64,000 bases of DNA, taken from Octopus sinensis (lineage: Eukaryota). Made by a program: the position numbers and the translations under genes. Of this stretch, positions 1 through 64,000 are shown piece by piece; the stretch's first letter is position 1, and every line of letters begins with the position of its first letter. The stretch spans positions 30,504,001 to 30,568,000 of the forward strand of contig NC_043012.1 of assembly GCF_006345805.1 (NCBI RefSeq). Reading direction: 5' to 3'. The notes below the pieces were generated by a model, which ran no database searches, had not been told where the DNA came from, and saw nothing but the letters and a program-made list of their open reading frames with translations.

Positions 1-34
1 TGTGCCTTGAGTAGAAATAATAATAATAATAATA

Positions 35-69
<35 letters not shown>

Positions 70-73
70 TAAT

Positions 74-1195
74 ATCGTGGAAAATCACGAGAGACGAAAG
101 AAGCTTCATTCTATCATCAAGGAAAGCAAAAAATTTGCTATTGATCTCGTGCAGGATACCCAAACTGAACAACCCGAGGGAAGTACGGCAACTATTGTTG
201 CAAAGAAGGTGAAAATGATGGCAATGAAAAAAGCGCACGAGCAATTGGCTGATAGGTGGGAGGAGAAACCTCTGCACGGCAAATATGTGACCCGCAGCAA
301 ACAAGCTGATGTTGACCAGAAGCAAACCCATCAGTGGCTGCGGAGCTCAGGGCTAAAAGCAGAGAGCGAAGGTTTCATCCTGGCTGCTCAAGACCAAAGC
401 CTATCAACCCGGAACTACCAGGCCAATGTGATGAAAATGGAGCAGACCCAAAATGCCGATTCTGCAACGACATGATTGAAACAGTGGACCACCTAATCTC
501 TGGATGTAAAGTCTTAGCACCAGTGGAGTATAAATTAAGACATGACAGAGTTGGCCAATATCTCCACTGGCTAATAAGTCGGCATTACAATATTCAAAAC
601 TGCCGACAAGTGGTATAATCACCACCCTGAGGCTGTAACTGAAGGAGAAAATGTAACCATTCTGTGGGACTTTCCAGTACATACAGACCGAACCATCAAG
701 GCCAATAAACCAGATATTGTTGTGAAGACCAAAACAATAAAGTTTGCTTATTGATCGACATGAGCATCCCCTGTGATCATAATATCTCAGCGAAAGAGTT
801 GACAAGCTCAGAAAATATAAAGACCTACTCATTGAAATTGAGAAATGTGGCATCTCAAGGCGGTTACAATACCAGTGATCGTAGGAGCCCTAGGAATGAT
901 CAAGAAGGGAACCGAAAATTATATGAGAATGATCCCTGGTTACCATCCCTGCAAGAAGTGCAAAAATTGTCTTAACTGGTACATCACACGTATTGAGAAG
1001 AGCATTGTCGATGTGAGAAATGTTGCTGCTCATGCATTTTAATTAACTTAAAAAAAAAAAATTAAAAAAATGAACGAACTACTGAGTTGGTTTAATGGCC
1101 TACCAATATACACTATGAGTTTTCTTTGCCCTAGGAGTCGGGAAGACACTCGGCAAGAAATGGAAGAAAATTTGAAAGAAGAAAAAAAAAAAGTA
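74..1195 (+). mobile_element. 5'-truncated, frameshifted non-LTR retrotransposon with restriction-like endonuclease (R4/Dong-like)
   Basis: Across frames: LHGKY...GFILAAQDQ, CCHC knuckle CRFC..ETVDHLISGC, RHD, KPDIV..LIDMSIP and MWHLKAVTIPVIVGALG. Flanked on both sides by (TAA)n, the known Dong target. Confidence 0.85.
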
Positions 1196-1203
1196 ATAAT
1201 AAC

Positions 1204-1252
<49 letters not shown>

Positions 1253-1321
1253 TAATAATAATAAATTATAATAATAATAATAACAACAATAACAACAACA
1301 ACAACAACAAACAACAACAAC

Positions 1322-1870
1322 AAATGCCCTGATGCAGTACAAGGTAGTGGCTGTCGTGGCTTCTGATCCTAACTGATTGGAAGTGCTATATTGTCTTGGT
1401 ATAAAAGATGAGCTACAGCAAATATTCTGCTCAATACCACAGATTTGCTTGTCAGTTGCTTGACCTTAACCAGTTGACCATGTCCCTTAGTGGCTGACGA
1501 TATGTGCATCTCCGATCACGAGCAGAAGTAGTGGGGGAGCATCATAGCTGTGTGTTGAGAGGGATTCTTTGGAGTTTGGATAATTCACCTCTGGAAACAT
1601 GGGTGGTTTGTTCAAAATCCTTAAACAACCCTTATTCAGGGACCGTTTGAGCGGGATGGGTTACTCGACTAGAAGAAAATTTTAACTGGGCCCTACCTGC
1701 AAGGTCATGTGCTGTTTATCTTGATACGAGATCACCATGTCGCGCACATATGGCTGTGAAGCATGTGCCTGGTGTACCCTTATCAGACGGGTAGTCATGA
1801 TGGGTATACTGGGCTTCGTATATTTGTACCCCAGTGTCACTTTGATGGCATGCACTGCTTTCTCACTCAA
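1322..1870. repeat. Non-coding interspersed element embedded in (CAA/TAA)n, possible non-autonomous partner of a TAA-targeting LINE
   Basis: A complex 550-bp island with both ends abutting TAA-type microsatellite, ending ...ctcactcaataataat. No ORF. Confidence 0.4.
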
Positions 1871-1871
1871 T

Positions 1872-1952
1872 AATAATATAATAATAATAATATAATAATA
1901 AAATTATTATATATTATTATTATAATTATTATTGTTATTATTTTTATCTTTA

Positions 1953-1994
<42 letters not shown>

Positions 1995-2058
1995 TCATTT
2001 ATTATTATTATTGTTATTATTATCTTTATTGTTATTATTATTATTATTATTATCTTTA

Positions 2059-2092
<34 letters not shown>

Positions 2093-2150
2093 ATTATTAT
2101 TATTATTATTGTTATTATTATCTTTATTGTTATTATTATTATTATTATGC
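1872..2150. repeat. (TTA)n microsatellite
   Basis: Direct reading. Similar tracts at 19-66, 1196-1275, 36085-36540 and 62550-62630. Confidence 0.95.
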
Positions 2151-2915
2151 AATTCCATCCTATTAGCCTTCTATGGAAATAGTCTGTTTTCTCATTTGTA
2201 ATCCATCAGTATAATATCCTCACACCCATTCTATGTTAAACCTTCACCACCTTGACGCATACACACAAATACACACACACACACACACACACACATGCTT
2301 ACATACAACTTCATCCAACATTCGTTTCACATCTAAAGCATATCCATTAGCTGCTCCCATTAATCATATATTTGATATATATATACATCATTTATATAGC
2401 ATTACGTTTTATGTTTAATGTAACTTTACTTCTCTCAGTTCTGTTGGTCCTTCATTACCCCCCACCCCAATAATCAGTCTAACACATCTCTGGCAGCCTT
2501 TTCCACACTTTGCTCTTTAACTATTTCACTTTCAATTTGTTTCCAATTGGAAAGCCTCCTTTGGCAAAACTTCAGTCGTCTCTCTAACCGGTTGTGCCAC
2601 AATGGCCCGTATAGAGATATGTGTGTGCGTACACACACACACACACGCAAGCGCGCGCGTGCAGTGTTTGTGATGCAAATATCAAACACCTCTTCTCACG
2701 AACCCGAAGCCACTTACGTGCACATGCACGGAAGAAGCACATCTAACAAGAAGTGGTCAAGTTTCGAATCACAGCAGACAACCTCACCCTCTTACTCTTT
2801 CTCTCGTGTGTATATGTATTTGTATTGAATAGTCAGTTCGAAGCATTGTGTGGAATATATTACATTCCGGCCTTAGCCACGAATTTTATATAGTATATAG
2901 ATGTGTGTGTGTGTG

Positions 2916-2960
<45 letters not shown>

Positions 2961-3479
2961 ATTTGTGTGTATGTGTATATATGTGTGTGTATATATGTGT
3001 GTGTATGTATATATATGTGTATATATATGCATGTATGTATACATATATGTATATATACATGCATATGTATATACATAAAGAAATATTAGTTATAGAACAA
3101 AGATTAAATTCGGGTCGACGACTTTACATACAACACCACGCCTCAAACATTTAATCATATATAAAAAAAAATCACCGTGGTCCACAAACACAAAAAATAA
3201 TACGTATACATAAAAATCACAGAATGTAAATATATATATATATATGTTCTAATAAAATATAAATAGAACGGCTTATCAAAAGTTACTAAAAATTACTTAA
3301 ATAACGACAAAAAATTCAAAACGATCAAAAGCCCACTGGACAAATATAAAACAAAGATAAAATAAAATAAGTGTCCAACGACTAAAATGATTTTATCTGA
3401 TGATTAAAATATATTTTTAAAATTATTTAAAAAATTAAAAAAATATATATATTTGAAACAGTCGTTGACTTACCTCATA

Positions 3480-4250
3480 CGAGTACGTCCAAAGTTCATA
3501 AGTAAACAGACTTCCACAGGTTAACTTCACGTACATCTTGAGAAAAAGTCTCTTACTCGCTCCACACAAGTGCGTCCAAAAGTTTATAACGAGCAAACTT
3601 CACAGGTCAAATTCAACATTCACATATATCTATGGCCATTTCGGGAGCTCACCACGATCTAAAGAAGAATAATAAGAATTATTCTCTGGAATGGTCCGTT
3701 ATTTCGAGAGTCACTTACTTCAGAGTAAATATAAATAAGTATAAGTTTTGTGTAAAGGAAACCCTTGTAATCCTTAAGTCCTTTGGGCCAAAAACTTTAA
3801 ATAGATTTACTGAAATGATCCCTTTTTGCAACCATAGGTTTTCGGTCATCTTTTTGAAAGTATATAGGAATAAAAAGAAATGTAATAAAATTGTTTAGCG
3901 TTACGGGGATTTGAAACCGGCGAGGTTAAATTTCTGTTAACTACAGCCACCTGAGTGTTTAGCAATAGTCTCCTTTTTTTTCTATAGAAAATTTGGACTG
4001 GACCGCTGATGAGTTCTTCTTAAATCATATAAGCTTTTCATTAGACGCATAAGCTTTTCATACAAGTTTTGATCTGTCCATGTTTCATGTTTATCTTGAT
4101 GGTGGCGGGGTGGGGGTCATCGCCATGTTCCCTTTAGTGTAAATAAACCGTGGTGATGGGCTCCTGAAATGGCCATAGATATATGAGAATGTTGAATTTG
4201 ACCCGTGAAGTCTGCTCATTATGAACTTTTGGACGTACTTGTGTGTTTCT
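3480..4250 (+). mobile_element. Penelope-like element remnant (GIY-YIG C-terminus) with inverted partial repeat
   Basis: ORF 3632-3898 (KNYSLEWSVISR..KFCVKETLVIL..LNRFTEMIPFCNH) resembles the PLE endonuclease C-terminus. 3563-3656 recurs inverted at 4149-4248. A CTGATGAG remnant sits at 4006-4013. Confidence 0.6.
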
Positions 4251-4497
4251 ATAAGAGACAAATATTATTCTTGTTGTATATATATATATATCAATAATAA
4301 ATCTCTGAACGAGGTATTGACAGTAACTTCACGACAATGTGAAGTATATCTGCCATCTAAATGTGGCTAATGACTAAGGGTGGATGTTACTGTAGCTTGT
4401 AGCCCCAGGAGAACATCTTCTCCAGCTGGTTATTGACACACTTTCTGTGCCCTATCGGTATTTGCAAAGGGAGGTCATCCTCCCCACGTCAACCTAA

Positions 4498-4556
4498 GTG
4501 ATACGCACGGACTGCAGTTTCTAGGTATTGACCCGTCATCAGCGCACGACAATCAC
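4498..4556 (-). ncRNA. Type I hammerhead ribozyme motif (inverted copy)
   Basis: gugauugucgugcg-CUGAUGA-c-GGGU-caau-ACCU-a-GAAAC-ugca-GUC|cgugcguaucac. Helix I CGUGCG/CGUGCG pairs fully (4 WC + 2 GU). Confidence 0.72.
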
Positions 4557-4605
4557 CGGAAAAAGGATATATGTATTTGCATTAGGACCCTTCCATCGAA
4601 AACCG

Positions 4606-4664
4606 GTGATTGTCGTGAGCTGATGACGGGTCAGTACCCAGAAACTGCAGTCCGTGCGTATCAC
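4606..4664 (+). ncRNA. Type I hammerhead ribozyme motif
   Basis: gugauugucgugag-CUGAUGA-c-GGGU-cagu-ACCC-a-GAAAC-ugca-GUC|cgugcguaucac. Palindromic helix III (ACUGCAGU), GUC cleavage after 4652, helix I extended by GUGAU/AUCAC. Non-canonical C.A at 10.1-11.1. Confidence 0.7.
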
Positions 4665-4972
4665 TTAGGTTGACGAGGGAAGGATGACCTCCCTTTTCAA
4701 ATACCGATAGGGCACAGAAAGTGTGTCAATAGCCAGCTGGAGAAGATGTTCTCCTGGGGCTACAAGCTACAGTAACACCCACCCTTAGGCATTAGCCACA
4801 TTTAGATGGCAAATATACTTCACATTGTCGTGCAGTTACTGTCTATACCTCGTTCAGAGATTTATTATAGCTTGTTTACACTTTTTCAAGATCAGTGACA
4901 AAAAGTCACTGGAAAAAGGATATAAGTATTTGCATTGGGACCCTTCCATCGAAAACCGGTGATTGTCGTGCG

Positions 4973-6645
4973 GAAGTGTTTGTGTCGTTTTGTCGGATTT
5001 GCGGTTGTGAGTTGAATTTTGTTGATTATTGTTGTTGAAAACTGTTGCGTCGTGTTGAACGTTATAATTGTTGAATTCTTTGTTGGGTATGCAAGCCCAG
5101 ACTTATGCGAAAGCAGCAGGCAAAAGCCTGTCTGCGAACGTATTACAGTTAAAAGAAATAATTATCGAGAAAGAAAATCTGAGGAAATACTATGACAGCT
5201 TCAAAAAGGAAGGAGACTGTCTGAGGGTTACACCACCTGAAGACGAAGTGAAAAAAGCAGAGAAAAAAACCATAATATACAGAACATGGAATGTGGTCTC
5301 AAAAAGAATAGAAGTGGCAGAAGTAGAAGAGATTGAAAAATGTCTACAAGAAATAAAAGGAAGAACTACCTTCTACAATAGAGGTAGAAAATACGCTACA
5401 GTAGAAATTCGCCTCGAAAATGAAGATGAAGCAAAAAGGAACGCAACGACAGCGTTGAGATCAGAAAAATGGGTATTACTTCGTACTTATTGCGGTAGAA
5501 GAGCGGCGATGATACGAATAAGCAAAATCCCACCGGAACTTGATACCGAAAGAATAGTAACTGCAATAATTTACAACTGCAAGGAGAACGTGGACATACT
5601 CAAGATGGAAAAGTCGAATGAAATAAACTGGTGGGGTTATGCGGTGGAAACCCTAATCCACATAACCATGTCAGATTTGTACAACATCCCAGAGGAGTTG
5701 GTGTTCCCCGATGAGACACGACTGAGAGTCGTGGTGGAGGGGAAACCTCCAGTGTGTTATAAATGTAAGAGAAGAGGGCACATGAAGGATGTGTGTCCTT
5801 AAAGAGAAATACAAGAGAAAAAGATAACACTGGAGGAAGGAATAAAAGCTTTGACAGAGGAGTTAGAAAGAAAGAATGTAGAACTACAAGCAGAAGAAGA
5901 AATCATGACAAACGATATGGAAAGTGACGACGAGTTTGTGAAGGAGAAAGAAGAGGAAAGAACAGAAGAAAAAGAGGATAGAAAGCGAACACTAGTGGAA
6001 TCACCACCCAAAGACCAAAGAAAGAAAAAAACTAAAAAGAAGTATGCCGACGAGACAGAGAATCGAACATACGAAGGGAGAGATACAGCAACTAAAGTGA
6101 GTGAAGGTCCAACGTGGGAGGAAACGGAAAAATGGTCAACAAAAGTGGAAGAATGTCTGAAAACATGCAAGGAAGGAGGAAGACCCAAAAGAAGGAATCT
6201 CAGAGCTGTAATGTTGCACCAAAAGATAAAGAAATTAAGAAAAAATTAGCAATAATGAAAAATCTAACGAGAGTGAAATTGAACCCGAGGATATACGATA
6301 ACCAAATAAAGGCTGCAATTGTGGATAAAGAGACGGTAAATAAATTAATAAATTTGTTTTCAAATACAGCTGTGTCCATAGCGCATTACGTTCGATATGA
6401 CAGTTTGCCCGGCGTTATAGAGCAGGATGAATTACTCGTTTACATTACGGACGAACACTCCAGATAGTATAACTATAATTGTAAATGAAACTGCGAGCTT
6501 TGGTGGGGCTCGTAAGCCATTTCATTTAATTCATTGTTAATATTTCATTTCATATCATCCTTTCTGTATTTTTATTATATGTACCCCCTGCATTGTATTG
6601 TTATGTCCCCTCTTCATTCAGGCCATTGTGCCTATAATAAAGAGA
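4973..6645 (+). mobile_element. Tx1/L1-like LINE derivative carrying only ORF1 (gag-like, CCHC knuckle)
   Basis: ATG at 5089; ORF ends LRVVVEGKPPVCYKCKRRGHMKDVCP (CX2CX4HX4C). One in-frame TAA at 5800, the same frame reopens to 6249, and there is a probable frameshifted tail to 6467. The 3' end tgtgcctataataaagagaaaac resembles that of the Tx1 copy at 28.1 kb. No EN/RT. Confidence 0.75.
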
Positions 6646-6847
6646 AAACTGCAGTCCGTGCGTATCACTTAGGTTGACGAGGGAAGGATGACCTCCCTTT
6701 GTAAATACCTTAGGGCACAGAAAGTGTGCCTAAAGCCAGCTGGAGACGATGTTCTCCTGGGGCTACAAGCTACAGTAAACCCACCCTTAGTGGTTAGCCA
6801 TATTGAGATGGCAAGTATACCTCCTATTGTTTTCTTGTAGTTGTTAC

Positions 6848-6889
<42 letters not shown>

Positions 6890-6930
6890 GTGTATAATGT
6901 ATATGTATGAATGATTGTGTGTATGTATAA

Positions 6931-6972
<42 letters not shown>

Positions 6973-9075
6973 CGTTATTCTGTGATTTAAGTTGTTTTTT
7001 TTTTCTTTTGCCAAGCTTGAAGACGCCGGTCACAAACAAAGTGACAAGGCTGCTTTGTTGAAGCCAAGACAGCTTTTGGGTTTTGTGGAGATGGTAATTG
7101 GTTAGGTCGGGTGTACAGGCGGGTGAATGTGCGTTATTATATCTTTGTATGTACGTACGTATATGTGTAAAGTGCGCATATGCGTGTGTGTTGGTTCATG
7201 TGTGTGCGCGTGTCATTTTAGCCTGCTTCCTTATTGTATGTGTATGTATATGTGTGTGTGCATGTGTATTTGTGTTTCATATATGCATGCGATTGTGTAT
7301 ATATGTTTCCATGTTTCTATATATGTATGTGTGTGTGTATATGCATGTATGTGTTAGTGGCGTTACCCGAGATCTGCAAGACATACAAGGCATACAATAC
7401 ATGTATATTTTATATAAATAAATGCAAATCTTTCGTAATTTTCAGTGACAACTGGAAAGAGGGTACCTACATGTCATACATACCCTGCGCTAATCTTAGA
7501 GTTTTGTTTGGATGCAACAGCTTAATTACTAAGAATCGATAGATGAGTATGTGCGTAAGAACAAAGCAACAGCGGTTGACAAGAGAAACGAACACACACA
7601 CATTCGGCGGGCTTCTACACCATTGATATCTTTCCAAATTTGCTTAGAACGCATTGGTCAGTCCGGGTCAATCTTTTCTACTCTAGGCACAAGGCCCGAA
7701 AGTTTTTGGGAGGGGTGGTGTAGTCGATTAGATCGATCCTAGTAGGCAACTGGTACTTAATTTATCGACCCCGTAAGGATGAAAGGCAAAGTCGACCTCG
7801 GGTCAATAGTAAAAGACAATTCTCAAGGCGTCGGGCAGTGCTACTGGAACGGAAACCACGTGGTTGCCGTGAAGCCAACTGCATTACTATGCGGCCATGA
7901 CTGCGCATCTGTGTGTGTGTTGTTTAGTTATAAAGATTCTTTAAGAATTAGAAATTCACAGGAATTATTTTTATTGGTTGGTCAGCTGGCAGTCTCGTGA
8001 CAGTAGTGGAAAAGAAAAAAAACTGTGTAGCGATATTTGTTCCGTCTCTACATTTTGAGTTCAAATCCTGTCGATGTCAACGTTGTCTTCGGTTTCTCTG
8101 AGATTAAAATAAATTACCAGTCAAGAACTGGGATCGATGATATCGGTTAAATCTCTCTCTCTTCCCAAATTCCTAGTATTGTCTCTGATTCAGAAATCAT
8201 TATTAACATTCTTTACACTCAGCGTCTTGTATGTGTGTGGGTGTATGTATGTATGTATGTATGATGTATGTATCTGTGTGTGCTTGTGTTTGTCTCCGCC
8301 CCCCGCACTGCTTGACGGTCGGTATTGTTTTGTTTACAGCTTTGTTACCTAGCGATGCGGCAAAAATACTCTATATTATAAGTACCAGACATTTAAAAAA
8401 AATGTACTACCTATCGATCTGTTTTGACCAAACTCGTCAATGCGGTGCCCCAGTATGGCCGCAGTCCAAAGACCGAAACAAAACATAAAAGATACTCCCG
8501 CCCCCCAACACATTTTCTTATTCCCTTCACTGGTTTCGTTCATTGGTGAGCCTCTACGTCTTGTGTGTGTATGTAAACATACGCACACATACATGTCTGT
8601 GTATATTTATGCCTGCACTCATTTCCACACTCTGTTTATTGTTGTAAAGTCGGTATCATATGATCCCTTTTGTGAGAGATAATTGGTGTATCGGGTACAG
8701 TGGGGTATCATCAGGTTCATTTAAGCAGCAGCCTTTAAAATCCCAAACCGTGAACAACCAAATATTTTCACCTTTGTGTGACTCCTCCTCGCTTCCGGTC
8801 CATTGTCTGTCTGCGTGTGTTTGTCTGGCCATATTGCCTCAGCACACTTCTCTCCCCCCCTCTCTCTTTCTGGTTCACTCTTTCTTCTCTGTCCTCTCTC
8901 TCTCCATCTATTTATTAACCCGTACATGTATCTATGGATATGTATGTGTGATTGTGTGTGTGTGCATGTGTATATATGTTTGTATATACGTGTAAGAATG
9001 ATTTCCTGACTTCCTGCCTGCGTATCTATCTCTCCATCTATCTATCTCTCCATCCATCCATCCATCCATCCATCC

Positions 9076-9115
<40 letters not shown>

Positions 9116-9118
9116 CCA

Positions 9119-9166
<48 letters not shown>

Positions 9167-10378
9167 TCAGTCTCAGTATCGCTGTGCCTGTCTTTCGGTT
9201 TATCTCACTTCTTATCTACTCCACAATGTCTTCTCGTTTACCTGTTCACCTCTGTGTTATCTTGTATCACTGGTGGTCTTTTCGTTAATCTTTCTCTATA
9301 ACTAGAAAATATTCCATATTCTGCACCCGGATGCCTTTGCAAGCTGCGATGTCTGACCTCAGCGATGTACTCGTGACCAATGCTAACTTCAACAGCTCGT
9401 CTCGGAGCACCGATGGCTGTCTGGTTAAGAACCTCGCTTTGCAACCACATCGTTTCAGACAGATTCATTTCTGGGCGAATATCTTCTATTTTAGCCCCAG
9501 ACCGACCAATGCCTCGTGAGTGAATTTGGTAGACGGAAACTGTGTGGTAGCCCTTTCTATGTATTTGTGTGCGTGCGCGAACCTTTGTTTTTGTCACCCG
9601 TCACTGTTTGACAACCGGTATTCGTTTGTTTACGTCCCATTAACTTAGCAGTTCCGCAAAAGTAGCCGATTGAATAAGTACCAGACCTTTTAAATATTAT
9701 TACCGGGGTCGCTTTGTTCTTCAAGGCAGTGCCCCAGCATGGCCGCTGTCCAATGACTGAAACAAATATAAGATCCATCAGCCTGCTGTATGAACTCTGG
9801 TTCCATCTCGATTCCACCCATCGAACTGGCAGAATCGTTACCGTTGGATGCAATGCCTCGCGGTGGTTGTTCTGAATCTCTGGGTTTGAGTTCAAATACC
9901 ACCGAGGTAATCATTGCCTCCTTTCATTCTTTCGAAGTCGATAAAAAAAAAATGCAAAAAAAAAAAGTGTCAACCCAAAATGGATTGGCAGAAGTACTAC
10001 AGGGGTGGTGCTAGGTGTCTTGCTACAGGTTTTGCTTTCTGACAGCAGCCCCGGCTTCGACACGAGGGTCACATCTATCGGTCCACGTTGGCAGCGGCCT
10101 TTTCTTTGGCTGAAGATCAATTGTGTGGAGAGGGGAAATTTGCAGTAATTTCGAAGTTCAGGCATAGTCTGTTCACAGTAAGTCGCAACATTATCAATTT
10201 GAGTGTGTGTGTCTTTATTTGTTGATTGTCGGAAGAAGCAATACTCGTGATCATAATACAGGTTAATAATATTTATTGTCGCCGAATCAGTGTCCTCCTC
10301 CTCCGGATTTTTACTTTTGGGTGCACAGGGTCATCGGGCAAGTTAGGTCTATCTATCTATCTATTATCTATCTATCTA

Positions 10379-10409
<31 letters not shown>

Positions 10410-10426
10410 CTATCTATCTATCGTCT

Positions 10427-10526
10427 NNNNNNNNNNNNNNNNNNNNNNNNNNNNNNNNNNNNNNNNNNNNNNNNNNNNNNNNNNNNNNNNNNNNNNNNNN
10501 NNNNNNNNNNNNNNNNNNNNNNNNNN
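10427..10526. other. Assembly gap (100 N)
   Basis: Run of N directly after a (TATC)n tract. Confidence 0.99.
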
Positions 10527-11805
10527 ACGGATTATGCACAACTCAAGAACCTATTCTTTTTAAGAATCTCAGAGTATTGCCCGTGGCCAATGTGGATGTC
10601 AACTCAGAGGTCATGAGAAACTGTAATGACTGCTTCGTAAAGTATTCGTTGAAACACAGCGAGTTTCTACTAACCATTTTCTTGTATTGGTTAACACTTA
10701 CCTATTTATCACAATCATTCACACACTGTTTTTGTCTGGGTTAACCAAACATGCGATTTCCTTTACTTCTACAGGCTCTGCCTCGTCTACCGTAATTCTC
10801 TTCTGTAAATTCACTATACGCTATTACAATATATACTCTGAAACACGATTTTAATTAAGAGACTTTACTCTTTCATACGAAAATATTCCAATCACCTTTC
10901 GGCATTATTAGGAGTCTTACAGCAAACAATAAATGGAGAGTGTTCGAATTATTCTCAGATAGGAAACATTTTTAGCAGAGCTGCTCCCTATGACAGCGGC
11001 ACATTAACAAGTTGCTGCTTTAGCGAGAACCTATCATACAATGAACGTTCTCCACACAATAGAAAAAAGTTAGGAAGATAAAGGTCATCAGGATTAATTC
11101 ACCTTGCAACATGGATGTATCTATGAATATAGCCGGAAAGATTCAATATTCAGTGATATCCTTTGATTGTATTCAAAGAGAAAAATATGGGACTCACAAC
11201 AAACACGTCTAAAAATAGATGCTATCAACATCTATATTCATCAGAATGGAGGGATAAGAAACATTCCATGTCTTGGTTCTAATTTATTTGGAAGCTAAGT
11301 CGCTATAGAACTGAAAGTGCCGCTATTGGAAGCGATGTGAAACCAATTCTGCTGGTTTGATTAGTGGGAGTATGTTCAGGAGACATACAAGAAAACCAAC
11401 TTACTATTCATTTCTCGTCACTGGACAAAAAACTTTTGGACAACTACCGTGCATCTTTTCCAGTACCTGTAACTAATCGATACTCTATAAAAATTGCATT
11501 GGCACGTAAAGAAGCGACATCAGCAACAGCAACAACAGCGGCAGTAGCAGTCATATCACCTTTAGCGTTGCAAAAATCAGCTGACCACCCGCGATCAATA
11601 AAATTTATCTGATATTTCTAAAATACGACTTTCCTGACTTTCCTGCTCGACCGATATTGTTGCAAACATCGCGCATGCTAGAAGCTGGAGTAGAGAAAGT
11701 TTGTTTGGGATCAGGTGACTCCTTTAAAGTAAACTGATCCCTAAGAATACGTTTTATGATTTGTATTTCGCTGTTTATAAACATAGACGTATACATACAT
11801 GTGCG

Positions 11806-11856
<51 letters not shown>

Positions 11857-12320
11857 TATATATTATATATATATATATCATACATACATATGTATATATA
11901 TATATACAACCACATATTATGGTATTTATACGTATATGAATGTATGCAAATATCTAAGCATGTATATGCATGTATATATGTATACACACACGTATATGCA
12001 GTGTGATCGTTAGCAAATTTCGTTGTGTTGAATGTGACGAGTTTCCACAAACTGTTGCTGAGGAAGTTGGTTAAGTCTGTTTATATAATTCGATATCTAG
12101 AGACAATATCAACTGACCATACATACACGAGCGTTTGCGCTTGTATATGTGTATATTTATATGTATACACACATATATAGATATATACACATATGTATAT
12201 CTATACCTGCATACGAGTATATATATGTGAGTATATATATGTGAGACGTATACATAAACATATTTATACACACACACATACTCACTTTCTCTCTCTTACA
12301 CGCACGCACGCACGCACACA

Positions 12321-12358
<38 letters not shown>

Positions 12359-12502
12359 AGACGCACATATGTATACATATTTGCGCACAGATGCTACATT
12401 ATGCCACCCTACGTCCAGCATATCAATTTTATTAACTGGTAAATAAGAGTTACAATGGGCGTGGCTTACAATACACAATAATACACACACACCTACATGT
12501 AT

Positions 12503-12535
<33 letters not shown>

Positions 12536-13001
12536 CATACACACACGTACGCACATTTAATCTTATACTTTTAGTGGAATAACTGAGAGCTTGGTTCTTT
12601 CGTATATGGACAAACTAATATATAACCAACAAAAATTAGTTCCAGATACAGTTTCAGAGAAGCTCACTCGCAGGGGCCCATCACAATTGAGAGTTTTGTA
12701 CAAAATTAAAATTTTGAAATGGCTGCCATTATTTTAACATTCCAGTGTTTTTACAAACCTCACGAACCCCCGCATGTTCTCCTGCATTATTCCGAGCGTA
12801 TCAACATTACATGTTAGCAACGTGAAAACCTGTCAATATTAGAACCTTACCGCCGTCAATGGAATTTCGAATCACCCGTTCACATTTTATGTATTCGATT
12901 ACGAAATCGGATGAACAAAATGCTTTGATTGCGTAAGTGATGGGACAAATATTTATTTTTGTTATGTATGTTTGTTATTTATTGCAAGTATAATGTACTT
13001 G

Positions 13002-13123
<122 letters not shown>

Positions 13124-13140
13124 TCATATATATATGTATA

Positions 13141-14041
13141 ACAATGAGGTATGATCAATAAGTACCCGGCCTGTTGCCATCGTAACGAAGCTAAAGCACG
13201 CAGTGTAAAGCTGCTTGGCAACGATTGACCTTGAACACTGCTCTGCATGCGCACTAAGTTTTAACTTTTGTAGCTCACTTCCACTATTTACAGTAGCTGC
13301 TTGTAAAGAAAGTGCGTAGCGTGTGATCGTCGCATTGACCATGACAGAGAAAGTTGTCATGGCGACTTCTGCCCAGAGGCCTAGGCAAAGTTGCAGAAAG
13401 TGTATGGAGAGGAGTGTATGAACCTCACACAAGCATACAAGTGGTTCAGACGTTTCCAAGATGGCCGAAAAAATGTCGATAGAGACGAACGTTCTGGAAG
13501 ATCCGCAGCCAGCAGAAGTGAGGAAAACATTGCAGATGTGCGTGCAGCTGTGAGGGGAAATCGTCGAATCACCATCCGTGAATTATCAGAGGATGTATAG
13601 TTTAGTTACGGTTCAGTTCAGTCCATTATCACTGAAGATTTGGGTATGAGACGCGTGTCTGCCAAGTTTATGCCCAAAGTGCTTTCAGCTGACCAAAAGG
13701 ACATTCGGGTTTCAGTTACAGAATATCTCCTTGATTGCGTCGAGAACGATGGAAACTTTTTGAAAACTTTGCGGAGGCCTCTCAGCAGGTATCGCCAAGC
13801 TTTTGGCAAAATTTGATGCAGATTTTCTGCTCAAGTTTCTCTGTCGTGTTCAATGGGACGATCACACGCTACACACGTTCCTTCCAAGCACTGCTGCAAA
13901 CAGTGGAAGTGAGCTAGAACGTGAAAACTTAGTGCGCATGCACAGGAGAGTTCAAGGTCTATCTGTGCCAAGCGGTTTCACTCTGCGTGCTTTAACTTCA
14001 ACCCTATAGCAACAGTCCCGATACTTATTGATCAGACCACG
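13141..14041 (+). mobile_element. Internally deleted mariner-like transposon with ~210-bp TIRs
   Basis: HTH region YKWFRRFQDGRKNVDRDERSGR...RRITIRELSEDV...LGMRRVSAKFMPKVL. 13141-13350 is the reverse complement of 13828-14041. TA flanks; catalytic domain absent. Confidence 0.9.
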
Positions 14042-14476
14042 TATATACATACATACATACATACATACATACATACATACATACATACATACATACATAC
14101 GTACATCCATACGTACATACATGTAAATATATAGTCAACAGATAAGGTCCAGAGATTCTCCGTATAGAAGACAGTAGTGCTTAAGCGATTCAAACTTAGA
14201 CTCCGATGTCTTTACAGCGGAGCAATTCCACAAAGTAAAGAAAGGCTATAAGAGGGATCAAATTGAGCCGGTTCAGAGTCAATTATGCGGATAAACAAAT
14301 TAGGTATATGAAATATATTAGGTATATTAGTTAGTTTATGAAATACAAAATATGTATATAATAGATATAAAACGAGAGAACCCAAAAGTTTGAGACTTTC
14401 AGATTAATTTTTTTAAGTATAAAAATAAAGGTATTTATATTAAGAGATACTACAGAATACAAACGACAGAGAAAAT

Positions 14477-14853
14477 TCTTTCATACTCTAGGCACAAGGC
14501 CTGAAATGTTTGTGCAGGGGGCCAGTCAATTAGATCGACCCCAGTACGCAACTGGTACTTAATTCTTCGACCCCGAAAGGATGAAAGGCAAAGTTGACCT
14601 CGGCAGAATTTCGAAATACCTATTTCTTTATTACCCACAAGGGGCTAAACACAGAGAGGACAAACAAGGACAGACAAACGGATTAAGTTGAGTATATGGA
14701 CCCCAATGCGTAACTGGTACTTATTTAATCGACCCCGAAAGGATGAAAGGCAAAGTCGACCTCGACGGAATTTGAACTCAGAACGTAACGGCAGACGAAA
14801 TACGGCTACGCATTTCGCCCGGCGTGCTAACGTCTCTGCCAGCTCACCACCTT
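14477..14853 (-). mobile_element. Two adjacent copies of a tRNA-derived SINE (family B) inside one 16-bp TSD
   Basis: The body gaccccgaaaggatgaaaggcaaagt(c/t)gacctcg occurs twice. aaacgacagagaaaat lies at 14461-14476 and 14854-14869. Other copies near 7665-7803, 34660-34862, 40455-40645, 44205-44420 and 57352-57560. Confidence 0.85.
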
Positions 14854-15231
14854 AAACGACAGAGAAAATCAAAAAGGCGGAAGAAAGGTGTTTAATTTTC
14901 TCTGTTGTGTGTACTCTTTGTTCGCTGCACCTATTAATATAAATATCTGTATCTTTAGACTTATAAATTCATCATCTGAAAGTCTCCACTTATGCTTTCT
15001 CTCGTTTTGCATCTATGCACTCATATATATTTTGTATTTCATACCCAAACTAATATGTTTAATATTTTCGATGTGTCTAATTTGTTTATCTGCATAATTG
15101 CCCCCCTCTCTCTTTCTATACACACACACCACACACATACACATATATACAACTCACATACAATTGATGCCTACACGTGCCTATCTATATACCTATTTAA
15201 GATATGTGGCTGTATTTGTTTGCTCATGCAT

Positions 15232-15563
15232 ATCTGAGATCCCCTTCGGTCACGACACAGACCCTGCGATTGTACCTTGAAAGTTACCCTCCCAGGCACA
15301 AATCCAGGGAAGCTTGTTTATGGAAGACTAGCAGTCGCCCATGCAAACCTGCTTCCCCTCTCTATGCCACCAGTGTTATCCAAGGGAAAGGCAACAACGG
15401 ATACAGATTGGCACCAGTGACGTCACAACTCATTTCTACAGCTGAGTGAACCGGAGCAACGTGAAAATTAGGGTCTTGCTCAAGAACACAACACGCAGCC
15501 CGGTCCGGGATTCGAACTCACAACCTCACGATCGTAAGCTCGACGCTCTAACCACTGAGCCAT
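15232..15563 (-). mobile_element. tRNA-derived SINE (family C)
   Basis: Minus-strand head ggctcagtggttagagcgtcgagc...gttcgaatccc (A/B boxes), then tgttcttgagcaagac. Near-identical to 53977-54318. Confidence 0.85.
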
Positions 15564-16484
15564 GTATATACAGTGTATATAAATAACATGAAAGGAGGGA
15601 GAAGCATGTACAATATACCTACGCGCACACATTCACACACAAACAAACACGTACAAACACACACACACACACACACATGCATACATATACAAATACAACT
15701 TCTCAACTATGTAATTATTCGTCAGCAATAACATGAAAACAGATTATCAATGAGATGAAGGAACCTAATAAATTGGGGTCAAACCCGCTCTGTGACCCCA
15801 CAAATAACGAGAGGGATATCTTTTAGTATTAAATAACTGACCCTTATTACAATGAAATCTTTTCATTTCTGTTCTTTCTTGAAGTTTATATTTTCACGCC
15901 CGACCAACACATACCACGGCTGTTAGCTTCTACTTCGTTTCGTTCCGTCAAACCTGACAGGGTTTTTCTTTTAAATTCACCTGAAAGGTATCTTTATTTT
16001 TAGATTTGTTTTGTAGTGTTTTGTATGTTGTTTCTTTATATTTCGTGTATTTTCGTGTTTTTATGTTCTTGATATTTTCTCACTGTTTGTTGTATGGACT
16101 CTTGTAGAGTTCATTCGGTACCCCAAAACATTGGACCAGAATCCTGATTTGGGTCTCTTATGCGCGGTCCTGTCTTTTACGATCCTAGGTGTTGCTCTTT
16201 CAGCGGATGTTAAGAGTACAGAAATAGACTTGTTCGACAATTTTTACACACACACACACACACACACGCACACACAAGCAGACAGACACGTACACATATA
16301 AACACACGCACACATATTGCCTATTGCTCATAGTGAAACTCTACTTAGCTTCGAATAATGTTGCATTGTTGATATAAACATAGGCGTTAAGCCTAACTCC
16401 TCATTTCTGAGAAAAGACAAGTTGTTCACGGCACAGTTATGCACAATACACGGTCACTGGTACACACACACACAAAGGGAGGAG

Positions 16485-16515
<31 letters not shown>

Positions 16516-18590
16516 GGAGAGAGAAAGAGAGAGAGATACACACTTGCGCATTTATGTGCCTAAAACATGACAAAGCAGTCATTACAAATAGTGGAGCATC
16601 CATATTGTTTTAATCTAAACCGGTTCTTATTTTTTACTCAAAGTTTCATGCTTCCGATGGTCATATGATGAGACGTTCGTTACTGTCATAGAATATTTGG
16701 ATGTGTAGATTATGGATTTCCAAAGATAAATGAGATTAGTCTGAGCTAGAAGAATATATGAGGAAGGGAGCAGGAGTGACGAAAGTGTTAGAAAAACGTT
16801 TTATCAGTTTCGGAAATCTAAAGTAAAAAAAGGATCATTAAACCAGTTCGATACATGGTACCTCTCTAGAGGTACCATGCTTCGTACCTAATATGTTTTA
16901 TTAATCATTAAGCGACATTTAATGTTTCTTTGCTATTACTCCGCCCATCTCAATTTGATAATTACAGAAATAGACATTAACGTGTTGCCGTGAATATATT
17001 ATAGAGAAAAACGTGGAAATGTAAAAGATTTGAATAAAAAAAAATGTAGATGTAACAAGGTGCAGATTGTTGTAAAGTAAAATGGATCTTCATTGCTTAC
17101 GACGATGAGTTTTCAGTTGTTCGATCTATTGAATTTACTACTCATTGAATAAACGTATAATTGGCCGAGTATTCCAAATACTCATGAATCTGTTGTTCAG
17201 AAGTGAAATCAATATGATACTCTGTGATAAGGCTGAATGTTTTAAAATACATGTAAAATCCATTCGATGGGCTTCCCCACCGTTTCCGTCTGATCAGTAT
17301 CACTTACAATGCTACCTCGATGCGATTTTGTGGTAAAGGACTTTCTTAAGATGCGACAGTGTGAAACGAACTATAGACCTCATGATTGCAAAGCAAACTT
17401 CTTAACAATTCGGCCAAACCACGCAACCTGTGACGCTAGATCAGGAAATGTCATCCATTGATCTGGTACATTTTTATGGGGATCTTCTCAGGTAAGCACA
17501 ACAGTTAATATAGAATTTAACAGCTTCGACTTTTTACCAATTGATCCTGAAATTGTACCTCCATTTAAACTCTCAGATATATTGAGATAGTAAAGCAGCA
17601 TTACAGTTATCAGTATGTCTGTATACATGTTATTACAGCGAGAGCAGATTGTTGTTTCAGCACAGCTTATAGAGACCAGCTTATGAGACGTCATCAAAAG
17701 AGAAGGGAGTCATATTACTGGTGAGAGATGCATTTAGAAAGATGCTTCCAGCATATTCGTCTGCTCTTTTATATTTTTAGCTGTGTCTGCCATTGAACTC
17801 TGGCTATACTGGAGTGCCACTTTGAAGGGTTTCTCAACCGAATCGACCATTCTATACTTTAAAGTCGGTTATCAAATGGTGAGAGGCAAACACAAAGACA
17901 TGCACGCACACGCCCGCACACATACACTTTATGAAATTCACTTCTTAGGCATCGGTCGTTTTGCGGCCATAGCAAGAGCCAAGACGAACCCCTGGTGTTA
18001 TTCCTTGTTATACCAGCAACCGGATTTTATGTACAGCTGCAACTGAATTTGATATTATTTCTGTTGAAAAGTTTTGTATTAAAAGATGATTGCATGAGAA
18101 ATGTTTGCACATAACATAAAGATACAAGAATATTGTTGATGTATCAGATAACAAAGTTAAACTGAAACGGATGGGAACCGAGGGATTTTTCTAACTGTTT
18201 GTTATTTTGCTTGTCTTTTTAATATTACGATGTTGTTGAACGCATTGTTTTTTCTTCTTTAAATTTGATCTCCTTCATCGGATCATTGTAACGAACCGTA
18301 ACCGAGGTAAATGAAGCTTTGTCTTAGATTCGTCTCTTCATCTTACTGTCTAAATAATTCCTTTCATATAACTAAGGGAGTGGATGTGTTGAATGTATGT
18401 CAATGGGTAATTTAAGAAACATGTTTATACGCTTATACACACATCTACATCTATGCATACATACATTTATGCATGCATGCAGGCAAGAATGTGTACATAG
18501 ATGCATGTATATACATACACACATACATACGTACATGCATATGTAAAAATATTCAAAATATGTGTATACACAAATATATATATATATATT

Positions 18591-18725
18591 GGCGTAGGAG
18601 TGACTGTGTGGTAAGTAGCTTGATCCCAACTACATGGTTCCGGGTTCAGTCCCACTGCGTGGGCCTCGGGCCGACCTTGTTTGTGGATTTGATTGACGGA
18701 AACGGAAAGAAGCCCGTTGTATATA

Positions 18726-18782
<57 letters not shown>

Positions 18783-18948
18783 ATTTCTGTGTTGTTGTGT
18801 TTACGTACCCGTAACTTAGCGGTTCGGCAAAAGAAGCGATAGAATAAGTACTACGCTTACAAAGAATAAATCCTTGGGTAGATTTGTTCAACTAAAGGCG
18901 GTGCTCCAGCATGGCCGCAGTCAGTTGACTGAAACAAGTAAAAGAATA
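18591..18948 (+). mobile_element. tRNA-derived SINE (family A, internal TA/TG microsatellite)
   Basis: ggcgtaggagtgactgtgtggtaagtagc...gggttcagtcccactgcgtgg; tail gcggtgctccagcatggccgcagtc...ctgaaacaagtaaaag. Confidence 0.85.
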
Positions 18949-19183
18949 AAAATGTGTTTTTAAATCCGAAATCTATCTTGAAATACCGTCCGCACATTCT
19001 GTGTGTGTGTATATATATATATATGAACATATCTAATCATATATTCTCATATATATATATAATATATATATATATATATTATATATATATATATATAGGG
19101 AGAGTTTACGAAAAAACAAAAGACGAAGACAGGTGGTGTACAAAACAAACAGATGTATTAGTATAACGCTCAGGAATAGAAAA

Positions 19184-19224
19184 AGTCTTTTACGTTTCGA
19201 GCCTACGCTATTCTACAGAAAGGT
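19184..19224 (-). ncRNA. Minimal hammerhead-like motif (PLE-type), degenerate
   Basis: ccuuu-CUGUAGA-au-AGC-guag-GCU-c-GAAAC-GUA|aaag. Confidence 0.4.
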
Positions 19225-19479
19225 ATACAGAAAAAACAAGGAGAGAAAAAAATGTGTGTAGTGGCTAACGATATTTGTGCATGTACGTATGTGTGTGTAT
19301 GTACTTGATAGTATATGTGTGTAGTTATATATTTGAATAACCCAGGGAGCAGAGGGGTGACGTATCCTGATTACAAAGCTGTCACTTAGTAGAAATGAGG
19401 ATGTCATTGATGAGAAGTGAGGACGTAATGATAACAGGTGAACTTGGCCTCTCTGGCGCCGAGAAGAGGCACGGATGTC

Positions 19480-20175
19480 GACTACGAGCAGTTGTTAGAT
19501 GATAATGGGGACTCGGATTTATTATCTCTCAAATGCTTTCAATTGCTCTGATATGAGTGAATCTCCTTATGTTCTGTTAAGTCCAGTTACCTTGGCAATC
19601 TTATGAGCAATGGCGGGGGGTGGGTGGGGTGGACACTGTTCTGAAAGTAATCAAAATCAGGAATGAGATGAAAAAGCTTCAGGGTAACTGCCGCATCTTC
19701 TGACAATACGGGCATTCTGTCTGCAGTTGTATGATGCTTGTGTACGAAGTGCAGTGCTGCATGGTAGTGTATATGGTCGCTGAATGTGGAATGTGTGTAA
19801 AGGATGTAAAGAGACAAGAGTACTCAGCGAGTTGCATAAAGATTGGGCGCATGAACGATGAAGAACAGAAGAACGGAAATAAAAAAAAGACTAAGCCCCC
19901 CCCCCCCCCGATCCCCAAAGCTTGGATATAAAAGGAATCAGATGTAATGTGCCAGAGAGAAGAGAGCGCTGGTACGGACATGTGATGTTACGTATGGAGG
20001 ATGAGATCTGCAGATTCCTTCCACTTGCACAGCCTGGTAAGTGGAAGGAATCTGTAGGAGAACAAATAAGACACGAGAAAAGTAATGAAAATTGATGATT
20101 AACGACTGAACAGCTCAAAGGAGAGAAGAAGGGATCGAAATAGCGAGACGCTTTTAGTAGAGAAAACCGGTTTAA
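19480..20175 (+). mobile_element. Degenerate RTE-clade LINE 3' fragment
   Basis: LYDACVRSAVLHGS (about 19727-19770) and RERWYGHVM.RMEDE (about 19965-20005) are RTE ORF2 C-terminal motifs. Confidence 0.65.
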
Positions 20176-20305
20176 CATACGCGAACAAAGGACAAAAAAA
20201 AAGGAATAAAAAGGATATTAAATAATGATAATAATGATACTATAAACATACACAAACTCATAGACACTTGCACATATGTACATACATATATAATTACATA
20301 CATTT

Positions 20306-20342
<37 letters not shown>

Positions 20343-20402
20343 TGTGTGTGCGTGCGTCTGTATGTCTGTATATATGTTTGTACATTATATATGTATGTAT
20401 AC

Positions 20403-20470
<68 letters not shown>

Positions 20471-20829
20471 AATGTATATTTATATATATATATGTATGTA
20501 TATACATATGTGTGTGTGTGTGTGTGTGTGAATATGTGTATGTGAGAGAGGGTGTTTTGTGTATATACAGGCATGTATCTGTATAGACTGTCAACGGCAG
20601 CAGCAATCGAGTTGACACAGTGTTGACATAGGTGCAGACACTGGTGTTTGCTCTGACGCTGACATTAGCCACGTTCAAAAGAAAGAAGAAATCTAGGTTT
20701 AGTGTTGGTCGTAATTAAACAAAATGACTAAGACAAGTGGATTGAATTAAAGCGGCGTGCTTAATCTTAAGTGCAACGACAGGGGAAGAAGCAATGAGCA
20801 AAGGTTATATACATACATTATGCGCATAC

Positions 20830-20874
<45 letters not shown>

Positions 20875-21014
20875 CACACATACATATATTTATGTATATG
20901 TGTGTGTATGTTTGTGTGCATGTTGTTCATATACATACATACGTACATGAATATATATATAAACATACATACACATACTCTCTCTCACACTTCTGTCAAT
21001 GTATGTATGTATGC

Positions 21015-21082
<68 letters not shown>

Positions 21083-21479
21083 GTACTCTTTTACTTGTTT
21101 CAGTCATTTGACTGCGGCCATGCTGGAGCACCGCCTTTAATCGAGCAACTCGACCCCGGGACTTATTCTTTTGTAAGCCCAGTACTTATTCTATCGGTCT
21201 CTTTTGCAATTTTAAAAGATGTTTATTTACTTGACCGGTTTCACTTTTTTAGAAAAAGATTGTCGAAAGTAACATGTAAAAGCTTTGTCGTATTAGGTAC
21301 TGGTTGTCACAAAATATTACAATATATATATACATTCTTTGATAATAATAAAAACATGTTAAGAACAGTTTACAAGGGAAGATTTTCCCTTAAAAAAACC
21401 GGTCAAGTAAATAAAAAATCTTTTAAAATTGCATTTTCAAACCTTCTTTCATATATAATTCCACCCGTGCGGTACCTTA

Positions 21480-23100
21480 CAACTCCACTTTGTTATATAT
21501 ATAACTTTGATAAGTTTCGGCCAGTATAAGCCCAGGCTATGTCTAACTCAATAGTACCACCTTTTAGTTATATATGGGGTACCATGGCCCACTCTAGCAA
21601 AGAGTTATTGTTGGAGACATATCCCGGTGTTGGAGGTTGGTCCGGGATTTTTAAAAGAAATTTGTCCAGTGAACATTTGAATTTTATGGGTATCCGTTTC
21701 CGATTTGACGTATTTTGGTATGGTATTAAAGAGAGCTGGACCGGCTGAGGTAAAGTAATTGTGACGTAATGTTGTTATGTGTGCTGAGTTCGATTTTTGT
21801 AGTGGGCAGATAGCACGGGGGCCAGGTCTTGGATGGATTTTAAAATTGATGTCAACGTTATTTGTGCAATATTGATGGAATATTTTCCACATTAGCCAAA
21901 TGATGTAGCGCTCCCGACGACGTTGGAGAGAGTAGAGATTGAGTTTTTTAGTCGATATTAATAGTCAATGCCTCGCATGCCGTCTGTTTTTCTTGTATTT
22001 GACCTCTGGAGTGCTTCCACTTTCATAATGAGTTGCTTCGTATGGGGAGATCACAGTGAACAACAGTATTCAAGGTGGGGTCGGGCAAAAGTAGAGTAGA
22101 GAAGGATGATGGTGTAGGCATCTCTAGACCGGAAAGTTCTCAGAATCCAGGAGCACATCTTGCGAGCTAAGTCACCCTTGCGAGCCAAGTCAACCTTGCT
22201 GTTTACGTGGGAACTCCAGCTTAGATTGTTATCGACAATTACTCCAAGGTCTCTGGTGTTGTTGGATGGCACTAGGGAGTCGCCCGAGGGAAGAGCATAT
22301 GGTAATTTCAGAGTCTCCTCTTTTCCAAAGTGGATCAAATCGAACTTCTTCATTTAGAAGCATATTGTCTTTTCCCGCCCATTGGACAATAGCAAATGGA
22401 TCTGATTGAAGGCATGTCCGGTCTCACATGCCGTTTACGGCTTTCTGGAATTTGGAATCATCTGCAAAGATTTTCGCTGTAGAATGTTTGATGTCATCTA
22501 CTGTGTCGTTGATATAAATACTGAAGGGGAGTGGGCCCAACACAGTACACTGTGGGATACCACTACTGACTTTAGCTGAGCTGGATCGTACTCCCTCAAA
22601 CAACAGGTTGGGTTCTGTTTCTCAGGAAACACTTTATCCACTGCAGCAGCTTTCCACGGACTCCAATGTTGGACAGTTTCTTCAGCAGGATCTTGTTGTT
22701 AACTCAGTCAAATGCCTTGCTGAAATCAAGGTATGTGACGTCAGTGTTGGAGCCCTCTCCCAACGCTTTTAAGATGTCATCAAAATGGTGCAAGAGCTGC
22801 GACAGGCAATCCATACCATCACGGAAACCATGCTGGTTGGGGTTCAGCAGATTGTTGTCTTCTAGGAAGGGAGTTATTCGCGATCTCACCACCCTCTCAG
22901 ATACTTTAATGATATGAGAAGTGTGTGAAATTGGACGGTAGTTCTCTGCAAGGGATTTGTTTCTCTTTTTGAAGACTGGAACGACAGACTGGGAAGAAAA
23001 TGAACAGGAATGTAGCCGGCATCAAGTGAGTTTCTCCAGAGCTCAGCTAGAGGCCTTGTGCACAAATTGGAAACTTTAAAAACTCCATTTCTTCCGACAA
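21480..23100 (-). mobile_element. 5'-truncated CR1-group LINE (RT remnant)
   Basis: LLNPNQHGFR..CLSQLL..DVTYLDFSKAFD and RDLGVIVDNNLSWSSHV...LYSTFARPHLEYC, broken by frameshifts. Short tandem duplication near 22160-22200. Confidence 0.88.
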
Positions 23101-24111
23101 GAAATGCGCGCGCGCGCGTGTGTGTGTGAGAGAGAGAGTGCGTATGTGGATCTGTGTGTGCGTGTGTGTGTGTATATATGAAAATGTATATCAGCACACT
23201 TGTGGCCGCGTGGCCAACCAAAACCTCGTGAGTGGATTTGGTACCCCCGCGCGCACACGCACCCCACACAGCGTTTATGTATGTATGTATGTATGTATGT
23301 ATGTATGTATGTATGTATGTATGTATCTATCTATATCCATCTGTCTGTCTGCTTGATTGCCTGACTATATACGCACACACACACACACACATTCACCTAC
23401 TTATGATGTGTGTATATTCATGTATGTATGTGCATACACCTGACTGCATACATATGTATGTGTGTATGCATGTATATGTGCATGTGTATATTATCGCCTT
23501 TGTCTGTCGGACGATGGAAGGACGAAGCAGTGACCCCTTTGGCAGCCGCTGGGACTAGTGGAGGATCGGGAGGGAGGGAGGGCGAAATCCTCAAACTGCC
23601 TGAATGCTGGCAAAATGAGAGGACAGGCAACACTGACCGATAAAAAAATGGGGTTAAATATCGGGAGTTAGAAAAGAGAGAAAAAGTGAAAGAGAAAAAC
23701 GGTTGGCAACTGAATCGGGAACAGAAACCTCGTTCTCTCGTCTGAGCTATAACAAGAGTTATTTCCCTTGAGCATCGCTCGAGATTATTTCCCATACATT
23801 CTGCAAAATTTCGTTCGGTTTCTCGATTCCAAAACCAAAAAAGACAAAAGACGCGACTGACGCCACAAGCACAGGCAAAGAATACCGAACATCTTGTAGG
23901 AATCCTTTGATTCTCTATTATTACTGTATAACATTACTAAATTCTTTCCGAGTTATTTAATGACCAACAAAATACTTTCTAATACACACAAACGAACGCA
24001 CGCGCGTATAGTCAATTAAACTAAGCGAACAATAAAAAATTAACAACAACAAACAACAAGAGGATATGCACAAGGCAAGGAATTAGTTTGTCGTTCAGTG
24101 AAAAGGGAGGG

Positions 24112-24147
24112 TTTTTGATGTTTCGAGCATAACCCTTCGTCGGAAAG
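24112..24147 (-). ncRNA. Minimal hammerhead-like motif (PLE-type), degenerate
   Basis: uuu-CCGACGA-a-GGGU-uau-GCUC-GAAAC-AUC|aaa. Confidence 0.4.
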
Positions 24148-25379
24148 GAAAAAGGGAAAAGTCTGAAGAAGAAGAAGAAGAAATCGCCAACAGCACGTGT
24201 GTGCAATTACATTGCTGAAGTGAGCGGGCAATATATATCCGAGTGGGACCCGTTGAAATTCTACAGAATGGAAAAAATTAAGAGGACCTATTTAAGGAAG
24301 AAAGGATGATCTGCATTTTCATAGCATTCATAGTTTAGCTTTCTTTAAGCATTCCTCACATTTGTCTACATTCATTTCCTCATGTCTCCGTCGGTGTTGT
24401 CTCTTTTTCCGTTTTTTAAATATTTTCTCGCTGTTCCGCTCTGATCCATGCTCTGTATCTGCGCTTCTCTTCTCGGGCAGCTTGCCACCGTGTTTCTTGT
24501 GAATCTAGAGTTTAGACTAAATTAACCCTTATTAACAAATATCAATTATTTTAAGTGCGCAAACGATAAATAATTGCACTTCTGCATATATGATGGTCAC
24601 TATAAAAACTACTTCAATAACAAAAAAGAAAAAAATACTCTTCACCACCGCCGCCATCACCATCGCCGCTATCTATCCCCTCTCTGTCCCTCTCAATATA
24701 GCTACCTCCCCCTATCTATCTCACTCTACCCACCTTTCCCTTCAGTTAACTTTCTAACCACGCATTACATAGTATTTCTCCCACTACACCAAACGCCGTT
24801 AACACTTCTCTCTCCCTCTTTTTCTCTCGCTCTTCACATCTACCTTCAGTTGACCACGTGACCATTTGACTTAAGTGCATTAATATTCAACCATTTCTCT
24901 CCCCCTCTCTCTCTCTCTCCCTTTCTCTCTCACTCATTGCATCTCTCACACACTCCACCTTCACTTCTCTAATGTATAACGGGCGAACGAACAAGAAAAT
25001 TAGTGTACAAATATATATTCTTTCTTTTATTCTTTTACCTGTTTCAGTCATTAGGCTGCGGCCATGCCGGAGCACCGATTTGAAGGATTTTTGTCGAACA
25101 AATCGTCCCCAGGACAAATTTTGCTTTTTTGAAACTTGATACTTATTCTATCGGCCGTTTTTTGCCGAACCTTTAAAGTACGTGGACGTAAACACACAAA
25201 CACCCCACGACGGGTTTTCTTTCAGTTTCCGTCTACCAAATCCACTCAAAAGGCTTTGGTCTGCCCGAGGCTATAGTGCAAGACACTTGCCCAAGGTGCC
25301 ACGCAGTGGGACTGAACCCAGAGCCATGTGGTTGGAGCAAGCTTCTTACCACGCAACCACTCCTGCGCCTACATAATTA

Positions 25380-25429
<50 letters not shown>

Positions 25430-25727
25430 GTTACATTTAGATCGATAAAATAACCCTTGAAGCCTCGAGTATGTCCTCGATCCCTTCTCTTCATTCCTGT
25501 AATATCCACATTTCCTTATTCAGATTACGACCAGCGACCCCACCCCTTTGCCCACTTTGTTCCCCTTCCATTCTCCTGGAACTCCCTCCTCCACCAACGC
25601 CTCATACCTGTATTCTTTCTTCTCTTGCATCTTCTGCAGAAAGCTGTTAAAGCGTTTCAGTGTATATTTTTTGGTAAATTTAGAAATATCAGACGGAAAT
25701 CTTAAGAAGCCTTCTTGTATTTGGGTA

Positions 25728-25762
<35 letters not shown>

Positions 25763-26460
25763 TCGTTTTCTTATATAAATTTTGTATAGAAATCAAAGGC
25801 TTACTGAGAGTTATTGCCCTTGGATCACAGAGTTTGTAAAGATCTATGTCACAGTTGTGTCCCCTGAACTTTTTTTATTTACGTTAAATTTTCTCGCTCC
25901 GCGTGCGTGTGTTTGTCTGCGTATGTGTACATTTTCTTTTATCTTTTGTTTGTTTCCGACATTTGAATGCGGCCATTCTGGGGCAGCGCCTCGAGGAGTT
26001 TCTGTCCAACAAATCGGCCCCAGGACTTTTTTTTAAAGCTTGGTACTTATTCTTGCAGTCTTTTTTGCCCAACGGTTAACTTGCGGAGTTACGAGAACAC
26101 CGGTCGTCAAGAGTACACACACGCATACAAACATACATACATACATACATACATATGTATAAATGTATATATTCACGACGAGCTTTCGGTTTCCGTCAAC
26201 AAAATCCATTAACAGGATTTTGGTCGACCCGGGGAAAAACTTACCCCAGGTACAACGCAGTGGGACAGAACCTGGTACCAGTTGGCTTGGAGGCAATACA
26301 CAGACATACACACGCACAGTCATATAATGCTTTATCATACATACATACATACATATCGATAGGTTTATATGTGTGCGTGCTTGCACACACACATACATAC
26401 ACACTCCACACACGCATGCATGCATATATACATACACACATACATAATACATACATACGC

Positions 26461-26530
<70 letters not shown>

Positions 26531-28176
26531 AACCTCCATCTGATGCGCTACATCATAGACAGAGTAGTTAAGGAACCTGGCATGGGTGGGGCCCTGATCA
26601 ATTTGGATCAATCGAAAGCCTTCGATAGGGTAGACCATCGATACTTGGAGGCAGTCCTCAGAGCGGCTGGTTTCGGTCCCGTCTTCCGCGGCTGGATAGC
26701 TGCCTTGTGCAGAGGCATCCGTTCGGTAGTTCGCGTAAATGGACATCTATTGAGACCTTTCGACATTGCACGTTCGGTCCGTCAGGGATGCCCCCTCTCA
26801 TTGCTTCTATACGTATTGACTCTCGAGCCACTACTGCGGAAGCTGGCGACTCTGAGGGGCATCCCGCGAGAATTGGGATGCGGGACAAGCGTGTCTGCAT
26901 ACGCGGACGACGTCACCATCACCAAACTAGAACGCATTCTCTTCCGCTTCTTGTGGAAAGAATGCGTCCCGATGGTCAGGCGATCCATTTGCTGTGAACA
27001 CCCGTTAAAAGGAGGGCTGGGCATGCCGTGGTTGATGATGCGCAGACACGCGCTGAGACTGCGACATCTCCGGCTCTATGTAGACGACGGTGAACAGGTG
27101 TGGTCGCCGTTTGTGAGGTACGCGTTCCCGCAGCTCGTCTCCATGACCGAACTGCAGTCGTGGATCAAACCGAATCGACCTTGAGTGACTTCAACACAAC
27201 CAAAGTATTCCATAGGGGATTAGTGGAGGGGAGGTACGACGACGATCTTGGGGCAAACCTGGGCGTCGACGAGGAAACCTGACCCGCCTGTTTGAAACGA
27301 CATTCGGGCCGGGACCTATGGACAACTTCCAGAGATCCCTGGCCTGGCGGTGCTACCGAGAAGCGCTACCCGTTCGGGATAAGCTCTATAAGCATGGCTC
27401 GAGAAACACGGGGCCGACCTGCCCGAGATGCGGGCAGAGCGACGAAACCGTTCTGCACGTAATCGTGCAGTGTCCAACAATCTCCGACCTGTGGGCTTAT
27501 GTCGAACGACTGCTGTCTCGTGTGGGACGTGTCGGTTTAATATCGTCACGCCTCCTTCCTTCAAACGGGAAGGAAGAGCTATTTTTATCATACTTGTTGC
27601 TATGGTGAAAGAATGTATCTGGTGGACGCGCCTGAAAGGATTAGAGACATAGACTTTCATCTCTGGTCAATCTCTCATCAACTTCTTCAAGTATTACTTG
27701 AAGAGGAAAGTGAGAGTAGAGAGGCAAGTTTTGTTTAGTGAATGTTTTAAAAAAAGATGGGTGAATGTAGCAAGGATGGCACGTATGAATGGCGAAGCCA
27801 CCTTGACTATGATTCTATGAACCGTAAAGATTAATACAGAGAGTTGCTTATTTGTAAAAAAAACAAAAAAACATGTGATTTCATTGACCGAGGTTACCGT
27901 GGTCTTTTCCGTAGGCTTTTCTTTCCACGCGTAAACCTCACCTGTCCTCCCCTTTACACTTTATATTGACATTTCTGTGATAACGATCCCTATTGATCAT
28001 TTTTTTTCCTTTCCCTTTTTTTAAAAAATTTTACCCAGCCCCTTTTTTGTCCTCTTTCTTTCCTTTTACGATCCCTTTTGATCGAAAACCAAACCCCCTT
28101 TTTTACCCCCAAAAGAAAAGCTCTACCTTGTAATTTGTCCTGTCTGTGTGCAGCCCTGTGTGGCTAATAAAGAAAC
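26531..28176 (+). mobile_element. Tx1-clade LINE, 5'-truncated and internally deleted, inserted in (TATC)n
   Basis: RT motifs LDQSKAFDRVDH, VRQGCPLS and YADD are joined directly to LERILFRFLW...GGLG. zf-RVT CPRCGQSDETVLHVIVQC. 3' end gtggctaataaagaaac. (TATC)n on both flanks. Confidence 0.92.
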
Positions 28177-28177
28177 A

Positions 28178-28237
<60 letters not shown>

Positions 28238-28329
28238 CATCTATCCATCCATCCATCCATCCATCCATCCATCCAGCCAGCCAGCCAGCCAGCCAGCCAG
28301 CCTACCAGCCATCCTATCCTGCTGACAAC

Positions 28330-28870
28330 GATATAATTATTGTCCCTGGTACCAGTTGGGTGGAAGCTTAAACTTGTGTAGAGATGGAGTTCGTTCTTAA
28401 GCTGAAGCAATGGTCGCTGTGTTTGGGGGCATTCAGGTGGTGTATAAAATATGGGTGACTGAAGGTGAAAGACTTGTCAGTGAAGAATATGGCAATACAT
28501 TCTTCACCGACGTGATCAGTCATCTGGGACTGCTTGATCACGTGCTACTCTTGAATGGCAGCTATTGTAGTAGCCATAGAAAAAAAAAAAAGAAGCAGAG
28601 ACAGGAGACAGTATGTCTGTGGGTGAGAGGTTGGTGTGCGCGACTGGCTGATTCCATGCCAACCAGAGAGATGGCTAATCTTGTCTTGGATGCTATGAGA
28701 TTTGTTTGTTTTCCAAACGTAGCACAAGGTCACTTTGTGGTTCACATCTAAACTGATGGTGGCTAAGGAGGAAATTCAGTCTTTATGAAGTTGTATTTGC
28801 TACGCTGAGAACCTGTGTTCGCCAGATCTGTCTTAGCATTTCTGGTGAGATTTAAGATTGCAGAACCTTC
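28330..28870 (-). mobile_element. Probable old LINE remnant
   Basis: Complex GC-richer island with broken ORF-like segments; clade not assignable. Confidence 0.3.
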
Positions 28871-28908
28871 AGTTTTCGTAGTTAGGGGTGGCAACTTACG
28901 AAAATGTC

Positions 28909-29299
28909 AGTGGCTGTGTGGTAAGTAGCTTGCTAACCAACCACATGGTTCCGGGTTCAGTCCCACTGCGTGGCATCTTGGGCAAGTGTCTTCTGCTATA
29001 GCCCCGGGACGACCAATGCCTTGTGAGTGGATTTGGTAGACGGAAACTGAAAGAAGCCTGTCGTATATATGTATATATGTGTATGTGTGTGTGTTTGTGT
29101 GTGTGTGTGTTTGTCCCCCCCTAGCATTGCTTGACAACCGATGCTGGTGTACTTACGTCCCCGTCACTTAGCGGTTCGGCAAAAGAGACCGATAGAATAA
29201 GTACTGGGCTTACAAAGAATAAGTCCCGGGGTCGATTTGCTCGACTAAAGGCGGTGCTCCAGCATGGCCGCAGTCAATTGACTGAAACAAGTAAAAGAG
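28909..29299 (+). mobile_element. tRNA-derived SINE (family A), near full length
   Basis: Same head and tail as 18591-18948. Further copies near 9415-9768(+), 24995-25372(-), 25945-26290(-), 31770-32183(-), 42765-43230(-), 44590-45100(+), 8340-8490(+) and 21075-21205(-). Confidence 0.88.
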
Positions 29300-29454
29300 T
29301 ATGTATTGTGGTTGTGTCTTTGTGCAGAATATTGATGTGACACCATTATGAGATTCTACTGAGGTTCCTCTTCATAGAGTCAACAACTTACGCGTGTGTG
29401 TGTGTATAAATATTATATATATATATATATATATAATATATATATATATATATA

Positions 29455-29683
29455 AATCTGCATTTTGGATGGATCATACTGTCAATGAAACCACACGCAC
29501 TGGTTATGGTTTACATCAGTTTAACCAACTAGATAATTAATCAATAAGTCATTGGTTGATTGATGAGTGCCTGAAAGCTCTTTCGTTACAGTCTGTGACA
29601 TCAACGACAATATGCCCTTCAAGAATCTCTTGCATGTTTTCTTTTCACCTGTCAATCTCTCTGTTTCTCCACCCCATCTCTCA

Positions 29684-29775
<92 letters not shown>

Positions 29776-30442
29776 GTCTTGTTTTCCATTTGTGTGTGTC
29801 TTTCGTTGTTCGGAAAAATAGTTCATATTCCATTTACTCGTACTTCGTATATTTTGTTGTACACGTTTCATGACGTCCTGTGCCCATATATGCACACACA
29901 TATATATATATATATATATAATTTGTCTAATTTCGTCATATTTGGCATTATATTTTTTCTTTTGCCCTCATTTTATAAGTTATTTATAAATTTAACCTTT
30001 AAAACTATTTTTTAATACGCTAGCCAATGATAATTTTTTTTTCGAAAAACTTTTATCCTACATTAGATATATATACATATATATGTATATGCACAACGAA
30101 AATTTTAATTTTGGACATGCATTTACCAAAGGTTTCGTATCCATAAAAGTGTGATTCTTTTGCGATACGCTTTATTGACTATATATATATATATATAATA
30201 TTGTATTTTGGAAGGATTATACTGTCAATAAAAAACACACGCACTGGTTATGGTTTACTTCAGTTTTATTACCAATCAATTAGATGATTAATCAATAAGT
30301 CAATTGGTTGATTGATGAATGTCTGAAAGTTCTTTCGTCACAGTCTGTGACATTCCAATGACAATATGCCATTCAAGAATATCTCTCCTCTTAGAACTTA
30401 TTGCATGTTTTCTGCTCATTTGTCTACCCCATCTCTCAATAC
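29455..30442. repeat. Local tandem duplication of a ~235-bp non-simple block
   Basis: 29455-29687 and 30200-30442 share cacacgcactggttatggtttac, ttaatcaataagtca, ttggttgattgatga, cagtctgtgacat and ccccatctctcaataca. Confidence 0.9.
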
Positions 30443-30477
30443 ATACATACGTATGTATATGCATATATGTGTGTGTG

Positions 30478-30548
<71 letters not shown>

Positions 30549-31949
30549 GTGTGTGTGTTTTGAGTATGTGCGTTGTGTGTATATATATGTATATATGGTA
30601 TATGTGTTTGTATATACGTATATATGTTTATAATCTACGTTTGTTGTGAGTGAATGCGCTGTGTATGAGTGCATGTGTGTATGAGAAAGAGAGAGAGAGA
30701 GAGAGTGTGTGTGTGCGTTGTATATATATATATATATATATATATATTGATAGATAGATAGATAGATAGATATATGTATGTATGTATATATTTGCATATG
30801 TCTGTATGCATCTTCATGTGCAAAGAATTGTGAGACTGATTCACAAGCGAATTCCAGTGTGACTGTTCGTTAGAATTCCTCTCTGTTGCGACGCTCAGTT
30901 GGTTCATTCCGTTGCTTCTGGTTCTAAGAACGTTGTATTATTTTTCAAACATTGTATCTTTAATAATTCTTACTGTTGCTTTTTAAACGTTGCCCATCCT
31001 CTGCTCGAGTAAAGTTTCTTTACTGAAATGTATTCCATCCCTGACCGTCCAATCTGACGTCAGGGATTCCCTTATCCAGTATGTTCTCTCTTCATTAAGA
31101 TACAAGAGTGTGATTTTAGTGTGAATTGGCTACTGTTCAGAGCACATTGAGTGAAGGCAAAGAGTCTCCCTCATTGGGTCATAAAATCAACTTCGATTAT
31201 ATCTAAACACAGAACAGGAAAAAAGTTGTTACTAAATGGCACAACGTGCCGCGTTCAGTTCTCTGCCGAATCTGCTCTCATGTATCTATTTTATTGATTC
31301 TTAATTGAGAAACAAAGCCACGAGTAACAGAAAGGACGATTATATGTACTCCAACTCCACTGTTTTACGGATGCTTTATTTTATTGACCATGAGAAGATA
31401 CAAGGTCACGTTACTCTCGCCAGAATTCGAATCCTGTTTGTAAATGTATGAAAATAACTAAGATGAAGTTTACTGCAAGTCACTCTACGGATATTTTCCA
31501 CTCTGTTTATTGACACCATGTATGGCGATAGGAGGATGCAATTGACACAGCTCCAACAATGTTTTGCGATTTAGTGTTCAAACTGCACTGAAGTCGAATT
31601 AGCATTTTGTTGTTCCGGGTTTCATAAACTAAAATAAAAGTCAAATATTGGGATTATCTATCTGAATGTGCTTGTGTGTATGTATACGAGGAACTGGCTA
31701 CACCTCGGGGAAACACCAGTATAATATGCCATTGGACATATATACGTGTGCGTGTATATATATATACACAATCTTTTGCTTGTTTCAGCCATTAGACTGC
31801 AGCCATGCTGGAGAAGCACCCCGAAGAGTTTTTAGTGGAATGGAGCTACTCCAGTACTTAAGCCTGGTGCTTATTCTATCCGTCTCTTTTTGCCTCTAAG
31901 TTATGGGGACGTAAACATACCAAGCACTGGTTGTCAAACATTGGTGGGC

Positions 31950-32018
<69 letters not shown>

Positions 32019-33430
32019 GTCTGTTTGTATAATATGGGCTTTTTCAGTTCTGTTTTCCAAATCCACTGACAGTCCTTTGCTTGACCCGAGAAGACACTTG
32101 TCTAAGGTTCCATACAAAGAGACTGAACCTGGGACTATGTACTTGGGAAGCAAGCTTCTTGTGACATAGCCACGCCAGCGCCGATATATATATATATATA
32201 TATATATCGAGAAAGGGAGAGAGAGAGAGGGGGGGAGTGAGAGAGTTACAAATATGTCATATCATTGACACAAAAATAGGTTCAAACCCAAACAGTAACC
32301 TGAAGTTGAGAGTAATTAAGATGGACCCAGAGCCTGACTGATACTTTACTTCATCGACTCTGGAGAGATTCAAGGCAAAAGTGACATCTACGGAATTCGA
32401 ACTTGTTACGTTAAAGAGTCAATGTCTCTGACGATCTAACGATTCTTCAACAGTATGAAACTTATCTCATTAATAATAACTGCATGTTTGTACATTCCTC
32501 GTCGCTGCTTCTGGTCGCGACAATATTTCTGTCCTTACACTTGAAGTAAGGTATGTGCCGAGTAAATCGTATCTCATGATGTCTTCTGTTAACACTGTAT
32601 GTGTTAATGTGATGAAATCTACACTTTTTGCTACATCACTACATACTAATACCACCCCCACTTAGGTATCGTACATTGGGGCAGACAACTTTATCCATTT
32701 CTGTCGATATATTGAAGTTATTAGCATTTCCGTGTATCTGACTACGAATGAAGATTTTGTAACCCATATTATATACGTTCTTTTTATAGTATCTACATTA
32801 AGGATCTTAAATTAGCTGTGGATTCTTACTTTTTTGTTTGTAGCTACGTTTATACTGTAAGGTTGATTGTACCAGATAATGTTTTGTCTTCTGGGATATT
32901 TTTCTGTGTAGGATGCTCGATGCACGTCCTTTAGTGTTTCGCTAAATCCATTTCATAGTTATACTGAAGCCGCATAAAGATAGCTTTAATGATCGGTTTC
33001 ATATCATTCTAAATGTATGTATATATGCTTTATTTTTTAGATTCGGTTATCGATGCGCCTCGTTTGTTTTAGATGTTATGTCTATGTATGGTAACAAAAG
33101 CAAAGAGTGAAACATCATGTTTGAAGCGGCATTTATGTTGACTACAACATAGAAATTCTGAGCAGCTACAGAGCGACTCAACTGATTTCTACTCTCTCTC
33201 TCTCTCTCTCTCTCGCTCGCTCGCTCTCTCTCTCTCTCACACACACTATAATGTCATAAAACTTCATGCTGTTGTCAGTAGGGAAAACATTAATCGATTT
33301 TCAGGTTTTGTATACAACTTTGAATATTGTTGTTATTACATTAATAGTTATATCAGTGTTGTTTTCTTCATCATACCTAGAAACAATGTTTTTATTGTGG
33401 GTTATGGCATGCATTTCAAGATGTCCAGCA

Positions 33431-33469
<39 letters not shown>

Positions 33470-34862
33470 TTATTATTATTATTATTATCATTATTGAAAT
33501 ATTGGTGTTATGTTTGTTATGTAAGATCTCGTTTCACAAGTTTTCGGTTCAGGTTCATTTACATTCGTATAGTTTTGTTTCCAACCGGAGGCAAGGTTAA
33601 ATCCCGGTTATATAACCACATTCACTCCTTTAAATACAAATGAAATACGTCGTTGGCCCAGTTCATCTTGGGGCTCAAAGGTAGGAATAAAGACAGCTCC
33701 ATTTCGTATTCTATTGTAGGCACTGCTCTTCCTTATTGATGGGGTGCTGGAAGTTGCAATTTTTGCTCGGTGAAGGCGTTTGAATGGTCAAGTGTAAATC
33801 CAATCTAATTAACCAACATAACGAGTTATTAAATCGATGTTCTCAACTATTTAAGGAAATATGCTTAAAATTTCCACACAAAAATCTCACATAACCTTTT
33901 ACTTTGGTATAAATACAAGTAATGCCTATGGTTTACTTTGCCTCCTTACTTTACCTTCTATGGTAAGCACTTCTTTGGCAAACACATTTTTCCCATCTGA
34001 TTCTTTTAAATCTAATCCTTCACTATTGACACTTGGCGTAATTCAGTTTAATTCTGTTTCATTTCATTTTGCTTCAGTTTAAATGTAATAAAACTTGATA
34101 TTTCTCGAAAGGAATGGAGAAGCAGAAAAGTATCTTGTAAATTCTACATGCTGTCGCTATGTACCCTGTTGACAATTCCCCGCTTCCTCATCTAGTTACT
34201 TCAAATCCATTCCTACCGCAGACTAACCAGCAAATAATGTTGTTAGCTAGTAGTGATCTTCCGTAAGCTACGTTCTCACAGACAAACATACTCCAACACT
34301 TGATGACAACTTGACCTCCAAGGACTGAGAATGTGACAAGTATAAATAAAAATCAGGGGAGATAATCTGATGCATGTGTGTTAACTGGAGTTTCATTCCC
34401 ATAAGAACTGATTGTAGAAGGTTCTGAAAAATCTACCGTCATACCTTTCAAGAGAATAGTTGAGGGCTAATTGTTCCATTTATCAATTGATTGTGGTTGA
34501 TTCTGCATGCAAACTATTGCATAGGGTGGAAACAGTTCCTCAGGTCATTCGAAATTTTCGTAAATAAAGTTATGCAAGAATATAATTCTTCATTCTTTGA
34601 TTGCTACAAATATTGATCTGCCTTCCAGTGTGTATGCCAATATGTACATCGAAGACGATGGCAGAATCATTAGCACGTCGGGCAAATTGCAGAGCGACAT
34701 TTAGTCCGTTTTCATGTTCTGAGTTCAAATTGCGCCGAGGTAGACATTGGCTTTTATCATTTAGAGGTCCATAAAATATGTAAAATTTGAACATTGGGGT
34801 CAGTGTAATCAACTTAGCCCCACCTCCAAAATTGCTGATCTTGTGCAAAAATTTGAAACCAG

Positions 34863-34902
<40 letters not shown>

Positions 34903-34920
34903 TATATATATATATATATA

Positions 34921-35095
34921 CTTTATTTAAAGCAGCAGAAAATTCAACAAAACCTGTTACACTGAGTTTCACGTTCCCGTTCGTCGGACAGTTTTTGCTA
35001 GATTCTAGATGCTTTAAATAAAGCATATTACTCTACCACTGGTATTTAAGTACTCTTTTTTCCACCTCGTTTCACATTTATGTGTTTACTCTCCG
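34921..35095 (-). mobile_element. Penelope-derived fragment with minimal hammerhead motif
   Basis: cugu-CCGACGA-ACG-ggaa-CGU-GAAAC-ucagu-GUA|acag at 34954-34991, with helix I extendable. 14-bp inverted repeat at 34921-34934/35010-35023. Embedded in (TA)n. Confidence 0.6.
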
Positions 35096-35146
35096 GTATA
35101 TATATATATATACACACATATATATAGTTATCTCAATCGTTTGCCT

Positions 35147-35178
<32 letters not shown>

Positions 35179-35180
35179 CC

Positions 35181-35259
<79 letters not shown>

Positions 35260-35635
35260 TTTTTAGCGTTCCATTTATTTCCAGGTTCACCTTTTCTAAT
35301 CACTATTCCTTGCTAATCACTATGCTTCGAACAAAATACTTTTATGTCAAACTAGTTTCTGTTGGACATTTGCTGTTTGGTTGGAACTCATATTCACAAC
35401 AGGTGTCTTTCCAAAGGAACATTACGTTAAACTTGCTAATTGTCACGATTAAAATAAAAAAAAGAAAAGAAAATAAAGCAACACGACAAACACAAAAAAA
35501 GTCCGAAAAGATGCGAGCAATTATTATTAATTAAAATAAATCATATTTGAATTAATAGATTAATTTTGGGGTTTAATGCGAACATTAGAAGTTATTGGAA
35601 TTGTGATAATACATCTACTGTATCCATTCTCATAT

Positions 35636-35731
<96 letters not shown>

Positions 35732-35805
35732 ATATATTATATATATATATTATTATATATTATATATATATATATTATATATATATATTATATTATATAA
35801 TATAT

Positions 35806-35842
<37 letters not shown>

Positions 35843-36085
35843 TGTATGTATATACACTTGTGTACATATATATATAATATATATGCACAGGTACACAACT
35901 GGATTTAAAGAATATTCGAGTTGATTAACCGAATGTTTATGTTAGGATTAATTTTAAAACATGAAATAGAATTAATTAATAAATTGTAATAAATCGATTT
36001 TCCTATAGAAATCAATATCAACTTGAATGTTATGTCAAACTGTTGATCTTGCTATTTGGGTTACTGTTATTTTAATTAACAAACA

Positions 36086-36144
<59 letters not shown>

Positions 36145-36413
36145 TATTATTATTATTATTATTATCATCATTGTTATTGCTGTTATTATTATTATTGTTA
36201 AAGAAATCGTTATTATTGTTATTATTGGTTGTTGTTAATACTGTTGCTGTTATCATAATTACAAAATTCACGAACGCCATCTCCGCAATTGGCATCTCAT
36301 CAATCAACATCATTATGGTCGAAATTAACTTTTGTTAATTTTGTTATTATTGTTGTCGACGTTATTAACGTCGATATTGTTAATATCATTATTTTTTGTT
36401 ATTAATGTTGTTG

Positions 36414-36491
<78 letters not shown>

Positions 36492-36789
36492 CATCATCAT
36501 CATTGTTATTGCTGTTATTATTATTATTATTACTACTTTGCTTCTCGGTCTTGTTTATTCTGGTAGATTCTGCGAGAGCAGATACAATCCTGCTGTCAGA
36601 GGTCTCACAGGGAAGAATATTATGACCCCGTATTATCAAAGGATTATTATTATGTATATCTTTGTTATTGTTATTGTTATTATTTTAGTTGGGTCGGTTC
36701 AGAACTGAGGATGGTTAGGCACTGAGACAACATTATGATAAAGGTGGCCACCCTCACCAAGAAGCTATCTCTAAGAGGAAAGCTCTTCC

Positions 36790-37720
36790 TGAAAAGTCAT
36801 GTCTTGGTGCCGAATGAATACGTCAGCTTGATTATAATCGCCTGACTGTTTTCATCTGGAGATCTTCTGGCTGGTTCCTGTTGAAAAGAACATGTATCCA
36901 TATGCTGCCAACATACTTTGCATGGAGTGTTCAGAATACCGTGGTAGATGATGCGCAGACATAAGCAGAAGCTACAAAATCTACAGATATCTCCAAGTGT
37001 GGTCACCCATTTAGAGGTGCCATTTTCTACAGCCCACTCCTTTGACGGAACTGCAGTCCTGGGACAAGCTAAGACTAGGCGCCTGATATATAGAATGTGG
37101 TCAGGAAACCACAGGCCTCTTCCTGCAGGAAAGTGTGGCCAGGGAAACTCGCATACTAAAATTCTATGCAAGGGTAGTAGCGAATAAGACCAAATAATTT
37201 CTCTGGGGACTTCTGGGCATCGACGAGAATTAAATGGCGTGTTGTAGAGAATTATCATCCCGGAGTTTATAGACAACTTCCAGCTATCCCCGACTTCCTA
37301 TTTGTTACCTTGGAGAAGTGGGGGCTATTGCCTGTTAGAAATAAACTGCATAGGCACAAAAGTGTTGTGAGTCAGGTCTGTCCGAGATTAGCGGAGAAAA
37401 TCGAAACCGTTATATACTGTTTTGTAGATTTTGATGAACTGCTGTTGGCGCGTATATGATGGATTCGGCTGTCGATCAAATTCGTCGTGGACATCATTTC
37501 GCTGGGAAGAGCAGGCAATTGTGTGATTGAGCGGTGGATGCAACTAAAAAAACCGATGAAGACTGACACTTTCCTCTCTATAATAATTCTTTTCAGTATT
37601 TTCAGGTGACAGAAAGATGGAATAGGAGAGGAAGGTGCTGCTCTGTTGATACACATGGCCCGTGGGTATTAGCCAAAACGCAGACGTAGCCCATGGGATT
37701 AAAGCTGGGAAAGCATACAT
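36790..37720 (+). mobile_element. Degenerate Tx1-clade LINE fragment
   Basis: ccgtggtagatgatgcgcagaca and gacaacttccag...gcctgttagaaataaact match the 26.5-28.2 kb element. Many stops. Confidence 0.7.
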
Positions 37721-38791
37721 TGATTGGCTGTAACCTCTTCATTATGAGATTTTATGGAACCTTATATTCTCTTTGTTGTTTATCTTATTCCAACGATACT
37801 TTTTGTAACTTGTCACGGGGATGGTCGTTCATCCATCAGCTTTGTGGTGCGTAAAAGAAACCGACAGTGTTATTATTATTATTAGCGCCCTACCCGTCCA
37901 TCCATCGCCCTAGTGGCAATAATACAGGGACGATTATTATTATGATTATGGAATTATTATTATTATTATATTATTATTATTATTATTATCATGATGTTAT
38001 TATTAATATTATTACCATTATTATTATTAATTATTGTAGTTATTATTAACATCATATTAAGAATATTACGATTTTAGTATTAATATTTCCGTCAATTTTC
38101 GTTATTATCATTTCAGAAATGAAATTATTTCATCAAAGAAGATTTTGTTTGTTTTTATTTTATTTTTTTTTCGCAGAGGAAGTTTTATTGATTATTGATT
38201 TCATCAAACATTGCAAATTGATAGATTTCAACATTTATGTATTTATTTATTTATTTATTGAATTAACAATACCATTATTATTATTGTTATCATTATTATG
38301 AATATTATTACCTATTATTATTGATTATTATTATTATTAATATTATTATCATTATTATAACCAATTATTATTATAAATTATTATTGTTATTATAATCATT
38401 GTTCTCATCATCGTTTTCATTAAAAAATATTTTTCCAATGTTTTTATTTATAGTTTAAGGCAGATAAAAGCAAAAGAAAAAGTTTGTGAATCCATTTTTT
38501 CTTATTTGTTGTTTGTCGTATTTATTTTTCGTCTTTTTTTTTCCATTTTTTTTGTCATATGTTCATTTATTATCTTTTTAAAGTTTTTTTTATTTTTAAA
38601 ATTTTGATTTTCTTTTAAATCGTTTTGCTCATTATATTTTATGAATTGCTTTCCGTTTAAGTTCAGGCCATTAACAAAAAAAAAATTAGGTATTTAAAAA
38701 AATAAAACATTAAGAATGAAATAAATAAATAAATAGATAGATAAATAGATAAAAAATTTCAATTAGAAATGAGTTCGTTAAAGGTACAGAA

Positions 38792-38979
38792 TTAACAGTG
38801 TATGCAGAAAGGGCTTCCAGGGATCGGCTCGTCTCCCCAGTTGATGGATAATGTGTGGTCTCCAGGTTCGTTCACTTTGTATTGTAGAGCGTAAGCGTTT
38901 CTACCTGAGGCTTTGTACGCGAGTTCAACTGGAGGATTGCCTTTCTCTGAGACCATTCCAACATTCAACATGCCATGAC
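38792..38979 (-). CDS. FLN: Filamin-family gene, terminal coding exon (C-terminal part of the last Ig-like filamin repeat, the dimerisation repeat)
   Basis: Acceptor ccatttttcag|GT. Phase-1 translation GHGMLNVGMVSEKGNPPVELAYKASGRNAYALQYKVNEPGDHTLSINWGDEPIPGSPFCIHC* ends in the filamin-repeat signature WGDxxIPGSPF. AATAAA signals lie downstream. Family-level call only; the paralogue is not identified. Confidence 0.92.
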
Positions 38980-40188
38980 CTGAAAAATGGAATAGTTCAT
39001 GGTTAAATAAGTCGATAATCAAATAGACCTCATAGTTAGAGAGGAAAATAGTCAGATAATTAAATTGAAAATCAGTTATATTGATACTCACATTTTAAGA
39101 GAGTGAGATAACTAGATATTCAAATAACCAGATAATTAGCTAGTTAGATAGGAAGGTAGTTAGATAGTTAAATAGTAATTTCTATAGTTAGATACTCAGT
39201 TGGTCAGATAATTGGGAAGCGAGATAGAAATTAAGACAGTCAGATAGCTAGATAGTCAATTAGATTGTCAGATAGCTAAGTAGTCAGATAGTGAAATAAT
39301 TAGCTTGATTGTAAGATAACCAGTTCTATAGTTTGATGACAACATAGTCAAATTGCTCGATATTAAGATAAGTCCGATAGCAAAATAGTGAGTTTGTCAG
39401 AAGGAAGATATTCAGATAGATAGTCAGGTGGGAAGCTAGTCAAATAGATAGTCTTAGATATCAATTTGGTAAGGCACTCAGGTAAGACACCGAGCTGCTT
39501 GGGTAGCTAGATAATCAGATTATTAGTCATATATTTAGATATTAAGATAGCAAAACAGTCGGGCAATAAGATACTAAATCTGACGAATAGATAGATATCG
39601 TTTGTGTTTATATTTTTTGTGTATGTATATATGTGTTTATCTGTATGTATGTATATTTTTGTATGTAAGAATGTGTTTTTTGTGCATATATGTGAATAGT
39701 CAGATAGTAAACTACCTGTAGTCAAAGATAGTAAAAAGATAGTCAGTCAAGGGAGTTTGTCAGACACGGCTGGTTAGTTGCATAATCAAACTAAAAATGA
39801 TCAGCTGGCAAAGTAATGAAAAAATAATGAGGTAATTAGATCAGTGAGACAGGTAGCGAAGCAGTAGGCTGCGATTTGTGATATTTCGAGAGAGACATTG
39901 GCATAATGATATAGTTTTACAAATAAAGATCTTTCGGAGAAAGTCAATTAAGATTGAAGGTATTTCTTCGGCAATTTCCGCAAAAAGAATGTTTTTGCTT
40001 AAATTTTTTTCAGCCGAATCGTTTGTGCTTATATATTTTTGTGTATGTATGTATATTTTTGTATGTAGGAATGTGTTTTTGTGCATGTATGTGAATAGTG
40101 AGATAGTAAACTACCTGTAGTCAAAGAGTCAGGGAGTCAAGTAGTTAGTAGATATTAAAAACTAATCCGAAATCAAGCGATAACTCAC

Positions 40189-40380
40189 CGGCATCCTTCA
40201 CGTCTAAATTAATATTGACAACACGGTTATTGAACGCCTTCTTCAGTCCGGCGCCTTTAGCCAAGACCTTGGTTGCGTCACCACGGAGTTTCTTGGTGGT
40301 CACATGACCGATCTTCTTGTCAACGGTTTCAATAACCAGAGTACTTGTTTCAGTGAATGGACACGGTTTATGACCAGCAC
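40189..40380 (-). CDS. FLN: Filamin-family gene, penultimate exon (hinge 2 plus start of last repeat), 192 nt, phase 1-1
   Basis: ttgttaacag|GTGCTGG...GATGCCG|gtgagtt. Translation GAGHKPCPFTETSTLVIETVDKKIGHVTTKKLRGDATKVLAKGAGLKKAFNNRVVNINLDVKDAG has the hinge-2-like ETSxxxxETVxK and the repeat start DAxKVxAKGxGLKKAF. Splices in frame to 38792-38979. Confidence 0.9.
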
Positions 40381-40659
40381 CTGTTAACAACGGGGAGACG
40401 ATGGAAAAATAAAGAAAAAATGTTAGTCATATTATTATTATTATTTTTTTAGATTGGCAGATTCATTAGTGCGAGGGACAAAATACCATGCGGTATTTCT
40501 TCCGACTCTATATGTTTTCTGAGCTCAAATGCCACTGAGCTGAACTTTACCTTTCATTCTTTCGGGGTTGGTAGAATTAAATTTTAGCCCCATGATGGGG
40601 ATCGATATATTCAGCTAATACTTCCCCGCCCTGAAATTGCTGCCCTAAACCATTATTAT

Positions 40660-40953
40660 TGTTATTATTATTATTTCTTTTTTTATCACAGGTTTTGTTG
40701 GAGCTGCTGGAGTCTTGTATGCGTAGCGGACTTGCTAACTACAGCCTACGGTATCTATGCTATTTTTTTCGACTCTCTAATACTTTCCTGATTATTCTGG
40801 CCATGCCAAGGAAAGCTTTTGTAACAATTCTACTGGGCACTCTATTCCAATTTCCTTTATATTCCCCCTGATGCCTTCTGACACTGTTCCCAAGGACCCA
40901 ACAATAATAGGCACTGCCTTCACTTTCATTTTCCATAGCCGGGATATTTCGTA

Positions 40954-41047
<94 letters not shown>

Positions 41048-41075
41048 GTCTATCTATCTATCTATTCTATTCTAT

Positions 41076-41124
<49 letters not shown>

Positions 41125-41560
41125 TCGCCTTTCTTCTTGACTATTCGTATCTCAAAGGGGCACGCAACATCAACTATATAGCATATGTGGTGCACCTTGC
41201 CCACTACCATTAGGTCCAGTCTGTTATGCTCTAACACCTGATCTGTTTTGGATTGGGAAATCCCAGAGGATTTTGCTAGTCTCCGACTCTGCCACTCTCT
41301 GCGGTTTGTGCTCATATCACGTTCTGCCTCTCTCTACCCCCCACTTTTCGCACAGTTTCCTATGTAGCACTTTCGCAACCTGATCGTGTCGCCACAACTT
41401 GTAGTGGTTTGGGGCAAGTCTAGGGCATTCGTTCGTGATATGGGCAATGATTTTGTCCACTCTATTGCAGATGTGGCACAGTGGAGACACTAGCTCATTC
41501 CTAAGGTTGACCCTCCAGTTCGTGGCCAAAGCTTGGTCTTGCACTGCCAGTATAGTGATC
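40660..41560 (-). mobile_element. R4/Dong-like RLE retrotransposon 3' fragment split by an internal (GATA)n expansion
   Basis: [46 protein letters not shown]-[microsatellite]-LWKMKVKAVPIIVGSLG. TAA-type repeats at both ends. Confidence 0.82.
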
Positions 41561-42080
41561 TCGGTCTCTTTATTGTTGTTATTATTATGCCTTTATTTTC
41601 ATTCATATAAGAAGCTGCACCCAAGTCTCTACGAGATGAGTCTAGGCATAACCAATTTTGCTTCTAAAGATGCAAACAGTTGAGATGCCACGCAATTGAA
41701 AAACCGATGTCCGTGCGTCTCAAAAAGAAACCTTTTTAAAATTTATTATAAAACTGAATAAGATTGTAGTTACATGGAGAGGAATTTACATAAAATATGT
41801 GAAGAACCCCATGAATATTTTGAGCTGCCAGGAATTTGGTCAACCTATCTATTTGCTCTTTTTGATATTATTCCAAGTGCCTCGATTACAATAGGTAAAG
41901 TTGTTGCTTTGAGATGCTGCATTCTTCTCATTTCTATCACTAAGTCCTTGAGGCGCTTCAGAAGTTGAGCAAATATAATTTGCTTAATTTCTCAAACATT
42001 TTCAGCAATATATTTTTTATCAGCTACGGCTGTAGTATCGATTAAAAGAGATCTTTTGGGAGATGTTAAGTAACATTAAT

Positions 42081-42271
42081 TTACAAAGATGATCTTGGAT
42101 CTATGAGAATAGCCTGGTGGCAATTATCCTGTGTCAGAACGATTCTATCATTTATGTATTTATAAATTCCGGACACTTTGTATATGTTTTTCCTTTCACT
42201 ATCCTCACACGATTTTCTGAAAGATTCCCCCACCCCATTTGTCATTATAATATCCCTTTTATCCGACACTC
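42081..42271 (-). CDS. Candidate alternative terminal exon (phase 1, about 63 codons), product unknown
   Basis: tttcttttgtttgctacag|GAGTG. Phase 1 reads GVSDKRDIIMTNGVG...DPRSSL*, while the other two phases stop within 10 codons. AATAAA at 41742-41747. No recognisable homology. Confidence 0.35.
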
Positions 42272-42632
42272 CTGTAGCAAACAAAAGAAATTTATGATTA
42301 TTATTATCATTATTATCATTGTCTTTCCTTTTTTGGTTACTTTGCTTGCTGATTTAGTGCGTTTGATGTTAGGCAAGAGAAGATAAATGGATGACTTTCA
42401 ACATTACAACACTTGTTCCAGTAAAAAAAAAAAGGTTTGCTTCACACGGGACATAAAAATGTAAGCATAAGAATAATGTAAATTTAAATATAAAAACACA
42501 ATTCTAAGCATTGAATTTTGATTTCTAAATTTTTATGTAAGCATAGAGGTGAATGAATATAATTGCTATTGAGAAACTCAGCCGTTTGGGGTAGAATGCT
42601 GTATGCATTCTGCTTTTGCCTGTTGCACTCAC

Positions 42633-42653
42633 CTTAAAATGTGTCAGCACGCG
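42633..42653 (-). other. Candidate 21-nt exon with consensus splice sites; contains TAA in phase 1
   Basis: cctcttttgtag|CGCGTGCTGACACATTTTAAG|gtgagtg. Confidence 0.3.
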
Positions 42654-42975
42654 CTACAAAAGAGGCGCCATTGCTTTATTTCTAGAATGTTCATAAGTTC
42701 ACAATAAGTTTACGCTAGCAAAACAAATACAGGATTTTGTGTTTGTGTATATCTTTTACCTTTATCTTTTTTTTTGTTTCAGCCATTGGACTGCGGCCAA
42801 GCTGGGACACCATATTGAAGGATTTTAGACGAACTTACTTTTTATAGACTGGTAATTCTTCTATCAGTCTCTATTGTCGCACTGTTAAGCTACGGAGACG
42901 TAAATAAACCAGCACTGATTATCAAAAGTGGCGGGATAAACGCAAACATAAATACACACACACACACACCACACA

Positions 42976-43043
<68 letters not shown>

Positions 43044-43899
43044 ACATACATACACATATACTAGTATATACGACGATCTTTCAGTTTCCGTCTACCAAAT
43101 TTTTTCACAAGGCTTTAGTCCGTCCAAGGCTGTAGATAAGGACACTTGCTCAAGGTGCCATGCAGTGGGACTAAACTCCGAACCATATTCTTCGGAAGCA
43201 AACTTCTTAGCACACAGCCACGTCTGCGCCGATATGTATGTGTGTGTGTCTGTGTGAGTGCGTGTGCATACCCAACCACACACACACACACAAGCAGACA
43301 TTACAGATTGGTGAACTAACGAAAGAAAATGGCATTCTACAAATCTGGTTAAAGTTGTAAGTTCGACACCGCCGCTTTATTGAAAAGTTTGTGGATGCAG
43401 AAAATGCCTTCATTGTCAGATGTACAGGGCCAGGGCCTCCCCCTCCCCACACCATATTATATAAGCATACAAGCAAATATGACTTGGACACATGCTCCAT
43501 GCTTTGACTAATTCGGGGACCCTGCAGTTGAGCCCCTGCACTTGGACAGCATCTCGGTTCTCACATTCTTGACCCGGAGGAATATTTGAGGATGTGACAA
43601 CTTGAAGCAAAGATGTTTGCTCCAGCACTTGGTTGGCATTTATTTTCAGCTGAGTGAACCGGAGCAACGTGATATGATGTGCCTTGCTGAAGGAAACCAT
43701 GTCCCTCTCGGTGCAGGAACCGAATGCCCTACCTTATGATCGTAAAGACAACACTCTAACCGCTAGGCCACGTGCCTTCATGCCTCGGTAGAAATGACAA
43801 GTCATCATCATCATCCTCAACATCATTACTATCGCCACCACAGCCCAACGTCACACCCGCCGCCACCATCTGAGTTATAATGATGAAACTTTCTTACAC

Positions 43900-44185
43900 A
43901 GGTGGAAGCACATGGCCCAATGGTTAGAGCAGCGGACTCGCGGTTTCGAATCTCAGACTGGGCGATGTGTTTATGAGCGAAACACCTAAGATCCACGCGG
44001 CTCCGGCAGAAGGTAATGGCGAACTTCTGCTGATTCCTTCACCACAACTTTCTCTCACTTTTTCCTCCTGCTTCTTGCAGATCACCTGCGACGGACCGGT
44101 GTCCCATCCAGGTGGGGAACCTATACACCACGGAAACCGGGAAACCGGCCCTTATGAGCCAGGCATGGCTCGAGAAGGAACAAAC
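43900..44185 (+). mobile_element. tRNA-derived SINE (family D)
   Basis: Head ggaagcacatggcccaatggttagagcagcggactc...ttcgaatc; tail ggaaaccgggaaaccggcccttatgagcc. Confidence 0.6.
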
Positions 44186-44873
44186 AGGTGTACAATGCTA
44201 AAACTTTAAAACTTATAATAATTAATAATAATTTCATATTTGGGCACAAGGTGAAGGATTTAACGGGAGAGCGTATGCCGATTACATCAACCCCCCTCCC
44301 CAGAGTTTTACTGGTTCTTATTTTATCGACTTTGAAAGGATGAAAAGCAAAGTCGACCATGACGGAATTTGAACTCAGAACGTAACCGGACAAAATACCG
44401 CTAACGATTTTGCCGAGTTGTCCCCTTAAAGAAAACCTCGGCGGAATTGGAGCAAAGAGCGTAGGGAACAAGAAATGTTTCTAAGCGTTTTGCCTGACGT
44501 TCTAACGATTCTGACTTTCTAACGATTCCGTAATATTGCGAAATAATTAAGTAAATAGATAGCATTATTATATATTTGTAGAAATGTTTAGGCGTAGGCT
44601 TACTATATTCTTAAGAGCTTTGATTCGCAACCACGTGGTTTGGTTTCAATCCCATAGCGTGGTACCTTGGGCTTATGCAATCTCTATCCACAGTCTCAGG
44701 GGTGAGTTGTGATTGATTTTGGTAGATAGGAAACTGTCTAGAAACCCGAAATATTAATGCACACATACATACATACATGCATACATACATACATACATGC
44801 ATGCATGCATACATACATACATACATGCATACATACATACATACATACATACATACATACATACATACATACA

Positions 44874-44906
<33 letters not shown>

Positions 44907-45264
44907 GTGTGTGTGTGTGTGTGCTTGTCCTTTATCGCTTGAAAACTGGCACTGATTCTTATGTTCCTGTGAGTTGGCGGTTCGACAAAAACGAGCTCGA
45001 TGAGTTAGTACAAAGAACAGGAGGCAATTTGGACGACTCAACATTTCAAGACGGTGCTCCAGCATGGCTGCAGTTCAGTGTTTGAAACGAGCAAAAGAGT
45101 AAGATAAATTTCTTAAATTATATATGCATGCACACGCGCATATAACGCTTAGGTAAACCTTTATCTTTCCTCTCTCATATTAGAAATGACTTTCTCTGAA
45201 GGTCGTTTAAGAACTTCCGTGTTTACGTGCCAAGGACGTTTGACTCATGTTGTTCGCAAACAGC

Positions 45265-45304
<40 letters not shown>

Positions 45305-47512
45305 TGTGTGTGTGTGTAATACTCCCCACGTATCGGAAAATTTTCTGTTCTCCCCATCGCCTAACACTTGTGTGCCTATATAAGTAAGAACCGGTGAGGT
45401 CGTTCTCGTTACCTGCTGCTGTTGATGCTGGCTCCGTGTTGAAGATCTCGTCTTCTAATTATCTTCGCACTCGTTTATCTTCATTCCTATCGCAGCATTT
45501 TTGCCATGTGATATATAATAACCCCCCCCCACCAACATTGTTCTAGTATGATCGTACCATGATACGATACATCTGCTTATAACTTACATGTACATCCACA
45601 CACTCACTTACGCACAAACGTGTATGACCTTGTATGTATATATATTGTGTGTGTATGTATATATATATTTTTTTTTTCATACATATATATGTACATATAA
45701 CTATATATACACATATGTGTGTATATATATATATACGCAGACACACATACACGCGCATCTTTCTATTATAGATAAACTACTGCTTATTCTCCAAAGTAAA
45801 AAGCCACTAACCGAAAGCTGATAGAGATAGATAATACATATCATGTGCACGATGGGATAAAATAAACAACTACAAAACAATAAAAGCAGGAATACAAAAT
45901 TACTTTGAAACAAACGAAACCCATTGATGTCACAAAGGAATGTCAGAATAGAATGTTTTCTAAATACGAACGCATTAACACACAAATTGGTGAATAACTA
46001 CAACAAAGAGGAGTTAGTCGATACTATGGATCCTCGTATTTGACTTGTATTTTATTTGATCACGACAGGATTTGAACTCAGATTGTGAAGAGCTTGAAGA
46101 AATTCTACAAGGCAATCTTTTTCTGGCGTTCTCACGGTTCTGCCAATGTACCACCGTCACAATCAAATGTTAACATCAAATGCAGACGATTCAACCTTTG
46201 CAAAAGGACAACTGACCATACTAACCGTTCCTTCTAAGAGTAAATATATTCATAGAGAAGGTCGAGTCAACGGCTATGTCGACTGGGCAATATGGCGACA
46301 ATTCAGTTTGTTAACAGATGAGAATTACAATTATATACTGAAAGATGTCCTTGACAACGCTATGTCTACAATCACCTGGGGCATGGCCGTCCAGACTGAC
46401 AAGGAAATCTAAGTGAACCATTCAGACATAATTATCAAGGAATCGACCGAAAATACATACAACTCTGATACATATTTCGATCTCTTCTGATCAAATAAAC
46501 ACCCGGAAGTTGGTGAAGAATCTTAGTCCAATGATGTTGATACTGAAATAATGCGTAATATATCATTATCATCAACATAACAGCAACAACAACTGGCAAC
46601 CAGCGACCTAGGCGTTGAGGACATCATAGGACGATATACAGCACATAGAAAGGCGGGTGGGCGGTTGGTAGGGTACACCATTCAAAATTAAATCAACCTC
46701 AATAAAAATATAGTAAAAGATATAAAAACAGAATTTGAAAACTCAACCGGAAATGAGCGATCTCAATAACGGGGTGGTTCAGTTAATTGGAGGGGAATAT
46801 CCCTTACAAAAATGACCCGATAACTCGAAAGAACCCTCTTCCAGTTTTCTCCTACTTACAATAACATACTCACAGGGGGTGGGGGTCAGTCTTGCCACTC
46901 CCTTTCACCTTTCAATAAACGCACTACAAGGCATCATCTCCCTCTCTATTCTCACCTTCTTCATGAAACACTTGTGAGAACTTGAAATGATAATAATAGT
47001 AATAATCAAAATAGTAATAATAATGATAATAATAACAACAACATCAATAATAAATGATAAACATAAAAAACAAATGATAAAAATAGTAATAATAACAATA
47101 AATGCTATAATACTAAAAATAAAATCGCTTCTGATAATAATTAGAATAACAGTAATAGCAACAACAACAATAATAAAAATGATAATAATATACAATAAAA
47201 GCCACAAAAATAAAGAACTGACAATAAATAACGAAACAGCGAAATAAAGGGAAAATAGAGACAGACAGACAGACAGAAGGACATGAAAGATTACCGATAA
47301 TCGTTTGATTTGTATAGAATTTGTAACAAACGATGCAGCGTGTTATATTTTAATTTATGCGCACGATTAATGCAAAGTATTAAATACATATAAACATAAA
47401 ACGTGTTAAAGTAACAGAACTTTATCATAACATAATTAAGATATTATTTCATAACAAACGTAACATAACGAACAACACATAATTCGTATATAAACAATCA
47501 CGGCGTGTGTGT

Positions 47513-47605
<93 letters not shown>

Positions 47606-47959
47606 ATACATATATACATATGCGTGCATATATATGAGTATGCATATATATGTGCATATGTATATATATATATATATATAATATATATGTATATGAATAT
47701 ATATGTATATGCATACATTATATACATAAACATATATATAGACACATACATGCTTATATATATATACAGATACACACACACTCACTCACACATACATACA
47801 CAAAAACAAACATAAACACTTGAGAGGTGGCAAATAAACGTAAGAATAAAGCGTTTGCAACGGAGAATTTGGTTTTGATCATAATTCCTGTAAAAGCAAT
47901 GTTTGTCAGTTGACTACCAAAAACTCCTTAAAGCATGCTGAACAGAACAACATAACATC

Positions 47960-48322
<363 letters not shown>

Positions 48323-49241
48323 TTCCGAGAACGCTGCCGTTGTTCTCTTTTAGAGAGACTTAGTAATTTTAATATTTCTAATATATATATATATACATAC
48401 GTGTTATATGTTTGCATATGTACGTAGTATAACATGCTTACAATGAACACATGACAAGGCATACATTACGTTCCGTTAAAAACCGTTCCATGTTAGACGT
48501 GTCTCCGATGTAGCGTTTGTTTCGTTGCATTTTCTTTTATTTTTGTTATTTATTTCAGTTATTAGGTGATCGATAGGGTGGGGATGAGTTTATGCCATCA
48601 ACTGTATTGGTATTATTGATTTTATGGAAAGTACAGGGTGGCCCCAAAATAGGTTTACAATCATTCAACTATCTCTTTAAGTTTAGATCTCAGTTATAAA
48701 AGCAAATATGAAACCCTTATTTTATGCTAATTTATTTAATTTTGTCAAGCTCCCTTTTCAGTTTGTAAGAGAAATTTAAATGCAATAAAATGTCTTACAA
48801 GAAATTTAAAGTGCCTACGTGATTACAGCAAACCTACTTTTGGGCCGCCCTCGATTGTATTTTTAGGTATTGCTAACCTGGTGAAAGAAATTCATATACA
48901 TTTGACTATATATATAATATCTGCACATATAGACGCATATACAAAAGCGCATATACTCCCACACATGCAACCTTAGATTGAATCAGAACAGATACGTACA
49001 CACAGATACGTACAAGCAAATATTCATCGACTTATGCGTCCAAACACACAGAATCACAGTTTTACACACACGCACCCAGATGTATCCACAAACTTATACA
49101 TATATGGACGCATATATGTACTCACATGCGTTGACGGATGCATCTACACACATTCATAAATACATACGAACACGCATATGTATGCATATATGTATTTATA
49201 TATGTATATATACATATATATCCACATATATAAACAATTAC

Positions 49242-49289
<48 letters not shown>

Positions 49290-49578
49290 ATGTGTGTGTT
49301 GTGTGTATGTATACGATTGCCAACATGTACAATAACTCCATGTGCTTTCTTTCGCCAGGTTTACGAATTTTAAATCTTTTCCATTCTAGTTTATGTCTTC
49401 TTTGCCCAATTTCTCTCAGCCTTCCTCCTTTCCCGATTCTTGAAGAATTATGTCTGAAATCTTATAGCCATTAATTTTTTCCATTCCTACCTGAGCGTCA
49501 AGCAAATGACATCGATAGTTAACTTATAACTTCTTTACTTCTTCCTTTGTTTTTTTTTATATTGTTATTATAATTATT

Positions 49579-49622
<44 letters not shown>

Positions 49623-49624
49623 CA

Positions 49625-49655
<31 letters not shown>

Positions 49656-50075
49656 TTCTGATATATTTACGTTCATGCACGCCCACAGACAAACACGTAC
49701 ATAAACACAGACACTGTATACAGACAGAGTGAAGCTGTATGTTGATTCTGGTTAGTTATAATCTGTAAGCCTTGATATGACTTCTGCTTCCTGTTAAGGT
49801 TAGTACGACAGTTCAGTGACGCCACCTCTCGGCAATGTCTTACTTTTAAAGATTCTGTGGGATGTTGAAGGAATATGTTGTTATAATTAGTGTCGGTTGA
49901 CTACATTGGGTGACATGGACAGAAAAATTAATAGCTGGGTACAAAGAGTATAATTAGATAGGTAGAAAGATAGATAGATGATCACAAAGATCGATCGATC
50001 AATAGCTGGATAGGGAGAGTAATTGAAAAATGAGAGCGTAACGAGAAAAAGTGAAAGTGTGATAGGCGTGAGAGG

Positions 50076-50133
<58 letters not shown>

Positions 50134-50708
50134 AAAAATAAATATGTATGATGCATTATACGTGCTAATCTTCTACTGGAGTCGATTCTCGTCTGAAGAG
50201 GGAGAAACGACCAAATAGGTTTCTATTTATCAACCCATAAACGATGAGAGACAAAAGTGAGCTTACTGGGATTTGAAATGAGAGAGCAGAGAACTGCAAT
50301 GATTACAACAAAGCAATCGATCCGGCGTGTGTGTATTTATGTATGTATCTATGTGTGTGGGTGTGGTGGGACGAGTTTTTGAATGCTTCGATTCGGAGAT
50401 TAGACGCATGAGGCGAAAGCTTTTTTGGTATACTTTGGTGTCAGGTTTCCCAAAGACATCTTGAGGCGAGAAGCGTAAATTAACCGTTTAAGTTGTGGCC
50501 AGTTGCTTCTGCAAGAACAAGCGATACGATTGGAGGAAATAAAAGAACCAAACAAGTTGTTGATGTTTGCTGTTGGTAAGCAATTAGCGAGCAGAACGAT
50601 TAGCAAAGCCATTGCAACTCTGACCATCCCGCTATTCTCCCCTCCCCACTCGCAGGAAACTTAGTTCCATCATTACATAAACGTGTGCATTATATACACA
50701 TATACATA

Positions 50709-51217
50709 TCTATATATATAAAACTGTAGTTGTGTGAGTGTCTGTCCCCTTCGATTTAGATTCCTAACTCCTCCCACATTTTGCGGTGCAGTTTAACCAA
50801 ATTCGGGTATCTTATAGTCGTGATTATATCGAGCTCGTCTGGCTATTAGCGCGCGCTACGATGAGTCTACGATTTAAAAAATAATTTAACATCATTTTTT
50901 ATTTCATTTTAATGCATAATTTCGTGTGTCGATGGCGGCGGAGTTGGCGTCCACGCTCACAACACCTGCACCTGTGTTTGCTTCTCCCCCTTCTTCCCTC
51001 CCTCGTGAAGCTGTAGGGAAGGAGTTAAGGAAATCAACGTCGTAATGCGTTGTCAAGGAGACCAGCGTTCTTTTAGAACAACGACTTCATGGCTGAAGAC
51101 ACCAAAACAGAAATGCTAAGAAAGCCCGAATTGGCATCTATAAGGAAGTAACTCTCTAAAAATGCTTATATAGTTATTTCCCTTACAAACCCGAGCAACG
51201 CCGGGCGATACTGCTAG
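50709..51217 (+). mobile_element. Non-autonomous Helitron
   Basis: Starts A|TC, ends CTAG|T, with a subterminal hairpin cccg-agcaacgc-cggg (51190-51205). No TSD. Confidence 0.8.
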
Positions 51218-51761
51218 TACATATATATACATATATGTTACACACACACAAGCTCCAAACCTATTCCAACGAGACTGGTGTTGGCCTGCGTCAGCAAGAC
51301 TTGTAAGATTTAGTTAAATCGGCAGAAAGAGTGGAGTGAACTTGCTGTGAGGTGTGGAAAAGTCCGATGTCTCGGAGAAAAATTATTGAACCAGTTTTTT
51401 TTTTTGTTCTGGGGTGATAAAAAGATGCGGTATAGTATTATTTTCTCTTTCCTCATTTTTTTTCCCGATGAAGGTAATCTGTCCAAAACGTTCGATTTTC
51501 CACTCGCCATGGTAAGTTTACTGTCCTCTTTCTGTTTTTTTTTTCACTATGTATGTAGGAATATATATTTGTGTGTGTGTATATATGTACATAAGGAACC
51601 GCAAAAGTTGATAAAGGAAAGAATGAAATGAAAAGAAAATGAATAGAAGCATTGCAACAAGGATTAAATAAAATAAATGGAAGCGATGCGTATATATATA
51701 TATAGAATATATGAGCATGAATGTGTGTGTGTGTATGTGTCTGTATTCTTATATGACTCAC

Positions 51762-51773
51762 CAGCTTTCGATG
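51762..51773 (-). CDS. Candidate 12-nt micro-exon (array unit 6), phase 1: (A)SKA
   Basis: ctacatctctcttgcag|CATCGAAAGCTG|gtgagt. Confidence 0.62.
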
Positions 51774-51906
51774 CTGCAAGAGAGATGTAGGAACAAAATG
51801 TGAAACATATAAAGAAAATTTCAAACGAGCTTTGAATTGGAATATACTGTCTATATTGTGTGTAGGTATGTATGTGCTATATTATATATATATCTTATAT
51901 ATATGC

Positions 51907-51972
<66 letters not shown>

Positions 51973-52169
51973 TATAATATATAGATATCTATATATATAT
52001 ATTATATATACATATACTATATATATCTGTATATAATAAATATGTACATATAAGTTTATGGATATATATGGTATATGTATATATAACAATATGAACAAGA
52101 ATGGAGAAAATCCCTCTTTGATGGTTACACGATACATTACCGACAATCGTTTAAATGCAAAACCTCTAC

Positions 52170-52261
<92 letters not shown>

Positions 52262-53199
52262 AGAGAGAGAAAGGAGAGAGAGAGAGAGAGAGAGAGAGGC
52301 AGATAACAATGTTTTCATATAGTTTATGATTTTTCTCTTCCAGTTATCATCATGGCTTGGATTGGTGTGGGGTTTAGTGTCGAAACGCATACAAGAATGG
52401 CGAATGTGAAGTTTTTGCTGCACTCTCTCTCTATGCACTAACATACACACACCTTAGTGTCCAGACATGCTTAAGTATTACTTCCAGCTTCCATCATTAT
52501 TTGATTCAGTATGTAATAAAACGAACACAATATGTTACGTTTTCTGTTATTCACGAAAAAACGCTGCAGAAGGAAACTGTTCACGTGACTTAAGTTACTG
52601 AGGACGAGGCTTAGCTAGAGTGTTGCAAATCTGTGGTAGATGTCATTTACCGTTGGAAAATCGAATGAAGATTTGGCAGTAATCTTTATCGTCGTTATCA
52701 TCGTCATCTTTCTTAATATTATTTCATAAAGACGTCATTTATATATATTGAAATGCATAGATAACGAGTGAAAATAACATTAATATCAAAATAATTATAA
52801 TGATATAAACATAATGAAATAAAGACGAAATCAATGTTGGAGTTACATGTATTGTAAAAGATATAACAAAGATATAACTAACAGATGTGATAGAGATAAT
52901 CAAAAATATTTGATAAGAATAATGAGAAGGAAAGCGATACGGTGTTTATAGCAACAGGAAGCAGAAATTGGAAAAGAATAAAAGGAACAGTAGAAATTGG
53001 TAAATAAAATGGTAATAGAAAAGAATGAAAGGAAATTAAGTTGGAACAATGCGAGAATGTAAAGAACGTGATTAGAAGCAATGGGTATTGGCGAGAGATA
53101 AATAGATAGAAAGAAATAGGCAGGCAGACTGATAGAGAGAAACGATGAAGGGAGAGAGAAAGTGGCGAGAAAGAAGAAAGAGACATAGAATGAGAAAGG

Positions 53200-53202
53200 T
53201 AT

Positions 53203-53237
<35 letters not shown>

Positions 53238-53420
53238 TATATATATATATCAAGAGAGAGGAGAGAGAGAGAGAGAAAGATATATATATATATAAAGAGA
53301 GAGAGAGAGAGAGAGAAAGATATATATATATATATATAAAGAGAGAGAGAGAGAGAGAGAAAGATATATATATATATAAAGAGAGAGAGAGAGAGAGAGA
53401 GAAAGATATATATATATATA

Positions 53421-53457
<37 letters not shown>
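53200..53457. repeat. Compound (GA)n-aaga-(TA)n minisatellite, about 5 units
   Basis: Repeated aaagagagag...gaaagatatatatatat units. Confidence 0.85.
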
Positions 53458-53463
53458 GCTAAC

Positions 53464-53472
53464 CAACTTGTG
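53464..53472 (-). pseudogene. Decayed paralogue of the micro-exons (unit 5), with CAT in place of the acceptor CAG
   Basis: gctttcat|CACAAGTTG|gttagc. The upstream aaacattgtaaatatttc aligns with aaacatcgtaaacatttt of unit 4. Confidence 0.4.
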
Positions 53473-53976
53473 ATGAAAGCAATAATGCAAATGAGATAAG
53501 GAAATATTTACAATGTTTCCAAGAAAGCCTGGAGTTGAAGAATATTTTCTTCACGTTTCGCACACACACACACACACACACGTACACACACACACCACAC
53601 ACACACACATACGCACGCACGCATACATATATATCGTGTGATATATTTTTTGATAAAAAGGTGCAAAAACGAATGGAAGTTTCAAGCCTAATAAAGCATA
53701 CTGCATAATTAAAGAGGACTCGAAGAGATTAGGCGGCATTATAGTTCTTAGAATAACGGTGAGGTTCAGAATTTGGAATTTAGGCCAGAAAAATTTTATG
53801 TAAACAGAGCAAAATACCTGTACTACATATTACTTTGCCTGAGTACGCACACACGTATGTATATATGTATACGTTATTGTTCATTATAATTTAAGGCAAC
53901 TACAAATGATTGTATAATTTGTTATATGATTTATGTGACGTAAAGAAGCTCGTTTGCTTGTATTGTTATTAATATA

Positions 53977-54318
53977 TGCTGAGACTCCCTTCGGTCATAA
54001 ATGACCATGGGATCGCACCTTGAAAGTTACCCTCCGAGGTACAAGTCCTAGCGAGCTTGTTTATGGAAGACCAGCATTCGCCCATGCATACCGGCCTCGC
54101 TTCTCCACGCTACCAGTGTTATCCAAGGGAAAGGCAAAGGAGCCGATACAGCTTGGCACCAGTGATGACGTCGCAACTCATTTCTACAGCTGAGTGAACT
54201 GGAGCAACATGAAGTAAAGTGTCTTGCTCAAGAACACAACACGTAACCCGGTCCACGATTCGAACTCACAATCTCACGATCGTAAGCTCGACGCTCTAAC
54301 CACTGAGCCATGCGCCTT
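53977..54318 (-). mobile_element. tRNA-derived SINE (family C)
   Basis: Same body as 15232-15563. Partial copy at 43640-43782. Confidence 0.85.
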
Positions 54319-54326
54319 CACACACA

Positions 54327-54380
<54 letters not shown>

Positions 54381-55097
54381 GTATTACATATGATAGTTTA
54401 CTAGTTAGCTTTAGATGTTTCTCTTAAGGCCCAGTTAGGCAGCAGATTGAGTGTAGTAATTTCTCAAAGATAATTTGTTTGTCATACATAATCTGTCGTT
54501 GGTAATTTACCGAAACTATCTCCACGAATTATTATCCTCCTCACCGTCACATGTAAGACATCAACATTTATTTTTTTACTATTATTTGTTAAAAGAACTG
54601 TTAATTCTTGTTATTAAACTTAAACCCTTTAAGCTTGAGATTATAACGAAATAAATTATGGAATATAATTGCAATAACTTTGAAAATGCAAATAATATTA
54701 ACTAATTATTATAATAATAGTAACAATGATGGCAAATATGATCATAGTAATCATTATAATTGCTATTATTAATATTATTATAAGCATAATGAAAATGAAT
54801 AGGTAAGCAGAAGTAAGTATTGGAGTTATGTGTATTTCAGTCGGGGGAGTGATGTATTATATGGCAAAATTAAGGAGCGAAAGATCAGTGTTTTGCAGCA
54901 CGAAACAGAGATGTAAGTGTATAGCCATCCTTATTTGATATATTAAATGAACGAAGAGAGGGTGACGAGAAGCGATGCGAGAACGGAAAGTAAATGAATG
55001 AAAGCAATGCCAGGATTTGAGGAAAATTGATGGAAGTAAAACAAAGAATGAATGAATTTTAAATGATATAAGTAAAGAACATGGAAGTTATATATAT

Positions 55098-55131
<34 letters not shown>

Positions 55132-55236
55132 AGAGAGAGAGAGAGAGTGAGAGAGAGAGGCAGAGATTGTGTGAGACAGTAAGATAAAGATATATATAGA
55201 AATAGAGTGAGTGACAGAGAGAGAAATTAGACTCAC

Positions 55237-55248
55237 CAATTCGATATG
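55237..55248 (-). CDS. Candidate 12-nt micro-exon (array unit 4), phase 1: (A)YRI
   Basis: ctatatttttttacag|CATATCGAATTG|gtgagt. Confidence 0.62.
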
Positions 55249-56171
55249 CTGTAAAAAAATATAGTGCAGAAGATATAAAATGTTTACGATGTTTTTAGGT
55301 GAACTAACAATTGAAATATACCGTTTTCGTGTTCCGTAGAATATATTTTCAAAGTTTTCGTTGCCAATTAAAATGTATGACTCTAACTCGGATTCTTCCA
55401 GCATTTTTCAATGGCAGACATTTCTGAATGTGTTGTGTGAATTTTAGATAGCATCGTGTGAAAAAAAAAAAAAAAGCATTCGATACGAATGGATAGAGTA
55501 ATGTATAGGCATAAGATAATGCAAACCACGGATCATCCATCGTGGTTGCTATCAGAATCCCTCCAAAAACTAAATATCGTTTGACGAAATCATTTATTCA
55601 ATTATATCCTAGAAAATAAATGATTTGTCTCTGACTGTGATTTATAAGATGGTAATTAGGTTGATTAATCGACGTTCTCTACATATATGATTATGGTTAA
55701 AATTTATACTTAACCAGGGTGTAAGGACTATAATACGAGTATGTATGCAACACATATGTGTATACATAATATATGTATATACATATATGTAAACACACGT
55801 ATTATAAATTCTATTATTAAAATTATTGTAATCATATAAAGGTATAAATTAGGATAAAAGTAATAAATTAGAAAAATATTGACACTGCAGTTATAATAAA
55901 CGAGCGGTTTGGTTTGAATATTTGAATGTATTTTAATATGGGCCACAAGAGTATTGCAGGATTTGTTGTTTGCAGTACAGAACAGATGCAAAAGTAAAGA
56001 ACCATTAAAAATTGGTAAAAAAAAGAAAAAAGAATTAAATGGAAGGAATGCGAGAATGGATAGAAAGATGAATGGAAGTTCTGTAAGAATTGGAAGTGAC
56101 TGAATTGAAACAAATCAAGAATGAAAATGAATAAAAGGTATGTATGTGTATGCATATATACGTTATATATA

Positions 56172-56247
<76 letters not shown>

Positions 56248-56603
56248 ATCTATATATATATATATGTATATATATATATGTATATATATAAATATGTATA
56301 TATATAGACCTACCATAAAAGGCTAATATTGGTAAAATGAGACATACTTATCTACATGGCCGAAACAGCTGTAAGATGTAATCTATACTTATATTTATAT
56401 TTACTTATATTTATATTCTCTTTTATATGTATTCTACTTATTATACAACATTACTCTTTTATGTACACTTATTTATGTACACTGATTTGTTCTGCTTTTA
56501 CATGTTTAACCCTACACCTATGTGGTGGTTTAATAAAGTATGTGATTGAGTATTATCTGGTAATTGATATTTGATTTAGATGTATTTCTCCATTTTCTTA
56601 TCT

Positions 56604-56644
<41 letters not shown>

Positions 56645-56815
56645 ATATATATATATATATTATATATATATATATATATTATATATATATATAATATATA
56701 TATATATATTATATATATATATATAGATATATATATATATATATAAATATGTATATGTAAAAGGAAAGAAGAGAGTGAGATAGTGATTAAGAGAGATAGG
56801 AAGAAAGAGACTCAC

Positions 56816-56827
56816 CAGGTCGAGGAG
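56816..56827 (-). CDS. Candidate 12-nt micro-exon (array unit 3), phase 1: (A)PRP
   Basis: ctatatctttttcag|CTCCTCGACCTG|gtgagt. Confidence 0.65.
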
Positions 56828-58794
56828 CTGAAAAAGATATAGCGAAGAAGATATGAAATATGTATGACATTTTCAAGTGAACTTTGAACTGGAATATGCT
56901 ACATTTCTTAGAATTATATTTATATAGAGGCGAGTATACATTCCGAGTTTACGTATTTCATACCAAGAGAATGAGATACGTTTTCTGATGCTATAAAGCT
57001 TTCACATACGACAGTTTGTGTGTTGGCTTTCACCAGCGAACAAGAGTTAATAAGGATCAGATGGAACGTCCAGTAATCGCTCCAAAGTGGTTTATATGAT
57101 CAATATAACTGATCGTCGATGAATTATATCATCCTCAAATCTTTCACACTCTCATTGTGGTGTTATAACGATGATCAAGGTCATGATCTTCGAATATAAG
57201 AAATCAGTATGTATTATTAATATTATTTCCTAAAGGATAACAATATCGTAATTTAACTTTTGGCTCAGAGATTAATTATACTGTAATACATTACGGATGA
57301 GAATAATAATAATAATAATAAGCATTATTATTATGAATATCATTATAATTGTTTTGGGTTTTGGCACAAGGTCAGCCATATTAAGGACAGGGGTTAGTTA
57401 CATCGGCCCAGTACACAACTGGTACTTTATTTTATGGACGCCGAAAGGATGAAAGGCAGAGTAGATCTCGGCAGAATTTGAGCGCAGAACGTAAAGAACC
57501 AGATGAAATGCTATCAAGCACTTTGTACGACGCACTAAGGATTCTGCCTGTCCATCGCCTTAATAATAACGGCAATAATAATAGTAATAATAATAATAAC
57601 AGCAATTTGATAATAATAATAGTAATTGTTGCTATTTTTATTATTAATATTTTAAACATATTTTAACATGGGAAATCGAATTATATAAATACATTGCATT
57701 ATATCTTTAGTAATCGGGCGATTCGCTTTTAGCGATGCATCTTAATGCAAAAATACGAAGCGTTAAAGTAGCAGGAAGGTTTGCAATATAGAACAGAGAG
57801 AGAAATAACGAACCTTAATAATTGGTGAATGAAAAGGAAGTAAATAGGAACGATGCAAGAAGGAAAAGTAAATGAATAGAAGCAAAGAAGCGAGATAAAG
57901 ATGTGTTGTTGGGAAATACTTTGTAGTAAGAGATATCGGCAATGTGAGACATTGTCGTTGAATGAAGAACAGACTGAGTTATAATAATGATAACTGCAAC
58001 AGCTGACACTATAGCATGATCGGCTTTCTTTATTCAGAATGCACTGTAACTGACGCAACGAAACACGTTTCCTGCTGCTCTATAACAATATCACATATGT
58101 CGTCAGTTTCTTTTCTGGTTTAAGTTCTTACGAGCAAGACTTAGCTGGAGCAACGCGTTCTGATGAAATTACATCAAATTGGTTAGCGATTACATTTAAA
58201 TATATTATAGAAGATAATAATAATGATATAGTAATTATTATAGTAAAATTATTATCAGCATTGTTATTATTATTATTAATGGTAATAATAATAATAATAA
58301 TAATAATGATAATAATAATAATAGATAATAATATTTTAGAGGTAATGAAAACATTTATTAAAAATCTAAATATTGGAGGTATGTCTACAGTAAACGGGTA
58401 ATATGTCTTCGAAGAATGCATACCAATGCAAAGAATAGTGATGCGAAAAGCAGTAATGAAGAATGCAGAAAGAAACAGAAACGAAATGTAAAGAAATGTA
58501 AAGAATGGTAAACGAATACGAATGAAAAGAAATAGGAACAATGCAAGAATGAAGAGAAATAGGAACAATGCAAGAATGAAAAGTAAATGAATGAAAGCAA
58601 AGAAGCGAGATAGAGATGTACCTAGACAAGCATTTCGTAATGATAAATATCGGCAATGCGAAACATAGTTGTAGTAGTAGTTGTAACAAGGGCTTAGCAA
58701 CTAAATCAGCCCTGAACAGGTTGGTTTATTGTAAAAGACATTCCGGTCATGACCACTTCATGTGATTTCTATGTATGTATATATATATATATAT

Positions 58795-58868
<74 letters not shown>

Positions 58869-59393
58869 GGGGGGGGTAGTTATCCGATATGTTCTGTATG
58901 ATTGAGTGACAGAGAAAAGCTTGGCTTGTATTTCAAGCAGGAAGAATGGTCCTCTTCTTGATGTGTTGGCTGTTGCATCAAAATAACCAGATAGGATAAC
59001 GCCTAATAAATTCTGTTGAGAATTGGAATCCTCTGATTAACATAAGGTGTGATAATTTACCTCGTAATTATCCACAAATTCTTGTAATCATGATCATCAT
59101 CATGATTAAAATAAAATACACTAAATATTTGGGTTATTTTAAGGGACCTATTTCCTTCGCAAAAAATGTATTTTTATGCAAAAGTAAAGAATGCAGAAGC
59201 CATACTGTTTTGGAAAGATGAAAGAGAATTTGAAAGAGCGAGTTGTAAATGAGAAAATGGAAAAGAATGAATATTGCAATGTGAGAATGAAAGTATATGA
59301 GAGAGAAGCAATGCATTTATGCGTGTGTATATATATATATTTATATATACACGTATGTATGTATATATATTTATGTATAGTCTTTAGACTCAC

Positions 59394-59411
59394 CAGGTCG
59401 ACAGTTAGGTG
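59394..59411 (-). CDS. Candidate 18-nt micro-exon (array unit 2), phase 1: (A)PNCRP
   Basis: ctatatttcttgcag|CACCTAACTGTCGACCTG|gtgagt. Confidence 0.65.
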
Positions 59412-59800
59412 CTGCAAGAAATATAGGGAAGAAGAAGATATGAAATATGTATGACGTTTTCAGATTAACATTTGTATACGGATACACTTTCTCACTGTCC
59501 GCTTACACCCACCCACCCACACACGCACACATACACAGAGACATGCACGCGCGCGCGGAAGCACGCACGCACAAAGAGATGAACAGTTGCACAAGGTGCC
59601 GCACTGAGTTGAAGCTGGAACCAAATCGCTGCGAAGCTGTCCTCTTAGCGGGATGTTCGTCAGCCCTGCGTTATATAATAGATTAAATATAAGTTGTAAA
59701 TATGTACTTTACATGCGACGCAACGCAGAACAAATCCTGCACCCAAACAGTGTTGATACCGCTGCTCTCATTATATACACACGCATATATATATATATAT

Positions 59801-59832
<32 letters not shown>

Positions 59833-59919
59833 ATATATATATACAAAAAAAAAAAAAGAAGTTCGAAGACGAAGTAAAAAAGAATGTATTAAGATTAATA
59901 TTGAAAATAGAAGGTAAAC

Positions 59920-59957
59920 GCCTTTACATTTCGAGCATAGGCTCATCTACAGAAAGA
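59920..59957 (-). ncRNA. Minimal hammerhead-like motif (PLE-type), degenerate
   Basis: cuuu-CUGUAGA-u-GAGC-cuau-GCUC-GAAAU-GUA|aagg. Confidence 0.4.
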
Positions 59958-60087
59958 AGAGACGAAGAAAGGGAAAAGGTGAAGACAGAAAAGAACAAAC
60001 GGGCGTCAAATCGCCTCAGAAGGATTATTAATGCATTGCTGTAATTGAGTATACAAAATACGTGAGTCCTAAGAGACATTATATTTC

Positions 60088-60144
<57 letters not shown>

Positions 60145-60155
60145 TGTGTGTGTGA

Positions 60156-60203
<48 letters not shown>

Positions 60204-60559
60204 CAGAGAGAGAGAGAGAGAGAGAGAGAGGAGCGGAGAGAGTGCGTGAGAGGAAAGTTTGTTTTCATTATGAACACTGAAAGAGAAACAATGGACTCTG
60301 GGACATTATATATGCATATATAAATGAGTAATGTCTGCTTTTCACCGTACATCTTCGAATCCGGCGGTAAATTGTGAATGGCCATCTCCACACAAACTAA
60401 AAACAATAGAAGCGAGTTTTCATGTCAAAATATTGAAACGAGGCTTTTCTATGGATTTAATAGGATAAGATGGCTACAAAGATTGGAGTTAGTTTCAGTT
60501 GAAATAAATGGCGTTCTATATAGATTAATAATTATCATCAGATAAGGAATACTAAAAGG

Positions 60560-61016
60560 AATGTACATATATATATTAATTATATATATATGTATATTAT
60601 ATATGCATTATATATATATATTATATGTATGTATTATATGTATCATATATATATTATGTATGCATGTACATTATATATATATATATCATATATATGTTAT
60701 ATATATATCATATATATATTATATATATTATATCATATATTATATATATCATATATATATTATATATATCATATATATATCATATATATATATTATATAT
60801 ATCATATATATATATCATATATATATATATATCATATATATATGTATATTATATATTATATATGTATGTTTGTATATTATATATATTATATATATATGTA
60901 TGTTATATATATATATTATTATATATGTATATATATATATGTATATTATATTTATATATATATTATATACATATATATATATATATTATATATATTACAT
61001 TAATTATACATATATT

Positions 61017-61051
<35 letters not shown>

Positions 61052-61200
61052 AATTTGGACATAGTCACGTATGAAACGTATAAAAACCCTGTATAAACGT
61101 GCGTATGTATGTATGTGTGTATATATATATTTATATATATATATATGAATATATATATATATATATATGAATATATATGCGCGTATATTTGCATATATGG
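60560..61200. repeat. Degenerate (TA)n microsatellite field
   Basis: Direct reading. Comparable TA/CA/GA/TATC/TACA tracts occur every 0.5-1 kb and generate most ORFs in the track. Confidence 0.95.
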
Positions 61201-61998
61201 ATATATATCTTTGTGTATGTGTATATATGGCTAGATGTATGTATATATTTTTAATATGTATATATGTATTCGTTGATGGAGTAAAAAATATCAGCATGCA
61301 TGGTGGAAAGAAACACATGGAGATAAACTTGGAATATCATCTAATTCTTAGAGCTGCATTTTGAAAGATCTTTGAAGGGAAAATCACACACACACCTAAT
61401 CAACATACGAACAAAAAAACTATCAATTCCCTTGCTAGGATATTCATACTAACAAGATTGAATCTGGTAAACATTTATCGTCTAGCAACGATATCAGTAT
61501 CCGGAGATTTATGATATCGGCAAAAAATTAGTGTAAAGATATGTCTAGACAATTATATGGCATTGATAAATATCGGTTATATCGAATGTTGCTATTGGAA
61601 CTGTTGTCGATTAGTTTCCAGGTGAACCCTGAACAGGTAAGTCCAAAACTAAAGAGGTGCCAGTCAAAATCAACTTGTTTTCTTTTTGTAAGATGATCGT
61701 ATTATTCAGAGACTTTTATGCCTTGAAGGCTGCATAGAGTGTTATGAAGTGCTGTGGAGATTTTCTCGCTGCATTGACTGGAAACTCTATGTAATGGGTG
61801 GGAAAAATGCGATGCAGGTTATCAGTCGACGAGACACTCGAGACACTCAACACGAAGAACTTCGCCGCTAGAATGAAACCCCAAAACATTGAAGGGAAGG
61901 TCCGTTCTAATGGACGTTTTCAGGGCCCGTCTGTCTGTCTATATCTATGTATGAATGTTCATATATTTGCATACACATATATACGTGCGAGTATGTAA

Positions 61999-62057
<59 letters not shown>

Positions 62058-62549
62058 GTTTACATATATATATAAATATATATGTATATATGTGTGCATG
62101 TATGTATATAAGTATATACATACATACCTACGTGTACACACATACGCACACACACACACACGTTTGTGTGTGGTGTGTGTATAGTCATACTAGTTTGAAT
62201 CTGTTTCTTCTGAGATACGTTTCTGCATTTATATAAAGATTCCATATAGCACGTTAGGTCGTTCTCAGCTATTGCAAGTAAAAACCCAGCTGGGGCATCG
62301 CATTCTGTTGAAACTTGCCCCATTCATTACTACCATATACTTTCTATGAAGGATAAAAGGATTTCATTGATAGTTTATGTCAAGATTCTGTATTAATTAT
62401 CGCTATCTTCATCCATCATCATCAACATCATCATAACATGCCAGAAATCAACATTTATTGTTAATAATATTTCTGAAAGAAAACTGCTATTCCGTTACAC
62501 AACCTAAACTATTTCGGGTTAGAAATTATATTGAAATATATTAAGGAAG

Positions 62550-62631
<82 letters not shown>

Positions 62632-62877
62632 CATAGTTAAAATTTAAAAAATGTTTTAAAAAATATCAAGAAATACTGGAGTTATGACTATTCTAAACGG
62701 GCCATTTCCTTTGAACAATGCAATCGAATGCAAAAAAGAAGGAGCGAAAAAGCAATACGGAGATTTGCAATCCGAAAGAGAAGTAGAAGGAACGATCCAT
62801 AAAAAATTGGTAAACGAAGAATAAATGAATGAAAATTCTGGAAGCAATGCATGTATATATAGATATATTTGACTTAC

Positions 62878-62889
62878 CAGGCCGAGACT
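62878..62889 (-). CDS. Candidate 12-nt micro-exon (array unit 1), phase 1: (E)SRP
   Basis: tatatctcttgcag|AGTCTCGGCCTG|gtaagt. Flanks are homologous to the other array units. Confidence 0.65.
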
Positions 62890-63115
62890 CTGCAAGAGAT
62901 ATAGCGAAGAAAATATGAAACATGTACGATGTTGTTCAAGAATGCTGTGAATGGAAACTGGCTTTCTTTCCATTCCGATTCATATGTTTTTTGCCTAGAA
63001 AAAAATCATGCCATATACTTTTGGAAAATCGTCTCAAACGATGAATTCTGGACGCATTTCAGCAGTTAAACATACTAAATGCATAAGGTGAATCCTATCT
63101 GAGAGACAGCATTTT

Positions 63116-63251
<136 letters not shown>

Positions 63252-63430
63252 TTCTTTGGAAAATAATTTGCAAGTAGTTCCTGGATTTTAGTGAATTCCT
63301 ACACCTGTCAACTGTCGGAAAAAAGAAGATTGTTTCTTTTTAAAATGCAAACGGTTTTGCTAGTTGACGGGTATAGACAAGTATATAACTTATGTACAGG
63401 AACCGCTGTCATGCCACAATGGGCCATTCG

Positions 63431-63473
<43 letters not shown>

Positions 63474-64000
63474 CATACATAATTATTCTTTTGTTATACC
63501 AAAACGTAAACTTTAAAAAGTTTGCAATTCCTTTAAAGAAACCTGCCACAAAGCTAAGACTTATCTCACGATTGCACACCGAAAACCAGACAAAAACTAC
63601 GGAAGCCTATCCTTTCGACCTAGTAAAGATATTTTCAACAACTCTATCCTACTGAGTGTAACCTTTTCTTTTGACCAGAGTTTTACTACAACAGCCTATC
63701 CTAGCCCTGTCACCGAGATGTTTAAAACCTGTCATAGATTGAGACGCTGGCATTGTAAAGTTTAAAACATTTGAATTTTATTTTTTTAAACGGCTTAATC
63801 AAAGAAGATATGGCAGCGCATATGACATTCTATTCAAGAGTTGCTAGGAATATAAGCAAGTTCTTATGAGCTGAAGACTAGGTCTGAGTTCTTGCAACAG
63901 TGTGGACTCCGTTAAACGCAGCTGATGGTTAAATGTTTGGGTTAAACCGTCTGACGTAATACATCTGTTACAGATGTAACTAATTTATTATTTGTTGTAA

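What the first reader, a model, noticed from the sequence alone, without database searches (positions are those of the whole stretch)
51740..62930. Tandemly duplicated array of frame-preserving micro-exons
Six paralogous units lie on the minus strand, 1.6-3.5 kb apart. They share about 60 nt of upstream intron (tttcatat..tcttcgctatatctcttgcag-like) and a GTGAGT/GTAAGT donor. The five intact units enclose only 12, 18, 12, 12 and 12 nt. Splice sites and multiple-of-3 length are retained while the exon interiors diverge. In phase 1 they encode SRP, PNCRP, PRP, YRI and SKA, and the Arg codon varies only at position 3 (CGG/CGA), as expected under coding selection. Concatenated they stay open: (E)SRP-APNCRP-APRP-AYRI-ASKA-G. 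Micro-exon multiplication by duplication of whole exon-plus-intron units resembles schistosome micro-exon genes. It could give up to 32 combinations, or a mutually exclusive set. I know of no description of this in cephalopods but cannot search. The sequence pattern is observed; function is inferred.
Basis: partly seen in the sequence, partly recalled or inferred. Interest (0 to 1): 0.87.

Follow-up and report, generated by a model that had tools for sequence, protein, structure and literature searches.

The report
Tandem micro-exon array in filamin hinge
Inside the last long intron of an octopus-like filamin gene, a 12-nucleotide exon and its intron were copied in tandem; five copies still look like usable in-frame mini-exons that could lengthen the protein's flexible hinge in small steps, but no RNA evidence could be obtained.

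Summary
Six paralogous units lie on the minus strand between 51.7 and 63.0 kb. Five enclose 12, 18, 12, 12 and 12 nt between a strong acceptor and a GTRAGT donor; one (U5) has decayed.

These five are the only such configurations on that strand of the 64-kb window. Their essential splice positions show 0/35 changes, against 18% change in the flanks (p = 0.0025).

The host gene is a filamin. The next two exons downstream (40380-40189 and 38979-38792) encode hinge 2 and the C-terminal filamin repeat. The first has a phase-1 acceptor that fits the micro-exons' frame. All 32 inclusion combinations read through to the filamin stop.

The array sits at the junction between the preceding filamin repeat and hinge 2. 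The acceptors resemble published micro-exon architecture: long AG-free zone, UGC at the 3' splice site, branch point at -27 to -30.

The best reading is cassette micro-exons that arose by tandem duplication and tune hinge length (confidence about 0.6).

No transcript or orthologue data could be reached, so use of these exons is inferred. The schistosome micro-exon-gene analogy is superficial, and the codon argument has no statistical weight.

The parts
62878..62889 (-). Micro-exon U1, 12 nt (AGTCTCGGCCTG). Phase 1 gives (E)SRP. Acceptor tctcttgcag, donor GTAAGT.
59394..59411 (-). Micro-exon U2, 18 nt (CACCTAACTGTCGACCTG). Phase 1 gives (A)PNCRP. Carries a 6-nt in-frame insertion relative to the other units. 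Donor GTGAGT.
56816..56827 (-). Micro-exon U3, 12 nt (CTCCTCGACCTG). Phase 1 gives (A)PRP. Donor GTGAGT.
55237..55248 (-). Micro-exon U4, 12 nt (CATATCGAATTG). Phase 1 gives (A)YRI. Donor GTGAGT.
53452..53551 (-). Decayed unit U5. The core is still homologous (E 2e-17), but the branch-point A, the acceptor AG and donor positions +3 and +6 are lost (…tttca--tcacaagttgGTTAGC).
51762..51773 (-). Micro-exon U6, 12 nt (CATCGAAAGCTG). Phase 1 gives (A)SKA. Donor GTGAGT. Its flank is as diverged as U5's, yet all signals are intact.
62890..62968 (-). Conserved upstream intronic element of U1: yUnAy branch-point candidate at -27, AG-free zone of 53 nt, 80% pyrimidine tract, UGC directly before the AG. 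Equivalent elements lie at 59412-59493 (U2), 56828-56906 (U3), 55249-55327 (U4) and 51774-51853 (U6).
62642..62850 (-). Downstream intronic homology block 'B' of U1. Further copies lie at 58341-58639, 57691-57950 (an orphan copy from an internal sub-duplication, with no exon core), 55882-56129, 54801-55069, 52881-53109 and 51590-51699. All are on the minus strand and only inside the array.
40189..40380 (-). Filamin exon A, 192 nt, with phase-1 acceptor (ttaacag|GT GCT GGT) and phase-1 donor. Encodes hinge 2 (GAGHKPCPFTETSTLVIETVDKKIGHVTTKKL) and the start of the last filamin repeat.
38792..38979 (-). Filamin exon B: the rest of the C-terminal filamin repeat, ending …IPGSPFCIHC and TAA.
   Evidence: PF00630, E 5.5e-09; P0001 confirms the A-B junction

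Best explanation
These are cassette micro-exons of a filamin gene, multiplied by tandem duplication of a unit of exon plus intron.

Gene context. The gene runs on the minus strand. Its last intron is more than 23 kb and continues beyond the window. It separates the exon that ends the penultimate Ig repeat (…ITG, outside the window) from the exon that encodes hinge 2 and the C-terminal dimerisation repeat.

Anatomy of each unit. Each intact unit has a branch point about 28 nt upstream, a 75-85% pyrimidine tract in an AG-free zone of more than 50 nt, a YAG acceptor, 12 or 18 nt of exon, and a consensus G|GTRAGT donor.

Effect of inclusion. Every exon is a multiple of 3 and ends in G. Inclusion of any subset therefore keeps the frame and regenerates the Gly codon at the junction with exon A. 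Each included exon adds 4 or 6 residues (ESRP, APNCRP, APRP, AYRI, ASKA) to the N-terminal end of hinge 2. The linker between the rod and the dimerisation domain can thus grow by 0 to 22 residues.

Shown:
- the sequence anatomy and paralogy;
- frame compatibility;
- position in the protein;
- excess conservation of the splice signals.

Inferred:
- that the spliceosome actually uses these exons;
- that use is alternative (probably independent cassettes, possibly neural/Srrm-type regulated);
- that the functional effect is tuning of hinge length, flexibility or local motifs.
For: - Six paralogous units, none elsewhere in the window. Homology is collinear beyond the core.
- Only six micro-exon-like AG…GTRAGT configurations exist on both strands of 64 kb, and five are the units.
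- Essential splice positions show 0/35 deviations, against 47/265 in the 60-nt upstream flank (Fisher p = 0.0025).
- The neutral probability of retaining all seven positions in five units is about 2e-4 to 2e-3.
- Internal control: U5 and U6 are equally diverged in the flank (18/53 each). U6 keeps every signal and a 12-nt length, whereas U5 has lost the branch-point A, the AG and two donor positions.
- The only indel inside an exon is 6 nt. Flank indels are mostly 1 nt.
- Downstream exon A has a phase-1 acceptor, and all 32 inclusion combinations read through to the filamin stop.
- The array lies at the boundary between the penultimate Ig repeat and hinge 2. Solved filamin Ig domains align only from residue ~33 of exon A, and relatives run …ITG straight into the hinge.
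- A yUnAy sits at -27 to -30. The AG-free zone is 52-73 nt (background median 11). Pyrimidine content is at least 75% (4% of background sites). UGC lies within 27 nt in 4 of 5 units. This matches the published cis-code of eMIC-dependent micro-exons (PMC8797185).
- True dispersed repeats in the same window recur 4 and 13 times on both strands. The unit does not.
Against: - No transcript, protein or orthologous genomic evidence could be obtained.
- The only related protein on record (P0001, 127 aa, 93% identical) starts TGAGHKP…, with no micro-exon residues. This is compatible with skipping being the default, and equally with an artefactual model start, because the intron also ends aca|g.
- No relative shows an insert at this position.
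- The five units are paralogues, so their shared features are not independent. The conservation tests also carry ascertainment bias, because the sites were noticed for being conserved.
- Openness of the frame is weak evidence for 66 nt; frame 0 is open too.
- The upstream constitutive exon is outside the window, so its phase is inferred.
Confidence: 0.6

Rival explanations
1. Relic array. One ancestral micro-exon or pseudo-exon was duplicated with its intron, but the copies are now unused or included only at noise level. Their signals persist because too little time has passed, or because gene conversion homogenises the cores.
For: U5 shows that units can decay. No relative and no database protein shows an insert at this site. 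Micro-exons generally need dedicated factors for inclusion, so good consensus sites alone do not guarantee use. The exon interior is no better conserved than the intron.
Against: Unit flanks have diverged to about 67% pairwise identity and block B to about 70%. Even so, 35/35 essential splice positions, the branch-point A, the AG-free zone and 3n length survive in five units (neutral P about 1e-3). U6 is as diverged as the dead U5 and is fully intact. Gene conversion would also homogenise the exon interiors, which it has not.
Confidence: 0.25
2. An intronic tandem repeat (macrosatellite or TE-derived) whose splice-like motifs are fortuitous. It was never an exon.
For: The region is extremely repeat-rich, with TA, GA, GT and ATT microsatellites and SINE inserts. 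The repeat unit is larger than the core. Dfam/RepBase and the rest of the genome could not be searched.
Against: The core is absent from the other ~52 kb of the window, whereas real dispersed repeats recur 4-13 times on both strands. All copies share the gene's strand. Conservation peaks exactly at splice signals. The chance rate of such a configuration is about 1 per 128 kb of strand, and this one lies in a phase-compatible intron at a domain boundary. No Rfam family matches and there is no consensus structure.
Confidence: 0.1
3. A mutually exclusive exon cluster, with one unit chosen per transcript through docking-site/selector RNA pairing as in arthropod Dscam-type clusters.
For: A conserved ~50-nt element lies upstream of every unit, which is where selector sequences sit in known clusters.
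Against: No common complementary partner was found in the 23.6 kb of pre-mRNA available. The best 'docking' windows are GT microsatellites pairing non-specifically. All exons are 3n, so co-inclusion is not penalised by frameshift. Introns of 1.6-3.5 kb give no steric exclusion.
Confidence: 0.05

Closest known systems
Tandemly duplicated alternative exons (tandem exon duplication; e.g. human tandem-duplicated exon substitution events, PMC9741552)
   Same: Paralogous exons with flanking intron, in tandem, in the same orientation, frame-compatible, inside one gene.
   Different: Known cases were found by exon similarity, involve normal-sized exons and are mostly mutually exclusive pairs. Here the exons are 12-18 nt, so paralogy is visible only through the introns. 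There are 5-6 copies, and additive inclusion is possible.
Fast skeletal troponin T (TNNT3) exons 4-8 (PMC2447309; combinatorial splicing reported by Breitbart et al. 1985, cited there)
   Same: A run of five very small, phase-compatible, alternatively spliced exons. They encode a variable, unstructured segment of a cytoskeletal/contractile protein, with 2^5 theoretical combinations.
   Different: The TnT exons encode an acidic N-terminal segment. In the text I read, they are not described as recent tandem duplicates with alignable introns. Their expression is demonstrated, whereas here it is not.
ELAV/Hu hinge micro-exons (bee elavl2; up to eight alternative exons in Ciona, PMC8553928)
   Same: Alternative micro-exons confined to an unstructured hinge between folded domains, expanding isoform number.
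   Different: Different gene family. Those exons are not described as a tandem-duplicated paralogous series.
Schistosome micro-exon genes (MEGs; 10.1101/2023.06.21.545858)
   Same: Symmetric micro-exons that are multiples of 3, separated by long introns; variation by exon skipping.
   Different: MEGs are whole genes of 10-20 micro-exons. They encode secreted proteins with a signal peptide and are specific to Schistosomatidae. Here there is a local array inside a conventional intracellular filamin gene.
eMIC (Srrm3/4)-dependent neural micro-exons (PMC8797185)
   Same: Length of 27 nt or less, long AG-exclusion zone, UGC next to the 3' splice site, UCUC-containing pyrimidine tract, good branch point.
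   Different: Dependence on Srrm and neural specificity are untested. The 5' splice sites here are consensus-strong.
Vertebrate filamin hinge-1 alternative exon (own knowledge: FLNB/FLNC isoforms lacking hinge 1)
   Same: Alternative splicing alters a filamin hinge and hence rod flexibility.
   Different: That is a single exon of about 24 codons at hinge 1 (between repeats 15 and 16). This is a micro-exon series at hinge 2.

Membership tests
Tandemly duplicated alternative (cassette) exons | Paralogous units of exon plus flank, in tandem, in the same orientation, within one gene | tested here: met
   Six units on the minus strand only. Intron homology is collinear.
Tandemly duplicated alternative (cassette) exons | Intact splice signals on each copy | tested here: met
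   Five of six units have YAG, GTRAGT, a branch point, a pyrimidine tract and an AG-free zone. U5 has decayed.
Tandemly duplicated alternative (cassette) exons | Frame compatibility with the flanking constitutive exons | tested here: met
   The downstream exon is phase 1, and all 32 combinations are open to the stop. The upstream exon is outside the window, so its phase is inferred from the relatives' …ITG|G junction.
Tandemly duplicated alternative (cassette) exons | Observed inclusion in transcripts | not testable with these tools
   No cephalopod transcripts or proteins could be reached.
Schistosome micro-exon genes (MEG) | Most of the coding sequence is built from 10-20 symmetric micro-exons | tested here: not met
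   The adjacent exons are conventional (192 and 188 nt) and encode a filamin repeat.
Schistosome micro-exon genes (MEG) | Secreted product with an N-terminal signal peptide; lineage-restricted family | tested here: not met
   The host is a filamin-type cytoskeletal protein. The N-terminus itself is outside the window.
Schistosome micro-exon genes (MEG) | Micro-exon lengths that are multiples of 3, with symmetric phase | tested here: met
   Lengths are 12, 18, 12, 12 and 12 nt, all phase 1-1.
eMIC/Srrm3/4-dependent micro-exons | Cis-code: exon of 27 nt or less, long AG-exclusion zone, UGC near the 3' splice site, UCUC-rich tract, strong branch point | tested here: met
   The AG-free zone is 52-73 nt. 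UGC lies directly before the AG in U1, U2 and U6 and at -21 in U4, but not in U3. UCUC occurs only in U1 and U6. Criteria are from PMC8797185.
eMIC/Srrm3/4-dependent micro-exons | Neural-enriched, Srrm-dependent inclusion | not testable with these tools
   Needs expression or perturbation data.
Filamin (host gene) | Filamin/ABP280 Ig repeats, with a C-terminal repeat preceded by a hinge | tested here: met
   PF00630 matches. PDB filamin repeats match at E down to 8e-22, from residue ~33. The alignment with filamin C-termini agrees.
Filamin (host gene) | N-terminal calponin-homology actin-binding domain | not testable with these tools
   The upstream exons lie beyond the window end. The closest relatives of ~830 aa contain filamin repeats only.
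Docking/selector mutually exclusive exon clusters | A selector upstream of each variant, complementary to one docking site | tested here: not met
   Only non-specific pairing with GT microsatellites was found within 40381-64000. A site outside the window is not excluded.
Recursive splice sites / RS-exons | A 5' splice site (GTRAGT) regenerated at the AG junction | tested here: not met
   The exons begin AGTCTC, CACCTA, CTCCTC, CATATC and CATCGA, not GT.

The most novel reading that the evidence does not exclude
A lineage-specific 'hinge rheostat'. A single 12-nt micro-exon proliferated by tandem duplication into five independently spliceable cassettes. They give up to 32 filamin isoforms that differ by 0-22 residues at hinge 2, possibly under the neural Srrm/eMIC programme. 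This would be a clear example of micro-exon birth by duplication of exon plus intron, visible only through intron paralogy and therefore missed by exon-similarity surveys.
Probability: 0.3. Interest if true: 0.7.

Novelty: new member of a known kind. Interest (0 to 1): 0.5.

Why it matters
How micro-exons originate is poorly understood. Surveys of tandem exon duplication rely on exon similarity, so they cannot detect 12-nt exons. If these units are spliced, they show that micro-exons can multiply by segmental duplication, and that paralogous introns are the way to find such arrays.

They would also give filamin a graded, modular way to change the linker between its rod and its dimerisation domain. 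That property affects actin-network geometry and mechanosensing.

The claim is directly testable with existing cephalopod RNA-seq or long-read data. If no junction reads exist, the locus is still useful as a case of strong-consensus pseudo-exons persisting in a long intron.

Tried and rejected
- Protein database search with micro-exon peptide plus exons A and B: only a 127-aa partial model (P0001) without micro-exon residues.
- Contig look-up for P0001: nothing on record.
- Exhaustive representative search: 991 filamin-repeat proteins, no cephalopod orthologue, and no insert at the junction in the relatives examined.
- JGI metagenome scans by protein and by unit motif: no relatives, no matches. 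These are uninformative because cephalopod DNA is evidently absent there.
- Literature: seven full-text searches, five of them aimed at finding such an array. No description of a filamin or cephalopod micro-exon array was found. The scallop muscle paper has nothing on filamin isoform structure.
- Docking/selector RNA pairing: rejected, only GT-microsatellite artefacts.
- Structured RNA (snoRNA or miRNA cluster): rejected. Rfam hits are sub-threshold and fall on TA/TG microsatellites, none on the cores. The consensus fold is -1.27 kcal/mol. No tRNA genes were found.
- Recursive splicing: rejected, because no GT follows the acceptor.
- Dispersed SINE-like element: disfavoured by the in-window control.
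- Technical slips: a fuzzy-regex scan timed out. An ungapped identity profile was distorted by indels and replaced by gapped analysis. A first frame check padded the split codon wrongly and was corrected.

Full report
**1. Observation**

Reading the minus strand of 51500-63100 shows the six units as described. A profile built from them recovers exactly six copies in the 64-kb window. All are on the minus strand (E 1e-25 to 2e-17), and the next best hit has E > 1.

The putative exons are:
- U1 62889-62878 (12 nt)
- U2 59411-59394 (18 nt)
- U3 56827-56816 (12 nt)
- U4 55248-55237 (12 nt)
- U6 51773-51762 (12 nt)

U5 (about 53475-53456) has lost the acceptor AG, and its donor reads GTTAGC. Donors are GTGAGT in four units and GTAAGT in one. 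The units as cut for comparison are 1579-3478 nt long.

**2. Is it more than chance?**

I scanned both strands of the whole window for YAG, then 3-30 nt, then GTRAGT, with at least 70% pyrimidine in the 20 nt before the acceptor. There are six such sites, and five are the units.

The units are paralogues, so the real question is retention of signals.
- In the gapped alignment, the seven essential splice positions (AG and GT.AGT) show 0/35 deviations from consensus in the five intact units. The 60-nt upstream flank shows 47/265 (Fisher p = 0.0025).
- Using each unit's own flank divergence, the chance that all five keep all seven positions is about 9e-4. Block resampling of alignment columns gives 2e-4.
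- These figures carry ascertainment bias, because the sites were noticed for being conserved.
- There is a useful internal control. U5 and U6 are equally diverged in the flank (18/53 each). U6 retains every signal and the 12-nt length. U5 has lost the branch-point A, the AG and two donor positions.
- The exon interior (13/60) is as diverged as the flank (p = 0.47).
- The one indel inside an exon is 6 nt (U2). Flank indels are mostly 1 nt.

**3. Repeat architecture**

Homology extends beyond the core.
- Collinear blastn matches of 70-81% link the units.
- A downstream intronic block ('B') follows each core: 62850-62642, 58639-58341, 56129-55882, 55069-54801, 53109-52881 and 51699-51590.
- One orphan copy lies at 57950-57691, from an internal sub-duplication.
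- Microsatellites and two SINE-like inserts have since expanded the units.

As a control for the 'dispersed repeat' idea, the two SINE-like inserts recur 4 and 13 times across the window on both strands. The core and block B occur only in the array, on one strand.

**4. Host gene**

Two minus-strand exons downstream are real coding exons.
- Exon A (40380-40189) has acceptor ttaacag|GT GCT GGT and donor G|gtgagt.
- Exon B (38979-38792) ends …IPGSPFCIHC-TAA.
- They match the Pfam filamin repeat and solved filamin Ig domains, with E down to 8e-22.
- A 127-aa database protein (P0001, a UniParc entry, 93% identical) confirms the A-B splice.

The exhaustive representative search returns 991 filamin-repeat proteins. 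The closest C-termini are 46-52% identical. They include ~830-aa repeat-only proteins, one of them from the leech Helobdella.

Alignment places the array precisely.
- Relatives end the preceding repeat with …SPFK.x(I/V)TG and continue directly with the hinge (…GK..ETS..VETV.K…).
- The split Gly codon at the start of exon A is that conserved Gly.
- PDB Ig domains align only from about residue 33 of exon A, so its first ~32 residues are hinge 2.
- The micro-exons would therefore insert at the N-terminal end of hinge 2, at a domain boundary.

**5. Frame**

Exon A needs one base from the preceding exon (phase 1). Every micro-exon ends in G and is a multiple of 3. With a G-ending upstream exon (inferred from the conserved Gly), all 32 inclusion combinations read through to the filamin stop. 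The inserts are ESRP, APNCRP, APRP, AYRI and ASKA.

Openness alone is weak evidence, because frame 0 is open too. The match of phase to the real downstream exon is the informative part.

**6. Splice-signal anatomy**

- Each intact unit has a yUnAy at -27 to -30 (TTCAT, TTTAT or TTCAC) and an AG-free zone of 52-73 nt. The background median for YAG sites in the window is 11.
- Pyrimidine content is 75-85%, reached by 4% of background sites.
- UGC lies directly before the AG in U1, U2 and U6, and at -21 in U4.
- This is the architecture reported for eMIC/Srrm-dependent micro-exons: long AG-exclusion zones, UGC near the 3' splice site, UCUC-rich tracts and strong branch points (PMC8797185).
- It suggests regulated, possibly neural, inclusion. 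This is inference.

**7. Alternatives examined**

- A docking/selector mechanism for mutual exclusivity found no specific partner in 23.6 kb of pre-mRNA.
- No Rfam family and no consensus structure explain the conserved core.
- Recursive splicing is excluded by the exon starts.
- The MEG analogy fails on gene architecture and product type (criteria from 10.1101/2023.06.21.545858).
- Better analogues are TNNT3 exons 4-8 (PMC2447309), the ELAV hinge micro-exons (PMC8553928) and tandem exon duplication generally (PMC9741552).

**8. What is missing**

No cephalopod transcript, protein or orthologous DNA was reachable. No paper describing such an array was found.

P0001 begins TGAGHKP. The T matches the conserved …ITG of relatives, which suggests direct joining of the upstream exon to exon A, that is, skipping of all units. 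However, the intron itself ends aca|g, which would also give T. The point is therefore ambiguous.

**9. Verdict**

The sequence pattern is real and non-random. Its most economical explanation is a set of genuine, alternatively used micro-exons created by tandem duplication in the filamin hinge-2 intron (confidence about 0.6). A relic, unused array is the main rival (about 0.25).

If real, this is a new member of a known kind: tandemly duplicated alternative exons, and micro-exons in linkers. It is notable for exon size and copy number. The claim is readily testable with existing RNA data.

Noticed in passing
window 53975-54329 (-), also 15234-15566 (-), 43611-43781 (-), 43902-44005 (+): A ~355-nt SINE-like element whose 5' end looks tRNA-related (ggctcagtggttagagcg…gttcgaatc). 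It is inserted between U4 and U5 and has four copies in the window. ARAGORN calls no intact tRNA.
   Followed up: partly
window 57385-57564 (-) and 12 further sites on both strands (e.g. 14691-14855, 34654-34813, 40452-40595): A second, more abundant SINE-like repeat of ~180 nt. One copy lies inside the U2-U3 interval and another lies just upstream of filamin exon A.
   Followed up: partly
window 26369-27608 (+); 22051-22603 (-); 334-618 (+); 41317-41544 (-): Decayed non-LTR retrotransposon fragments: RVT_1 at E 2e-13, zf-RVT at E 8e-10, and weaker pieces elsewhere.
   Followed up: partly
window 13391-13600 (+): An ORF fragment with a Mos1/mariner-type HTH_48 domain (E 1.5e-05), probably a mariner-like transposase relic.
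   Followed up: no
window 10427-10526: A run of exactly 100 N, which is an assembly gap.
   Followed up: no
unit cores, about -60 relative to each exon versus the donor (e.g. 56886-56881 with 56817-56812 in U3): Weak 6-bp complementarity between the upstream element UUCACU and the donor region G|GUGAG. In U1 the donor G-to-A change (GTAAGT) is matched by a C-to-U change upstream. The total alifold energy is only -1.27 kcal/mol, so this may be chance.
   Followed up: partly
window 57691-57950 (-): An orphan copy of the downstream intronic block B with no micro-exon core in front of it. It is either an internal sub-duplication or a seventh unit that lost its exon.
   Followed up: partly
P0001 (UniParc UPI0006952734) versus window exon A start at 40380: The only close relative on record begins with T before GAGHKP. 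This fits the conserved …ITG end of the preceding repeat, but also the intron's last bases, aca|g. The source of that residue is unresolved.
   Followed up: partly
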